Source: Cenarchaeum sp.
Lineage (GTDB): Archaea > Thermoproteota > Nitrososphaeria > Nitrososphaerales > Nitrosopumilaceae
Length of the DNA stretch: 64,000 nucleotides
Reading direction: 5' to 3'
NCBI GenBank assembly: GCA_963693095.2
Contig: OY843768.1
Coordinates: 32,001 to 96,000, forward strand
Shown here: one piece after another, positions 1-64,000 of the stretch
Numbering within the stretch: the stretch's first letter is position 1
Layout: each line of letters starts with the position of its first letter
The notes under the pieces: generated by a model
Told to the model about the DNA's origin: nothing
The model's database searches: none
The model's input: the letters and a program-made list of their open reading frames with translations, nothing else
Position numbers and translations under genes: made by a program

Positions 1-67
1 GCTAGGCGTGAACCGAGCCACAAAGCACCTTAAATTTTAAATCAGGGACGGCAGGTTTGCCCACGCA

Positions 68-568
68 GTGAACGAACTACCCACAAGCTCAATGCTCACC
101 GACAATGCCAAGACGGTGGCCTATCTAATGAAAATAGCCGGCGAGAACAGGGAGCAGGTCGCCGAGGTCGAGGAGTGGGGCAAGAGGCGCCAGGGGCGCA
201 TCGAAACGCTGCGCCGCTTTGTGAGCCTACTCGAAAAGAATAGTGTCTTTGAGCGGCCTGACGGTAGGCTGAACAGGGTCATGGAGGACTTTGCCATAAC
301 GCAGTGCTTTGCGATAGCCACAAAGCATGGCCTCGATGACATGGAGTACGAGTTTTCTGACACCCAGTCCGGCCCGCTCTGCGCCGACCTGGACCTTGAC
401 CTCAGGGCCGTTGAGGCGGCCCCCACAGAGCCCCACGCGGGCCTCTTTGAGAGTGCCGAGGGCGAGGCAAAATTCCTAGAGACGATCAGGGGCAAGGACA
501 TCTATGAGCTCGGCAAAATGGCCAGGCTGCTCGTCATCCATGAAGAGTATCGCATGATACCACTGTGA
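68..568 (+). CDS. YwgA/Panacea(SocA)-like putative antitoxin, paralog 1 (divergent)
   Basis: 166-aa ORF with GTG start and an AT-rich TATA-like box at ~30-41. The motif AIATKHGLDDMEYEFSDTQSGPLCADL resembles the YwgA (COG3465) 'G.DLGY.F....GPYS.DL' pattern. Paralog of 649-1146, 11953-12450 and 12790-13287. Confidence 0.55.
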   Translation: MNELPTSSMLTDNAKTVAYLMKIAGENREQVAEVEEWGKRRQGRIETLRRFVSLLEKNSVFERPDGRLNRVMEDFAITQCFAIATKHGLDDMEYEFSDTQSGPLCADLDLDLRAVEAAPTEPHAGLFESAEGEAKFLETIRGKDIYELGKMARLLVIHEEYRMIPL

Positions 569-648
569 TGCGGGGCAGGGGACGGCGACAGTGGGCCGCA
601 GGTGTGCGCGCCAAGCTATATAGCGCAATGCGCAAAACCGCGTGCGCG

Positions 649-1146
649 TTGGCGAGGGTCACATATCCGGACAGGACACTTGCGGACAATGATGCCACAA
701 TGGAGCTCCTCAGGAAGCACTCTGGGGGCACCGTCGACGAGCTGGAGGAGATTGCCCTGTGGGGCGCAGCACGCAAGGCGAGGATCGACACACTGTGCCG
801 CCTTGCCGGCCTCGTCGACGGCGTGGGCGTCTTTGGGCGCGGCGAGGGGAGGATGAGCAGGATCGCGATGACCTTTACAATCCACCCCTGTGTCGCAATA
901 GCTAGCAAGCACGGCCTTGACATGGGATACACGTTCAACGACAACGAGTACGGCCCGTTCTCACCAGACCTCAGCGTCGACCTTCACGCCGTAGAGCCCG
1001 TGCGCGTGGACACTCCCACTGGCATATTTCCTAGCGACGGGGCAGAGTCGGCGTTTCTTGAGGACATTGGGGAAAAGAGTGCCAAGGAGCTCGGCGAGTT
1101 TGCGCGCTTGCTCGTTATAGACGAGCGGCATCGCATATTGTTATAG
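649..1146 (+). CDS. YwgA/Panacea-like putative antitoxin, paralog 2
   Basis: TTG at 649 aligns with the paralog starts (LARVTYPDRTL vs MSKITYPDKTL), with CTATATA at ~616-622. Contains KHGLDMGYTFNDNEYGPFSPDL. Confidence 0.6.
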   Translation: MARVTYPDRTLADNDATMELLRKHSGGTVDELEEIALWGAARKARIDTLCRLAGLVDGVGVFGRGEGRMSRIAMTFTIHPCVAIASKHGLDMGYTFNDNEYGPFSPDLSVDLHAVEPVRVDTPTGIFPSDGAESAFLEDIGEKSAKELGEFARLLVIDERHRILL

Positions 1147-1289
1147 TGCTAAACGACCTCCTTTCCCCATGCGCGTATTGCATATCCACAATATATACAC
1201 AGGTAGCTCACCCTTGTTGTTCGCAGATGGAGATGGATGTGAAACGAGATTGTTGAGCCTGATACTCGCATGATCGTGTTCCGGGGTTT

Positions 1290-1660
1290 TTGTACAGGGT
1301 AGCTCCTACTACCCACACGCTCGTTTCTCCACACACTGTTTTTCCTGTCCACCCATGTGCTTCTTGAAAGCCAGCAAAGGCATCTCCCGGCAGTCCGTGT
1401 CCAGCAAGAAATGGAGCCATCTCTCGTAGTGCCTGACGAACTTGTTGGCCACGCCAAAGTGTTTAATTTTACGCTCGGACGTCTGGAACACCTCAATCTC
1501 ACCACACGTCTGATGGATGACACGCGACATGGCGTACGATATCTCGCACCTGAGCTCTCGCCCAAGAGGGGCTACAGAGTTTAGCTCTTGCGGCAGATAC
1601 CGCGTTTATCTCGCTTGAACTGTGTCCGGTGATCAGAGAGTATGTACCCCACACAAGACA
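1290..1660 (-). pseudogene. Decayed IS481-family transposase fragment
   Basis: Minus-strand translations ILSDHRTQF and RVIHQTCGEIEVFQTSERKIKHFG...WLHFLLDTDCREMPLLAF match VLSDHGTQF and RVRHPQTNGKVERFFQTLEAEIGHFG...LHFALDIKGGETPLLAF of the intact transposase at 4478-5416. Stops and frameshifts are present. Confidence 0.8.
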
Positions 1661-1710
1661 CACTCCCGCTTGCTATTCATTCAACAAAACAACCGCCAAT
1701 TCGAATAACG

Positions 1711-1718
1711 TATTTAAG
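1711..1718 (+). promoter_or_regulatory. Putative TATA box for the methyltransferase/R-M unit
   Basis: TATTTAAG lies about 24 nt before ATG 1742, the same spacing as other leaderless genes in the window. Confidence 0.4.
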
Positions 1719-1741
1719 AGGATGTACTGCGTAGCCTTCTG

Positions 1742-2976
1742 ATGGCCGTGGAATGGTACGTTAAGCGTGCCTGCGTGCGCAGTTCGCACACATGCATTGG
1801 CAAAGATAAAATATCTATGACAACTAGGGGCGTCTCGGCGTCTCGGCGTCTCGGCGTCTCGGCGTCTCGGCGTCTCGGCGTCTCGGCGTCTCGGCGTCTC
1901 GGCGTCTCGGCGTCTCGGCGTCTCGGCGTCATACTAGAGTAAAATCACGTCAATCATGCACGCTAAGGTCACATTATTCAAAAACAGATCATACCAAAAA
2001 TTTAAATAAACGTAAAGCACGTAGCACCTCAAACGAGAAATCTCGTTCTCCTAAAAAAGCTGCTAGGTTTAAGTTCGTTGATCTGTTTTGTGGAATTGGC
2101 GGATTTCATATTGCAGCAAAAGAATTTGGAGGTGAATGTGTTATGGCTTGTGACATAGATGAAAAAGTTAGAATGGCGTATGAGGCAAATTATGGAATAA
2201 TGCCGCTGGGTGATATATCTCATATTAAAAATTCAGATGTGCCAAATCATGATTTTTTGTTTGCTGGTTTTCCTTGTCAGCCATTTAGTATACTTGGTAT
2301 GCAAAAAGGATTTAAAGATGAACGTGGTATATTATTTTTTGAGATTCTTAAATTTTTAAAGACACAAAAACCACGATTTGCTCTTTTAGAAAATGTCAAA
2401 CAACTGGCTACTCATAATGACGGAAAAACAATAAAAGAAATAACATCTGCGTTGGAAAAAATAGGATACATTCCTATTGTGGCTATTCTTAATGCTCTTG
2501 ATTACGGACTTCCACAAAAAAGAGAACGAACATTAATTGCATGTTTTAAAAATAAACGAGATGCGCAAAAAGCACAATTTCCCCCACACCCATCAACTCG
2601 TAAATATTCATTAAATAATATACTTGAAACTAAAGTGGATTCAAAACACTATGCTAGTGATTATATTGTCAAAAAAAGAAAATCTACTCATCAATCAAAA
2701 TATTATCCAAGTATTTGGCACGAAAACAAAGGTGGCAACATCGGAAGCCATCCTTACGCTTGTGCTCTTAGAGCTGGCGCATCTTACAATTATTTACTGG
2801 TAAATGGTGAACGGAGACTCACACCACGTGAAATGCTGCGATTACAGGGATATCCTGATAGTTTCAAAATCGTGTGTAACGATTCAGCGACACGACGGCA
2901 AGCTGGGAATTCTGTGCCTGTTCCGATGATTGAGGCTGCGATTGGAGGTATGTTAAATGAAGAAACCACGCCTTAG
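1742..2976 (+). CDS. C5-cytosine DNA methyltransferase, 5' end out of frame across the SSR (putatively phase-variable)
   Basis: Frame 1 is open from 1828 to 2976. It carries motif I (FVDLFCGIGG, ~2074-2103, upstream of the ATG at 2143), motif IV GFPCQPFS, ENV, QKRER and motif X GNSV. There is no in-frame ATG/GTG/TTG between 1828 and 2143; ATGs 1742 and 1817 are in frame 2. Confidence 0.85.
1829..1930 (+). repeat. Octanucleotide simple sequence repeat (GGCGTCTC)x12 plus 6 nt
   Basis: Counted directly: 12 perfect 8-bp units (1829-1924) followed by GGCGTC. Confidence 0.98.
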
Positions 2977-3763
2977 GAACAGTTCAAAAAAATTTCATGA
3001 TCCTGATTTGCTCCACGATACGCGAGGAGAAATAATGCGACCTCCACGATTAAAAAGTAAACCGGACGCTGATCACACATGGCCATATGATTGTGATGAC
3101 ATTCCTGATGAATTAATTTATGAGTTTTCAGAAAAACTTCTTCATATGTATTATATTGGAAAAAATGATATTACAGGCTCTGAATGGGACACAATATTTG
3201 CCAAATCTATTGGTGGCAAACAAATGAAAAGTCCAGTGGGTCATGCAGATGTAATTAAAGATAATTGCGCATGGTCAGTAAAAACAGTGAAATGTCTTAA
3301 ACCACATACTGCAGATAGTATTCGAATTATTTCGGGAAGGAATTCGCCTCAATTTTCATATGGTAATATCGATTCCACAGATAATCAGGCTATGGGCAAC
3401 ATGGTTCTTGGAATATGGAATGCACGTGTCAAAGAAGCAAAACAAAAATACCCAAATGGGTTACATACATCAATTATGGTTCGTAATATGGACAAAATGC
3501 AATTTACATATTTTGAGCTTGAATCATTAGAATATCTGTCACATAAATATATCTGGAAACAAAACAACCGTAACAATTTAGAAGGATATGACCAGGATGG
3601 CAATCATATATTTACATGGCAGCCACATGGCGGTCAATTTACTATTATCTATAAAATTCCAAAATCCGCTAAAAAATTTTCTATGAAAAAAATTAAACAG
3701 ATTAGACTTGAGGATTTAATTAAAGACAAGATTGAATTATCTTGGATCAAAATGGAAAAATAG
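2957..3763 (+). CDS. Putative type II restriction endonuclease
   Basis: Overlaps the MTase stop by 20 nt and shares its AT-rich composition. Has a PD-(D/E)xK-like 'ADVIKDNCAWSVKT' segment. Specificity is not determinable here. Confidence 0.7.
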   Translation: MKKPRLRNSSKKFHDPDLLHDTRGEIMRPPRLKSKPDADHTWPYDCDDIPDELIYEFSEKLLHMYYIGKNDITGSEWDTIFAKSIGGKQMKSPVGHADVIKDNCAWSVKTVKCLKPHTADSIRIISGRNSPQFSYGNIDSTDNQAMGNMVLGIWNARVKEAKQKYPNGLHTSIMVRNMDKMQFTYFELESLEYLSHKYIWKQNNRNNLEGYDQDGNHIFTWQPHGGQFTIIYKIPKSAKKFSMKKIKQIRLEDLIKDKIELSWIKMEK

Positions 3764-3995
3764 ATCATATTGCATTTTTACTATTGATAACATAAATAAT
3801 GAATCACTATTTTAGAAACCAATCTAAATTGGTTATTTTATTCTAAAACACAGGGCATATTATAAACGATTAATTTGATCTTTAGATAATGTATCCTAGA
3901 AATGCCGTATGTGATAAATCGTTTGATGCTTTAGAAATGCTCCTTGTCCATTCTCCTTATTTACTTTATATTATACATACATACGGTGCGTCTCT

Positions 3996-4406
3996 GTGAG
4001 CAAACCTGCCTCGAGATCACACATGTGTCCCCACGGCTCGCTCGCTGCCACATGGGCTGCACGCGTTGATGACTGGATTGATGACGGCTCGAGGATAGTC
4101 AGGCTCTCAATGAAGCATCGGCGCAACTATAGGGCGACTGTCTGCACAAGGTGCCCACACGAGCAGCAGGTTCGGCGCAAGTGCTCGGCCCTGACGCCCG
4201 GATGCGACAAGAAATCGTGCGCGCACATGGATCGCGCATTCTATTCAAAGCACCGTAACCTCATCATGGCGCACATTGACTCACATCCGCTCTCGCAGCG
4301 CCTCCGCATGAACGCCGCGCTTGATGACAGTCCTGTTGATGCCACACACAACTCGCCGCAGGCAGCCCCTGGTAAGTCAGAGGGCGCAGAGTCTGCCTCC
4401 CACTGA
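3996..4406 (+). CDS. Cys-rich hypothetical protein (CxxC...C...C...C), copy A
   Basis: 136-aa ORF, highly similar to 16560-16958 (VDDWIDDG...TVCTRC...GCDKKSCAHMDRAFYSK). TATA-like TTTATATTATA lies upstream. Confidence 0.65.
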   Translation: MSKPASRSHMCPHGSLAATWAARVDDWIDDGSRIVRLSMKHRRNYRATVCTRCPHEQQVRRKCSALTPGCDKKSCAHMDRAFYSKHRNLIMAHIDSHPLSQRLRMNAALDDSPVDATHNSPQAAPGKSEGAESASH

Positions 4407-4453
4407 TGGGAGGGCGAGGGGTCTGGCCCTGTGCAAGTAAACTATCATTTGGC

Positions 4454-5545
4454 TGTTTTATACGAAAAGTAGTGGAGTCAATCATTCGAGTCCACCTCCA
4501 TCCACCTCGGGTTCTCCGCCCTGACCCTCCCGTCGGCCCTGCGCCTCCTGAAGGCCAGCAGGGGCGTCTCGCCACCCTTGATGTCCAGGGCGAAGTGGAG
4601 GCGCCTCTCGTTGTAGTATGCGATGAACTCGGGGACCCCGCCAAAGTGGCCGATTTCGGCCTCGAGCGTCTGGAAGAACCTCTCGACCTTGCCGTTGGTC
4701 TGGGGGTGGCGGACGCGCGCCATGAGGTGCGCCATGTCGCGGTCCAGCAGCTCCTGCTCGAAGAGCGTCGGCGTCCAGCTGCGGCTCGGCGTGCCGCGCC
4801 TGGTCGCCGTGAACTGCGTGCCGTGATCCGAGAGCACCTGCGCCGGCGCGCCAAATGTCTTGATTGCCTTTCGCAGCACCATCACCGTGTTGGCCGACGT
4901 GGCCGCGGCGAACACGCCAAAGCCCGTGACGCACCGCGACGCGTCGTCGAGGAACACGACGAGGTGCGCGCCCCTCAGCGGCCCGTATTTCATTATGTGC
5001 CAGTCCACGTGCCACATCGCGTTGGAGTGCGCGCGCTCGAACCGCACCCACTTGCGCCTGCGGGACTTTGCCCGCGACCTCGTTACGAGCCCCTCCGCCA
5101 GCATGATGCGGTACACCGACCAGTACGTTATTTTTGAGTTGTTGCCGCGCAGCCCCTCGGCCACGCGCACGACGCCGGCCGGCCGGTCGGAGTGCTCGGC
5201 GAGAACCTCGGCCACCTCGCCGTCGGTGACGTCCCTGCGCGGCCTCCCCATCGGCCGCGGCTCCGGCGGCGCGCCGGTCCGCCGGCAGTGCGCGCGCAGC
5301 TCGTATGCCCATGATTGGGAAATCCCGAGATCCCCGGCAACCTCCCTGGCGCTCCGGGTCTCCAGCGTCCTGGCCACGTACCGGAGAGCCCGGCCGTCCA
5401 GCCTCCTGACCGGCATGGCGCGCCGGCGGCGGAGTCCCTCAAACGTGTGTTTCGGCAGCCTGCCGGACCCGGCGGCCCTCCGTGGGCTCCCGGATCTGCG
5501 CCAGGCAGGCATTCCTGCCCACTCCACTACTTTTCGTACAAGGCA
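4454..5545 (-). mobile_element. IS481-family insertion sequence with 15-bp target duplication
   Basis: 25-bp imperfect TIRs TGTTTTATACGAAAAGTAGTGGAGT (4454-4478) and ACTCCACTACTTTTCGTACAAGGCA (5521-5545). Direct repeat AAACTATCATTTGGC at 4439-4453 and 5546-5560. Confidence 0.92.
4478..5416 (-). CDS. IS481-family DDE transposase (rve core)
   Basis: N-terminal HTH plus WHVD, DDASR, SDHGTQF, HPQTNGKVER and YYNERRLH motifs. Likely start is ATG 5416. Confidence 0.92.
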   Translation of the reverse strand: MPVRRLDGRALRYVARTLETRSAREVAGDLGISQSWAYELRAHCRRTGAPPEPRPMGRPRRDVTDGEVAEVLAEHSDRPAGVVRVAEGLRGNNSKITYWSVYRIMLAEGLVTRSRAKSRRRKWVRFERAHSNAMWHVDWHIMKYGPLRGAHLVVFLDDASRCVTGFGVFAAATSANTVMVLRKAIKTFGAPAQVLSDHGTQFTATRRGTPSRSWTPTLFEQELLDRDMAHLMARVRHPQTNGKVERFFQTLEAEIGHFGGVPEFIAYYNERRLHFALDIKGGETPLLAFRRRRADGRVRAENPRWMEVDSND

Positions 5546-5659
5546 AAACTATCATTTGGCAAATATGCATAAATACGATGGGCGTATTGTGATGATTATT
5601 CACCATTTCGCTATCATATGATAACAAACCTAATATTTACTATCATTAAATGAGCCCCC

Positions 5660-6880
5660 ATGCCTCGTGAGGACGACGGAGCAGGGCGCCCTGTCGGCGG
5701 CGTATATGAGAGGATTGAGGGCGGACATACGTTCGTCCCCGATCCAATGCCGCCCAGGCTTGTGCATACCGGCGATATAGATGACGAGACGATCAACGAC
5801 AAGATTCAGCTGGCCATGATGGAGATCGGCCGACTCGACATGGCCGGCAGTCTCATCGGCGGCGCATTTGTGCGCACCGTGCCGTACCTGGCCCGCGAGG
5901 CCGTGGCGAGCTCGATGATCGAGGGCACAAGCACGACGATCAACGACCTGTTTAGGCACAGGGTTCTCAAGGACATCAGCGACGAGGAGGCCAAGCGAAT
6001 AAAGCTAAAGGAGGTTGACAATAACGCGCGTGCACTAGTGGAAACCCTTGGCGCAGTGGGCAAGACAGAGCCAATAAGCCTAGACCTCATCAAACGCGCG
6101 CATAGGATGCTCTTTGATGGAGTGGAGACATACCCTGACAAGTTTATGCCTGGCGAGTTTAGGACAGTCCAAAACCACATAGGCGGCAAGAGTGTGACTG
6201 ATGCGACATATGTGCCGCCCCCACCTGACATGGTGGAACCACTTATGCAAAACCTTGTTGCATATATCGAGAGTGCCAAGGGACCTGCATCATCACTAGT
6301 ACGCTGCGCAGTCGCACATTATCAGTTCGAGGCCATACACCCGTTTCCCGATGGCAATGGAAGGGTCGGACGACTCCTTATTCTTCTGATGATGCGCAGG
6401 TATGGGCTGCTCAACACGCCGGTCTTGAACATAAGCAGATACCTGCTTCGAAAACGCTCAACATACTATGCCATGCTACGAGCGCCACGTGAACATGGTG
6501 GATGGGCACAATGGATTGCATTCTTTGTTGATGCGTGCAAGGAACAGGCTCAAACAGGGCTGTCTGGAATGCGACAACTAGACGATCTGTATCATGAATA
6601 TCGTGAACGCCTAGATCGTATAACTAGAAGCTCCAATGCAGTGGCAGTCGTTGACACCCTTGTCGAAAACCCGTATGTCACCATACCCGTTATACAACGC
6701 ATTACCAAACTCACACATGCCGGTGCGGCCGACCTGGTTCGTAGGCTAGTAAAGGCCAACATACTCACAAGCGTGTCGACCCACTCTAGGATTCGCCTAT
6801 ATGCCGCCTTTGAGATCCTTGACATCCTCAAATCCAGAGATGCTGAGGATGAGCCTGATGCCACACGGCCTGCGGCATAG
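5660..6880 (+). CDS. Fic family protein (AMPylase) with C-terminal wHTH
   Basis: Canonical HPFPDGNGRVGR motif and an inhibitory-type SSMIEGT motif. Confidence 0.92.
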   Translation: MPREDDGAGRPVGGVYERIEGGHTFVPDPMPPRLVHTGDIDDETINDKIQLAMMEIGRLDMAGSLIGGAFVRTVPYLAREAVASSMIEGTSTTINDLFRHRVLKDISDEEAKRIKLKEVDNNARALVETLGAVGKTEPISLDLIKRAHRMLFDGVETYPDKFMPGEFRTVQNHIGGKSVTDATYVPPPPDMVEPLMQNLVAYIESAKGPASSLVRCAVAHYQFEAIHPFPDGNGRVGRLLILLMMRRYGLLNTPVLNISRYLLRKRSTYYAMLRAPREHGGWAQWIAFFVDACKEQAQTGLSGMRQLDDLYHEYRERLDRITRSSNAVAVVDTLVENPYVTIPVIQRITKLTHAGAADLVRRLVKANILTSVSTHSRIRLYAAFEILDILKSRDAEDEPDATRPAA

Positions 6881-7071
6881 CGCGCCGGCTCCCCACACAC
6901 GCCTAATCGTAGGCACATTGTACAGGACCTGCCCTGACGCGCAGGGTCGGCAACTGCCCTGCTGTCTCGCATTGACGGCGCAGGACACGTGCCGGCCGAC
7001 TAGCGCCGCATTATGCGCCCTCGGCTGCGATCACGCATGTCAAGATTAAAGATCAACATTGTTGGAAAACT

Positions 7072-7791
7072 TTGCGGGATCATGACAAAAGCAAGTGCGG
7101 CCCCTGCAAAGGCGTGAAGAGATGCGCAACTGCGATCATGATCGCAGCGACAAGATCGCAAACGGGTGCCACGACTGAGACGCCTGTCACACGGGATGCG
7201 GATCCGTGGGATCAGCTGGCCGGCACGCACCACCACCACAAGTCCCCCCGCACGTCTGCTGGCACTGATTTGGAGCGCGACATGCCGGTGAGCGCCACTG
7301 GTGATGGCACGCCGCGCAATGCTGACTCGCCGCACTCCGCAGATGCGAGATGCCATGTGTTCGGTGCGATTATCGGAATCATATTTGGTTACAGCAAAAT
7401 TGACCATTGTGTAGATATTTGTCTCTTGTCTGCTAATCCGACCGCTTATACGATAAAGACCAAAAATGATCGTGATGCATATTTGAGAAGCATGGGAGGA
7501 TTTGAGAAAAAGCATCGTACTGTCAAAAGACATGTTGGTTCCGTTTATACTGTTAAACTTCATAAACGCATCTGTAAGATCAGAGAAATCAGAAACGACC
7601 TTGCCCATTCTACGAGTGGTGTTGACGAAACCAAAACGATCGCTCACTCTACAAAACATAAGACTTATGGTGTCACGTGCCTAGAGTGTGTGCGTGACGA
7701 GACAGAACTCTGCGCAATAGAGTTTGAAAGCGCCGTGAAGCGCTATCTGAACTATGGCGGCGTTTATGGCAGTGGGGTGAGGGGGATCTAG
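7072..7791 (+). CDS. Putative HEPN-domain protein (start uncertain)
   Basis: The helical C-terminal half contains IREIRNDLAH, an R-X4-H HEPN RNase motif. Its stop overlaps the start of the next ORF. Confidence 0.5.
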   Translation: MRDHDKSKCGPCKGVKRCATAIMIAATRSQTGATTETPVTRDADPWDQLAGTHHHHKSPRTSAGTDLERDMPVSATGDGTPRNADSPHSADARCHVFGAIIGIIFGYSKIDHCVDICLLSANPTAYTIKTKNDRDAYLRSMGGFEKKHRTVKRHVGSVYTVKLHKRICKIREIRNDLAHSTSGVDETKTIAHSTKHKTYGVTCLECVRDETELCAIEFESAVKRYLNYGGVYGSGVRGI

Positions 7792-9788
7792 TGGCCATGT
7801 CTGACGCCCGAACCATGGGCAACTGCCCTGATCAGGTTAATATCAGGCGTCAACTGCTGGCGTGCGGTGACATGGCGGCACTAGAGAGCCCAGAGGGAGT
7901 GCCCAGGGTTGACGCCTGGGTCAAGGAGCTCGAGTGGTGCAGGAGGGGGCACTTTGATGATTTTGAGGATTCTGACCGGGACAGGATTGTGGGTGATCTG
8001 GAGCATATTGCGCGTGTCACACACAGGGGATCACCTGACAGTCTTGGAGATGCCAGCATCGCACTTGGTGGCATGCTTGGACACTTTGAGAGTGACATGG
8101 CGTGTGCGGACATTTTGGATCGTGCGCTAGACAGGATATACGTCACTCCCGATCACCATGGCGCGCTCGAAAAGCTCTTTGCGGGAATGGATATCGAGGG
8201 CAAAAAGAGCGACGAGCCCGCATACATTGCGCTTGACATGGTTCGCGTGACTCTGCGGTACCTGCGCCTGCGCGAAGGCACGCTGCGCCACGCGTGGACT
8301 GCGATACTTGGGGTGTGCTATGACGTGCTTGTTCGTGTGGCGCGTCGTAACGGGCTCGACAGACTGGCCGGGATGATGGACGATACGGTGTCGCGAGAGG
8401 CGTTCTGTGGGAAACAGGCAACTATCGCCGACATGGCAAGGCTGCGAATCGCAGTGTATGACAGGCGCAACATTCCGACAGACGGCGAGATGCGTGGGGT
8501 TCTCGCACGATATCCCAAACTCAAGGGCTTTCTTGGAAAAGACGCCGTGGTGCGCCCAAAGGGGGCAATCACGCAACTCATCCTTCACCTGTCACTGGAG
8601 CACCTTTTATATACAGAGGACTATGAGTCAATCTATACCGTGGTGTATGAGAGCAACATCCGCCTGTCCCACTGGATTGACAGGATTTACCGCCAGCATG
8701 GCCTGATTTATGAGGGTCTATCACTTGGGACTCCGGCAGGCTCTGCTCTGCAAAAGCGATCCCTTGAATGGCTGCACCTGCAGGTCTCGGTGCGCTATCT
8801 CGTCCTGGAGCTCTGGAACTTTGCGACGCTCTACGAAAGAGTGAGCCGTGTTACACGGGGTCTTGATCTGGACGACCCTGACAAGCTCTGGCAGATACTC
8901 GACTCGCCAAAGGGTCTAGGGCCCGTGATCAGGACCATGCACAAGCGTTTTGGCGCGTATCCTGACTGGACATTTAGCGAGGCTGCCGACAGGATCAACT
9001 ATATCGGCCTAGACAGTCTTGTGTACTGTGCGCGGGCCACACTGATGTTCCAGGATGCAATATTTAGGATGATCCCGCCCAGATACCACAAGGTTGGATC
9101 ACTGAGGCACAACCCCGTTCCAGCATCTCTTGAGCTGGGGACATCTGCAGACAGCGAGGCGCTGCAAAAACAGTATGGTGATGCAAGCCTGTCAGTTGAC
9201 ACGGGAAAAAACCTGAAAAACTATGACGTCCTCTATGCGTCATACTCATCCCTGTTGCTGCTGTACGCAAATTTTGCCGAGCTTGCCAGCAGGGATGATC
9301 ATGGCGATCTTGGCGCATACCTGCGGTTCACCAAGGAGGTCTATGGAATAAAGTACATGATCCTCGAGATATGCAACTTTATCTGCACGTTCAGGAAAAT
9401 GGGGATTGACCTGCCGTTCACGCCAGGATTTCTTGCGCACGAAAAGCAGTACCTCCACATCAGAAACAACTATTCGGCGCACACGCGAACCGACAAGATA
9501 GGGGATCTGGGCCAACTCCTCGAAGACAATCGTGACCTCTTGTCCAACATGGCCCATGACATTCAAGAGATCGACGCCCTGGCAGGGCGCCTGGAGCGAG
9601 AATTTCCGGACCCAAAGATCAGGGAGATCAGGCCGATGAACAATGCAGAGATGGACCATCTTGAGCGAGACCTCGAATCGCTGCGCAGTGAGTCGCATGC
9701 GTCTTGCGGCAACATATTTGCCAACATGGCAAGTGTGGGAGAAGAGCGCGAGGCGCGCGCAAGGTCGCGGAGGGCTCTGAGGCCGTGA
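7791..9788 (+). CDS. Hypothetical 665-aa protein with tandem HEPN-like domains
   Basis: C-terminal IRNNYSAH (R-X5-H). Internal similarity between SVRYLVLELWNF and GIKYMILEICNF. Confidence 0.55.
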   Translation: MAMSDARTMGNCPDQVNIRRQLLACGDMAALESPEGVPRVDAWVKELEWCRRGHFDDFEDSDRDRIVGDLEHIARVTHRGSPDSLGDASIALGGMLGHFESDMACADILDRALDRIYVTPDHHGALEKLFAGMDIEGKKSDEPAYIALDMVRVTLRYLRLREGTLRHAWTAILGVCYDVLVRVARRNGLDRLAGMMDDTVSREAFCGKQATIADMARLRIAVYDRRNIPTDGEMRGVLARYPKLKGFLGKDAVVRPKGAITQLILHLSLEHLLYTEDYESIYTVVYESNIRLSHWIDRIYRQHGLIYEGLSLGTPAGSALQKRSLEWLHLQVSVRYLVLELWNFATLYERVSRVTRGLDLDDPDKLWQILDSPKGLGPVIRTMHKRFGAYPDWTFSEAADRINYIGLDSLVYCARATLMFQDAIFRMIPPRYHKVGSLRHNPVPASLELGTSADSEALQKQYGDASLSVDTGKNLKNYDVLYASYSSLLLLYANFAELASRDDHGDLGAYLRFTKEVYGIKYMILEICNFICTFRKMGIDLPFTPGFLAHEKQYLHIRNNYSAHTRTDKIGDLGQLLEDNRDLLSNMAHDIQEIDALAGRLEREFPDPKIREIRPMNNAEMDHLERDLESLRSESHASCGNIFANMASVGEEREARARSRRALRP

Positions 9789-9834
9789 TGGCGCCGACTG
9801 TTGCGAGCCCGGAAATGTCGGGGGTCTTGCACGC

Positions 9835-10497
9835 ATGAGAAATGACGGCTCGGGCATAGTTGGCGGGGGTCCTGACTATTTCCGCCTCGCCGAGGATGCG
9901 ATAACGGAGATAGGCATGTCCCTGTGCCCGCAGTCATGGAAGGACGGCCTCCTCAATGGCAACTATGGCGACACGCTCTCTAAAATGCGCCTCTATGCAA
10001 AGTTTCTCAGTGTTGGCAAGACACTCTTGCCGCTGCAGTGTTCAAAGAGCCCTGGGGTCACCGCCTTTGACTTTCGGGCAGAGGCCAAAGGCAATGGGTG
10101 CTGGGTTGCCGTCTGCATGCTAGAGAACGAGATGCGCCTCCTCATGGACAATGAGCGCAGCATGATGCGCCACGATCCGGGCGACTATGGCCAACGGTCC
10201 GCCAAGATTACGTCTGAAAGGATAGTCGAGATGGCCCGTGCGCGCCTGGCCTCAGTCACGGTGCGAGACGAGCAGGCCATTCTGGCCATCACCGACCCCC
10301 TGGCCATGGTCGGCGACTATGGCGGGCTGGATGATGCGATGGAGGCGATCGCAGACGAGATTGGCTGGCTGTCTGCCGTCGTTCTCGTCCATGCCGACTC
10401 GTGTGACATACGTGACGTGCGGGGCACGGCAAACCCGCTGTCGGCGATAATCCGCGAGAGGATCATGGATGCCTGCGAGGCGCCTGCAGGGCGCTGA
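9835..10497 (+). CDS. Hypothetical protein
   Basis: 220-aa ORF co-oriented 46 nt after the previous gene. No confident family. Confidence 0.55.
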   Translation: MRNDGSGIVGGGPDYFRLAEDAITEIGMSLCPQSWKDGLLNGNYGDTLSKMRLYAKFLSVGKTLLPLQCSKSPGVTAFDFRAEAKGNGCWVAVCMLENEMRLLMDNERSMMRHDPGDYGQRSAKITSERIVEMARARLASVTVRDEQAILAITDPLAMVGDYGGLDDAMEAIADEIGWLSAVVLVHADSCDIRDVRGTANPLSAIIRERIMDACEAPAGR

Positions 10498-10620
10498 TGG
10501 CGTGATGTATATGCGACTTGGGCATATCGCGCTCTTGCCTTTGCCACTCGCCGTTCTGGCTAGAGTGAGAGGCTGTTCAAAACTTCGACCCTGAAACAGT
10601 CCGCGCCGACTTGGTCGCCC

Positions 10621-11403
10621 TCACGCAACAGCCCTTGCTGACACGCGCCGTCCTGACCTGGGGGCCGCGGCAATGCGCATCTTTGGATACTCGCTATACG
10701 TTCTGTCTCCCACCTTTCGCCCGCCGGCCTTTGGATAGCGGCCGCCCCATTGCTTAAAGAACACCTTTACGCCCTGGCTCTTGCACTGCCTTATGAGGCC
10801 AACGACCCACTCCTTTTCAACCATTCTGTAATTGTGCCCGCTCTCGCCGCCAATTATTGCCCAGTCTATGCCCTCTAGGTTCACCCCGTCTATTGGGCTG
10901 AGGAGCGGCTCAAAGCTGACAAACTTTATCTCGCACTTTACCTCCCTGAGCCTGTCTATGCGGTTCGTCGTCGAGGCGTTCTCCACACTAGTCCCCATCC
11001 AGATGTGCTGCGGTATGTCACGTCTGTGGCGCCTTGCAAACTCGCCAGAGAACGCCCTCATCCGCGTCGGCCGCTTTGTGAGAACCTGATAGATGTGCCA
11101 GTCGGCCACTACCATCACGTCAAAGCACCTGCTGATAAACTCGCGCGTAGAGTCCTCGTGGAACATGTCTGACATTGAGTTGACAAATATCTTTTTGGGC
11201 TTTTTCCACGACAGCGGAAGGTCGACCTCGCCGGCATGCTCGATGAACTCAAAGCCGTTCTGGTACTTTGCGACTCCCATGGCCTTTAGGCGCGCCGAGA
11301 GTTTCTCGGCATAGCAGTTCTTGCACCCCGAGGAGACCTTGCTGCACCCTGTCGACGGGTTCCACGTCGCCTCGGTCCACTCTATGGCAGAGTTTGTGGC
11401 CAT
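10621..11403 (-). CDS. DUF5131 (phage Gp37/Gp68) family protein
   Basis: SAIEWTEATWNPSTGCSKVSSGCKNCYA, IFVNSMSDMFH, LTKRP, SFEPLL, IIGGESG and FFKQWGG signatures. Confidence 0.93.
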   Translation of the reverse strand: MATNSAIEWTEATWNPSTGCSKVSSGCKNCYAEKLSARLKAMGVAKYQNGFEFIEHAGEVDLPLSWKKPKKIFVNSMSDMFHEDSTREFISRCFDVMVVADWHIYQVLTKRPTRMRAFSGEFARRHRRDIPQHIWMGTSVENASTTNRIDRLREVKCEIKFVSFEPLLSPIDGVNLEGIDWAIIGGESGHNYRMVEKEWVVGLIRQCKSQGVKVFFKQWGGRYPKAGGRKVGDRTYSEYPKMRIAAAPRSGRRVSARAVA

Positions 11404-11952
11404 GTGATGGCGTTTTTGCAGGCGAATGTATAAACATTATCGTGACATGGCTCTGTTTCATAACCAGATTCTAGGCGTGCCGTCTCTGGGCGCCTCCCCG
11501 CGGATCGCCACGCGTCCGAGCACAGCTACCTCAAATCATTAAACAGTGTATGTTCAATTGTCTAGTTCGTCAATTTGTTAGTATAGATCCATTGCAAACA
11601 GACAAGTTCGTACGTGCTGATTTGAAATATGGGGTGCGATTTTCATCCGAACAAGGTTCAGTCCAAACCCGCCTTTCTTGATCGGTGACGCCATATTGTT
11701 CCCCATGCCGTTCCTCGCAATTTTTGCCCTCTAATGTGGGATTGGTACCTGCAGACTTGTGCATTGCCTCGCTAGGCATGTGTGGAGCCATCACCCACGT
11801 CGCACGCACGGACTCCACGTTATTCCCAGTGGATCTCCATGTCGGGAAGGTGGACGTGTACACCGACCCCCATGATCCCGGCCGGCTTTTCGCAGTGCGC
11901 ACGCCTAGATGCCACGATAAAGTATATACGCCAACCTCGAAAAGGGCTCGCG

Positions 11953-12450
11953 ATGAGCAAGATCACCTATCCTGACAAGACGCTGTCCAACAATGAGGCC
12001 ACGATGGAGCTCCTCGTGCGCCACTCTGGTGGCACCAGGGAGGAGCTCGAGGAGATTGCCAGGTGGGGCAGGGAGCGCAAGGAGAGGATCGACATACTGC
12101 GCCGCCTCGCCGGCCTCTTGGACCAAAAGGGCGTCTTTAGGAGCGGCAAGGAAAAGATGGACAGCCTCGAGGCCGCCTTTACCATTCACCATTGCGTCGC
12201 CATAGCTAGCAAGCACGGCCTTGACATGAAGTACGAGTTCAATGACAACGAGTACGGCCCGTTCTCCTCAGACCTCAACATAGATCTCCATGCCGTTCAA
12301 CCCGTGCCCGTGAACATTCCCACCGGCCTATTTCCCAGCGACGCAGACGAGTCGGCGTTTCTTGAGGCCATTGAGGGAAAGGATGCCGATGAGATTGGCA
12401 AGTTTGCGCGCTTACTCGTGATAGAGGAGCGGTATCGCATACTGATCTAG
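11953..12450 (+). CDS. YwgA/Panacea-like putative antitoxin, paralog 3
   Basis: ATG 11953, 165 aa, YEFNDNEYGPFSSDL. GATAAAGTATATA upstream. Near-identical to 12790-13287. Confidence 0.65.
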   Translation: MSKITYPDKTLSNNEATMELLVRHSGGTREELEEIARWGRERKERIDILRRLAGLLDQKGVFRSGKEKMDSLEAAFTIHHCVAIASKHGLDMKYEFNDNEYGPFSSDLNIDLHAVQPVPVNIPTGLFPSDADESAFLEAIEGKDADEIGKFARLLVIEERYRILI

Positions 12451-12593
12451 TGCGAGGCGGCCTGCCTGGCTCATGGCGCGCCCTGCATGCCGATAATATG
12501 GACGCGCGTGGTGGCTCGCCGCAATTGCTCATAACAGGGAGGGCGTAAGCGGGATTGTGGGGCCTAGTTCTCGCATGACGCCCACGCTTGTGC

Positions 12594-12736
12594 TGTATTG
12601 TACGAAAAGTAGGAGCGGAGGCCAGATGGCTTGCCGGGCGCAGATCCTGAAGCCCAGAGGCGGCCAGCGGGCCCGGCAGGCTGCCGGATCCGCGCCCGGC
12701 AGGCATTCCTGCCCAGTCTACTATTCGTACAATACA
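12594..12736. mobile_element. 143-bp MITE related to the IS481 element
   Basis: Perfect 13-bp terminal IR TGTATTGTACGAA/TTCGTACAATACA, similar to the IS481 TIR. Internal GGCAGGCATTCCTGCCCA is shared with the IS481 end at ~5504-5521. No ORF and no clear TSD. Confidence 0.8.
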
Positions 12737-12789
12737 TATGTCTAGCTGCCACGATAAAGCATATACGCCCACCCTGAATAGGGCTCGCG

Positions 12790-13287
12790 ATGAGCAAGAT
12801 CACCTATCCTGACAAGACGCTGTCCAACAATGAGGCCACGATGGAGCTCCTTATACGCCACTCTGGTGGCACCAGGGAGGAGCTCGAGGAGATTGCCAGG
12901 TGGGGCAGGGAGCGCAAGGAGAGGATCGACATACTGCGCCGCCTCGCCGGCCTCTTGGACCAAAAGGGCGTCTTTAGGAGCGGCAAGGAAAAGATGGACA
13001 GCCTCGAGGCCGCCTTTACCATTCACCATTGCGTCGCCATAGCTAGCAAGCACGGCCTTGACATGAAGTACGAGTTCAATGACAACGAGTACGGCCCGTT
13101 CTCCCCGGATCTCCATCTCGATCTCCATGCCGTCACGCCAGTGCCCGTGAACATCCCCACCGGCCTATTTCCCAGCGACGCAGACGAGTCGGCGTTTCTT
13201 GAGGCCATTGAGGGAAAGGATGCCGATGAGATTGGCAAGTTTGCGCGCTTACTCGTGATAGAGGAGCGGTATCGCATACTGATCTAG
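12790..13287 (+). CDS. YwgA/Panacea-like putative antitoxin, paralog 4
   Basis: Tandem duplicate of 11953-12450, including the promoter region. Confidence 0.65.
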   Translation: MSKITYPDKTLSNNEATMELLIRHSGGTREELEEIARWGRERKERIDILRRLAGLLDQKGVFRSGKEKMDSLEAAFTIHHCVAIASKHGLDMKYEFNDNEYGPFSPDLHLDLHAVTPVPVNIPTGLFPSDADESAFLEAIEGKDADEIGKFARLLVIEERYRILI

Positions 13288-13670
13288 TGCCAGACGGCCT
13301 GTCCGGCCCCTGGCATGTCCTGTACGCCTGCAACATGGACGCGTATGGCAGCCCACTCTCTGATGAGAGGCGCATGACCATCATCCAGCATATTGCAGAG
13401 CACACTGGCGTAATCAGTGCGCGCCATGGACACATTCTAAGCGTTAACGGAAGGAGATTGATCATAATTGCGCGCGATTCGGCGCTGACCATGCTGAAAA
13501 TCAACAACATCGTGCCTGCTCGCATGGGTGCCATGACCAATGCCATCGATGCGCTGGTGCACGAGGTTTTGGAGCTGGACGATCCGCACCTGGTCGCCCG
13601 ACGGAGGTTTGCCGCCGAGACAGACGGCTCAACTGCGCCCTGGGACGTTTCATGGAGAACACGGCCATGA
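13287..13670 (+). CDS. Hypothetical protein
   Basis: 127-aa ORF abutting paralog 4. A decayed homologous start follows paralog 3 (12450-12540). Confidence 0.35.
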   Translation: MPDGLSGPWHVLYACNMDAYGSPLSDERRMTIIQHIAEHTGVISARHGHILSVNGRRLIIIARDSALTMLKINNIVPARMGAMTNAIDALVHEVLELDDPHLVARRRFAAETDGSTAPWDVSWRTRP

Positions 13671-13804
13671 GCTCCCCTGCGATCCCCACACTCGACAGGT
13701 GTGTGCGGCCTATGGGGCAGAGTTGTCGCGCATGGGCACGGCGATCGTCTGGCTGAATGGGCGCGGCTCCCGCATTCTTGGACTTCTGCCATGGGGCAGC
13801 CTTG

Positions 13805-15320
13805 GTATGAGGTCAGCACCTAGACCGCACGCATGACCTCCTCGACCACGCTCTTCCCCATGGCCCTCCACGTCAGGAAGCACGTCAGGAGGATAGACAT
13901 GCGCCTGGCAGCCGGCGCGCCCCCCTTGAGCTGGCCGCTCACCTTGCGGCGCACGACCACGTCGCGCAGCTCCCTCTCGGCGGCGTTGTTCGTGGGCGCG
14001 ACGCCGGCGTGCTCGCAGAACGCGAACATCTGCGGCGCGGCGCGGCGGAGCCTGGCCACGGCGCGCGCCAGCTCCCAGCCCCCGCCGTCGTCGTGCCGGT
14101 CCAGCAGCGACGCCAGGGCGTCCTCCATCGCGCGCCGCAGCTCCGCGCACGGCGCGACGGCGGTGTCCCTGGCGGCGCGGTACAGCGAGAGGAGGTCGGC
14201 GTGCAGCCCGGGCAGCGCCCCGCCGTGCATCCTGGCGGCGTGCTCCACGGCGCGCAGCTCGTGCGCCCAGCACCGCTGGTGCATCCCGCCGGCGTCGAAC
14301 CTGTTGTACGCCGGGTGCCCGTCGGTTATCACCACGCCTTCGTACCCTGGGAGTATCACGTCGAGCACCTGCGCGCCCCTGCTCTTGCTGAACTCCAACC
14401 CGACACGGTTCCCGCCCGTCGCCAGCCACATCCAGTGGCCCTCGCCGGAGCTTGGGAACCCCGTCTCGTCCACGTGCACGTGCGACGCCCTCCTGATCTC
14501 CGCCCATATGCGCTCGGCCTCCGGCTCCAGCGCGTCGGCCACGTTGTCCCTTATGCGCAGCACGGTCGCCTTTGACATGGAGACCCCGTGCACTTCCAGC
14601 ATCTCGGCGGCGATCCGCTCGACGGGCGTCCGAGTGCGCACGGACGACGCCACGGTGCCGACGAGCCTCCTGCCGTAGGACCCGCGGGCCGGCAGGCCGG
14701 AGTCCGCCCGCCGCGTCGCGCCGCAGTCCGCGCACGTGGCCGACTCGACATAGTGCCGCGTCTCGACCGGCCGCGGGGGCGGGATCTCGATGATGTCGCG
14801 CACCGCCGTCGTGACCTCCATGCGGCCGCCGCACTCGCACGGCCCGCGGTCGACGCGGTGCCGCTCCGTCCCCGTCGGCGCGTGCCGGCGCGACGTGCCG
14901 CGGTGGCCGGGCCTGCCGCCGGGCGTCCCGTGCGGCGGGAGCTCGCCGCGCTCCCTCGCCCGCCGCAGCTCGCGCTTCCTCCTCTTGTGCTCCAGCGACG
15001 CCGACGACGGCGGCGTGTTGGCGTTCTGGTAGTACGACAGCGTGCGCCTCATCGCCTCTACCTCCGCCTCCAGCTCGGCGATCCTCTCGTCCCTCGACCT
15101 GACGGTGTCCTCCAGCCCGTGGACCTCCCCCTGCAGCTCCTTGACCTGCAGGCCCAGCGCCCTGGAGATCCCCTCGACGGCCCTGAGCCTGCCATTGAGC
15201 TGTGCCAGCGTGCTGTCCTGCTTCCCGCGACCCCTCACGCCCCGGCGCGCGCCCCAGCGGTAAATGGATCGGTAGGATCGCGCCTATTTGACCAAATGGG
15301 CAGGGGTGCTGACCTCATAC
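13805..15320 (-). mobile_element. IS66-family (single-ORF, ISBst12-like) element, copy 1
   Basis: 16-bp perfect TIR GTATGAGGTCAGCACC. 8-bp TSD CAGCCTTG at 13797-13804 and 15321-15328. Length 1516 bp. Confidence 0.95.
13820..15238 (-). CDS. IS66-family transposase
   Basis: Coiled coil, Zn-finger CECGG/CADCG, and HVDETG, TDGH..Y, QRCWAH, TNNAAERELR motifs. Confidence 0.93.
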   Translation of the reverse strand: MRGRGKQDSTLAQLNGRLRAVEGISRALGLQVKELQGEVHGLEDTVRSRDERIAELEAEVEAMRRTLSYYQNANTPPSSASLEHKRRKRELRRARERGELPPHGTPGGRPGHRGTSRRHAPTGTERHRVDRGPCECGGRMEVTTAVRDIIEIPPPRPVETRHYVESATCADCGATRRADSGLPARGSYGRRLVGTVASSVRTRTPVERIAAEMLEVHGVSMSKATVLRIRDNVADALEPEAERIWAEIRRASHVHVDETGFPSSGEGHWMWLATGGNRVGLEFSKSRGAQVLDVILPGYEGVVITDGHPAYNRFDAGGMHQRCWAHELRAVEHAARMHGGALPGLHADLLSLYRAARDTAVAPCAELRRAMEDALASLLDRHDDGGGWELARAVARLRRAAPQMFAFCEHAGVAPTNNAAERELRDVVVRRKVSGQLKGGAPAARRMSILLTCFLTWRAMGKSVVEEVMRAV

Positions 15321-15374
15321 CAGCCTTGCGGCACACAACTTAAAACCCGTTTATCCCACGCGCGAGCCTGCGCA

Positions 15375-15836
15375 TTGGCGGCCCCGGACCACTCTAAAAA
15401 CATCATAGTCGCCCTAGCGGCCCTCCCCGAGTTCCTGCGCCGGCCCATGCTCACGCGGCGCCTCGCCGAGTTTTACTCCATGCCGCCTGATGAGCAGCGC
15501 GAGATCATTGACGGCGCGCTCGCCGCGGCGCCGACACTGCCCTTTGATGACCTCGCCAGGCTGTTGCGAACGTGGCTCATCGCCGTCTGCGCGCTACCCG
15601 AGGATCGCCGGCGCCACATGCTCGGCACGTATGCTGCGGCCATTTGCGCAAACCCCGAGCGCCTCGTCGCGCTCCACCTAGACGGCATGCTCGAGGTCCT
15701 CCTCTCACTCGATGATTCCCAGCGCGGGATCATTGCGCACTCGGCCGGCCACGCGATAACTGGCGGCGGCGAGGCGTGCCGCGCCGTGCTGATGTCGCTA
15801 ATCCCGCACAATGCGCGCCGGCATGTCGGGATATAG
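15375..15836 (+). CDS. Conserved hypothetical protein (thaumarchaeal type)
   Basis: TTG 15375 lies about 30 nt after CTTAAAA. Helical protein with NIIVALAALPEFLRRPML...GALAAAPTLPF, recalled as similar to Nitrosopumilus hypotheticals. Confidence 0.65.
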   Translation: MAAPDHSKNIIVALAALPEFLRRPMLTRRLAEFYSMPPDEQREIIDGALAAAPTLPFDDLARLLRTWLIAVCALPEDRRRHMLGTYAAAICANPERLVALHLDGMLEVLLSLDDSQRGIIAHSAGHAITGGGEACRAVLMSLIPHNARRHVGI

Positions 15837-16045
15837 CGCACCGCTTTTTAGAATATATCGCACCTGCCTGCCTTTGCTGTTCTGCTAGCACACACGTCAG
15901 CGTATGGCGCGCCGCCTCCAGGGACACACCCTGTGGACTGAATCGCCTGCCTGCCCTGCTAGCGGCTCGCGCCGACGCACAATGCGGCCGCCACTTGGAA
16001 TTCCCTAGATCGAGTCGCCTGCATGCATCGCGCCGGCCATCCGGA

Positions 16046-16315
16046 CTAGGCGTCCGGATTGCGGTTCTCTTCGTCAGTGAGGTTTACCATGCCGCCCTCG
16101 GGGGCCAGGACGCCGACGAAGACCTTTTCGTTCTTGCGCACGAGCTTGCGGTGGTCAGGCATCGACATGTCTAGCCTCATCTCGTTCATTAGCATGACCC
16201 TGTACTCCTTCCACTCTGCCCAGCATTTGGCGCAGCATGGATACTTTGCGGCGGCCTCCTCGAGCACCGCAACGTCGGCGATCTCGGCCTTGCATTTCGT
16301 GCATGTCGTGCCCAT
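16046..16315 (-). CDS. Fe(II)-trafficking/oxidative damage protection protein (YggX-like)
   Basis: CWAEWKEYRVMLMNEMRLDMSMPDHRK matches the YggX 'W..W...QTMLINE.RL' pattern. N-terminal CxxC. Confidence 0.7.
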   Translation of the reverse strand: MGTTCTKCKAEIADVAVLEEAAAKYPCCAKCWAEWKEYRVMLMNEMRLDMSMPDHRKLVRKNEKVFVGVLAPEGGMVNLTDEENRNPDA

Positions 16316-16559
16316 CTCTGGCATGCGCGCCCGTATGTGGCCCATTTATCTCTATGGCGCGCAGGCGGCGCTATGGGGACTCGTCGCCCCCTTTGTCAAT
16401 TGACCCCTGGCCGCTCTGCCCTGCGCGCTGCCTGCCCTGGCGTGGGAAGGCCTGTTGGGCCATCTTGACTCGCTCTATGCAAAAGGCAGCCAAATGATAG
16501 TTTTGCCTTATCGATCTTTGCCAAAACCCCGCTAGGTGAGTGGGCTCTATCGGGGGGTG

Positions 16560-16958
16560 TCATCTGTGATCTTTGTGGCCTGCCTTGGTCGTCTGCGGCG
16601 GGCCGCTCGTGGCGTCATCAGGACTGTCATCTAGCGCGGCGTTCATGCGGATGCGCTGCGAGAGCGGGTGCGAGTCAATGTGCCCCATGATGAGGTTGCG
16701 GTACTTTGAATAGAATGCGCGATCCATGTGCGCGCAGGATTTCTTGTCGCATCCGGGTGTCAGGGCAGAGCACCTGCGCCGAACCTGCTGCTCGTGCGAG
16801 CACTTTGTGCATATGGTCGCCCTATAGTTGCGCCGATGCTCCTCCGAGAGCCTGACGAACTTTTGGCCGTCATCAATCCAGTCATCAACGCGCATGGCCC
16901 ATGCGGTGGCGATAGGGCCGTGGGGCACGCGCGTGATCTCGAGACGGTGTTTGCCCAC
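16560..16958 (-). CDS. Cys-rich hypothetical protein, copy B
   Basis: Inverted paralog of 3996-4406. TTTATA lies upstream on the minus strand (~16985-16990). Confidence 0.65.
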   Translation of the reverse strand: MGKHRLEITRVPHGPIATAWAMRVDDWIDDGQKFVRLSEEHRRNYRATICTKCSHEQQVRRRCSALTPGCDKKSCAHMDRAFYSKYRNLIMGHIDSHPLSQRIRMNAALDDSPDDATSGPPQTTKAGHKDHR

Positions 16959-17057
16959 GTGAGCGTGGCCTTGATGGCTGATCTATAAAGAAACGGATAT
17001 CAAATAATCAACCACATGCACAGAAAAATTAGATCTAGGGCCGAGAGGCCATGGGTA

Positions 17058-18077
17058 TCAAGACTTGCGAATTTTGCCGATGGTGGCTCTGAGAGCGGGC
17101 TTTTGGGCACAATAGTCACTATAGAATGCCCCACTGTCAATACTGGCGCGCACATTATCTAGCTCATCCTGTATGGCATTAAAGGAGCGCACATGTGCTA
17201 TGTGGGAATCAAGTTGGCTTTCGTCATAGCACCACGTCTGAGGGTCGAACAGCTTTGCGCTTGATTTGCTGCGACCAAAAGGTTTTGATGTTGTGCCATT
17301 GTGGCCAAAACGTGGCGGCGAAGCTGGCCAACTAAAACAGTGTGTGTGAGCTCCGCATACCAGTGCAGGAACTATGTTGGAGCGCAGAGCGTATTGCTTG
17401 GGACCGACAGAGATCCTCTCGAATTTGCTCGTTATTCCAATCATATTGCACCACACATCATGATCACGCAGAATCGGTGACAAGATTTGCCATCTGTCAA
17501 AGTATTTCAAGCCATTCCACTGCAGGTTAAAGCGCCTGTAATTTCTGACAATGTGCAATAGCTTGTCTTTGAAATCTTCAGGATCGCCCCGCATAGTTAT
17601 AGTTGGAGATCGTATACTGTCAGTGGGAAAGTCGTCAAACTGCTCTAGCTCTTCCCGAAAAGAGTCCAGTCCTTGAAGTGGGTTTTTTTCCACCGTGGTG
17701 ATGATTGGAAGGCCGAGGCGCCCTTGAAATTCGTGAAATTCCCCAAGTGCCCCGTCAGTCAGATTGCCTGAATGCTGCAGGCTGATTGACGTGATTGACG
17801 GCTTGTGGATGTCCTGGACCAGCTTGATTCTTTTAGCAATGTTGTTTAGGGCGGATTTGTCAGTTAGAGATTGTGAATCGCGAAGGTTGTGGTGATAGTT
17901 GAACATATCTGTGCGGAGCCCAAGGCCGGCCTTGCGCGCATGATCATAGTCAGCATAGTTGGCGCATATGGCCGGAAGGTGATGTGTGACATCGTTGATC
18001 CTAGTCTCAAGATGACTACACGCCAGATTGTTTGCTGGATCGTGAGACTGGCTCACCTTGGTGATCTCTAGTGACAT
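17058..18077 (-). CDS. Hypothetical protein, possibly a divergent TGT-like TIM barrel
   Basis: Lower GC than its flanks. ATG 18077 lies about 25 nt after TTTAATA. The C-terminus AHVRSFNAIQDELDNVRASIDSGAFYSDY resembles the TGT terminal helix (HN...IR.AI..G.F). Confidence 0.45.
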   Translation of the reverse strand: MSLEITKVSQSHDPANNLACSHLETRINDVTHHLPAICANYADYDHARKAGLGLRTDMFNYHHNLRDSQSLTDKSALNNIAKRIKLVQDIHKPSITSISLQHSGNLTDGALGEFHEFQGRLGLPIITTVEKNPLQGLDSFREELEQFDDFPTDSIRSPTITMRGDPEDFKDKLLHIVRNYRRFNLQWNGLKYFDRWQILSPILRDHDVWCNMIGITSKFERISVGPKQYALRSNIVPALVCGAHTHCFSWPASPPRFGHNGTTSKPFGRSKSSAKLFDPQTWCYDESQLDSHIAHVRSFNAIQDELDNVRASIDSGAFYSDYCAQKPALRATIGKIRKS

Positions 18078-18430
18078 GGAGGAGCCGTATGGGTCTACCC
18101 TATTAAAGACTAGCCTGTTATGGGCAGCAGGCATGCACGCCTGCCAATCCTGCAGGGCCGGTATGGCCGTGGCAGACTCGCGCGCGCGCGCCATGACGTG
18201 CGATATCCAGACGTCGAGGAGCTCCGGCTCTGTGGATGCCGCGATCCGGCTCCTGCTCGTGGGTGCTGCGCCGGCTTGACGCGGCCTCGGCAAACACGCC
18301 AGGCCCTGTGGCCCACCCCCCGGCGCGTTATCGGGGAACTTGACGGACTGCGATCAGATCGGCAGCATGCCCCCATCTGCCCGATCGGGCAGAGGCGCCG
18401 GCCCCGTACTGCCGACCCCGCGCTCAATGC

Positions 18431-18436
18431 TTATAA
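18431..18436 (+). promoter_or_regulatory. TATA box of the giant gene
   Basis: TTATAA lies 25 nt before GTG 18461. Confidence 0.55.
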
Positions 18437-18460
18437 CTAATCCGTGGCTCGCGCCGCTCC

Positions 18461-21400
18461 GTGCAGGGGCAAGCCCACGCGTGCCGGAGTCGCGACCCAC
18501 CGTCGGGTTTACGCACTGTCTTTGCCCTCGCAGCCATTGCGTGCGTGGCCCTGGCCTACGGGATCCCTGATGATGCCCTCGCGCAGACGGCCCTCACGGC
18601 GACTGCCGAGTTTACCGCCGAGGACACGATCACGCTCACGTTCAGCTCCGCCCTTGATGCCTCCTCGATATCTGACACGTCGGCCTTTTCTGTCTCGCGC
18701 CTCTACTCGACAGGGCTTCTTGGCTCAGTATCGTACGAGTCCGTCGCGCTGCGCGATGACGATCCTGCCCTTGATGGCGATGTCATATCGCACACGGCCG
18801 GCCCGCCATCAACAGTCTCGATCCGCCTCCGGTCCGGCGTCAACCTCCCTGCCGCCAATGTCATCTACACGATAACGGTTCCCTCCTCGGTCCTCGCCGC
18901 TGACGGCACGGCGTATGACACGACGGTGACGAGGCCCACGGCAACGTATGACACGATTCCGCCCGTGATCGTCTCACCAAAGTTTCTCGGGCATATAATA
19001 GACATCCCGTTCACCGACGTCATCGACCGCGACTCGCTTCCGACAACCTTTCGCGTGACGATTCCCGATGGCGTCGATCCCCGCCTGCGGACTGATTCAG
19101 ACACGGCCCCTGATGTCGTGCCGCTCTCGGCGACGCCCGTGCGCCTCGTGTCATCCTCGCGCATCTGGATTGCGCTCTTTTCTGTGCCAGTTCCGGGCAC
19201 GGTGTACACCGTGACGATTCCAGGCACGATCAGCGATGATGGCGCGCCAGAGCGCAACCTTTTGCCAGCACAGGAGCTCACCGTGCACTCTGGCGGGAGC
19301 GTTCTTGACGTCACGCGTCCAGTCATCGTAGAGTCGCGCTTTGTCTCGCTTGGCACGATTCGCCTCGAGTTCAGCGAGCGCCTCGCGGATCCCGTGCGCT
19401 CCACATTCCAGGTCAACGGGCCGTCGACGCCGTCGGGAATCGGGCCGGCGATCCCGCTTAATGGACTTGTCGTGTATGACGCAAGCGCGCGCACGATAGA
19501 CCTGAACCTCCTTGGCACGCTCTCCGATGGCACGTACACAGTCACGCCGCTCCAAGTGCGCGATGCGTCCTCCCCGTCCAACGCGTACACGCGCGGGCCT
19601 GTCAGTGTCGTGCGCGACACGACGCAGTTTGGCGTCGACTCGGCCCGCACGGCCGGCCAGACGGTCACGGTAGTGACGCTTGGCGGCTTTGTGCAGGGCG
19701 GCACGACGTCTGCGTCACAGTGGTTCATCACCGACAGCGCCCCTGGTTCTGCTGCCGCGCGCGCCCTAGGCGTCGCCGCCGGCGGGACCGCCCTGGCGCC
19801 TGCCGGCGTCGTGCGCGACACGCACGCGACAGGCTCGACGGACGTCCCTGTCTCCGGCACGCGCACGCTCACGCTCCTCCACGCGCCGCTGCAGCGCACC
19901 GACGCGCGGCCCACCATAGAGTACAGGCAGGGAGATGACGCGACTCCGATTCGCGGGTACACGCTTCCAGTCTCATCGACTGTGAGCCCGCATGTCGTGG
20001 CGAGTGACGGCTCGCCGCCAAAGCTTCGCTCGGCTGCGTTCACGGCGCCAGACACGATAACGATCGAGTTTAGCGAGGCGATAAACCTCGGCACGCTGCC
20101 CAGGCCACAGTTGGTTCGCATCGCCGGTCCGACGATATTTGCGGCCACATTCGTCGATCTCTCCGCCGAGTCCCCGCCGGTCTACTCGACGCCCTCTGGC
20201 GTGCCGACATATGTCATCACGCTTGCCAGTCCGGCTGCCCTCGGCGTCGCGCACGCCGTCGCGCTTCCACGGGGACTGAGCGACGCGGCAATTCTGCCCA
20301 ACGCGTACTCGGGAGTGTCCGCAATTGTCTCCAGGCCCACACTCCCGCCGCTCGGGGTGGTTCCCACAATCTCCACTGGCGGCATAAACCTCGCCTTTGA
20401 TGCGGTTCTTGACAGCGGTGCGGTCTCCTCGGCGACCTTTGGCGTGCGACCGCTCCTCCGTGGCGTGGAGACGAACGCCATCGCAAGCGCCGACCTAACT
20501 GTCACGCACACGCCAAACACGAATGCGATCCTCCTCGGGTTTCCCCCCTCGCACCCGCTCGTCGACACTACGGTCTATCACGTGTCAGCCTCTGGCGTGC
20601 GCGACTCGCTTGGACGCACGTTCGCCGGCCCGATCAGCGTGACATACGACACGGCTCCGCCGACGTTCACTGCGAGAACGTTCTCCAACTCGACGACGAC
20701 GGTGGTGAACTTTGGCGAGGCGCTCGACTCCGCCATACCCGACCGAACACTCCTTGATCCGGCAAAGTGGTCAGTTGCCGGAAGCGACTCGGTCATCCGC
20801 GCGCGCGTCGACATCTCGGAGTCTACCGTCTATACGCCGCAGATATCGCTGACCCATGGGCCGACTGCTGACACCACGCCAGACGTCACGTACAGCCCCG
20901 CCCTTGGCGCCACGACGTCTGCAGACGTGCGTGACGCCTCGGGCCTGCCCCTGGCCGCGCAGACCGTCTCGGCTGCCGACGGCCTGTCGCCGTCGATAGT
21001 CTCGTCTCGCTTTACCGGTGCGGACACTGTCAGGATCGAGTTTAGCGAGCCAATGTCGTCCGTGGCGGCGACTGGCACGCCGGCCGGATTCACCGTGGCG
21101 CACACGGCCGGTCAGGCAGCCGCGACGCTCACCTATGCGAGCGCGCCGGCCGAGGGCGCCACGGTTGTGATCACGCCGACTGGCACGGACTCCTCGGTGG
21201 CTGCCAACACGTACACTGGCGGCGAGATCAGCGTGACGCGCGACCTTGCGGCCCCCACTGCGACTGCGCAGTTTCGCGGGGACTTGGCGATCGCAGTCAC
21301 CTTCAGCGAGGCACTCGACGCGGACACCGTGGCCGCTGACGAGTTTTCCATAACGCTCACGCGCGGCACGGACTCCTCGGCGGTTCCGGTCATCACGGCC

Positions 21401-24400
21401 TCCTATGACTCTGCCACGATGGCCGTGGTCCTTGGCACCGCCACGCTTGACACGACGCTTCCGCACACGGTGATGGTGGGCAGCGGAATCACCGACACGT
21501 CGGCCAACGCGTATGCGACAGCAGGCCCGCTCAGCGTCTCTGCGGACACGACGGCCCCCTCGTTTGCCGCGAGGACCACAACGTCGCAGACCATCGAGCT
21601 GACATTTGACGAGGACATCTCGGCAGTCTCGGGCACTAGCGCGACGGCCTCTGACTGGAGGGTCGACCTGACTCCGGGCGACCTGACTGACCCGGCCTCT
21701 GTCATCACGCCGATCTCCATCTCTGGCGCCCTGCCGGGCAGGACGCTCACGCTCACGCTGCCCTTTCCGACACTGCTTGCCACCTTTACGATTGCCCCCT
21801 CGGCAACGCCGTCAGTGACATATGTCGCAACGACGCCGGCGTACGCCGATGCTGCGGCGAATCCACTTGCCACGGGGTCAAGCGCGCGCGCCACTGACGG
21901 TATCGCGCCATCGGTGAACAGCGTGTCGATCTTTGGCCCCATCCCGCTCGTGCGAACGCCGGGCATGGGCATTGGGTTTAACTTTGCGCTCGACGAGGCC
22001 GCAGCCAGTCCCGCCTGGGAGGACCTGCTCATCTATACCGGAGCTGGCCAGCGAACGGCCCTGCCCGGCACCATTGACAGTAGCACAACCACTGAAGGCT
22101 CGACGATAACTGCGACCTATGTGGTAAAGGATGACGATCCGATGGGCCCGCTCCAGTTTCAGATGATAGTGCGCGACCTTGCCGGAAACGCACGCGTCAT
22201 CACGCACGAGGATGCCACCGGCGGCATCACCATCGCGCACAACACGGCGCCGACGTTCACGGCGGCAACTGTCTCGCCGACTGTCACGCTCGTCACGCTC
22301 TCGGCGCCACTGGCCATCGGCACGAACCTCTCGTCCAACCTGCGCGAGGCCAACTGGCGAGTCGAGGAGACGACGTCCACGTCGCCGACTGTCACGCTGG
22401 ATGACAACAGGGGCGTCACCTTTGCGCGAATCTTGTCCCTTGGCGACAGGCCAGTCGTCGAGCTGACTCACGAGGAGCTCGTCGGCGAGCTCACGCCACT
22501 CGTCACGTTTGCGAGGACGGGCAACGTGCTCCTGGTCAACCTGGCTGACGTCGCCCTCGCCGACGCCTCGGTTCGCTCGGTGGCCTCGCCGCCGCTGTCA
22601 TTCTCTGCGGCCACGACGAGTGCGACTACGACTGTCGTGACGTTCTCCAGGGAGATAGTCTCAGGTGTGACGTCGGCCTTTGAGTGGCGCGTGTCAGGCA
22701 GCCACCAGGGAGCGCAGGACGGGCGCGCCCTGGGCCTCGCCGTCGGCGGCACGCCGGCCATGCCTGCTGCCGTGGTCGCCGACTCTAACCCCAACGGGCG
22801 CACGCCCGTGGCCGTCTCGGGCAGCTCGCTCACGCTCCTCCACGGGGCACTTCCGGCCACAGACCTCGTCCTCAACGTGGCATATTCGCTCTTTCCCGGC
22901 AACCCCGGCCTGCGCGGCGCAGACGGCCCCCTTGGGGAGACCTCGCCGCCGCATGTCGCCTCGACAGACGCCTCGCCCCCCCTAGTGCGCACGTCCGAGT
23001 TTGTCTCGGCTCGCAAGATCGTACTCACGTTCAGCGAGCCGCTCGCCGAGCCCTCGCTGCCCTCGACGTACACGGTCCGCTCGGCCGGCGCGACTGTTGC
23101 GCTCTCGGACTCCGAGTCCCCTGCGTACGGCATGGTCGACGGCTCTCCGGCCATAACGATAACGCTTGCCGATTCTGCAGCAGACGCCTCGACGTACACG
23201 ATCGAGCTGCCCATGTCGATAACTGACGAGGCCTCCAACGCGCATGTCGCCGGTTCGGCATCGGCCACATACACTGCAGAGCTCGTGGCGAGCGCGGCGT
23301 TCACCGCCGAGGACACGATCACGCTCACGTTCAACCGCGCCCTTGATCCCGACACGATAGATGACACGTCGGCCTTTGTGATAACGCGCGTGAGCACCGG
23401 ACCAACACCGCAGGTGATTGCGCTAGCGACTGACGATCCCGCCACTGCCGACGATGTCGTCTCATACACTGCCGGCCCGCCGTCGACTGTGTCGCTAACT
23501 CTGAGCTCGTCCATAGGAATAGCCGGCATCGAGGTCATGTACAGGGTGGGCATACCCTCCACGGTCCTTGACATTGACGGTGCCAGTTACGGCGACTCTG
23601 TCCCCATGCCAGTTGCGCAGTATGACACGATAGCGCCGACTGTCGTGTCGAGCCATCACGAGGGCAACTCACTCGTCATAAAGTTCAGCGACACGATCGA
23701 CCCGCTCTCGGTCCCGTCGACGATATCAGTGACGATACCTGATGGCCTTGACCCCAATATAGCGACTGACACGGACACCAACGCCGATCTCGTCCCCCTC
23801 TCAGTGACTGACGCCGTGCGCATGACAGCGCCTGACACGATGCGCGTGACACACCTGCGCGCATTTGTCCCGTCTGTCACGTACACGTACGAGCTGCCCT
23901 CCTCGATAACTGATGACGGCGCGCCTGCGCGCAATGCGCTAGTCGCCACGACACGGACGCACACAGTTGCCGGCTCGGCCGGCACGGGCTCGCCTACGGT
24001 GACTAGCTCCTTTTTTGCCGCAACAGACCGGATTCGCCTCACCTTTTCAGATTCCCTTGCTGACCCCCTACGCGCCGCATATTCGGTAAACGGGCCGGCC
24101 GACGGGGACGGGACGGGTCCGGCCGTTGCGCTCGCGGCGACTAGTCCTGTCTCGTATGTGTCTGGCTCCCTTGACATTACGCTAGCCGGCTCGACGCATC
24201 CGGACGGCACGTACACCGTCACGCTCGAGCACGTGCGCGATGCGTCCCTGCCGTCTAGGCCATACACGGGCGGCTCTGTCAGCATTGAGCGCATCGGCGC
24301 AGCGCCGTCAGTCTCCTCGGCGCGCACGCTTGATGCGACGACCACAGTCGTCACGCTGAGCAACGCGATCACGGCCGGCTCGACGTCTGCGTCGCAGTGG

Positions 24401-27400
24401 CTCATCACCGACAGCGCCACCGGCTCTACTGCGGCGCGTGCCCTCGGCGTGGCCATCGGCGGAACTGTAACTAGCGCGGCTGCAGTCACTGCGGACACTG
24501 ACGCGATGGGCCTCACCGACGTGGATGCCGGAGTCTCTACCACGCTCACGCTGCTCCACGGGCCGCTCTCGCGAACCGACGCGACGCCGACGATACAGTA
24601 TGCGCAGGGCACTGATGCGACGCCGCTCTCGGGATGGTCAGGCACGCTTGTGTCGACTAGCTCCCCGCACGTCACGTCAGCTGACGGCATCGCTCCGACT
24701 GCGACGGCCTCGTTTGCCGGCCTGCAGGCCCTCACGCTCACGTTCAGCGAGGCCCTCACGACGCCGATTCCGGCGACGGGCTGGTCTGTGAGCGTTCCGG
24801 ACAACACGTTTGCGCCACCGGATGTGGGATCCCTGCCCGATGACATTGGCGTCTCGGCCTCCACTCCTCCGGCCTACTCCTCAGCAGGCGGCACGCACAC
24901 CATCACGCTAACGCTTGAGCGCAACGCGCAGTATGGAATCGAGCACACAGTCACGATACCGACGATCCTCGATGCGTCCTCGCCTGTGTCCAACGAGTCC
25001 GCCACGACTGAGGCGATGGTGACGTACATGCCTGACATGCCGACGAGCACGACTGTCGACTCGGCCGTGACGCACAGCAGCACGATCACAATCGTGACTC
25101 TGAGCGGCGAGATCGTCGGCGGCACGACTGCTGCAAACCAGTGGTTTATCACGGACAGCGCGCCCAACTCGCCGCGCACACCCGTCCTCGGCGTGGCCGC
25201 CGGTGGTTCGGAGGGCTCACCGGTCACGGTAATTGCGGATTTTGGCGATCGCTCTACGCCGATCCACATCGGCGGTGTCTCGACTATAACGCTCCTGCAC
25301 GAACGCAACGGGCTCACGTCGGCCACGCCGACCATAGAGTACGCGCCCGGCGGGGACACGACGCCCCTTCGCGGGCTTGCCGGCCCGCTCGCGCCGACTG
25401 CCTCGCCGCACATAACTGCAGCCGACAAGGCACCTCCGACACTTGACAGCGTGAGTATCAGCTCTCCAACAGGGGGCGGCATAATTTTTTCATTTGCCTT
25501 CAGCGAGAGCGTCGCTGATTCGCCTGCCAAATTTGCGTCGTCATACAGGATCACGACTCCCGGCGCGCTTCCAACTAGTCCTGTGACAGTATTGGGCCAT
25601 AGTGTCTCTGGGTTTTTCACATTTGAGACAACCATAGTGGGGCTCTTGTTCAACCCTTCCCTCGGGCGTACGTACACAGTCACGCCATCTCCTGACATAG
25701 TCGACCTTAACGGAAACGCGTACGCCGGCGAGGGGCATTCTGCGAGATACATTGATGATGCTGGATTTTTTGGCTCGGCAGTCTTTGTGTCCTCAACGGC
25801 GATCCTTCTAAGCTTCACCCATACTCTAGACGATCCTGCGGTGGATGACTTTACGGTGATCGACCCTGACGGAAACGAGTTTGACCCCGCGTCCATCAGT
25901 CACGTCTCGGAGACAAACACAGTTACACTGTCGCTCAACGCGGCAAACGCGGCTATCGAGGGCGAGACGTACACGATCGAGATAGCCTCCGACCTGCCCT
26001 CGATCCGGCGCTCCACGTATGCTGGCGGGGATCTCGAGGCCACGTATGGGGTCCTCACGCCGACGTTCACGGCTCGCACGGTCTCGGCAACGCAGACAAG
26101 GGTCACGATCAGCGAGCCGATCGACGCGGGCATACCTGACGCCGTCCTCCTTGATGCGGCAAAGTGGTCAGTTGAGGGAAGCGCCGGCGTGCGCACCGCG
26201 CTGGTCTCCTACTCGACGCCCGTGGCCGCAGACGGGACGCGCGCACTGGACAGGAGTCCGGTCATCAACCTCGTCCACGAGCCCACCACGATTCCTGCAC
26301 CGGAGATTGCCTATACCGCAGGCGCCGGCGGCACGCCTGCTGACGTTATCGACACCTCAGGCAATGCGCTCTCCGGCGAGGCCGTCACGGCAGCTGACGG
26401 CGTGGCGCCTAGCATAGTCGCGACGCGCTGGACCAACGAAGCGATGCTCATAGAGGAGATTGGCGATTTTGGCCAATCCTTTATCGGGCTCTATCCACCG
26501 TACAAGCGGAATACCGAATCGTTTATCGTAGAGTTCAGCGAGCCTCTAACCAGACTGAACGTCACTGTGCCCAATGTCACCACCACCAGGCAACCGTTCC
26601 CGCGTGACCATTCGACCTGGGCTGTGACCTATACGGGCATAACAGCAGCCGTCACCGGCACTGTCCTTGATCTGGAATGGCGAGCCCAGGACGACGCCAG
26701 TCCTTGGAATGCCAGCACTGGCCGACTTGCAGTCACGGTTCGTGACTTTGCCGGCCCGACGGCAACTGCCGAGTTTCGCGGCACACATGGCATTAATGTC
26801 GTGTTCAGCAAGCCGCTTGACGAGCGGACAGCCCTTGCCACCAACTTTGGCGTGACGCACAGCCCAGGCGGCGAAGTTGAGTCCATCGCAATAGAGTCGG
26901 CCGTCTATGATGCCGCATCACGGACCATGAGGCTGAACCTGGTCGGCCCGTCGAGCACTCCGGCCTCGACATCAGTCAGCATCTCTGATGGCCTCACTGA
27001 CATGTCGAAGAACTCGTACGTGGGGGGCAATGTGGGCGTCAGTGCCGACACCTCGAGTCCGACGTTCACGGCGCGCTACACGTCGCACACGACGATCGAG
27101 CTCACGTTTGATGAGGATATCTCGGTGCCCCCAACGCAGTTGGCTCTCGCCTCGCACTGGATAGTCGACACGACGCCCCTTGACACAACGGACACGGCAG
27201 CCAACGTCACGCCTACCTCAATCGGCGGCACGCTACCCGGCAACACGATCACTCTCACGCTAGATGACGATGACGCGCTGGCCACCTCGTCGAGCCCGCG
27301 CGTGTCATACGTTGCCATTCCTTCGACATATGTTGACACGTCAGGCAACGTGCTCCTAACGGGATCGGCTGCGATCGCCGCTGATGCGACACCGCCGGAG

Positions 27401-30400
27401 ATCACGTCAGTCAGCTCCTTTGTGCATATATCAGACAGCATGTCGCGCACCGTCGGCGGGGCCGGCGACACGCTGCGCCTCTCGATCACGGCCGGTGAGA
27501 ACATTAACATCACGACCAACGACGTTCTCTACTATACGGGACCGAACCAGTCGCCAACGCGCTCGGACACCATACAGAACCTTGGCACCATGTCGACGAT
27601 CGACCGCACGATCGGGCAGAGTGACCCCAATGGCCTGCTCCACTTTGCAGTCGCCGTGCGCGACAGTGCGGGAAACTTGGTGACCGTGACACACGAGGAC
27701 GCCGACGCGCGCGTCATAGTGGACACGGCACCGCCGACGTTTACGGCCAGGACGATCCTGCCGACAACGACGATAGTCACGATCAGCGAGGCACTCGGCG
27801 GAAACCCGAGCGTCCCGCTGGATCTGCGCATATCTGACTGGCTCGTCGAGGAGACGACTAGTGCTGTGAGCACGGAGACGACGACTGATGACGCTGCCCT
27901 GACGTCAGTGAGGCTCATCGAGGCCGGCTCTAGTCCGCGCATAGAGATCATACACGAGCCCCTCGTCGCGAACCTCTCACCACTCGTCTCGTTTCTCCTG
28001 TCCGGCTCGACGGTTCTCCGCGACGCGGCCCTCTCGTCACTCGAGCCTGCCACGGTCCGCTCAGTCGACGCGCTACCGGATCTCTTTGTTGCGCGCACGG
28101 AGAGCGCTACGATAACTGTGGTGACGATGACCAGGGAGATCATAGGCGGCTCGACGGAGGCCGGACAGTGGTTCGTGACTGACAGCGCCGCCGGCTCGAG
28201 TCGCGCGCGCACCATGGGCATCGCCGTTGGCGGCACGACTGGCTCACCGGCTGCAGTCATCGCAGATACCACGCAGGACGGGTCATCTGAGGTGCCCGTC
28301 CAGTCGACGACCTCCTTTACCCTCCTTCACGCGCCGCTCATGCAGACAGACTCGACGCCTACCATCGAGTACGTGCCCGGTGCTGATGCGACGCCGCTGC
28401 GCGACAGGCGCGGTCCGGTTCCTGCGACGAGCGCACCGCACATCACGGCTATCGACGGCGTCCCGCCGACATTTACCTTTGGCTTTGTCACATCAGAAAG
28501 CATTCTCATATACTTTTCAGAGCGCGTCCACACCGACAACCCCGCCGGTGCCGGCAGGGAAGGCTGGTTCAGTGACCTGACACCTAATACGCCGCTTGAC
28601 ACCACAGTGGATCTTGCCGCCACCGCTGGCAGTGGAGCGACGATACCCGCAGGTCAAACCTTTGGCAGGTACATGGTGCACTTTTCACGAACGGTGGTGG
28701 CTGATGACACCATCGTCGTAGAGTATGTCCCGCCTGCAATGGGTATAGTCGACTCGGCAGGCAACGCGTTGACCGGCTCGAATGCGCGAGCGTCACTTAC
28801 CGCAGTTGGCGTGGATGCGGTGAGCGCACGAACGGTTGACGCGCGAACCATAGTTGTCACAATGCCCGATGACTGGCCCACAGATGTCCCGTTGCCGGGT
28901 GTAACTTGGAGTGTGCAACGTCAGCCTAACGCCCCCTATATTTTTATGGTTCAGGCGGCGGGTCTCACTGTGGATAATCCACTCGTCGTGGGATCCAAGC
29001 CATTTGGCGAGTACACGATCACGCTGCCAGAAGACGAGCCCATTGTGCCGGATGTTACGGCGATCGTGATAGCAACTCGCCCAGGCGTGGCGATCGGTAA
29101 CCCTGTCATGCCTGATCATCGACTTCTACCTTTTATCTTCTTACCTACCTTCGATGGCGTCGCGCCGGTGCCGACATCGATATCGGCAACGACGACGCGC
29201 ATGCTAGAGGTGACGTTTGACACGCCAGTCACGTTTGATGGCACAGACACGTCCGAGTATGCGGACCACTGGACACTCACCGAGGGTACCGGAGATGACG
29301 CAACCGAGGTGCGCATCACGTCAGTCGCGACAAAGGCTGGCGTCAACAACATAATTGAGATTGCGCACGACGCGCTCTCCTCCACGGCTCCTGTCGCGAT
29401 GCTTTCATATGTGGCAGACGATGATCATGACGGGCGCCTGCGCGACAGGTATCCCACGGACTTCAACTTTGTCAACGACTTTGAGATGATGCTCCGTGAC
29501 GCCGTGGGCCCGTCATTCACCGCCGTAACGATGACTCCAACGACGACACTAGTCATGTTTACCGAACCCATCACGGGCACGACTGTGGCCTCGGACTGGA
29601 CAGTCGACGGCTCGGCGCCGACGGCCGTCTCCCAGGACTCCTCGACGCGCGTGACGCTCACGCACGCGCCAACGTCTGGCGGCGAGGCGACACCGGCCAT
29701 AACGTACAGCGCGCCGGTACCGCTGGGGATCTCTAGGGCCTACACGACCTCGCTGACCACCACGAACGTTGAGCTCGCCTCGCCAGTCAGCGAAATACCG
29801 GCGCCTACGAGATCTCTCTGGGTACTCGAAGAAGTTGGCGGAAGTGTGCTACCCGTTGCCATAACTCAGGAACTGTCTGATGACGGCCTGACGATCACGC
29901 TCACACACGCCGCGTACTCCTCGTCGGCCTCGACAGGATTGCTTGGATACTTTCCACGCGGCACGCCCATAGTCGGTGGGGGCGGCTCGCTTCCCGAAAC
30001 AACGGGAATTAGCGTGAGCGACGGTGCGCCGCCGACCATAGTGTCAACAAGCCCGACCTTAGTTAGCATTGCGGGACGTGCCTCTTATGTGATTGACGTC
30101 ACGTTTAGCGAGCCCGTACGCTCGACACTTCCCGGCAATTTCATTGACTATCGCAACTGGCTCATTGAGCGAACGCGCAACGATGGCACCAAGGATATAC
30201 TCTCACTTCAAGATCCAACCCCTGCGGCAAACCAGCTGTCCCTCACGTTTCAGATTCCCCAGCCTGACAATAACTTCGTCGGTGATGACACAGCCGAGGC
30301 GTTCTTTAGGCAGCGCGTTTCTGGCGGACTGGAAGATCTCGCCGGCAACCGGCTAGCGACAATGACCCACCCTTCCGAGCTCACAAGCGCACCGACGTTC

Positions 30401-33400
30401 ACGGCCCGCACGACATCGCCGACGACCATAGCGTTGAGCTTCTCCACGGAGATCCAGGCCATTCCATTTTACGAAGACGCCCCGCCCGCAGATGGCTGGC
30501 GCGTCTATCCGGACGCCGACTCGACTGACTATGTCGTGCCGATGTCCATCTCGACGATCCCGTTCGCGCCAACTACCCTGACTGGCATAATACTCACGCT
30601 GTCAATGTCTGATGCGCTAGATGCCAGCTCAACGCCGCGCATAGAGTATGTCGATGACCCGCCGCTCATCGAGAGCTCACCCGAGCCGGCAGGCATAACG
30701 CTCACAAATGTCCCGTCATACGACCTGCGCACGGGGACCCTTGACGTTGCGGATGACGGAATACCGCCGACATTTGATGCCGTTTATGCCACATCAGACG
30801 CCTCGTCCACGACGTTCACGCTAGTCTTCAGCGAGGGGCTGCGCGCGACATCGCTCGCCATTTCGGGCGTAAAGCCCACGATATTCGTCACATCGCCCTC
30901 GGACTCTGCGCTTGTGCCCACGCTAACCCACACCGACGGCTCGAACAGGGCGACGCTCACGTTTGACTCGCTTCTCGTAGCCGGCACGTACATGGTGCAG
31001 GCCACCTCGGGGATCCTTGACTCCTCGGCGAATGCGCTCACCGCACGGACGATCAGCGTGGAGTGGGACTCGTCGATGCAAAGACCGCCACCTCCGCCGC
31101 CGACGACGCCTCCGCCAACGACACCGCCGACGACGCCTCCGCCAACGACACCGCCGCCGACGACGACCACACCTCGCTTCCCGACATTCCTCAGCGATGC
31201 CGCCGGCCTCAACGTCGCGACGGTTGGATCAGACGATCCGGTCATCGCCGCCGACGGGGTGGTACCGACGTTCACGGCTCGCACGACATCGCCGACGACT
31301 GTGCTCATAGAGTTCAACGAGCCAGTCTCCGGCGCGACTGCACTAGGCGAATGGACAGTCGCTGGCGCGACGGTGAGTTCAGTCGAGCCGGTGTCACTTA
31401 CGGCCGCCCCGTCACTCACGATCACGCACTCGGGCCTGTCGACTAGCGTAACGCCGGCAATAACGTTTGACGGACGTGATGACGGCGGACTCGAAGACGG
31501 CGCAATGAACCCCATGGCGCCGGTGACTGCGCAAGATCCGGTCATCGCCGCAGACGGTGCCCCGACAACCTTTACGGCACGCACGATGTCGACTACGACT
31601 ATGCTAATAACATTCAGCGAGCCGGTCATGAGGGCTCCCTCGTCATCACCACAGCCGACCTCTTCTGAGTTCTCCGTGGCAGGAACGACGGTCACGGAAT
31701 TCTCCGAGACGTTTCTGTCCCCCGCATCAGAGCTCACGCTCACGTACTCGCCTGCACTGCCGACTGGCGCAACGCCGGCAGTCACGTTTGCCGCACTTGA
31801 TGACTGGACCCTCGTTGACCAGGCCAACAATCCGGTCGCCGACGTCACGGCCGTCGACCCAGTCATCGCAGTCGACGGCGTGCCCCCGACGTTCACCGTG
31901 GCGGTGACTGCTGCGGCAGCCCCGCCGGCGGCCTCGACTGTCACCGTGACGTTTAGCGAACAGGTTCGCGCGAGCCCGTCTGCATCATCAATCAACGTGA
32001 TCAACTGGCTCTTTGACGTGACTGATGGCACGCCTGGCGCGACGCCTGTGACTGTCCGGCCCACGACAATAGCGCTGAATTCGGATTCCGTGACACTCCT
32101 CCTTGGCATCACGCGCGCCGACCTCGACTCGGCAACAGTTGATGCCTACTATGCGGTTCGCAGCCAGGCCGAGCCCACGTTCCTTGACCTCGCCGGCAAC
32201 GCAGTCAGCCAGGCCGAGTCGCCCTCGGTGATGGAGAATGAACCGACGTTTACGGCCAGGACTGCCAGCTCGACGCGCATAGACGTCACGTTTGACAGGG
32301 CAGTCAGGACAATGGAGGGAGCCCTCGCGCAGGCCTCGGACTGGCGCGTGTACCCCGATGCGTCATCATCAGACCATGTCGTCCCCACACTGGTGTCTGC
32401 CCCCTCTGGCCAGAGCCTCGCCGCCGGCGGGACTGGCACGACCCTGCTATCGCTCGCCTTGGCCCCCGGCGATGCGCTTGACACGGATGTCACGCCGCGC
32501 ATCGAGTATGTTGCCACGCCGCCGACGCTCGAGGGCGTCGTGACTGCGACGATCCTCGTTACGCATCCTCTTCGCGCCGGCACGGACGCGACTGCGCTCG
32601 ATGGCGCGCCACCACAGCCGGCCTCGGCGACCACAAACTCGCCCGAGCAGACAACTGTCACGTTTAGCGAGCCGGTGAACTTTGCCGGCAACAGTTTCAT
32701 AGTCCGCATGGCGCACTGGGCAATCGACGAGAGCGTGGGCGGCCTGACACAGCGGAGAGCCGTCACGTCAGTCACGCCACACGCGACTGACACAGAATCG
32801 CTGGTTCTCGCCCACGGGACACTCGAGTCGACGAGCGTCAGGCCGCGCATCACGTACATTGCGGGCAATGATGATGACGGAAGGATCGTGGATCGCGCAG
32901 TTGATGCTGCCGGCATGCCAAGCCCAAACGAGCTTGACGTGGACAGGTTCGTGGTGGCCGAGGACGGCACCTCGCCTGCCGCAGCATGCCTCTCGGTGGC
33001 AGTTATCAGGGACGGCTCGGAGCGCACGGGCCCGTTTGCGCAGTACGCGCGAGCCGGCGACAGGATACAGGTCGGCCTCGCCCTAGTCGAGGCCGTTCCG
33101 CGCCTCACGCCGCCGACGGTGAGGTTCATGGGCGGCGACGACGTGACGGTGATGGCCCACGGGAGCGCGGGGTCGTTTTGCACCGCCACGTTTGCGCAGG
33201 CGTGGGCCGCCGAGCACACCATACCTGACTATGAGACGGATCCCGCCGAGTTTGCGTTTGTCGTCACTGGTGCTGACCCACGGGGCAACACGTTCACATT
33301 CATGCAGGACTCACTTGACACGGCCAATGTCATTATAGACACCGATGCGCCGGGCCTTGACGGCAGTGCCGCCGACGCGCTGCGCATGGACCAGGTGGAG

Positions 33401-36400
33401 GCCGGCGCGCGGGTCGACGGGCCAAACCGCCTTCCGGCGCGCGTCGGCTCGGAGGTTCGCGTTGTGGCCACAGCAGACGAGCCACTCGACACGCTAGCCG
33501 GCGACATGGCCCTCTTTGGCGGCGCGCGGCTCTCGACGTCAGTTGCGGCCGTGGCCGGAGTGTCGCCGAACACGCACGCCTGGTCGACGACCCTGCGCAC
33601 CGGCGATCCCGAGGGCCCTGCCGAGTTTACGCTCATCCTGCGCGATCGCGCCTCCAACACGATAACGCTGACAGAGGCCGACCTGACCGTCAACTCGCTG
33701 GACTCGTCACGGGGACATCGCGTCACAGTCGACACGACACCGCCGCGCCTCCTGGCCGCAATGCCCACCTCGCAGTCGATGGCCACGCTCACGTTCAGCG
33801 AGCCCCTCCGCGCCTCGACGGTGAGGGCACCGGCGGCCTTCAGCGTTGCTGCCCCGACCGGCGTGGCGTCACCGACTAGCGTGTATGACACGGACGCCAC
33901 ACCGCTGGATCCCGCCCACGCCGAGGCGACACTCACACGCGGCTCGGGTGTGCTGACGCTGACTGGAGCGACATATGCCAGCGACACGTCAGTCCTCGTC
34001 ACGTTCAGCGAGGATCTCGATGGCACATCAGTCACAGACGGCGCGCTTGTCATCACGGGACCGGCTCCGTCGATGGCGACTCGCGCCATAATGTCGAGCA
34101 GCCCATCGCGCAATGCAGTCACGCTCACGCTGGACTCACCAGGACTTGACACCGATGGAGTCTATGCGGTGCGGGCCCTGGCCGCCTCCTCCTCCCAGGC
34201 AGGCGTGCGCGACACGGCCGGCCTGGCCCTGGCCACTGATGGCACCGTCGAGCTGCGCCGCACGACGGCTGCGCCATCGATTGCCGGTGCGGCGTACATT
34301 GATGACACGTCAGTCTCTGTCACGTTCAGCGAGGGTATCGACGCCTCGTCAGTGAGCGCAGGCGCGTTCTCTGTCACCGGACCGGCGCCGGCTGTGACAG
34401 CTCGCACAGTGACGTCAGCCACACTCGATGCGGCGTCTCCTGCCAACGCGATCCGCAATGTCATCACGCTCGGCCTCGCCGGGCCTGGACTGGACGCTGA
34501 CGGGACGTACACGGTGATGGCCCTGGCCGCCGCGTCGGCCGGTGATCCCGGCGTGCGCGACACGACGGGCACGGCCCTCGCTGGCCTCGGCACTGCCACG
34601 TTCGAGCGCGGTCCGGCACTCACGGCCGCGGCATACGTGAGTGACACGCAGATCACGCTCACATTCAGCGGCCCACTTGATGCCGCAACGCTTGGCGCCG
34701 GGAACTTTGCAGTCACCGGACCGGCGCCGGCTGCGACGCCGCGAACCGTCGCCTCGGCCACGCAGGGCAGCAGCGCCTCGGCCAACACCGTCACGCTCAC
34801 GCTCTCTGGCGCCGGCATGGAGACTGATGGCGTCTATACGGCCACGGCCTCGCCGCGCGTGGCCGGCACCGGCGGCGTGCCGCTCAACGCCGACCTTCGC
34901 GCCTCCACGCTGGGCAGGGACACAAGTGCCCCCACGCTAGTCAGCGCCGAGCATCTTGGCGACACGCTGATTCGCCTGACGTTCAGCGAGGGCATCGACG
35001 CCGCATCAGTGGGCGCAAATGCGTTCATGGTTGTCGGACCGTCGCCGATGTCGACAGTTCTCACCGTGACGTCGGCCACACTCGATGCGGCATCTGCTGC
35101 CAACGCGCACCAGACTGTCGTCACGCTCACGCTCGCCTCTCCTGGACTGGACGCCGACGGCACGTACCTGGTGACTACCCTGGCCGCCGCGTCTGCCGGT
35201 GATCCCGGCGTGCGCGACACGACGGGCACGGCACTCTCGACGGTCGGCACGGCGTTTGCCCTGCGCACCCAGGCGGCGCCGCGCCTCCTCGGCGCCGAGT
35301 ATGTGAGCGGGACGTCTGCGACACTCACGTTTAGCGCCGAGCCCGGTGCTGCGCTGGCAGTGCCTGCGACATTTACCGTCACCGGACCGGCACCGGCCAC
35401 GACACCGCGCACCGTCGCATCGGCCATGCAGGGCAGCGGCGCCTCGGCCAACACGCTCACGCTCACGTTTGCGAGCCCCGGACTTGATGCAGAGGGCACA
35501 TACACGCTTCGCGCGTCTGGTTCGGCCACGCTCATAGATCCTGCCCATGCCGAGGCGATGATTGTGCGCGACACCGTCGCGCCGACGCTCATAGGCGCCA
35601 CATACCTGAATGACGCGTCGATTCGCCTGACGTTCAGCGAGGGCCTTGATGCGCATACCGTCCTGGCATCAGCCTTTGCCGTCACCGGTCCGGCTCCGGG
35701 CGAGGACGGCATAGGGGTCGTCGGCGCGACACTTGACGCGGCGCCTGCGTCCAACGCGCAGAGGACCACTGTCACGCTCACACTCGCGCCGCCGGGACTG
35801 GACGCTGACGGGACGTACACGGTGACTGCCCTGGCCTCCGAACACCCTGGTGATCCCGGCGTGCGCGACACGACAGGGACCGCACTCGAGTCAGCCGCGC
35901 AGGGCACTGTGGTGAGAACCATGACCTCACCGCGCCTCCTTGGCGCCTCATACGTGAGTGACACGTCGATCACACTAGAGTTCAGCGAGAGCCTTGATGC
36001 GGCCTCGGTGAGCGGCGCGGCCTTTGCGGTCTCCGGCCCGCTGCACTCTAGCGCGTCGTTGCCGGTGGACTCGGCGACGCTGGATACTGCCGCCCCGGAC
36101 GGCTCGCGCCGCACCGTCACGCTCACGCTCGCCTCGCCGGGACTTGACACTGATGGCACGTACACAATAACAGCATCGGCGATCATGGCGTCATATTCAG
36201 AGGGTTCGCGCGAGGCGCGCATTTTGCTCAGCCCTGACCTTGGCATGGGCGTGTACACGATCACGCCGCCGGCGACTGTCGCAGACATTGCGGGCAACGT
36301 GCCGGCGGCGTATGGCGCCGGCGAGATCCACTATGAAGATGTCGCCTCGACAGTCACCGTGATGACGCGCGTCCTAGTCGACGGCGAGCTCGTCGCGGCC

Positions 36401-39400
36401 GACGCAAAGGCCGGCGCGACGCTTGTCATCGTGCTAGAGGCTGATGAGCCCATATCCGTGGTCAGCGCATCGCTCCTTGGCGACGCGGCCCTCCCGCCCA
36501 CGTCGATCGTGGGCGAGGGCACGTCGTGGCAGATACGCCGGACGATAGCAGACGGTGACGCCGAGGGTCCAGTCGAGTTTGCGATCACGGTTCGTGACAC
36601 GGCCCTCGTGCCAAACGAGACGATGCTGACGCACGAGGACATTGCCGACGGCGAGCATCATGTCGAGATCGACACGACGCCCCTGACGTTTACGGCAGTC
36701 ACAAGGCCCGGACCATGGCCAATTCCGGCATCTAGGACAGCAGCCAGTGTTCCGCCTGATGCAACGAGAACCATAGTGACGATCAGCGAGGCACTCCAGC
36801 CCTCTGTCGACGTGGGAATGTCAATCGACACGAACAAGTGGATTCTCCTTGACAATCCTTTCTCCTTTCAATCGCCGACGGCAACCTCGACTAGACTGCC
36901 AACCGTTGGCGGAACCCTCCTCGTTTCAAGTGCGACGGTTCTCACGCTGGGTGACTCGCCGACAATAGAGCTGATTCACCCCCCATCTTTTGGAACGCAT
37001 CAACCCATTGTGACCTATCATCCAGAGGCCGGCGACGCGCCGCCTCTTTTGCTCGACACCGCACTTAACGGCCCGTCCCTCCGTGATTTGATGGGCAGCG
37101 GCCTTGTTCATTTTGAGGACGTGGCCTGGACTGTCTCTGCTGATGAGGTTCCGCCATACCTTTATGCCTTTATCCGAGATGACAACACAATACTGTGGCT
37201 TGCGACCGAGTATATAGAACGGCCACCCCCTCAATCCATCTGCGACACACCCCGCACGACATGCACCAATCCTGCCTTGCTTGCCTATGAGGACTGGACA
37301 ATCGAGCTCGTCGATCACCACTCCCACGACACGCCGGCGCGCCACGTGGCTCACTTTCACCCTGACAGGAGCGCCTCCTTTAGTGGTATAGGTTTGGATC
37401 AAGGCATCCCCAACACAGGGTCAAGTTCCTTCAGTTATGTATACCCGGAGGGCGCTATGAGGTCGCAGGACTTTGTCTACTTTACATACTCGCCCCCGGA
37501 GCAAGGTGCTTTTGAGCACCCTTCGTCGTGGTGGGATCGTTCAGGCAACTACATGGAGGCACAGACATGGCTAGTTGGCCGTAACGTGGCTCCCGGCGCA
37601 GCCGAACTTGGGCTCACCGTCCTGCGTGATGACACTGATGACGGCATGGAGAACTATGTCGCTCGCACGGGGCCGTTTGCGTCGTATGCGCGAGCCGGCG
37701 ACAGGATTGCCATAGATCTCGTGCTGGATGGGTCGCCTAGCCGACAAGTCCGGCCAACGATGTCGTTCTTTGGCGGCGTGACGTGGTCTGCTGCGCCACT
37801 AGAGACCCGAAATGACCAAGGGCAAATCAGCGCGGAAACCAACCCATTCCCCTTGTGGTCCGGACCTGAGCCGGGACTCAGAGTCGACAACAGGATTCCG
37901 ATGGTGGCCTTGCTGGAGCTCAGGGAGTGGTCTGGCACGCTCAACGTCTCGGACGGGCGGCCAAGCACGGAGGGCCGCGTGCCCTTTGCGATAGGCGTCA
38001 CAGGCATCGGGGGCGCGAGTCGCACGATTGCCAACGACGCCATCACTGATGACTCGTTCGCCGAGATCGACCTTACGCCGCCATCGAGGCCGATCGCGGC
38101 GTTTGGGGCCGGCGGGAGGACCATAGTGCTCTCCTTTGATGAGCCCCTGGACTTTTCGCGCGCGGCCTCGGCGTTTGGCGTGGCAGTCGAGGATACGCCA
38201 GTGGCCCTTGATGCTGATACGCCGCCGGCATATGACGCCGTGACGCAGAGCGTGACGATATCCCTCGAGGAGGCAGCCAGCGACGGGATTTACACCGTGA
38301 GCATATCAAGGGACCTGACTGACAGGGCGACGAACGCGTACGTCGACGGCGACGTTATGCTCAGCATTGACACGAACGCGCCGACTGCGTCAAACGCGAG
38401 GTTCTCTGATGCGGCAACGATCCTGTTTGACGTGAGCGAGCCGCTTGATGACTCGACGCTCAACAATGGCAACGTTTCTGTCGTGACCGTCTCGGATCTC
38501 AATGCGCTCTCCTCCGGGAGAGCCGGCCTTGTCGTGTCAGTTGCCACGGAGTTCAGGGCAACAGAGGGCCAGACCGTCACAGTCGGCATACCGGCTGCGG
38601 TGACGGACTCTTCAGGGCGCGCCTTTGTGCCAACAGAGCTCGAGGCAACATACGGGGGCGATCCGCCCGAGCTGATTCGTGCCGCGTACGTTTCTGACAC
38701 GTCGGTTCGCCTGACGTTCAACGAGGATCTCCTTGCGACATCAGTCACGCCGACTGCGTTTAGCGCAATGGGTCCGGCAAGGGACTCCGAAGCGCTCCGA
38801 GTCGTTGGCGCAACACCTGTCGCCGGCTCTCCGGCCTCCACGATGGTCATGCTAGAGTCACCGGGCATGGATTCTGACGGGACGTACACGTTCACTGCGA
38901 TCGCCGCCATGGACGAGACGGCCGTCGGGGTTCGTGATGCCATCCGCCTGCCACTTGCGGTGGCAGCCACTGCTGACGTTATGCGCAATCCTCTCTCGCC
39001 TTCGATCGAGTCGGCCGCATATGTCAGCAACACGGGGATCACAGTCACGATCACCGAGGACGTCAGTGCTGCCACAGTCAGGCCTGCAGCCTTTACGCTC
39101 ACAGGCCCAAAACCGTCAACAGAGGCACGCGACATAATGACTGCGACGCTCAATTCGGAGGCTGCCGAAGGGGAGCGAAGGGTCATAACGCTTGGTCTAG
39201 TGTCACCAGGCATGATATTTGACGGCATATACGAGCTCACCGCACTCGAGGCCGCCGCCGACGGTGATGCCGGACTGCGTGACCTAGTAGACACGCCAGT
39301 ATCGCCTCCAGACAAGGTTGACATCACCCGCTCGGAGGACGACCTGACGCTCGTCTCGGCGGCGCGCGTCGACGACACCACGATCGACGTCACGTTCAGC

Positions 39401-42400
39401 GAGGGCATCGCCTCGGACTCGATCGCGCCGGCGGCCTTTGAGCTGCACGGCCCGAGGCCCTCGGGCCAGCCCGACGGCGTCAACGGCGCCGAGATCGGCA
39501 TCACGGGCGCCGCGCTCCGCACGACGGACAACGCGCGCTCGGAGGTCGTCAGGCTCACGCTGGCCGCCGGCGCGGGGCTCATGCACGACGGCGTGTACAC
39601 GGTCACGGCGCTCGAGGACGACGCGGACGACGACGGCGTGCGCTCCGTGACGGGCGAGGCCCTGGACGACGACGAGACGGCCGAGTTCACCCGCTCGGAG
39701 GACGACCTGACGCTCGTCTCGGCGGCGCGCGTCGACGACACCACGATCGACGTCACGTTCAGCGAGGGCATCGCCTCGGACTCGATCGCGCCGGCGGCCT
39801 TTGAGCTGCACGGCCCGAGGCCCTCGGGCCAGCCCGACGGCGTCAACGGCGCCGAGATCGGCATCACGGGCGCCGCGCTCCGCACGACGGACAACGCGCG
39901 CTCGGAGGTCGTCAGGCTCACGCTGGCCGCCGGCGCGGGGCTCATGCACGACGGCGTGTACACGGTCACGGCGCTCGAGGACGACGCGGACGACGACGGC
40001 GTGCGCTCCGTGACGGGCGAGGCCCTGGACGACGACGAGACGGCCGAGTTCACCCGCTCGGAGGACGACCTGACGCTCGTCTCGGCGGCGCGCGTCGACG
40101 ACACCACGATCGACGTCACGTTCAGCGAGGGCATCGCCTCGGACTCGATCGCGCCGGCGGCCTTTGAGCTGCACGGCCCGAGGCCCTCGGGCCAGCCCGA
40201 CGGCGTCAACGGCGCCGAGATCGGCATCACGGGCGCCGCGCTCCGCACGACGGACAACGCGCGCTCGGAGGTCGTCAGGCTCACGCTGGCCGCCGGCGCG
40301 GGGCTCATGCACGACGGCGTGTACACGGTCACGGCGCTCGAGGACGACGCGGACGACGACGGCGTGCGCTCCGTGACGGGCATGGCCCTGGACGACGACG
40401 AGACGGCCGAGTTCACCCGCTCGGAGGACGACCTGACGCTCGTCTCGGCGGCGCGCGTCGACGACACCACGATCGACGTCACGTTCAGCGAGGGCATCGC
40501 CTCGGACTCGATCGCGCCGGCGGCCTTTGAGCTGCACGGCCCGAGGCCCTCGGGCCAGCCCGACGGCGTCAACGGCGCCGAGATCGGCATCACGGGCGCC
40601 GCGCTCCGCACGACGGACAACGCGCGCTCGGAGGTCGTCAGGCTCACGCTGGCCGCCGGCGCGGGGCTCATGCACGACGGCGTGTACACGGTCACGGCGC
40701 TCGAGGACGACGCGGACGACGACGGCGTGCGCTCCGTGACGGGCGAGGCCCTGGACGACGACGAGACGGCCGAGTTCACCCGCTCGGAGGACGACCTGAC
40801 GCTCGTCTCGGCGGCGCGCGTCGACGACACCACGATCGACGTCACGTTCAGCGAGGGCATCGCCTCGGACTCGATCGCGCCGGCGGCCTTTGAGCTGCAC
40901 GGCCCGAGGCCCTCGGGCCAGCCCGACGGCGTCAACGGCGCCGAGATCGGCATCACGGGCGCCGCGCTCCGCACGACGGACAACGCGCGCTCGGAGGTCG
41001 TCAGGCTCACGCTGGCCGCCGGCGCGGGGCTCATGCACGACGGCGTGTACACGGTCACGGCGCTCGAGGACGACGCGGACGACGACGGCGTGCGCTCCGT
41101 GACGGGCATGGCCCTGGACGACGACGAGACGGCCGAGTTCACCCGCTCGGAGGACGACCTGACGCTCGTCTCGGCGGCGCGCGTCGACGACACCACGATC
41201 GACGTCACGTTCAGCGAGGGCATCGCCTCGGACTCGATCGCGCCGGCGGCCTTTGAGCTGCACGGCCCGAGGCCCTCGGGCCAGCCCGACGGCGTCAACG
41301 GCGCCGAGATCGGCATCACGGGCGCCGCGCTCCGCACGACGGACAACGCGCGCTCGGAGGTCGTCAGGCTCACGCTGGCCGCCGGCGCGGGGCTCATGCA
41401 CGACGGCGTGTACACGGTCACGGCGCTCGAGGACGACGCGGACGACGACGGCGTGCGCTCCGTGACGGGCATGGCCCTGGACGACGACGAGACGGCCGAG
41501 TTCACCCGCTCGGAGGACGACCTGACGCTCGTCTCGGCGGCGCGCGTCGACGACACCACGATCGACGTCACGTTCAGCGAGGGCATCGCCTCGGACTCGA
41601 TCGCGCCGGCGGCCTTTGAGCTGCACGGCCCGAGGCCCTCGGGCCAGCCCGACGGCGTCAACGGCGCCGAGATCGGCATCACGGGCGCCGCGCTCCGCAC
41701 GACGGACAACGCGCGCTCGGAGGTCGTCAGGCTCACGCTGGCCGCCGGCGCGGGGCTCATGCACGACGGCGTGTACACGGTCACGGCGCTCGAGGACGAC
41801 GCGGACGACGACGGCGTGCGCTCCGTGACGGGCGAGGCCCTGGACGACGACGAGACGGCCGAGTTCACCCGCTCGGAGGACGACCTGACGCTCGTCTCGG
41901 CGGCGCGCGTCGACGACACCACGATCGACGTCACGTTCAGCGAGGGCATCGCCTCGGACTCGATCGCGCCGGCGGCCTTTGAGCTGCACGGCCCGAGGCC
42001 CTCGGGCCAGCCCGACGGCGTCAACGGCGCCGAGATCGGCATCACGGGCGCCGCGCTCCGCACGACGGACAACGCGCGCTCGGAGGTCGTCAGGCTCACG
42101 CTGGCCGCCGGCGCGGGGCTCATGCACGACGGCGTGTACACGGTCACGGCGCTCGAGGACGACGCGGACGACGACGGCGTGCGCTCCGTGACGGGCGAGG
42201 CCCTGGACGACGACGAGACGGCCGAGTTCACCCGCTCGGAGGACGACCTGACGCTCGTCTCGGCGGCGCGCGTCGACGACACCACGATCGACGTCACGTT
42301 CAGCGAGGGCATCGCCTCGGACTCGATCGCGCCGGCGGCCTTTGAGCTGCACGGCCCGAGGCCCTCGGGCCAGCCCGACGGCGTCAACGGCGCCGAGATC

Positions 42401-45400
42401 GGCATCACGGGCGCCGCGCTCCGCACGACGGACAACGCGCGCTCGGAGGTCGTCAGGCTCACGCTGGCCGCCGGCGCGGGGCTAATGCACGACGGCGTGT
42501 ACACGGTCACGGCGCTCGAGGACGACGCGGACGACGACGGCGTGCGCTCCGTGACGGGCGAGGCCCTGGACGACGACGAGACGGCCGAGTTCACCCGCTC
42601 GGAGGACGACCTGACGCTCGTCTCGGCGGCGCGCGTCGACGACACCACGATCGACGTCACGTTCAGCGAGGGCATCGCCTCGGACTCGATCGCGCCGGCG
42701 GCCTTTGAGCTGCACGGCCCGAGGCCCTCGGGCCAGCCCGACGGCGTCAACGGCGCCGAGATCGGCATCACGGGCGCCGCGCTCCGCACGACGGACAACG
42801 CGCGCTCGGAGGTCGTCAGGCTCACGCTGGCCGCCGGCGCGGGGCTAATGCACGACGGCGTGTACACGGTCACGGCGCTCGAGGACGACGCGGACGACGA
42901 CGGCGTGCGCTCCGTGACGGGCGAGGCCCTGGACGACGACGAGACGGCCGAGTTCACCCGCTCGGAGGACGACCTGACGCTCGTCTCGGCGGCGCGCGTC
43001 GACGACACCACGATCGACGTCACGTTCAGCGAGGGCATCGCCTCGGACTCGATCGCGCCGGCGGCCTTTGAGCTGCACGGCCCGAGGCCCTCGGGCCAGC
43101 CCGACGGCGTCAACGGCGCCGAGATCGGCATCACGGGCGCCGCGCTCCGCACGACGGACAACGCGCGCTCGGAGGTCGTCAGGCTCACGCTGGCCGCCGG
43201 CGCGGGGCTCATGCACGACGGCGTGTACACGGTCACGGCGCTCGAGGACGACGCGGACGACGACGGCGTGCGCTCCGTGACGGGCGAGGCCCTGGACGAC
43301 GACGAGACGGCCGAGTTCACCCGCTCGGAGGACGACCTGACGCTCGTCTCGGCGGCGCGCGTCGACGACACCACGATCGACGTCACGTTCAGCGAGGGCA
43401 TCGCCTCGGACTCGATCGCGCCGGCGGCCTTTGAGCTGCACGGCCCGAGGCCCTCGGGCCAGCCCGACGGCGTCAACGGCGCCGAGATCGGCATCACGGG
43501 CGCCGCGCTCCGCACGACGGACAACGCGCGCTCGGAGGTCGTCAGGCTCACGCTGGCCGCCGGCGCGGGGCTAATGCACGACGGCGTGTACACGGTCACG
43601 GCGCTCGAGGACGACGCGGACGACGACGGCGTGCGCTCCGTGACGGGCGAGGCCCTGGACGACGACGAGACGGCCGAGTTCACCCGCTCGGAGGACGACC
43701 TGACGCTCGTCTCGGCGGCGCGCGTCGACGACACCACGATCGACGTCACGTTCAGCGAGGGCATCGCCTCGGACTCGATCGCGCCGGCGGCCTTTGAGCT
43801 GCACGGCCCGAGGCCCTCGGGCCAGCCCGACGGCGTCAACGGCGCCGAGATCGGCATCACGGGCGCCGCGCTCCGCACGACGGACAACGCGCGCTCGGAG
43901 GTCGTCAGGCTCACGCTGGCCGCCGGCGCGGGGCTCATGCACGACGGCGTGTACACGGTCACGGCGCTCGAGGACGACGCGGACGACGACGGCGTGCGCT
44001 CCGTGACGGGCATGGCCCTGGACGACGACGAGACGGCCGAGTTCACCCGCTCGGAGGACGACCTGACGCTCGTCTCGGCGGCGCGCGTCGACGACACCAC
44101 GATCGACGTCACGTTCAGCGAGGGCATCGCCTCGGACTCGATCGCGCCGGCGGCCTTTGAGCTGCACGGCCCGAGGCCCTCGGGCCAGCCCGACGGCGTC
44201 AACGGCGCCGAGATCGGCATCACGGGCGCCGCGCTCCGCACGACGGACAACGCGCGCTCGGAGGTCGTCAGGCTCACGCTGGCCGCCGGCGCGGGGCTCA
44301 TGCACGACGGCGTGTACACGGTCACGGCGCTCGAGGACGACGCGGACGACGACGGCGTGCGCTCCGTGACGGGCGAGGCCCTGGACGACGACGAGACGGC
44401 CGAGTTCACCCGCTCGGAGGACGACCTGACGCTCGTCTCGGCGGCGCGCGTCGACGACACCACGATCGACGTCACGTTCAGCGAGGGCATCGCCTCGGAC
44501 TCGATCGCGCCGGCGGCCTTTGAGCTGCACGGCCCGAGGCCCTCGGGCCAGCCCGACGGCGTCAACGGCGCCGAGATCGGCATCACGGGCGCCGCGCTCC
44601 GCACGACGGACAACGCGCGCTCGGAGGTCGTCAGGCTCACGCTGGCCGCCGGCGCGGGGCTCATGCACGACGGCGTGTACACGGTCACGGCGCTCGAGGA
44701 CGACGCGGACGACGACGGCGTGCGCTCCGTGACGGGCATGGCCCTGGACGACGACGAGACGGCCGAGTTCACCCGCTCGGAGGACGACCTGACGCTCGTC
44801 TCGGCGGCGCGCGTCGACGACACCACGATCGACGTCACGTTCAGCGAGGGCATCGCCTCGGACTCGATCGCGCCGGCGGCCTTTGAGCTGCACGGCCCGA
44901 GGCCCTCGGGCCAGCCCGACGGCGTCAACGGCGCCGAGATCGGCATCACGGGCGCCGCGCTCCGCACGACGGACAACGCGCGCTCGGAGATCGTCAGGCT
45001 CACGCTGGCCGCCGGCGCGGGGCTCATGCACGACGGCGTGTACACGGTCACGGCGCTCGAGGACGACGCGGACGACGACGGCGTGCGCTCCGTGACGGGC
45101 GAGGCCCTGGACGACGACGAGACGGCCGAGTTCACCCGCTCGGAGGACGACCTGTCGCTCGTCTCGGCGGCGCGCGTCGACGACACCACGATCGACGTCA
45201 CGTTCAGCGAGGGCATCGCCTCGGACTCGATCGCGCCGGCGGCCTTTGAGCTGCACGGCCCGAGGCCCTCGGGCCAGCCCGACGGCGTCAACGGCGCCGA
45301 GATCGGCATCACGGGCGCCGCGCTCCGCACGACGGACAACGCGCGCTCGGAGGTCGTCAGGCTCACGCTGGCCGCCGGCGCGGGGCTCATGCACGACGGC

Positions 45401-48400
45401 GTGTACACGGTCACGGCGCTCGAGGACGACGCGGACGACGACGGCGTGCGCTCCGTGACGGGCATGGCCCTGGACGACGACGAGACGGCCGAGTTCACCC
45501 GCTCGGAGGACGACCTGACGCTCGTCTCGGCGGCGCGCGTCGACGACACCACGATCGACGTCACGTTCAGCGAGGGCATCGCCTCGGACTCGATCGCGCC
45601 GGCGGCCTTTGAGCTGCACGGCCCGAGGCCCTCGGGCCAGCCCGACGGCGTCAACGGCGCCGAGATCGGCATCACGGGCGCCGCGCTCCGCACGACGGAC
45701 AACGCGCGCTCGGAGGTCGTCAGGCTCACGCTGGCCGCCGGCGCGGGGCTCATGCACGACGGCGTGTACACGGTCACGGCGCTCGAGGACGACGCGGACG
45801 ACGACGGCGTGCGCTCCGTGACGGGCGAGGCCCTGGACGACGACGAGACGGCCGAGTTCACCCGCTCGGAGGACGACCTGACGCTCGTCTCGGCGGCGCG
45901 CGTCGACGACACCACGATCGACGTCACGTTCAGCGAGGGCATCGCCTCGGACTCGATCGCGCCGGCGGCCTTTGAGCTGCACGGCCCGAGGCCCTCGGGC
46001 CAGCCCGACGGCGTCAACGGCGCCGAGATCGGCATCACGGGCGCCGCGCTCCGCACGACGGACAACGCGCGCTCGGAGGTCGTCAGGCTCACGCTGGCCG
46101 CCGGCGCGGGGCTCATGCACGACGGCGTGTACACGGTCACGGCGCTCGAGGACGACGCGGACGACGACGGCGTGCGCTCCGTGACGGGCGAGGCCCTGGA
46201 CGACGACGAGACGGCCGAGTTCACCCGCTCGGAGGACGACCTGACGCTCGTCTCGGCGGCGCGCGTCGACGACACCACGATCGACGTCACGTTCAGCGAG
46301 GGCATCGCCTCGGACTCGATCGCGCCGGCGGCCTTTGAGCTGCACGGCCCGAGGCCCTCGGGCCAGCCCGACGGCGTCAACGGCGCCGAGATCGGCATCA
46401 CGGGCGCCGCGCTCCGCACGACGGACAACGCGCGCTCGGAGGTCGTCAGGCTCACGCTGGCCGCCGGCGCGGGGCTCATGCACGACGGCGTGTACACGGT
46501 CACGGCGCTCGAGGACGACGCGGACGACGACGGCGTGCGCTCCGTGACGGGCGAGGCCCTGGACGACGACGAGACGGCCGAGTTCACCCGCTCGGAGGAC
46601 GACCTGACGCTCGTCTCGGCGGCGCGCGTCGACGACACCACGATCGACGTCACGTTCAGCGAGGGCATCGCCTCGGACTCGATCGCGCCGGCGGCCTTTG
46701 AGCTGCACGGCCCGAGGCCCTCGGGCCAGCCCGACGGCGTCAACGGCGCCGAGATCGGCATCACGGGCGCCGCGCTCCGCACGACGGACAACGCGCGCTC
46801 GGAGGTCGTCAGGCTCACGCTGGCCGCCGGCGCGGGGCTCATGCACGACGGCGTGTACACGGTCACGGCGCTCGAGGACGACGCGGACGACGACGGCGTG
46901 CGCTCCGTGACGGGCGAGGCCCTGGACGACGACGAGACGGCCGAGTTCACCCGCTCGGAGGACGACCTGACGCTCGTCTCGGCGGCGCGCGTCGACGACA
47001 CCACGATCGACGTCACGTTCAGCGAGGGCATCGCCTCGGACTCGATCGCGCCGGCGGCCTTTGAGCTGCACGGCCCGAGGCCCTCGGGCCAGCCCGACGG
47101 CGTCAACGGCGCCGAGATCGGCATCACGGGCGCCGCGCTCCGCACGACGGACAACGCGCGCTCGGAGGTCGTCAGGCTCACGCTGGCCGCCGGCGCGGGG
47201 CTAATGCACGACGGCGTGTACACGGTCACGGCGCTCGAGGACGACGCGGACGACGACGGCGTGCGCTCCGTGACGGGCGAGGCCCTGGACGACGACGAGA
47301 CGGCCGAGTTCACCCGCTCGGAGGACGACCTGTCGCTCGTCTCGGCGGCGCGCGTCGACGACACCACGATCGACGTCACGTTCAGCGAGGGCATCGCCTC
47401 GGACTCGATCGCGCCGGCGGCCTTTGAGCTGCACGGCCCGAGGCCCTCGGGCCAGCCCGACGGCGTCAACGGCGCCGAGATCGGCATCACGGGCGCCGCG
47501 CTCCGCACGACGGACAACGCGCGCTCGGAGGTCGTCAGGCTCACGCTGGCCGCCGGCGCGGGGCTAATGCACGACGGCGTGTACACGGTCACGGCGCTCG
47601 AGGACGACGCGGACGACGACGGCGTGCGCTCCGTGACGGGCGAGGCCCTGGACGACGACGAGACGGCCGAGTTCACCCGCTCGGAGGACGACCTGACGCT
47701 CGTCTCGGCGGCGCGCGTCGACGACACCACGATCGACGTCACGTTCAGCGAGGGCATCGCCTCGGACTCGATCGCGCCGGCGGCCTTTGAGCTGCACGGC
47801 CCGAGGCCCTCGGGCCAGCCCGACGGCGTCAACGGCGCCGAGATCGGCATCACGGGCGCCGCGCTCCGCACGACGGACAACGCGCGCTCGGAGGTCGTCA
47901 GGCTCACGCTGGCCGCCGGCGCGGGGCTAATGCACGACGGCGTGTACACGGTCACGGCGCTCGAGGACGACGCGGACGACGACGGCGTGCGCTCCGTGAC
48001 GGGCGAGGCCCTGGACGACGACGAGACGGCCGAGTTCACCCGCTCGGAGGACGACCTGTCGCTCGTCTCGGCGGCGCGCGTCGACGACACCACGATCGAC
48101 GTCACGTTCAGCGAGGGCATCGCCTCGGACTCGATCGCGCCGGCGGCCTTTGAGCTGCACGGCCCGAGGCCCTCGGGCCAGCCCGACGGCGTCAACGGCG
48201 CCGAGATCGGCATCACGGGCGCCGCGCTCCGCACGACGGACAACGCGCGCTCGGAGGTCGTCAGGCTCACGCTGGCCGCCGGCGCGGGGCTCATGCACGA
48301 CGGCGTGTACACGGTCACGGCGCTCGAGGACGACGCGGACGACGACGGCGTGCGCTCCGTGACGGGCATGGCCCTGGACGACGACGAGACGGCCGAGTTC

Positions 48401-51400
48401 ACCCGCTCGGAGGACGACCTGTCGCTCGTCTCGGCGCGCTATATCAGTGACACGTCCGTCGGCCTCACGTTCAACGAGGGACTCCTAGAGTCCTCGGTCG
48501 TCAAGGACGCCTTTACGCTGCACGGCCCGCTGCCGACTACGACACCGGTGCTCATCGACACGGCCACGCTCGACACGGCCAGCGCGGACAACCCGCACCG
48601 CCGGACAGTCACGCTTGCGCTGGTCGACCCTGGCATGACGATCGACGGCACATACAGGGCCACGGCGCTCGTAAACGACCTCACCGACGCCGCCGACTTT
48701 GGCGTGCTCGACTTAACAGGCGTGCCGCTTCTCGAGCGCGGCACGGCAGACCTGGAGCGCGCCCTGGGAGCGCCGACGCTCGAGTCGGCGACGTACGTGG
48801 ATGACAACACGATCACCCTGACGTTCAGCGAGGCAATAGACTCGGGCACGATCGATCCAGAAGACTTTGAGCTGCACGGCCCAAGACCGTCAGGTGCCGA
48901 TGAAGGCGTCAACGGCGCGACTGTTGCCATCATGGGCGCCGATCTTGACGGTGACTCGACGTCCAACCCGCAATCCACAATCATCAGGCTCACGCTTGCC
49001 GGCATGGGGATGGTGTACGACGGCATATACACGGTCACGGCCCTGGCAGACGACCCTGATGACGATACTGACCACGGCGTGCACGCCGTGTCAGGCGAGG
49101 CCCTGGCCGAGGACGACACGGCCGAGGTGAGCCGTGGCGCTGACAACCCACCAACGCTAGTCTCGGCAGTATACATTGATGACAACACGATCCGCCTCAC
49201 GTTCAGCGAGGGAATAGACTCGGGCACGCTCGACCGCGAGGACTTTACGCTGCACGGCCCAAGACCGTCAAGTGCCGCCGAGGGCGTCAACGGCGCACCC
49301 GTTGAGATCATGACTGCCCTGCTCTATGGCGATCTGGCGTCCAACCCGCGCTCAGAGATCGTCATGCTCACGCTGGCAGGCATGGGAATGATGTACGACG
49401 GCACCTACACGGTCACGGCCCTGGCCGATGACCCCGGCGACGCAGCAGACCACGGCGTGCACGCCACGACAGGAGAGGCCCTGACCGAGGACGGCACGGC
49501 CGAGGTTAACAGGGGTGATGGCCCGCCGACACTAGAGTCAGCAACGTACGTCAGCGACGTGGAGATCACGCTCACGTTCAGCGAGGGCCTCCTAGAGTCC
49601 TCAGTCATGACGGACGCCTTTACGCTGCACGGTCCGCTGCCGGCGACGACGGCGGTGACCATCGACACGGCCACGCTCGACGCGGCCAGTGCGGAAAACC
49701 CGCACCGACGGACAGTCATGCTTGCGCTGGTCAGCCCCGGCATGACGATCGACGGCATATACAGGGTCACGGCGCTCGTGAACGACGTGACCGACGCGGA
49801 TATCCACGGCGTGCTCGACACAACAGGCGTGCCGCTCCTAGAGCGCGCCACGGCAGACCTGGAGCGCGCCCTGGGCGCACCCACCCTCGTCTCGGCGACA
49901 TATGTCGATGACCACAATATCCGCCTCACGTTCAGCGAGGGCATCGACTCGGCCACGCTCGGGCCGGAGGACTTTACGGTGACAGGTCCGGAGCCATCAA
50001 CCACGGGGCTGCTAGTCACGCGCGCAGCCCTCCACCAGCCCATGGGCGCAAACCCGTTTGGCAGGGTCATCACGCTGACCCTTGGCCTTGAGGGCATGGA
50101 CATCGACGGCACCTACACCGTCACGGCCCTGGCAGACGACCCCGGCGACTCTATTGACGCCGGCGTGCGCTCCACGACAGGCGAGCCGCTGGACAACAAT
50201 GGCGTGGCGCAAGTCCTGCGCGACGAGGCTGCCCTCACGTTTGATCGCGCGCGCGCGCGCCTCGTAGGCGACGTGACTGCCTTTGTGCTGACGTTTAGCG
50301 ACGGCCTGTCAGGCACATCAGTCACGCTAGGCACGACGATCACAGTCGCCGACCCTGACGGCAACGCGCTCTCGCCGACCCTCTCGCACACGGACGGCTC
50401 AGACACAGTCACGCTCACGTTTGGCTCCATACTGCCTGATGGCATATACACGGCGACTGCCACCACTGGCATCCTTAGCATGTATAATGATGCGCTCGAT
50501 GAGGAGACGACGCGCAACATTAACTGGTTCGTGCAGCGCCCAGAGTTCTGCTGCGCGAGGTTCGTCGAGGCCAACGAGATACTCTTTAGGGCAGAGCACG
50601 CCCTTGATCCGGCAACGCTCTCCGCAATGACTGTCTCGCTCGTGGACTCTGAGGAGGAGCCTGTCGCACTGTCCGCAGACACGCCAATAGTGTACAACGA
50701 TGATGCCCTAACCATCACGCTCAACCTCGCCGAGGATGCCGAGTATGGCGTGTACCATGTCCTGACAACGGATGACATCATCGACACGCGCTCAATAGAG
50801 TACGAGCCATCAAGGCTTCGCGCGGTCCACATGAGGCAGACGTCAAGCTGTGATGACTGCACGCCGCCGACACTGGGCCTCAACGACAACGCAAAGCGCC
50901 TCGTCACGGGCGGATTCTCGTACAACGGGAGGATGCTAGACGTCGAGTACTATTACACGCCAATGCCGATCCAGCGCGTCAACGTGGGAGACGAGAATGT
51001 CGTCACGCTAAAGATATACGAGAACAATGGCCCGCGCGCAATAAGGCATGCGGGAATCGCCTTTGGGCTCACCGATGGCCAGCACTTTGCCGAGTCACGC
51101 GCAAGCATCGGCGTCGACAGGTCATTTGAGGGCGAGCTCGAGCTCACACTTGACGATCCGGACAACGTCATTGACAACACGTCGATGCGCATAGAGGCGT
51201 TCACGTCACCATGCATGGTGGGCGCTGACTATCTCTGCCTAGTCGTCTCGATATACCACACGTTCCGCGAGCCACTAGAGTTCACCGACATCTCGACAGT
51301 CGTCTGGGACGACCGGCGCAACGCGTGGCAAAACTTTTTCAACCACGGCGTGGAGATACTAGGCGAGTCGCTAAACCCCGAGCGCGGAATACCGGTCAAT

Positions 51401-51907
51401 GACGGCAGCCTCGTGCTATATCCGCTCGTCTCGGGCGACTCGGATTCTGATGCAGACGGCCTGTATGACTTTGACGTGAGGCACGTGACGTACATGATCG
51501 ACGAGGGCGGCGCGCTATACCGTCTTGCGTCAGACGGGTCGTACCGGCCGACATCGAACCTCTATTCCATGCACCACGTGCTAGACGAGTCAATGTACCG
51601 CGTGTATGGGCATGCCACGTCGTATCGCCTTGACCGCCAGGGCGAGAACTTTGAGGCAGAAAAGCGCGCGCAGGAGGCACTGGCAAAGGAGATCATGGCG
51701 AGGCTCCACATAGAGGTCGCAAGGGGAGGCATTGGCGATGCGCCCTCTGAGGACGATGTGGACGGCCCTGCTCCGGCTCCTGCAGTCAACTATGCGGATC
51801 GCCTCTCGGCCCTGCGCGACATACTCGTAAAGGAGGTCAACCTCGCCGAGCTTGCCTTTAGGGGACTGTATCCGGCACTAGCCGACCCAGTAGAGCCTGC
51901 GCCCTAG
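18461..51907 (+). CDS. Giant secreted/surface protein (11,148 aa) with many Ig-like repeats
   Basis: Uninterrupted 33.4-kb ORF with a signal peptide (LRTVFALAAIACVALAYG...ALAQ). Dozens of D..PP..F.A...T...TFSE...D..GN Ig-like modules, T/S/A/D-rich. The C-terminal CDDCTPPTLG...GFSYNG...WQNFFNHG domain is recalled from thaumarchaeal large proteins. Confidence 0.93.
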   Translation: MQGQAHACRSRDPPSGLRTVFALAAIACVALAYGIPDDALAQTALTATAEFTAEDTITLTFSSALDASSISDTSAFSVSRLYSTGLLGSVSYESVALRDDDPALDGDVISHTAGPPSTVSIRLRSGVNLPAANVIYTITVPSSVLAADGTAYDTTVTRPTATYDTIPPVIVSPKFLGHIIDIPFTDVIDRDSLPTTFRVTIPDGVDPRLRTDSDTAPDVVPLSATPVRLVSSSRIWIALFSVPVPGTVYTVTIPGTISDDGAPERNLLPAQELTVHSGGSVLDVTRPVIVESRFVSLGTIRLEFSERLADPVRSTFQVNGPSTPSGIGPAIPLNGLVVYDASARTIDLNLLGTLSDGTYTVTPLQVRDASSPSNAYTRGPVSVVRDTTQFGVDSARTAGQTVTVVTLGGFVQGGTTSASQWFITDSAPGSAAARALGVAAGGTALAPAGVVRDTHATGSTDVPVSGTRTLTLLHAPLQRTDARPTIEYRQGDDATPIRGYTLPVSSTVSPHVVASDGSPPKLRSAAFTAPDTITIEFSEAINLGTLPRPQLVRIAGPTIFAATFVDLSAESPPVYSTPSGVPTYVITLASPAALGVAHAVALPRGLSDAAILPNAYSGVSAIVSRPTLPPLGVVPTISTGGINLAFDAVLDSGAVSSATFGVRPLLRGVETNAIASADLTVTHTPNTNAILLGFPPSHPLVDTTVYHVSASGVRDSLGRTFAGPISVTYDTAPPTFTARTFSNSTTTVVNFGEALDSAIPDRTLLDPAKWSVAGSDSVIRARVDISESTVYTPQISLTHGPTADTTPDVTYSPALGATTSADVRDASGLPLAAQTVSAADGLSPSIVSSRFTGADTVRIEFSEPMSSVAATGTPAGFTVAHTAGQAAATLTYASAPAEGATVVITPTGTDSSVAANTYTGGEISVTRDLAAPTATAQFRGDLAIAVTFSEALDADTVAADEFSITLTRGTDSSAVPVITASYDSATMAVVLGTATLDTTLPHTVMVGSGITDTSANAYATAGPLSVSADTTAPSFAARTTTSQTIELTFDEDISAVSGTSATASDWRVDLTPGDLTDPASVITPISISGALPGRTLTLTLPFPTLLATFTIAPSATPSVTYVATTPAYADAAANPLATGSSARATDGIAPSVNSVSIFGPIPLVRTPGMGIGFNFALDEAAASPAWEDLLIYTGAGQRTALPGTIDSSTTTEGSTITATYVVKDDDPMGPLQFQMIVRDLAGNARVITHEDATGGITIAHNTAPTFTAATVSPTVTLVTLSAPLAIGTNLSSNLREANWRVEETTSTSPTVTLDDNRGVTFARILSLGDRPVVELTHEELVGELTPLVTFARTGNVLLVNLADVALADASVRSVASPPLSFSAATTSATTTVVTFSREIVSGVTSAFEWRVSGSHQGAQDGRALGLAVGGTPAMPAAVVADSNPNGRTPVAVSGSSLTLLHGALPATDLVLNVAYSLFPGNPGLRGADGPLGETSPPHVASTDASPPLVRTSEFVSARKIVLTFSEPLAEPSLPSTYTVRSAGATVALSDSESPAYGMVDGSPAITITLADSAADASTYTIELPMSITDEASNAHVAGSASATYTAELVASAAFTAEDTITLTFNRALDPDTIDDTSAFVITRVSTGPTPQVIALATDDPATADDVVSYTAGPPSTVSLTLSSSIGIAGIEVMYRVGIPSTVLDIDGASYGDSVPMPVAQYDTIAPTVVSSHHEGNSLVIKFSDTIDPLSVPSTISVTIPDGLDPNIATDTDTNADLVPLSVTDAVRMTAPDTMRVTHLRAFVPSVTYTYELPSSITDDGAPARNALVATTRTHTVAGSAGTGSPTVTSSFFAATDRIRLTFSDSLADPLRAAYSVNGPADGDGTGPAVALAATSPVSYVSGSLDITLAGSTHPDGTYTVTLEHVRDASLPSRPYTGGSVSIERIGAAPSVSSARTLDATTTVVTLSNAITAGSTSASQWLITDSATGSTAARALGVAIGGTVTSAAAVTADTDAMGLTDVDAGVSTTLTLLHGPLSRTDATPTIQYAQGTDATPLSGWSGTLVSTSSPHVTSADGIAPTATASFAGLQALTLTFSEALTTPIPATGWSVSVPDNTFAPPDVGSLPDDIGVSASTPPAYSSAGGTHTITLTLERNAQYGIEHTVTIPTILDASSPVSNESATTEAMVTYMPDMPTSTTVDSAVTHSSTITIVTLSGEIVGGTTAANQWFITDSAPNSPRTPVLGVAAGGSEGSPVTVIADFGDRSTPIHIGGVSTITLLHERNGLTSATPTIEYAPGGDTTPLRGLAGPLAPTASPHITAADKAPPTLDSVSISSPTGGGIIFSFAFSESVADSPAKFASSYRITTPGALPTSPVTVLGHSVSGFFTFETTIVGLLFNPSLGRTYTVTPSPDIVDLNGNAYAGEGHSARYIDDAGFFGSAVFVSSTAILLSFTHTLDDPAVDDFTVIDPDGNEFDPASISHVSETNTVTLSLNAANAAIEGETYTIEIASDLPSIRRSTYAGGDLEATYGVLTPTFTARTVSATQTRVTISEPIDAGIPDAVLLDAAKWSVEGSAGVRTALVSYSTPVAADGTRALDRSPVINLVHEPTTIPAPEIAYTAGAGGTPADVIDTSGNALSGEAVTAADGVAPSIVATRWTNEAMLIEEIGDFGQSFIGLYPPYKRNTESFIVEFSEPLTRLNVTVPNVTTTRQPFPRDHSTWAVTYTGITAAVTGTVLDLEWRAQDDASPWNASTGRLAVTVRDFAGPTATAEFRGTHGINVVFSKPLDERTALATNFGVTHSPGGEVESIAIESAVYDAASRTMRLNLVGPSSTPASTSVSISDGLTDMSKNSYVGGNVGVSADTSSPTFTARYTSHTTIELTFDEDISVPPTQLALASHWIVDTTPLDTTDTAANVTPTSIGGTLPGNTITLTLDDDDALATSSSPRVSYVAIPSTYVDTSGNVLLTGSAAIAADATPPEITSVSSFVHISDSMSRTVGGAGDTLRLSITAGENINITTNDVLYYTGPNQSPTRSDTIQNLGTMSTIDRTIGQSDPNGLLHFAVAVRDSAGNLVTVTHEDADARVIVDTAPPTFTARTILPTTTIVTISEALGGNPSVPLDLRISDWLVEETTSAVSTETTTDDAALTSVRLIEAGSSPRIEIIHEPLVANLSPLVSFLLSGSTVLRDAALSSLEPATVRSVDALPDLFVARTESATITVVTMTREIIGGSTEAGQWFVTDSAAGSSRARTMGIAVGGTTGSPAAVIADTTQDGSSEVPVQSTTSFTLLHAPLMQTDSTPTIEYVPGADATPLRDRRGPVPATSAPHITAIDGVPPTFTFGFVTSESILIYFSERVHTDNPAGAGREGWFSDLTPNTPLDTTVDLAATAGSGATIPAGQTFGRYMVHFSRTVVADDTIVVEYVPPAMGIVDSAGNALTGSNARASLTAVGVDAVSARTVDARTIVVTMPDDWPTDVPLPGVTWSVQRQPNAPYIFMVQAAGLTVDNPLVVGSKPFGEYTITLPEDEPIVPDVTAIVIATRPGVAIGNPVMPDHRLLPFIFLPTFDGVAPVPTSISATTTRMLEVTFDTPVTFDGTDTSEYADHWTLTEGTGDDATEVRITSVATKAGVNNIIEIAHDALSSTAPVAMLSYVADDDHDGRLRDRYPTDFNFVNDFEMMLRDAVGPSFTAVTMTPTTTLVMFTEPITGTTVASDWTVDGSAPTAVSQDSSTRVTLTHAPTSGGEATPAITYSAPVPLGISRAYTTSLTTTNVELASPVSEIPAPTRSLWVLEEVGGSVLPVAITQELSDDGLTITLTHAAYSSSASTGLLGYFPRGTPIVGGGGSLPETTGISVSDGAPPTIVSTSPTLVSIAGRASYVIDVTFSEPVRSTLPGNFIDYRNWLIERTRNDGTKDILSLQDPTPAANQLSLTFQIPQPDNNFVGDDTAEAFFRQRVSGGLEDLAGNRLATMTHPSELTSAPTFTARTTSPTTIALSFSTEIQAIPFYEDAPPADGWRVYPDADSTDYVVPMSISTIPFAPTTLTGIILTLSMSDALDASSTPRIEYVDDPPLIESSPEPAGITLTNVPSYDLRTGTLDVADDGIPPTFDAVYATSDASSTTFTLVFSEGLRATSLAISGVKPTIFVTSPSDSALVPTLTHTDGSNRATLTFDSLLVAGTYMVQATSGILDSSANALTARTISVEWDSSMQRPPPPPPTTPPPTTPPTTPPPTTPPPTTTTPRFPTFLSDAAGLNVATVGSDDPVIAADGVVPTFTARTTSPTTVLIEFNEPVSGATALGEWTVAGATVSSVEPVSLTAAPSLTITHSGLSTSVTPAITFDGRDDGGLEDGAMNPMAPVTAQDPVIAADGAPTTFTARTMSTTTMLITFSEPVMRAPSSSPQPTSSEFSVAGTTVTEFSETFLSPASELTLTYSPALPTGATPAVTFAALDDWTLVDQANNPVADVTAVDPVIAVDGVPPTFTVAVTAAAAPPAASTVTVTFSEQVRASPSASSINVINWLFDVTDGTPGATPVTVRPTTIALNSDSVTLLLGITRADLDSATVDAYYAVRSQAEPTFLDLAGNAVSQAESPSVMENEPTFTARTASSTRIDVTFDRAVRTMEGALAQASDWRVYPDASSSDHVVPTLVSAPSGQSLAAGGTGTTLLSLALAPGDALDTDVTPRIEYVATPPTLEGVVTATILVTHPLRAGTDATALDGAPPQPASATTNSPEQTTVTFSEPVNFAGNSFIVRMAHWAIDESVGGLTQRRAVTSVTPHATDTESLVLAHGTLESTSVRPRITYIAGNDDDGRIVDRAVDAAGMPSPNELDVDRFVVAEDGTSPAAACLSVAVIRDGSERTGPFAQYARAGDRIQVGLALVEAVPRLTPPTVRFMGGDDVTVMAHGSAGSFCTATFAQAWAAEHTIPDYETDPAEFAFVVTGADPRGNTFTFMQDSLDTANVIIDTDAPGLDGSAADALRMDQVEAGARVDGPNRLPARVGSEVRVVATADEPLDTLAGDMALFGGARLSTSVAAVAGVSPNTHAWSTTLRTGDPEGPAEFTLILRDRASNTITLTEADLTVNSLDSSRGHRVTVDTTPPRLLAAMPTSQSMATLTFSEPLRASTVRAPAAFSVAAPTGVASPTSVYDTDATPLDPAHAEATLTRGSGVLTLTGATYASDTSVLVTFSEDLDGTSVTDGALVITGPAPSMATRAIMSSSPSRNAVTLTLDSPGLDTDGVYAVRALAASSSQAGVRDTAGLALATDGTVELRRTTAAPSIAGAAYIDDTSVSVTFSEGIDASSVSAGAFSVTGPAPAVTARTVTSATLDAASPANAIRNVITLGLAGPGLDADGTYTVMALAAASAGDPGVRDTTGTALAGLGTATFERGPALTAAAYVSDTQITLTFSGPLDAATLGAGNFAVTGPAPAATPRTVASATQGSSASANTVTLTLSGAGMETDGVYTATASPRVAGTGGVPLNADLRASTLGRDTSAPTLVSAEHLGDTLIRLTFSEGIDAASVGANAFMVVGPSPMSTVLTVTSATLDAASAANAHQTVVTLTLASPGLDADGTYLVTTLAAASAGDPGVRDTTGTALSTVGTAFALRTQAAPRLLGAEYVSGTSATLTFSAEPGAALAVPATFTVTGPAPATTPRTVASAMQGSGASANTLTLTFASPGLDAEGTYTLRASGSATLIDPAHAEAMIVRDTVAPTLIGATYLNDASIRLTFSEGLDAHTVLASAFAVTGPAPGEDGIGVVGATLDAAPASNAQRTTVTLTLAPPGLDADGTYTVTALASEHPGDPGVRDTTGTALESAAQGTVVRTMTSPRLLGASYVSDTSITLEFSESLDAASVSGAAFAVSGPLHSSASLPVDSATLDTAAPDGSRRTVTLTLASPGLDTDGTYTITASAIMASYSEGSREARILLSPDLGMGVYTITPPATVADIAGNVPAAYGAGEIHYEDVASTVTVMTRVLVDGELVAADAKAGATLVIVLEADEPISVVSASLLGDAALPPTSIVGEGTSWQIRRTIADGDAEGPVEFAITVRDTALVPNETMLTHEDIADGEHHVEIDTTPLTFTAVTRPGPWPIPASRTAASVPPDATRTIVTISEALQPSVDVGMSIDTNKWILLDNPFSFQSPTATSTRLPTVGGTLLVSSATVLTLGDSPTIELIHPPSFGTHQPIVTYHPEAGDAPPLLLDTALNGPSLRDLMGSGLVHFEDVAWTVSADEVPPYLYAFIRDDNTILWLATEYIERPPPQSICDTPRTTCTNPALLAYEDWTIELVDHHSHDTPARHVAHFHPDRSASFSGIGLDQGIPNTGSSSFSYVYPEGAMRSQDFVYFTYSPPEQGAFEHPSSWWDRSGNYMEAQTWLVGRNVAPGAAELGLTVLRDDTDDGMENYVARTGPFASYARAGDRIAIDLVLDGSPSRQVRPTMSFFGGVTWSAAPLETRNDQGQISAETNPFPLWSGPEPGLRVDNRIPMVALLELREWSGTLNVSDGRPSTEGRVPFAIGVTGIGGASRTIANDAITDDSFAEIDLTPPSRPIAAFGAGGRTIVLSFDEPLDFSRAASAFGVAVEDTPVALDADTPPAYDAVTQSVTISLEEAASDGIYTVSISRDLTDRATNAYVDGDVMLSIDTNAPTASNARFSDAATILFDVSEPLDDSTLNNGNVSVVTVSDLNALSSGRAGLVVSVATEFRATEGQTVTVGIPAAVTDSSGRAFVPTELEATYGGDPPELIRAAYVSDTSVRLTFNEDLLATSVTPTAFSAMGPARDSEALRVVGATPVAGSPASTMVMLESPGMDSDGTYTFTAIAAMDETAVGVRDAIRLPLAVAATADVMRNPLSPSIESAAYVSNTGITVTITEDVSAATVRPAAFTLTGPKPSTEARDIMTATLNSEAAEGERRVITLGLVSPGMIFDGIYELTALEAAADGDAGLRDLVDTPVSPPDKVDITRSEDDLTLVSAARVDDTTIDVTFSEGIASDSIAPAAFELHGPRPSGQPDGVNGAEIGITGAALRTTDNARSEVVRLTLAAGAGLMHDGVYTVTALEDDADDDGVRSVTGEALDDDETAEFTRSEDDLTLVSAARVDDTTIDVTFSEGIASDSIAPAAFELHGPRPSGQPDGVNGAEIGITGAALRTTDNARSEVVRLTLAAGAGLMHDGVYTVTALEDDADDDGVRSVTGEALDDDETAEFTRSEDDLTLVSAARVDDTTIDVTFSEGIASDSIAPAAFELHGPRPSGQPDGVNGAEIGITGAALRTTDNARSEVVRLTLAAGAGLMHDGVYTVTALEDDADDDGVRSVTGMALDDDETAEFTRSEDDLTLVSAARVDDTTIDVTFSEGIASDSIAPAAFELHGPRPSGQPDGVNGAEIGITGAALRTTDNARSEVVRLTLAAGAGLMHDGVYTVTALEDDADDDGVRSVTGEALDDDETAEFTRSEDDLTLVSAARVDDTTIDVTFSEGIASDSIAPAAFELHGPRPSGQPDGVNGAEIGITGAALRTTDNARSEVVRLTLAAGAGLMHDGVYTVTALEDDADDDGVRSVTGMALDDDETAEFTRSEDDLTLVSAARVDDTTIDVTFSEGIASDSIAPAAFELHGPRPSGQPDGVNGAEIGITGAALRTTDNARSEVVRLTLAAGAGLMHDGVYTVTALEDDADDDGVRSVTGMALDDDETAEFTRSEDDLTLVSAARVDDTTIDVTFSEGIASDSIAPAAFELHGPRPSGQPDGVNGAEIGITGAALRTTDNARSEVVRLTLAAGAGLMHDGVYTVTALEDDADDDGVRSVTGEALDDDETAEFTRSEDDLTLVSAARVDDTTIDVTFSEGIASDSIAPAAFELHGPRPSGQPDGVNGAEIGITGAALRTTDNARSEVVRLTLAAGAGLMHDGVYTVTALEDDADDDGVRSVTGEALDDDETAEFTRSEDDLTLVSAARVDDTTIDVTFSEGIASDSIAPAAFELHGPRPSGQPDGVNGAEIGITGAALRTTDNARSEVVRLTLAAGAGLMHDGVYTVTALEDDADDDGVRSVTGEALDDDETAEFTRSEDDLTLVSAARVDDTTIDVTFSEGIASDSIAPAAFELHGPRPSGQPDGVNGAEIGITGAALRTTDNARSEVVRLTLAAGAGLMHDGVYTVTALEDDADDDGVRSVTGEALDDDETAEFTRSEDDLTLVSAARVDDTTIDVTFSEGIASDSIAPAAFELHGPRPSGQPDGVNGAEIGITGAALRTTDNARSEVVRLTLAAGAGLMHDGVYTVTALEDDADDDGVRSVTGEALDDDETAEFTRSEDDLTLVSAARVDDTTIDVTFSEGIASDSIAPAAFELHGPRPSGQPDGVNGAEIGITGAALRTTDNARSEVVRLTLAAGAGLMHDGVYTVTALEDDADDDGVRSVTGEALDDDETAEFTRSEDDLTLVSAARVDDTTIDVTFSEGIASDSIAPAAFELHGPRPSGQPDGVNGAEIGITGAALRTTDNARSEVVRLTLAAGAGLMHDGVYTVTALEDDADDDGVRSVTGMALDDDETAEFTRSEDDLTLVSAARVDDTTIDVTFSEGIASDSIAPAAFELHGPRPSGQPDGVNGAEIGITGAALRTTDNARSEVVRLTLAAGAGLMHDGVYTVTALEDDADDDGVRSVTGEALDDDETAEFTRSEDDLTLVSAARVDDTTIDVTFSEGIASDSIAPAAFELHGPRPSGQPDGVNGAEIGITGAALRTTDNARSEVVRLTLAAGAGLMHDGVYTVTALEDDADDDGVRSVTGMALDDDETAEFTRSEDDLTLVSAARVDDTTIDVTFSEGIASDSIAPAAFELHGPRPSGQPDGVNGAEIGITGAALRTTDNARSEIVRLTLAAGAGLMHDGVYTVTALEDDADDDGVRSVTGEALDDDETAEFTRSEDDLSLVSAARVDDTTIDVTFSEGIASDSIAPAAFELHGPRPSGQPDGVNGAEIGITGAALRTTDNARSEVVRLTLAAGAGLMHDGVYTVTALEDDADDDGVRSVTGMALDDDETAEFTRSEDDLTLVSAARVDDTTIDVTFSEGIASDSIAPAAFELHGPRPSGQPDGVNGAEIGITGAALRTTDNARSEVVRLTLAAGAGLMHDGVYTVTALEDDADDDGVRSVTGEALDDDETAEFTRSEDDLTLVSAARVDDTTIDVTFSEGIASDSIAPAAFELHGPRPSGQPDGVNGAEIGITGAALRTTDNARSEVVRLTLAAGAGLMHDGVYTVTALEDDADDDGVRSVTGEALDDDETAEFTRSEDDLTLVSAARVDDTTIDVTFSEGIASDSIAPAAFELHGPRPSGQPDGVNGAEIGITGAALRTTDNARSEVVRLTLAAGAGLMHDGVYTVTALEDDADDDGVRSVTGEALDDDETAEFTRSEDDLTLVSAARVDDTTIDVTFSEGIASDSIAPAAFELHGPRPSGQPDGVNGAEIGITGAALRTTDNARSEVVRLTLAAGAGLMHDGVYTVTALEDDADDDGVRSVTGEALDDDETAEFTRSEDDLTLVSAARVDDTTIDVTFSEGIASDSIAPAAFELHGPRPSGQPDGVNGAEIGITGAALRTTDNARSEVVRLTLAAGAGLMHDGVYTVTALEDDADDDGVRSVTGEALDDDETAEFTRSEDDLSLVSAARVDDTTIDVTFSEGIASDSIAPAAFELHGPRPSGQPDGVNGAEIGITGAALRTTDNARSEVVRLTLAAGAGLMHDGVYTVTALEDDADDDGVRSVTGEALDDDETAEFTRSEDDLTLVSAARVDDTTIDVTFSEGIASDSIAPAAFELHGPRPSGQPDGVNGAEIGITGAALRTTDNARSEVVRLTLAAGAGLMHDGVYTVTALEDDADDDGVRSVTGEALDDDETAEFTRSEDDLSLVSAARVDDTTIDVTFSEGIASDSIAPAAFELHGPRPSGQPDGVNGAEIGITGAALRTTDNARSEVVRLTLAAGAGLMHDGVYTVTALEDDADDDGVRSVTGMALDDDETAEFTRSEDDLSLVSARYISDTSVGLTFNEGLLESSVVKDAFTLHGPLPTTTPVLIDTATLDTASADNPHRRTVTLALVDPGMTIDGTYRATALVNDLTDAADFGVLDLTGVPLLERGTADLERALGAPTLESATYVDDNTITLTFSEAIDSGTIDPEDFELHGPRPSGADEGVNGATVAIMGADLDGDSTSNPQSTIIRLTLAGMGMVYDGIYTVTALADDPDDDTDHGVHAVSGEALAEDDTAEVSRGADNPPTLVSAVYIDDNTIRLTFSEGIDSGTLDREDFTLHGPRPSSAAEGVNGAPVEIMTALLYGDLASNPRSEIVMLTLAGMGMMYDGTYTVTALADDPGDAADHGVHATTGEALTEDGTAEVNRGDGPPTLESATYVSDVEITLTFSEGLLESSVMTDAFTLHGPLPATTAVTIDTATLDAASAENPHRRTVMLALVSPGMTIDGIYRVTALVNDVTDADIHGVLDTTGVPLLERATADLERALGAPTLVSATYVDDHNIRLTFSEGIDSATLGPEDFTVTGPEPSTTGLLVTRAALHQPMGANPFGRVITLTLGLEGMDIDGTYTVTALADDPGDSIDAGVRSTTGEPLDNNGVAQVLRDEAALTFDRARARLVGDVTAFVLTFSDGLSGTSVTLGTTITVADPDGNALSPTLSHTDGSDTVTLTFGSILPDGIYTATATTGILSMYNDALDEETTRNINWFVQRPEFCCARFVEANEILFRAEHALDPATLSAMTVSLVDSEEEPVALSADTPIVYNDDALTITLNLAEDAEYGVYHVLTTDDIIDTRSIEYEPSRLRAVHMRQTSSCDDCTPPTLGLNDNAKRLVTGGFSYNGRMLDVEYYYTPMPIQRVNVGDENVVTLKIYENNGPRAIRHAGIAFGLTDGQHFAESRASIGVDRSFEGELELTLDDPDNVIDNTSMRIEAFTSPCMVGADYLCLVVSIYHTFREPLEFTDISTVVWDDRRNAWQNFFNHGVEILGESLNPERGIPVNDGSLVLYPLVSGDSDSDADGLYDFDVRHVTYMIDEGGALYRLASDGSYRPTSNLYSMHHVLDESMYRVYGHATSYRLDRQGENFEAEKRAQEALAKEIMARLHIEVARGGIGDAPSEDDVDGPAPAPAVNYADRLSALRDILVKEVNLAELAFRGLYPALADPVEPAP
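31085..31175 (+). repeat. Pro/Thr linker repeat within the giant gene
   Basis: CCGCCGACGACG-type repeats encoding PPPPPPTTPPPTTPPTTPPPTTPPPTTTTP. Confidence 0.85.
39324..48436 (+). repeat. 25 tandem near-identical 363-bp (121-aa) coding repeats
   Basis: A period of 363 is confirmed by recurring features from 39438 to 48150 (24 intervals). Only four variable sites were seen: GAG/ATG, CTC/CTA, ACG/TCG and GTC/ATC. Confidence 0.97.
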
Positions 51908-52776
51908 CGCACAATCCTGACGGGGTTTCGCAGCGTGCCGAGGCCTGATATGGCCGACTCGACGATATCCCCGTCACCGAGGTACTCGCAGCCCTCGACG
52001 TCAAGTGCCGTCCCGCCCGGCGTGCCCGTGGAGATAATGTCGCCGCGCTCTAGTGTCATCGAGCGGCTAAGCTCCGATATGAGGCGTTCAGGCCCGAGCT
52101 TCATCTCGCCGGCGAGGGCGTCCTGGCGCGACTCGCCGTTGACGCGCGTGGTTATGCGCACGTCCCGCCAGTCGGCAACCTCATCGCGAGTCGTTATCCA
52201 CGGCCCGCACGGCGCAAACGTGTCAAACCCCTTTGCCCTCGTGAACTGCCCGTCGCCAAACTGGATATCGCGCGCCGAGACGTCATTTAGGATCATGTAT
52301 CCAAATATCGACTCGGCGGCCTCCTCGAGGCTCGCGCGCCTTGTGCGCCGTCCCACAATTACTGCAAGCTCGGTCTCATAGTCGAGCTCGCGCACGAACG
52401 ACGGGCAGACAATGTCAGCTCTTGCGCCGGCTAGCGCAGTTGACGGCTTCATGACGACAACAGGGCGCGCACTAGAGGCCGCCGTGTCGTGGCCAGACGC
52501 ATGGCTCCCATAGTTGAACGCCGAGCAGAGTATCTTTGGCGGCGTAGGTATCGGCGCGAGGAGCTCACACTCGGATATTGCATGCGCGTGCTCTATCGAG
52601 CCGGCCACGCCGCTGACCTCCTCGACCCATCCGCCAAAGAGAAACTCTGTCACGCTAGCCGGCACGGGAATGCCAGTCTGCGCCCTAATGTCCTCCATCG
52701 TCGCAACTGCGTCACCGGACACTATCGCGTACGTCTCGGCATTGCCAACCACCACTCTTGCAATCCTCACCGCCAT
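51904..52776 (-). CDS. Fumarylacetoacetate hydrolase family protein
   Basis: LDYETELAV, NDVSARDIQ, AKGFDTFAPCGPW and GDIISTGTPGG motifs. Confidence 0.95.
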   Translation of the reverse strand: MAVRIARVVVGNAETYAIVSGDAVATMEDIRAQTGIPVPASVTEFLFGGWVEEVSGVAGSIEHAHAISECELLAPIPTPPKILCSAFNYGSHASGHDTAASSARPVVVMKPSTALAGARADIVCPSFVRELDYETELAVIVGRRTRRASLEEAAESIFGYMILNDVSARDIQFGDGQFTRAKGFDTFAPCGPWITTRDEVADWRDVRITTRVNGESRQDALAGEMKLGPERLISELSRSMTLERGDIISTGTPGGTALDVEGCEYLGDGDIVESAISGLGTLRNPVRIVR

Positions 52777-54483
52777 TCACCTGTGCGTAAATATCGCCTG
52801 CGACCTTGCGTCCTTTCTGCAATACCCATACCTGACAAACTGGACGGTCTCTCCCTCATCAAGGCTCGCCCAGCGGGCCTCGACTGCGCCGGACTCCTCT
52901 GTAAGGCTCTCGGCATTGTATTGGCCGTCCTTGAAGAGCGGGCCGGGAACTGCTATCGATATGCCGATCGCACCGGCCTTTGGAACCCACTGGACCTTTG
53001 CGTTGCCGGCGCCAATGTCATCATCGACATATGTGCCGCGCAGCGCGCCGCCCTCGCGCATCACCTCAATGTTGCCCAGGCCGATGAGCCAGAGCGAGCG
53101 AGTCTCCTCACCGACATCATCGCCTCCGAGCATGAGCGTCCCGTCGCCGAGGCTGACTTTGCGCTCGCCGAGCTCTGCAGTCGGGTGGTTGCGCAGGGTC
53201 ACCTCGCCGGACGGCAGGCCACCAACGCGGATCTCTTGCGCATTGCGGACCATGTGCAGGCGTGGGCACGAGGCGTCGATCTCTGTCCTGTTTATGGCCT
53301 CTAGTGCCCCAAAGGGCGCCATCGTGTCGGCCTTTGTGAATCCCAGCGAGAGCACGAACGCCCTGATCGCCGCAGGCACTATGCCGCGACGGCGCATGGC
53401 CTCAAGCGTTGGCAGGCGTGGGTCGTCATACCACGAGACGGCCCCGCCCTCGATTAGGGGCCTGATGGCCCTCTTGGACACTGGCATGCCCTCAAACTCT
53501 AGGCGCGAAAAGACGGCCATCTCGGGCCGGCGCATGCCAAGCGCGCCGAGGAGCGACGCATAGAGCTCGCCGCGCAGCTCGTACTCTTTTGATCGAAACG
53601 CGTGCGTCACGCCATCGAGGCTGTCCTCGACGGCGACGGCAAAGTCATAGCTTGGCCACACCCTGTGCACCGCACCGAGTATGGGATGGCGCGCGTCAAT
53701 TATGCGAAAGAGCGACGGATCGCGCATCGTCGTGTTCGCCGATGACATGTCGCCGCGAAACCTCACTATTGCCTCGCCCGCATGGTATGAGGAGAACATC
53801 TTTTCCCAGCGCCGGCCGTGGTCGGCCGCATCGCGCCTGCTGCACGCGCACGCCCTCATCTCGCGCCGGCCCTTTGAGATGTCGTCCTTTTTGCATGTGC
53901 ACACATACGCGCCGCCTGACTCTATGAGCGCCCTGCCCCTCGAGTGGAGCTCGTCCATGTCATCTGACGTGTTCTTTTTGCGCGCAAACTCGACGCCGAG
54001 CCACTCGAGGCCGACGTTTATGGCAGCATAGTACTCGAGGCGCTCGGACTCGGGGTTTGTGTCATCCATGCGCAGTATGCACGACCCGCCGTACATTCTG
54101 GCATACTCGTGGTTTATTATCGCCGCCTTTGCGTGGCCAATGTGCGGATACCCGCTTGGCTCGGGCGGAAATCGCGTGATGACCCCGCCCTGCACGGCGC
54201 CGACTAGCGGCGGGAGCGCCCCCCTCTCAGGCTCGCTGCGCCCTGCCTCCTCGAGGCGCTCGGGATGCGAGGACTCTAGCTCTTTCCTGCGGGCCGACTC
54301 GGGCATTGCGTTGACCTCGTCGACTATGGCCTTTAGGGAGACTGCGACCTCGCCGGCCCGCGCGCGCAGCTCGGGCACCTCGCCGAGGAGCTTTGACATG
54401 ACAATGCCGACCTTGGTCTCGCCGTGCTCTAGGGCGTTCTGCAGCGCAATCCCGCGCGCGCGCCTCTCGGCCTCGCCGTCCAT
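52777..54483 (-). CDS. gltX: Glutamate--tRNA ligase (archaeal type)
   Basis: TRFPPEPSGYPHIGHAK, THAFRSKEY, WYDDPRLPTL and VQFVRYGY. ATG 54483 overlaps the upstream TGA. Confidence 0.97.
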   Translation of the reverse strand: MDGEAERRARGIALQNALEHGETKVGIVMSKLLGEVPELRARAGEVAVSLKAIVDEVNAMPESARRKELESSHPERLEEAGRSEPERGALPPLVGAVQGGVITRFPPEPSGYPHIGHAKAAIINHEYARMYGGSCILRMDDTNPESERLEYYAAINVGLEWLGVEFARKKNTSDDMDELHSRGRALIESGGAYVCTCKKDDISKGRREMRACACSRRDAADHGRRWEKMFSSYHAGEAIVRFRGDMSSANTTMRDPSLFRIIDARHPILGAVHRVWPSYDFAVAVEDSLDGVTHAFRSKEYELRGELYASLLGALGMRRPEMAVFSRLEFEGMPVSKRAIRPLIEGGAVSWYDDPRLPTLEAMRRRGIVPAAIRAFVLSLGFTKADTMAPFGALEAINRTEIDASCPRLHMVRNAQEIRVGGLPSGEVTLRNHPTAELGERKVSLGDGTLMLGGDDVGEETRSLWLIGLGNIEVMREGGALRGTYVDDDIGAGNAKVQWVPKAGAIGISIAVPGPLFKDGQYNAESLTEESGAVEARWASLDEGETVQFVRYGYCRKDARSQAIFTHR

Positions 54484-55466
54484 CACGAGCTCCTCTCGAC
54501 GATGCGCTCGATTAGGGATATCATTCCCCCGCCCGCCAGCGTGCCCGCATATGGGCGCAGCGCGGCCCTGGCCGCCGCAGCATGCCTGGATGCGACCCTC
54601 CGGGCCGCTGACTCTGCGCCCGAGTCCCTCATGGCCTCCACGGCGCGCGCAAGGGAGGCGCGGCTCGCGCGCGCATTGCCAAAGCACGCGCGTATTGCGC
54701 GCGCGTCGGCCCCGCTAGCGGCCCGCAGCGCAAGGAGTATGGGGAGTGACTTTTTGCCCTCGCGCAGGTCGTTCCCCACGGGCTTTTTGGAGACGCCGGG
54801 ATCGCCCATCGCGCCGATAATGTCATCTGTTATCTGGAACGCGACACCAAGGCTGCGCCCAAACCTCGAGACGCGCCTCTCCTCGCGCACGCCGGCGCGC
54901 GCCGATATCGCCCCCATCGCGCAGGCGGCCTCAAAGAGCGCAGACGTCTTTTTCTCGACCATCGTGATGTACTCTGCCCTAGTCGGAATTCCCCTGCGCG
55001 ATGCCATCTCTATGTCCATCATCTGCCCCTCGCACACGCTCACGCAAGCCGGCGCGAGTGCGCCGAGGAGGCGGGACTTTGTCTTTGCGTCGCGCATCGA
55101 GGACGCAATGTGCGCAAACGCGCCAGAAAAGAGCACGTCACCGGCAAGTATCGCAACTGGCATGCCAAACTTTTTGTGAACGGTTTTAACGCCGTGCCTC
55201 ACTGCATCATTGTCCATAATGTCATCATGGACGAGCGTAAAGTTGTGGACCATCTCTATTGCAGCAGCGGCGGCCATCGCGCCGGCCCGCGTTCCGCCGA
55301 GCATCTCGCAGCACTGGACAGTGAGGTGCGCCCTGAGCCTCTTGCCGCCGCTGGCGATGAGGTGGTGTGCGGCCTTGTATAGGACGGGCGGACGACCGCG
55401 CGACTGTGCGCCAAGGCGCGCGTTGACTAGTGCGGCATCGCGGGCCAGCGCGCCGGGCCGGCTCAT
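54483..55466 (-). CDS. Polyprenyl (geranylgeranyl) diphosphate synthase
   Basis: GGKRLR, first Asp-rich motif LVHDDIMDND, KT and second Asp-rich motif FQITDDII. Confidence 0.95.
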   Translation of the reverse strand: MSRPGALARDAALVNARLGAQSRGRPPVLYKAAHHLIASGGKRLRAHLTVQCCEMLGGTRAGAMAAAAAIEMVHNFTLVHDDIMDNDAVRHGVKTVHKKFGMPVAILAGDVLFSGAFAHIASSMRDAKTKSRLLGALAPACVSVCEGQMMDIEMASRRGIPTRAEYITMVEKKTSALFEAACAMGAISARAGVREERRVSRFGRSLGVAFQITDDIIGAMGDPGVSKKPVGNDLREGKKSLPILLALRAASGADARAIRACFGNARASRASLARAVEAMRDSGAESAARRVASRHAAAARAALRPYAGTLAGGGMISLIERIVERSS

Positions 55467-56110
55467 TCGGCAACCATCCTCCACGTGCCGTCTGCCATGT
55501 GCGCGCGAACCCCGGTGAGCATCGCGTCCCTGACATCACTGTCGGTCCACGGCGCGACCTGCGCGCCATGGCGACTGAGGGCATCAGAACGAGGCGCCTC
55601 GCCGAGGAGCCAGAGCGCGGCGAGCATCCACGGGCAGTACGGCCTCGCGTTATCGCCGACTGCGCGCGCAAGGCTGACTGCGTCCTCCCAGGCGAGCTCG
55701 GATATCTCTGACGGGGCCGGCTCTAGGCGCGCATCGGCGCCGAGCGTGCCGATCAGCGTCCCGCAGACCTCGTTCTCGGTGCCGACATCAAGGTACTCGG
55801 CCCTATAGACAAACTTGAAGAGATAGTCCATCTCACACGAGGCGCCTGTCTCCTCGGGCATGCGCCGCACGCCGGCATGCGCGTATGGCTCCCCCGCGCG
55901 CGGGTGGCTCGCAAACGTCGCGTCCCAGTGGGCAGGCCAGAGCATCTTTGAGCCGCTCCGGCGCGTGAGGAGGAGCCTGCCGGTCTCGTCCATGACGAGT
56001 GCGGTGAATGCCCTGTGGAGCCGCCCGGACCCAACGTGGCACTCTAGCTTGCCTGCAGTGCCGACCTCGCGGTCGCACTCGTCAACTAGAACCAGCTGTT
56101 CCTCGGCCAT
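55463..56110 (-). CDS. idi: Isopentenyl-diphosphate delta-isomerase, type 1 (Nudix)
   Basis: LVLVDECD, LHRAF, WDATFASHP, ENEVC and CPW motifs, within an isoprenoid operon. Confidence 0.9.
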   Translation of the reverse strand: MAEEQLVLVDECDREVGTAGKLECHVGSGRLHRAFTALVMDETGRLLLTRRSGSKMLWPAHWDATFASHPRAGEPYAHAGVRRMPEETGASCEMDYLFKFVYRAEYLDVGTENEVCGTLIGTLGADARLEPAPSEISELAWEDAVSLARAVGDNARPYCPWMLAALWLLGEAPRSDALSRHGAQVAPWTDSDVRDAMLTGVRAHMADGTWRMVAE

Positions 56111-56858
56111 TCCTGCGTCCCCTGATCAGCGTTCCGCGATAGCGCCTTCTTTTAACCGCATCGACGATCCGCTCGGGCCGGTTGCCGTTGACGACAAAGA
56201 CGTCAGTCCCGCCGCGCGCGATCCTGCCAGACTCGACGAGCTTGCGGGCCATGCCGCCAGTCACGTCCATGCCGACGCGCCCGACCCTTGCCCTCGCGCC
56301 GGCGCGCATCTCGGCGATGACCTCGCGCGTTGCGGGATCCGCATACACGCCATCGGCATTTAGCGCAAAGACGCAGAGGCGCGGCTTTAGGACGGCGGCC
56401 ATCATTGACATTATGCGGTCACCAGAGAGTATGAACGTCTTGCGCGAGCCGGCCCACAGCGCGTCGCCAAACGTGACGGGCAGCATTCCGGCCTCGGCGA
56501 TTCGCGCTGCGTCGCGAATCGCGCCCTCGTCTGCCCTGGTTCTGCGCACTATGGCCGCCGGAGGGAGCGGGTACGGGCTCTGGCCGTGCGCAAGGAGCTC
56601 GCGCAGGACGATAGAGTTGAGCGTGACCATCGAGTCCTTTACGGCCGCAACGCCGCGCGCGCCGTACTTGGCCGGACGCGTGTGCATGCGGTGTTTCACG
56701 GACCAATAGTGGCCAAATGACCCGCCGCCGTGGACCGCGATGACTGGCTCGCCGAGCCGGCCCAGCGCATCGGCGAGCCGGCCCATTGCGGCCCTTCTCG
56801 GCGAGAGGGGCCGCTCCTTGTTGGTTATGACCGACCCACCAAGCTTTACGAGTATCAC
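56082..56858 (-). CDS. ipk: Isopentenyl phosphate kinase
   Basis: KLGGSVITNK, HGGGSFGH, SGD and DVTGGM..K motifs. TATA-like TTTATTAA lies about 25 nt upstream. Confidence 0.92.
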   Translation of the reverse strand: MILVKLGGSVITNKERPLSPRRAAMGRLADALGRLGEPVIAVHGGGSFGHYWSVKHRMHTRPAKYGARGVAAVKDSMVTLNSIVLRELLAHGQSPYPLPPAAIVRRTRADEGAIRDAARIAEAGMLPVTFGDALWAGSRKTFILSGDRIMSMMAAVLKPRLCVFALNADGVYADPATREVIAEMRAGARARVGRVGMDVTGGMARKLVESGRIARGGTDVFVVNGNRPERIVDAVKRRRYRGTLIRGRRNGRGTAGSS

Positions 56859-57580
56859 GGTGCGCCTCGGCGCGCGCGTCAGTTAATAAAGTTGGCAGCG
56901 TGTGCCATGTATGGTGCGCCTAGGCGTGACTTGCAGGGGCGCAAGAGGCGCGCGCTGCGGCAGGCTTGGGGTTTGGCTCCCACTCGACCTGCAGGTCTAC
57001 TGCCCCGTAGAGGCACTCCACGACCCCGCCTATCGTCGCGCTGCTGCCTGCGTGCCTCTTTATGCGCCCCCGCCCCCTGACTACGTGTTAAATGCGCACG
57101 CACTCGATTACTGATCATGCCTTGTCTTCAACTTCATAACCTGTGCCATACGGGTTCATCTCATGCGCCATGACCGGCTTTTCTGTCCTGCCAAGATGTC
57201 CGAGTGGCCTCTTGCCCCACTGCATGTGGCCTCTATGAGACTGTCACGCTGTGGCGACTTGTCTATCTCTATCCTAGTCTCCGGAAGCGCTCTACTGACA
57301 TTTTCGCAATGCTGACCTGAATCCTGTTCTTTGCCATGTGGGATCTGCTCTTACAGGATGACAATTTTCTTTGGGCATCTTTACTTGTACAAACAGTCTC
57401 TGCAGTGTACTGACACAACTCCAAACAGTCTTTTTTGTTTTGCATCTTCATTATTTTTTGTATGTATGATTTTCTCCATTGCTTTTATTTCATAACCCAG
57501 CTCATACAAGATTGATGGCCATCCTTGCCCCCTCATGCATAGTCAGTTCATCATGTTCATGATCATTGTGTGTTCGGTTG

Positions 57581-58697
57581 TCATAACTTTAGCTCCTCGC
57601 AGGTCACCCTAGTGTCATAATGAATTTGTAAATTTGTGAATAGTCTAACTAGTGTATTGCCACAACTATTCTCGCTCATGTACATTCGCATCATGTCGTC
57701 GCCTATCTCAAAATTAATTCCACGACCCTCGTGTAGATCTATTGCTGTTACGCTGTAATAATTCTCGCTATTCTTCTGCTTTGTGCCCCATAACTTAAAC
57801 GGCTCACGAGCATTGAACACATAGTCGATAAACTGGTTTAGTTTATCAATTCTCTTTGAAAATTTGATAACAAATGGGTTTCCCACAACAGTTTTTGATC
57901 CCTTACTTGTACTAACTCCCAACCTCTGATCTTCGACACGTGAGATCAACTCTGAGTATCCTCCCTCCCTACACCTCGGTAACTACCTCTAGATGCTCTT
58001 GGATGGATTTTCCTCGCTGTATTGCAAAACACCCATTATTGGTTATGTGTTCTTTTATGTACTTGCTTGACAATTCTTCCTTACGTTTGACTTCGATCAG
58101 TTCATGTGAGATGCACCCTTGGAATTCTTCCATGCCTGCTAATTTATCATATAGGTCTCCTGAATTGTCTCCCTCGATACTCATCTTGAGTCTGTTCTTT
58201 TGCAGTGTTCCGGCATGATTGATAAAATATTTTCCATTCTTATCGTTCATCTCCTTTGACCATTTTTGTAGCATATCTGAATAAAACCACGCGTGGTCAA
58301 AAGAATAGTTGCGTTCTCCCACGAGGCTTCTGATCATGCTGTTTGCGTGGACTGCATTCTCATTTGTGTGCAATAATAGAAATCGCTTGTTGGTCTTGTC
58401 CAAATAAAATCTATGTTTCTGCTCTGGGTTATCGTTGCTGTGTATGTGTAGGATTTTGATCATGGGCATTCCGCCATCTTTGATCTCCCACGTTACTTTG
58501 TTTCCCTTGTTCGACTCGAATAGTTTGTTGGCCTCTAGCATGTATGTCTTCACCTTTTGAGTCTTGGGCTGCGCCTGTTTTTTGCTCTTGGGACTGACTG
58601 TGGATATTTTCGGCGACTCGTTCATCCTTGTAAGCTCCTCAACAAGCTCCCTCTTGTTGCTGACCTTGGCCAAACTTTGCTTATACTCTTGCGTCAT
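57581..58697 (-). pseudogene. Low-GC hypothetical gene split by a frameshift/stop near 57960
   Basis: Two co-oriented AT-rich ORFs (57969-58697 and 57581-57949) meet at an AGGGAGGGAGG micro-repeat. The downstream frame reads ...YSELISRVE without a convincing start of its own. Confidence 0.55.
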
Positions 58698-58760
58698 ATG
58701 GGCTCGATACGTGACATGGGTGTGTATAAACCTGATCTAGTGGATCAGGTGAGGCGTGCC

Positions 58761-58820
58761 TCACTTGCGACCCTTTATGCGTGCCCTGCAGGTCTTTTTG
58801 GCAGCAATGCTGCCGACCTT
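58761..58820 (-). repeat. Duplicate of the rpl2 3' end (56/60 identical to 59342-59401)
   Basis: Direct comparison. It encodes KVGSIAAKKTCRARIKGRK* versus KVGSIAARKTGRARIKDRK* in rpl2. Confidence 0.93.
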
Positions 58821-58988
58821 GTGATACATGCCTGTGCATTTCAGGCATGCGCGCTCACATGTTGAACCAGCTACCATGGTGACAGCGGCGCCCGAATCCA
58901 CAAGTCCCACAAGTTCATGGCCCGGCCACTCGTTCATCGTGCATCGGGCAAGAAACATCCCGCCATGTTCCTGCAGGAGAATGCTCAT
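58761..58988 (-). pseudogene. Truncated retropepsin-like aspartyl protease fused to the rpl2 tail duplicate
   Basis: GLVDSGAAVT clan-AA motif. ATGA overlap with the upstream ORF. The last 19 codons come from the rpl2 duplicate. Confidence 0.6.
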
Positions 58989-59335
58989 ACCCACGCTGAC
59001 GTGCATAGAACAGTATTGCCGTAAATGTATACCGGCTCGTCAGGGTGGGCGGCCATTGCCTTTTTGGCCGCTTCTGTCGGCCCGTTTGCTGCAAACACAT
59101 CGCCGCCACAGACGGCGATGTCCATGCCGGGGTACTTTGCAAGCAGCTCATCCTTTCGGCCTTCAAAGATCTCCTCTTGTGCGCTGAGTTTGGCCTCAAA
59201 TGCCTCTCCGTGTGACTGCGCGTCCTGAGCCTTGGAGGGCTTTGTGTCGGCACTATTGGCAGTGACGTGCGCCTTGTGCTTATGCTGTCGTACTGTCGAC
59301 GGGAATTTATCTTGACCTGGCCGCCTAGTGGGCAA
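58985..59335 (-). CDS. DUF5678-like small protein (start uncertain)
   Basis: ELLAKYPGMDIAVCGGDVFAANGPTEAAKKAMAAHPDEPVYI pattern. This family is commonly paired with aspartyl proteases. Confidence 0.55.
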   Translation of the reverse strand: MPTRRPGQDKFPSTVRQHKHKAHVTANSADTKPSKAQDAQSHGEAFEAKLSAQEEIFEGRKDELLAKYPGMDIAVCGGDVFAANGPTEAAKKAMAAHPDEPVYIYGNTVLCTSAWV

Positions 59336-59341
59336 TGATGC

Positions 59342-60073
59342 TCACTTGCGGTCCTTTATGCGTGCCCTGCCGGTCTTTCTGGCAGCAATGCTGCCGACCT
59401 TTGCACCCGGTGGCGCATCGCGCGAGACAGTCGATGACTGGCCCACGTGCTGATGCCTTCCGCCGCCGTGCGGGTGGACGTAGGATGCCTGCGCGACGCC
59501 CCTGACGATCGGATACTTTCTGCCGCGCGAGCGAAACCTGCGCCACTTGCCGCCAGCACTCATGAACGGCCGCTCGCCTGCGCCCCCTCCGGCCAGCGTG
59601 CCTATCATTGCGCGGTTCTTTGGGTTTAGCGTGGCTCGCCTGCCTGACGGGAGCTTTACCACAACACCGTCATCACCATGCGAAAAGATCGTCGCGCTAC
59701 CGCCGGCGGCCTTTACGAGCGTGCCGCCGTCGCCATACCTTCGCTCGATATTGCAGACAGTCGTCCCGTCAGGTATGTTTTGCACGCTAATCACGTTGCC
59801 GTCCTCATGGCTCGACTCGAGGCCAAACGTGACAGTCGAGCCCTTTTTTGTCCCCAGGACCGCCGGCATATGGGCAGTCCGTCCGTCATCAAACCTCACC
59901 TTTGCGAGCGGCGCGTCTCGCCCCCGCTCGTGGACAAGGTCGATTACGGTGCCCGTGTGGGTCTCGGCGAGCGCAAAGTCGGGGTACTTTGCCGGTGCGA
60001 TCTTGCCGGTCTTGGCGGCCCGAAACTGCATGCCTCCGCGGCCGCGCCTCCTGACTAGGGGTCTCTTGCCCAT
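59342..60073 (-). CDS. rpl2: 50S ribosomal protein L2
   Basis: MGKRPLVRRRGRG, HERGRDAPLA and VRGVAQASYVHPHGGG motifs. TTAAAA lies about 26 nt upstream. Confidence 0.97.
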   Translation of the reverse strand: MGKRPLVRRRGRGGMQFRAAKTGKIAPAKYPDFALAETHTGTVIDLVHERGRDAPLAKVRFDDGRTAHMPAVLGTKKGSTVTFGLESSHEDGNVISVQNIPDGTTVCNIERRYGDGGTLVKAAGGSATIFSHGDDGVVVKLPSGRRATLNPKNRAMIGTLAGGGAGERPFMSAGGKWRRFRSRGRKYPIVRGVAQASYVHPHGGGRHQHVGQSSTVSRDAPPGAKVGSIAARKTGRARIKDRK

Positions 60074-60338
60074 GTTCGACAGGGCGCCGAATGTGTGGAT
60101 TTTAAGCTTGTGGGTGCCTGCGCGCGTGGGCCTGGAGGGGCCCGGCACGCTGATCGCAGGCGTGGCCTGCGCAGGCCATGCCCTGTCCGCAAAGGCTCGC
60201 CTGTGTGGCAATATGGCGCCCGGACGCCCCTGTGGGCGCCGGGATGCGCGGTGGGAGGCATGGTTTGAGGCCCAGGAGCCCAATTCACCAGAATTGGCCA
60301 TCGTCGCCTGAATATATCGACATTGGCTGCCCCCATGC

Positions 60339-61854
60339 GTATGAGGTCAGCACCTAGACCGCACGCATGACCTCCTCGACCACGCTCTTCCCCATGGCCC
60401 TCCACGTCAGGAAGCACGTCAGGAGGATAGACATGCGCCTGGCAGCCGGCGCGCCCCCCTTGAGCTGGCCGCTCACCTTGCGGCGCACGACCACGTCGCG
60501 CAGCTCCCTCTCGGCGGCGTTGTTCGTGGGCGCGACGCCGGCGTGCTCGCAGAACGCGAACATCTGCGGCGCGGCGCGGCGGAGCCTGGCCACGGCGCGC
60601 GCCAGCTCCCAGCCCCCGCCGTCGTCGTGCCGGTCCAGCAGCGACGCCAGGGCGTCCTCCATCGCGCGCCGCAGCTCCGCGCACGGCGCGACGGCGGTGT
60701 CCCTGGCGGCGCGGTACAGCGAGAGGAGGTCGGCGTGCAGCCCGGGCAGCGCCCCGCCGTGCATCCTGGCGGCGTGCTCCACGGCGCGCAGCTCGTGCGC
60801 CCAGCACCGCTGGTGCATCCCGCCGGCGTCGAACCTGTTGTACGCCGGGTGCCCGTCGGTTATCACCACGCCTTCGTACCCTGGGAGTATCACGTCGAGC
60901 ACCTGCGCGCCCCTGCTCTTGCTGAACTCCAACCCGACACGGTTCCCGCCCGTCGCCAGCCACATCCAGTGGCCCTCGCCGGAGCTTGGGAACCCCGTCT
61001 CGTCCACGTGCACGTGCGACGCCCTCCTGATCTCCGCCCATATGCGCTCGGCCTCCGGCTCCAGCGCGTCGGCCACGTTGTCCCTTATGCGCAGCACGGT
61101 CGCCTTTGACATGGAGACCCCGTGCACTTCCAGCATCTCGGCGGCGATCCGCTCGACGGGCGTCCGAGTGCGCACGGACGACGCCACGGTGCCGACGAGC
61201 CTCCTGCCGTAGGACCCGCGGGCCGGCAGGCCGGAGTCCGCCCGCCGCGTCGCGCCGCAGTCCGCGCACGTGGCCGACTCGACATAGTGCCGCGTCTCGA
61301 CCGGCCGCGGGGGCGGGATCTCGATGATGTCGCGCACCGCCGTCGTGACCTCCATGCGGCCGCCGCACTCGCACGGCCCGCGGTCGACGCGGTGCCGCTC
61401 CGTCCCCGTCGGCGCGTGCCGGCGCGACGTGCCGCGGTGGCCGGGCCTGCCGCCGGGCGTCCCGTGCGGCGGGAGCTCGCCGCGCTCCCTCGCCCGCCGC
61501 AGCTCGCGCTTCCTCCTCTTGTGCTCCAGCGACGCCGACGACGGCGGCGTGTTGGCGTTCTGGTAGTACGACAGCGTGCGCCTCATCGCCTCTACCTCCG
61601 CCTCCAGCTCGGCGATCCTCTCGTCCCTCGACCTGACGGTGTCCTCCAGCCCGTGGACCTCCCCCTGCAGCTCCTTGACCTGCAGGCCCAGCGCCCTGGA
61701 GATCCCCTCGACGGCCCTGAGCCTGCCATTGAGCTGTGCCAGCGTGCTGTCCTGCTTCCCGCGACCCCTCACGCCCCGGCGCGCGCCCCAGCGGTAAATG
61801 GATCGGTAGGATCGCGCCTATTTGACCAAATGGGCAGGGGTGCTGACCTCATAC
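60339..61854 (-). mobile_element. IS66-family element, copy 2 (apparently identical to copy 1)
   Basis: Same TIRs and 1516-bp length. 8-bp TSD CCCCATGC at 60331-60338 and 61855-61862. Confidence 0.95.
60354..61772 (-). CDS. IS66-family transposase
   Basis: Translation identical to 13820-15238. Confidence 0.93.
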   Translation of the reverse strand: MRGRGKQDSTLAQLNGRLRAVEGISRALGLQVKELQGEVHGLEDTVRSRDERIAELEAEVEAMRRTLSYYQNANTPPSSASLEHKRRKRELRRARERGELPPHGTPGGRPGHRGTSRRHAPTGTERHRVDRGPCECGGRMEVTTAVRDIIEIPPPRPVETRHYVESATCADCGATRRADSGLPARGSYGRRLVGTVASSVRTRTPVERIAAEMLEVHGVSMSKATVLRIRDNVADALEPEAERIWAEIRRASHVHVDETGFPSSGEGHWMWLATGGNRVGLEFSKSRGAQVLDVILPGYEGVVITDGHPAYNRFDAGGMHQRCWAHELRAVEHAARMHGGALPGLHADLLSLYRAARDTAVAPCAELRRAMEDALASLLDRHDDGGGWELARAVARLRRAAPQMFAFCEHAGVAPTNNAAERELRDVVVRRKVSGQLKGGAPAARRMSILLTCFLTWRAMGKSVVEEVMRAV

Positions 61855-61871
61855 CCCCATGCGCGCCAAAA

Positions 61872-61880
61872 CTATAAAAC
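61872..61880 (+). promoter_or_regulatory. TATA box of cdc48
   Basis: CTATAAAAC preceded by an A-rich BRE-like tract, about 24 nt before ATG 61904. Confidence 0.65.
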
Positions 61881-61903
61881 CACAAGATAGGGCCGCGCCT
61901 GAC

Positions 61904-64000
61904 ATGGGGAGCACGATAAACCTCAAGGTGCTCGAGGCATACACGCGCGATGTTGGTCGTGGCGTGGCACGCATAGACTATGACTCGATGGACGGCATCA
62001 GCGCCTCGACGGGCGATGTCATCGAGATAAAGGGCAAGCGCCGCACGGTCGCAAAGTGCCTCCCGCTATACCCGTCTGATGAGGGCAAGGGCATAATCCG
62101 CATAGACGGCCTCGGCAGGAACAACTCGGGGATCGCCATAGGCGACACGATCACGGTCAAAAAGATAAACGCGGTTCCGGCCGAAAAGGTCGTAGTCGCC
62201 CCGCTTGAGGCGATCCCGCCCATAGACGAGCGATACCTTGCCGATGCGCTCGAGTCGGTCCCGCTCATAAAGGGAGACAATGTCATGGTTCCCTACTTTG
62301 GCGGGAGACTCACGTTCCAGGTCGTCGGCGTGACGCCAGCCGCTGATGCGATCCTCGTCGCGCAAAAGACGGTCTTTCACATCGCCGAAAAGGGAGAGAC
62401 GCTGCGCGGCGTGCCGCAGGTGACATACGAGGACATTGGCGGACTGACTGATGAGATCAAAAAGGTTCGCGAGATGATAGAGCTCCCGCTGCGCCACCCA
62501 GAGATATTCGAAAAGCTCGGCATAGAGGCGCCAAAGGGAGTTCTCCTGTACGGCCCGCCGGGCACGGGCAAGACGCTGCTCGCAAAGGCCGTTGCCAACG
62601 AGAGCAACGCGCACTTTATCAGCATATCAGGTCCGGAGATAATGAGCAAGTTCTACGGCGAGTCAGAGGCCCGCCTGCGCGAGATCTTCAAGGAGGCGCG
62701 CGAAAAGGCACCGTCGATAATCTTTGTCGACGAGATAGACTCGATAGCGCCAAAGCGCGAAGAGGTGACCGGCGAGGTCGAGCGCAGGGTCGTCTCGCAG
62801 ATGCTCTCGCTAATGGACGGACTGGAGGCTCGCGGCAAGGTCATCGTGATATCTGCCACAAACAGGCCAAATGCGATCGACCCCGCGCTGCGCCGGCCCG
62901 GCAGGTTTGATCGCGAGATCGAGATAAAGGTCCCAAACAAAAAGGGCCGCAAGGACATACTCGCCATACACACGCGCAACATGCCGCTCTCTGATGACGT
63001 GGATCTCGACCGCGTCGCCTCGATAAGCCATGGATATGTCGGGGCTGACCTCGAGTACCTATGCAAAGAGGCGGCGATGAAGTGCCTCCGGCGCCTCCTG
63101 CCCGAGCTCAACCTCGAGGACGAAAAGATCTCCCCCGAGACCCTTGACAAGCTCATCGTCAACAAGGACGACTATGAAAAGGCGTTTGTCGAGGTGACGC
63201 CCTCTGGCATGCGCGAAGTCTTTATCGAGAATCCGGATGTCCAGTGGGAGAGCGTCGGCGGCCTCGCCAGCGTAAAGCGCGAGCTCCAGGAGGCCATAGA
63301 GTGGCCCATGAAGTACCCCACGCTATACAACAACCTCGGCCACAAGATGCCGCGCGGAATACTCCTCCATGGGCCTAGCGGCACGGGCAAGACGCTCCTC
63401 GCCAAGGCCGTGGCGACGCAGAGCGAGGCCAACTTTGTCTCGGTTCGCGGTCCGGAGCTCCTCTCAAAGTGGGTCGGCGAGTCCGAGCGCGGCATCCGCG
63501 AGATATTTCGCCGTGCGCGCCAGGCCTCGCCATGCGTCATATTCTTTGACGAGATAGACTCGATAGCGCCGGCCCGCAGCCAGGGCGGCGAGAGCGCCGT
63601 GACTGAGCGTGTCGTCTCGCAACTGCTGACAGAGCTTGACGGAATGGAGAACATGCACGGAGTCGTAGTCCTTGCGGCAACAAACCGCGTCGACATGATA
63701 GATCCCGCCCTCCTGCGGCCCGGCAGGTTTGACAAGATCATCCACATCGACCTGCCTGACATGGAGAGCCGCAAGAGCATCCTCGAGATCAACATAAAGG
63801 ACATACCTGCAGTCACGGATCCCACAGACAGCGACTATGTCAACCTTGACGAGATTGCAAAGATGACTGACAAGATGAACGGGGCCGACGTCGCGTCGAT
63901 CACAAACACGGCAGTCTCACTCGTCATACACGAGTACCTTGACCGCAACCCCGACGTAAAGGAGGTGGAGGTAAAGTCTACTGAGGCACGCGTGACCATG
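61904..64000 (+). CDS. cdc48: CDC48/VCP family AAA ATPase (3' truncated by the window edge)
   Basis: Translated manually because it is absent from the ORF track: [25 protein letters not shown]..., [16 protein letters not shown], second Walker [16 protein letters not shown] and LRPGRFD. Confidence 0.96.

Follow-up and report, generated by a model that had tools for sequence, protein, structure and literature searches.

A putative slipped-strand ON/OFF switch at the head of a Type II restriction-modification gene pair in an ammonia-oxidising archaeon

Host-adapted bacteria characteristically use simple repeats for phase variation. Type III mod genes that vary in phase (phasevarions) are known in Haemophilus, Neisseria and Helicobacter, hpyAVIBM of Helicobacter pylori is a phase-variable C5 methyltransferase gene with AG repeats, and the poly-G contingency loci of Campylobacter jejuni include the gene for the Type IIG enzyme Cj0031. 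Surveys of bacterial phase-variable systems are cited in PMC10609329, and poly-G phase variation in Campylobacter is mentioned in PMC8355987. A 2025 review of phase variation names archaeal distributions as future work (PMC11868660). In the portions consulted, two reviews on restriction-modification in archaea speak of phase variability for bacterial systems only (PMC10609329, PMC11033074). The view that a switch such as the one proposed below has not been described in archaea is consistent with the literature searched.

The locus lies in a window of 64,000 nucleotides (the whole stretch of DNA that was analysed) from a Cenarchaeum genome of 2.0 Mb and 60% GC. The preliminary description had taken the host for a thaumarchaeon, and the full-length SSU rRNA (1457.6 bits) and AmoA (E 3e-117) both match archaeal sequences, which identifies an ammonia-oxidising archaeon. 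The features of the locus, in window coordinates, are the following.

1711-1717, + strand: TATA-like box TATTTAA, at -31..-25 from ATG 1742; putative promoter element
1742-1942, + strand: upstream ORF in the OFF phase, 66 codons, from ATG 1742 across the repeat to TAA 1940-1942
1825-1827, + strand: TAG stop in the methyltransferase frame (frame 1), 1 nt 5' of the repeat
1828-2976, + strand: C5 cytosine DNA methyltransferase frame, 382 open codons, PF00145, stop at 2974-2976
1829-1930, + strand: simple sequence repeat (GGCGTCTC)x12.75, found with TRF, perfect, 75% GC
1931-3960, no strand: low-GC island with the gene pair, 34% GC versus 62% for the window, beginning directly after the last base of the repeat
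1935-1942, + strand: stops of both other frames just 3' of the repeat, TAG 1935-1937 (frame 3) and TAA 1940-1942 (frame 2)
1956-2009, + strand: frame-3 mini-ORF, ATG 1956 to TAA 2007-2009, 17 aa; rival start
2944-2949, + strand: GGAGGT, putative Shine-Dalgarno-like sequence, 7 nt before ATG 2957
2957-3763, + strand: gene for a candidate restriction endonuclease of 268 aa, its first 20 nt shared with the methyltransferase gene

Like phasevarion mod genes, this locus carries in the 5' part of a methyltransferase ORF a perfect repeat with a unit that is not a multiple of 3, changes in unit number toggle the frame of the catalytic body, and the alternative frames stop soon. Unlike the Type III Mod/Res systems, it pairs a C5 methyltransferase of Type II with an endonuclease that has a gene of its own, its unit is 8 nt long and its host is archaeal; compared with mod genes, switching and a regulon are putative here. 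As in hpyAVIBM, a C5 cytosine methyltransferase ORF is broken by a simple repeat, but hpyAVIBM has a dinucleotide repeat and a pathogen host, whereas here the repeat stands before motif I and the gene heads a methyltransferase-endonuclease operon. The genome resembles that of C. jejuni in being small, in carrying numerous G/C tracts at the 5' ends of genes for restriction-modification and for surface proteins, and in that mismatch repair was not found (neither MutS_V nor NucS_C was detected in this genome, which is 99.55% complete). It differs from C. jejuni in that homopolymers are mixed with 4-, 7- and 8-nt units, and in belonging to an ammonia-oxidising archaeon.

TRF reported a single array (period 8, 12.8 copies, 100% matches, 0 indels, score 204, unit GGCGTCTC); the chance origin of such a 102-nt perfect array is far too improbable. 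The 8-nt unit, not divisible by 3, is of the kind found in phase-variable methyltransferase genes. The tract is free of stop codons in all frames of both strands, and a 24-nt piece of it is unique to the array, all 10 overlapping matches in the 2.0 Mb genome lying inside it. The preliminary description had placed this tract between two upstream starts (ATG 1742 and ATG 1817, both in frame 2) and the catalytic body in frame 1, and had frame 2 end at TAA 1940-1942; TRF and a check of the codons agree with both statements. Both frames other than that of the methyltransferase stop at most 12 nt past the end of the repeat. Frame 1 is open from 1828 through the repeat into FVDLFCGIGG, and its first ATG, GTG or TTG is ATG 2143, downstream of motif I, as had been claimed; between 1828 and 2073 no near-cognate start with a ribosome-binding site was visible in this frame. 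Frame arithmetic also bears out that one unit lost or two gained (-8 nt or +16 nt) brings ATG 1742 and ATG 1817 into the methyltransferase frame and fuses them to the full enzyme.

A TATA-like box about 24 nt before ATG 1742 had likewise been noticed, and was located as TATTTAA, with 24 nt between its end and the ATG. Across 702 crude ORF starts of the genome, A+T content peaks at -30..-26 before the ATG, so that TATTTAA occupies a site typical of this genome's promoters for leaderless or near-leaderless mRNAs. On reading the sequence, no comparable box was seen at the same distance from ATG 1817 or from ATG 1956. Transcription probably starts about 25 nt past the box, which would make ATG 1742 a leaderless start, and we infer that this ATG is the one used for translation. 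A Pfam search with the 66-codon ORF that it opens gave no match.

We propose that the tract is a contingency repeat at the 5' end of an acquired Type II restriction-modification operon, in which the C5 methyltransferase gene is followed by the endonuclease gene, and that it acts as a slipped-strand ON/OFF switch that is OFF in the assembled consensus. We put the probability of this reading at roughly 0.6. Translation from ATG 1742 would traverse the repeat and, with 12.75 units, stop at TAA 1940, which is the OFF state. Loss of one unit or gain of two would let this start read a (GVSASRRL)n-type peptide, a basic linker and then the complete methyltransferase, which is the ON state.

The methyltransferase itself is intact. 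All the motifs that define a C5 methyltransferase are present, motif I (FVDLFCGIGG, 2074-2103), motif IV (PCQ, 2272-2280), motif VI (ENV, 2389-2397), motif VIII (QxRxR, here QKRER, 2515-2529) and motif X (GN, here GNS, 2905-2913), and residues 81-372 of the frame-1 translation match PF00145 with an E value of 2.2e-80. Its best solved relative is M.HhaI (target GCGC; E 2.5e-62), to which the variable region aligned poorly. Every column that is invariant across this methyltransferase and 16 homologues is kept.

The overlap of 20 nt with the downstream ORF, also part of the preliminary description, was found as stated (start at 2957, methyltransferase stop at 2974-2976). The endonuclease candidate has no Pfam domain and no PADLOC model, and a Pfam domain was found in none of its 1162 homologues. 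Comparison with the sequences of solved structures gave only a chance match (E 0.021), and Foldseek returned nothing at E <= 0.001. In a structural comparison with its AlphaFold model (pLDDT 87.5), the top nine matches were all Type II restriction endonucleases, the best being 3ndh_B (Z 8.6, rmsd 4.9, 170 residues); HinP1I scored Z 6.8 and the HhaI endonuclease Z 4.4. The candidate keeps all 38 invariant columns of the family alignment, and an HhaI-like methyltransferase gene lies directly upstream on the same strand in 77 of 80 related loci. Judged from the predicted structure, the adjoining ORF thus encodes a partner with a restriction-enzyme fold, as in a Type II restriction-modification pair.

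Methyltransferase and endonuclease genes overlap in 50 of 58 related loci (19 loci were without an ATG call in this count), and translational coupling of the endonuclease through the overlap would fit this family norm. The endonuclease would then probably be made mainly when ribosomes arrive at the end of the methyltransferase gene, so that both activities would switch together. The GGAGGT sequence before ATG 2957 could permit independent initiation; if the two genes were not coupled, an intact endonuclease gene that has its own GGAGGT would endanger the cell when the methyltransferase is OFF.

The gene pair was acquired horizontally. A DNA search of 40 relatives did not find it and returned the downstream flank alone, besides weak motif-level or short matches. 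In the genome of a sister species of the same genus (G004), these flanks enclose another low-GC insert, unlike this one and about 600 bp long. An IS integrase gene is found near the island (4478-5527) and is missing from G004. The flanking segments 1147-1828, 1931-2067 and 3764-4040 have no second copy in the genome, save one weak match of 149 nt.

Repeats were then considered at the other loci of the genome, which contains 24 long perfect repeats. Among 18 ORFs with a DNA-methyltransferase domain, seven are accompanied by a long simple repeat no more than 250 nt from the 5' end, for about 0.11 expected (Poisson 3e-11). A second C5 methyltransferase gene (38% identical) has a (GGCA)x34.75 tract, at C1:1747265-1747403, that abuts motif I, with 0 nt between, and shows the same layout of a stop before the repeat and no start. 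One more long repeat separates a TATA-like box from the ATG of a GmrSD-type restriction gene. In two type IIG-like paralogues, repeats of 7- and 8-nt units occupy the leader and not the ORF, beginning about 25-35 nt past a TATA-like box and leaving about 110 nt to the start codon; frame switching is therefore not the sole possible mode of action of such repeats.

Tract lengths were compared with those of the sister species. Six pairs of G/C tracts were counted, in which both flanks were matched at one place in the other genome (flanks 83-100% identical); length differs in five of them (17/21, 19/16, 19/18, 19/7 and 16/13) and is equal in one (15/15). The other six of the 12 G004 tracts were left out, three being unmatched, one matched by one flank, one having its flanks at two distant places and one having a left flank whose best match was a paralogous locus. 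To judge from these differences, the tracts are unstable in this lineage. None of the three C5 methyltransferase genes of G004 has a repeat beside it, apart from one locus with a 12-mer x5.2 at its edge.

The alignment of orthologues called for by the preliminary description was carried out, and the methyltransferase starts canonically in 74 of the 75 related loci with the 5' end in view. The exception is itself interrupted by a repeat: in an Alphaproteobacteria MAG (OZ251461.1; locus L070), a perfect (GCCAGCCC)x26.4 array precedes an orthologous methyltransferase gene (52% identical) that is followed by an endonuclease gene of the same family. From the end of this array it is 12 nt to the codon that aligns with the first residue of the archaeal methyltransferase, the gene has no in-frame start, and an ATG is present in another frame. 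As in the archaeal locus, an 8-nt repeat lies right before motif I, and one unit less or two more would fuse the frames; the overlap between the methyltransferase and endonuclease genes is 32 nt, compared with 20 nt here. The two loci differ in the repeat unit, in the bacterial host and GC-rich cassette of L070, and in the presence of an IS1595-like transposase gene just upstream of its repeat. That an alphaproteobacterial orthologue has arrived at this design may reflect convergent selection.

These observations bear on a different view of the locus, that it is a relic: the cassette would have lost its native 5' end on insertion, the repeat would have arisen at the junction by neutral slippage, mismatch repair being absent from the genome, and the methyltransferase would be dead with nothing being switched. 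Decay would also account for the finding that this gene and the genome's three other methyltransferase genes interrupted by repeats are all out of frame in the consensus, and the protein collection contains no in-frame allele, the next-best match being 66% identical. The island lies in a hotspot with the IS integrase nearby, absent from G004, the repeat of L070 has a transposase gene just upstream, and MutS and NucS were not found. However, 382 codons have stayed open in DNA of 34% GC and both enzymes have kept all invariant residues. Neutral repeats should not cluster at the 5' ends of methyltransferase genes (7 of 24, versus 0.11 expected), nor should an unrelated bacterium have one in the same position, and selection should act against a live endonuclease that lacks its methyltransferase. 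We consider a relic unlikely.

Other alleles were sought in Logan k-mer contigs of four sequencing runs (X1-X4), which come from one study, possibly the assembly's own source; no RNA run with the locus was among the runs found. Each of the four runs has a 38-nt repeat unitig, flank contigs enter the tract by 6-30 nt and no contig spans it; the upstream contig of X4 ends at 1746, short of the tract. The stretches free of contig cover are 1931-1993 in X3 and approximately 1747-1892 in X4. No variants, joints or indels were observed in the contigs. No variation in unit number was seen at this locus in these contigs, which break at the tract. The ON/OFF switch put forward in the preliminary description stands as regards anatomy and frame logic, and is favoured indirectly by promoter geometry, by the link between methyltransferase genes and repeats, by the repeat of L070 and by the tract lengths of G004. 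The ratio of repeat-unitig to flank depth, a rough estimate, was 8.7-9.2 in X2 and 8.3-8.9 in X4. A tract of 12.75 units should give 9.0, and the in-frame lengths 8.0 or 11.0; the ratios point to a majority OFF allele, depth not being a copy number. An exact 34-nt pattern of the right junction had 0 matches in metagenome contigs and 0 in viral contigs. A search with (GGCGTCTC)x4 matched 37 metagenome contigs, with arrays of 3.5-11.25 units and 197 candidate ORFs; these were rejected as copies of the same locus, as they encode no relative of either C5 methyltransferase or of the endonuclease. In X3, the upstream contig had a depth of 474 and the island contig, which begins at 1994 and not at 1901, a depth of 140.

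The same contigs bear on the possibility that ATG 1956 is the true start, that the A5 run at 1996-2000 has one A too many, by mutation or through an error in the consensus, which breaks the frame, and that the repeat is at most a promoter or leader spacer. One A fewer would place ATG 1956 in the methyltransferase frame and give a protein of about 340 aa, inside the 300-350 aa range of the family, with a basic N-terminal tail as in some homologues, and leader-located repeats do exist at other loci of this genome. A5 runs lie at 1980-1984 and 1996-2000, and the 1-nt indel in an A-run near 1980-2000 that the preliminary description had envisaged was not seen: the contigs of all four runs are free of indels over 1994-4066, and those of three show no difference of any kind over 1901-4066, an agreement that may depend on the assembly. 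In addition, positions -31..-25 from ATG 1956 are GC-rich repeat with no TATA-like box, no GGAGG precedes this ATG, and the analogous loci leave no room for a start before motif I (0 nt in the (GGCA)n gene and 12 nt in L070). A start at ATG 1956 is improbable on these grounds. Graded tuning by the repeat (through transcript stability, promoter spacing or a roadblock), with the methyltransferase made from a non-canonical start or by reinitiation and no strict ON/OFF, could draw on a second TATA-like string (ATAAAATAT, ~1805-1813), which would set the transcription start inside the repeat, and on the leader repeats of the two type IIG-like paralogues, but we judge it very improbable, as frame 1 has no near-cognate start with a ribosome-binding site over 1828-2073 and the stops placed around the tract better match frame control.

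If this locus and its companions do switch, ammonia-oxidising archaea would alter defence and methylation stochastically. This would bear on virus-host dynamics, gene-flow barriers and methylome heterogeneity in uncultured archaeal populations. Methyltransferases annotated as 'truncated' next to a perfect repeat in genomes of this sort may be genes under a switch and not pseudogenes. More tentatively, with somewhat less confidence than an even chance, the loci together may form a multi-locus contingency system in an archaeon, probably genus-wide, akin to those of host-adapted bacteria and convergent with the alphaproteobacterial orthologue. Random switching in a genome that yielded neither MutS nor NucS would then give each cell line its own mix of restriction barriers and methylation patterns, an archaeal counterpart to phase-variable restriction-modification and phasevarions. 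G/C tracts and repeats of 4-, 7- and 8-nt units also adjoin the genes of several putative surface proteins of 800 or more aa.

A single perfect array with a period of 8 and the unit GGCGTCTC occupies positions 1829-1930 (Tandem Repeats Finder: 12.8 copies, 100% matches, 0 indels), and a three-unit stretch of it occurs nowhere else in the whole genome (2,003,945 bases, two contigs). The preliminary description had proposed a phase-variable methyltransferase at this place, and all its coordinates (starts, stops, repeat, motif I and overlap) agreed with the ORF table and with direct reading:

1742 and 1817: ATG codons in a common frame, closed by TAA 1940-1942
1828-2976: methyltransferase frame, open after TAG 1825-1827
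1935-1937: TAG closing the third frame
2074-2103: motif I of the methyltransferase (FVDLFCGIGG)
2143: ATG, the first ATG, GTG or TTG of the methyltransferase frame, 3' of motif I
2957-3763: next ORF, an endonuclease candidate, with a 20-nt overlap with the methyltransferase stop

Frame arithmetic also agreed with the claim that loss of one unit or gain of two fuses ATG 1742 or 1817 to the methyltransferase. The assembled state is OFF. Our main reading, to which we give a probability of about 0.6, is that 1829-1930 is a contingency repeat whose slipped-strand variation would shift a leaderless ATG in and out of frame with the methyltransferase, and would probably govern the endonuclease too, via the overlapping gene arrangement. 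Counted in favour of this switch were the position of the promoter, the repeat census of the genome, the recurrence of the design in an orthologue, the instability of tracts and the lack of matches to two repair protein domains.

A TATA box before leaderless mRNAs, the expected archaeal promoter geometry, should leave an A+T peak at a fixed distance from start codons. Such a peak was present at -30 to -26 upstream of 702 crudely called ORF starts of this genome. The sequence TATTTAA at 1711-1717 lies at -31 to -25 of ATG 1742, and nothing comparable was found at that distance from ATG 1817 or ATG 1956.

The methyltransferase frame matches PF00145 (E 2.2e-80), and its closest solved relative is M.HhaI (E 2.5e-62), with a poor alignment in the variable target-recognition part. 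In an alignment with 16 homologues it retains all invariant columns, among them motifs I, IV, VI, VIII and X. No in-frame allele was present in the protein collection, where the best non-self match was 66% identical. The 268-aa downstream protein matched no Pfam or PADLOC model, and its sequence did not match any solved structure. It has 1162 homologues of about 243 aa, and an HhaI-like methyltransferase lies immediately upstream on the same strand in 77 of the 80 best loci from species-representative genomes, the remaining three being cut by a contig or locus end. Foldseek gave no match at E <= 0.001 with its AlphaFold model (pLDDT 87.5). In a structural alignment of the model against representatives, the top nine rows were nine Type II restriction endonucleases, the best being 3ndh_B (Z 8.6, rmsd 4.9, 170 residues aligned), which we take to be ThaI; HinP1I scored Z 6.8. 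We read the gene pair as a putative Type IIP restriction-modification system.

An ATG start was assigned to the endonuclease in 58 related loci, and none in another 19. In 50 of the 58 the endonuclease begins inside the end of the methyltransferase gene (median overlap 47 nt), and in the other eight a gap of 1-11 nt separates the two. ATG 2957, with its 20-nt overlap, therefore fits the family, and the alternative ATG 3035, with a 58-nt gap, does not. The endonuclease also has its own GGAGGT at 2944-2949. This speaks against the switch: with the methyltransferase silent, an intact endonuclease next to it would endanger the cell unless its synthesis required translation of the gene upstream. 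The family start motif apparently occurs twice in the endonuclease N-terminus (2957-3100), first as MKKPRLRN (residue 1) and again as MRPPRLKS (residue 27). Compared with the ~243-aa homologues, about 25 residues seem to have been duplicated internally.

Alignment with orthologues had been proposed in the preliminary description as a check. A canonical start lies at or before motif I in 74 of the 75 related loci with a visible methyltransferase 5' end, and the repeat design was found again in the exception, L070, a locus in an Alphaproteobacteria MAG (record OZ251461.1). There, a perfect (GCCAGCCC)x26.4 at L070:1383-1593 stops 12 nt short of the codon that aligns with residue 1 of our query; the methyltransferase has no in-frame start, and an ATG is present in another frame. 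The two loci share one design, with different repeat units and in unrelated hosts. An IS1595-like transposase lies upstream in L070, and its endonuclease is intact.

A census of the genome (homopolymers of at least 10 nt, other units of at least 30 nt in total) gave 24 perfect long repeats. The genome encodes 18 methyltransferase-domain ORFs in 2.0 Mb (eight PF00145, five PF01555, five PF02384), and seven of them have a long repeat within 250 nt of the 5' end, compared with about 0.11 expected (Poisson 3e-11, or 1.4e-9 if all repeats are placed at 5' ends of an assumed ~2000 genes; both values are only indicative, because the thresholds were fixed after a first census had been seen). Repeats at methyltransferase and defence genes on contigs C1 and C2 were the following:

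C1:1747265-1747403 (L027:2566-2704): (TGCC)x34.75, (GGCA)n on the minus strand, at a second C5 methyltransferase (PF00145, E 6e-92)
C1:148289-148299, C1:285034-285044, C1:1812968-1812978 and C1:813399-813410: G/C tracts of 11-12 nt in or upstream of methyltransferase and restriction genes
C2:6824-6885 and C1:712050-712112: repeats of a pair of type IIG-like paralogues (PF02384; 1556 and 1560 aa)

The second C5 methyltransferase, one of the seven repeat-linked genes, is 38% identical to the 1828-2976 enzyme. Its motif I (FIDLYAGIGG) directly abuts the tract, a stop lies just upstream in its frame, and loss of one unit or gain of two would fuse it to a TTG that lies in another frame, 6 nt ahead of the tract. 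Two more of the seven are N6/N4 methyltransferases broken at C11/G11 tracts: an 852-codon frame carries the tract in its 5' coding part, with the start in another frame, and a 524-aa enzyme is frameshifted just after DPPY. The seven also include a C5 methyltransferase in an operon with a BpuJI-like (BpuJI_N) endonuclease, with a G12 225 nt upstream, and the two type IIG-like paralogues. In addition, a C11 lies between a TATA-like box and the ATG of a GmrSD-type (GmrSD_N) gene. The repeats of the type IIG-like paralogues, (GCTCCGA)x8.9 and (CGCTCTGG)x7.9 on the coding strand, occupy the same leader position, beginning about 25-35 nt after a TATA-like box and ending about 110 nt before the start codon.

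Another ten G/C tracts on C1 are found close to large ORFs, most of them 800-1000+ aa long, either at the 5' end itself or 55-66 nt ahead of it:

C1:493170, G21
C1:515985, G14
C1:1324331, C18
C1:337054, G14
C1:766200, C16
C1:776010, C18
C1:1959854, G15
C1:16806, G18
C1:780478, G13
C1:1328123, C13

Pfam gave these ORFs either no domain or just weak Ig-like (Big_5) or CopC matches, so they may encode surface proteins. Four of the open frames (426 to at least 829 codons) have their 5' end 55-66 nt from the tract, and three of these four gave below-cut-off Ig-like or CopC matches. Eight G/C tracts are at least 14 nt long, compared with about 0.13 expected from a simple base-composition estimate. 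The complete genome of a sister species of the same genus (G004) has 12 tracts of at least 12 nt (up to 26), compared with three in a member of a different genus of the family. For six G004 tracts that match our genome on both flanks at one place with 83-100% identity (loci L188-L193), lengths differed in five pairs (17/21, 19/16, 19/18, 19/7 and 16/13) and were equal in one (15/15). Neither MutS_V (PF00488) nor NucS_C (PF01939) gave a match in our genome, which is 99.55% complete.

Against the switch, none of the three C5 methyltransferases of G004 is accompanied by a repeat. All repeat-interrupted methyltransferases of our genome are out of frame in the consensus, and decay would give the same result. 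A rival reading, that the locus is a decaying relic with a neutral repeat, we consider unlikely.

Four sequencing runs of one study (X1-X4), which may be the source of the assembly itself, contain the locus, in the form of k-mer contigs only. These end 6-30 nt into the tract, and the upstream contig of X4 ends at 1746. The ratio of the depth of a 38-nt repeat unitig to that of the flanking contigs was 8.7-9.2 in X2, 8.3-8.9 in X4, 6.9-9.1 in X1 and 2.7-9.1 in X3, compared with expected values, for 31-letter words, of 9.0 (12.75 units), 8.0 (11.75) and 11.0 (14.75); this is a rough estimate, and depth should not be equated with copy number. The ratios suggest that the out-of-frame allele of the assembly predominates, and they are compatible with minority alleles. 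In X3, within 1400-2036, the contig upstream of the repeat has a depth of 474 compared with 140 for the island contig, which begins at 1994 instead of 1901; mixed strains, or a variant shortly before 1994, may account for this. The preliminary description had named a 1-nt indel in an A-run, with ATG 1956 as the true start, as a refuting case. Contigs of all four runs are free of indels across 1994-4066, which argues against this reading, in which one extra A near 1996-2000 disrupts a frame begun at ATG 1956; we regard it as quite improbable. An effect of the repeat on leader or promoter, with no control of the frame, is less probable still. Also counted against the switch is that repeats lie in leaders rather than ORFs at some loci of the genome, so that frame switching may not be the general mode.

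Repeat switching is a class of mechanism well known from bacteria; what would be new here are the archaeal host, the attachment of an 8-nt unit to a Type II M-R operon, and a genome-wide repertoire. In the literature searched, phase variation of restriction-modification genes by repeats was not reported for archaea or for sponge symbionts. In the parts consulted of each paper, archaeal distributions are named as future work (PMC11868660), no archaeal phase-variable system is mentioned (PMC13076061, PMC11033074), the phase-variable surveys cited are bacterial only and a table, as parsed, gives few m5C methyltransferases per genome in 14 Nitrosopumilales (PMC10609329), and archaeal repeats are treated only statistically (PMC3315296).

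The genome carries a full archaeal SSU rRNA (1457.6 bits) and an archaeal AmoA (E 3e-117), therefore the host is an ammonia-oxidising archaeon. The genome has 60.4% GC, whereas the island that carries the gene pair (1931-3960) has 34% and begins exactly at the end of the repeat. G004 is collinear on both sides and lacks the cassette; the site is occupied there by about 600 bp of unrelated low-GC DNA. A DNA search of 40 relatives recovered the downstream flank, and otherwise nothing beyond weak motif-level or short matches. The cassette was therefore recently acquired in a hotspot. The repeat has 75% GC, like all other long repeats of the genome, which suggests that it arose in the host rather than arriving with the cassette.

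The island sits at the edge of an array of paralogous ~170-190 aa genes with no Pfam domain (68-1146 and about 12 kb upstream in the genome), of which G004 also has many copies (G004 C1:17.8-25.4 kb). An rve-family integrase (IS element) at 4478-5527, minus strand, is extra relative to G004, where the flanks equivalent to 4034-4453 and 5546-11528 are contiguous; it is followed by a Fic/DOC protein (5660-6880). Tandem Repeats Finder reported identical small-repeat rows about 46.5 kb apart, at 14032-14162 and 60566-60696, a hint of a duplicated segment within the window. It also reported 25.1 near-identical tandem copies of a 363-bp unit at 39324-48436 (99% matches) and, after them, a 378-bp unit in 1.9 copies at 48800-49506; this region probably encodes a giant repetitive protein.
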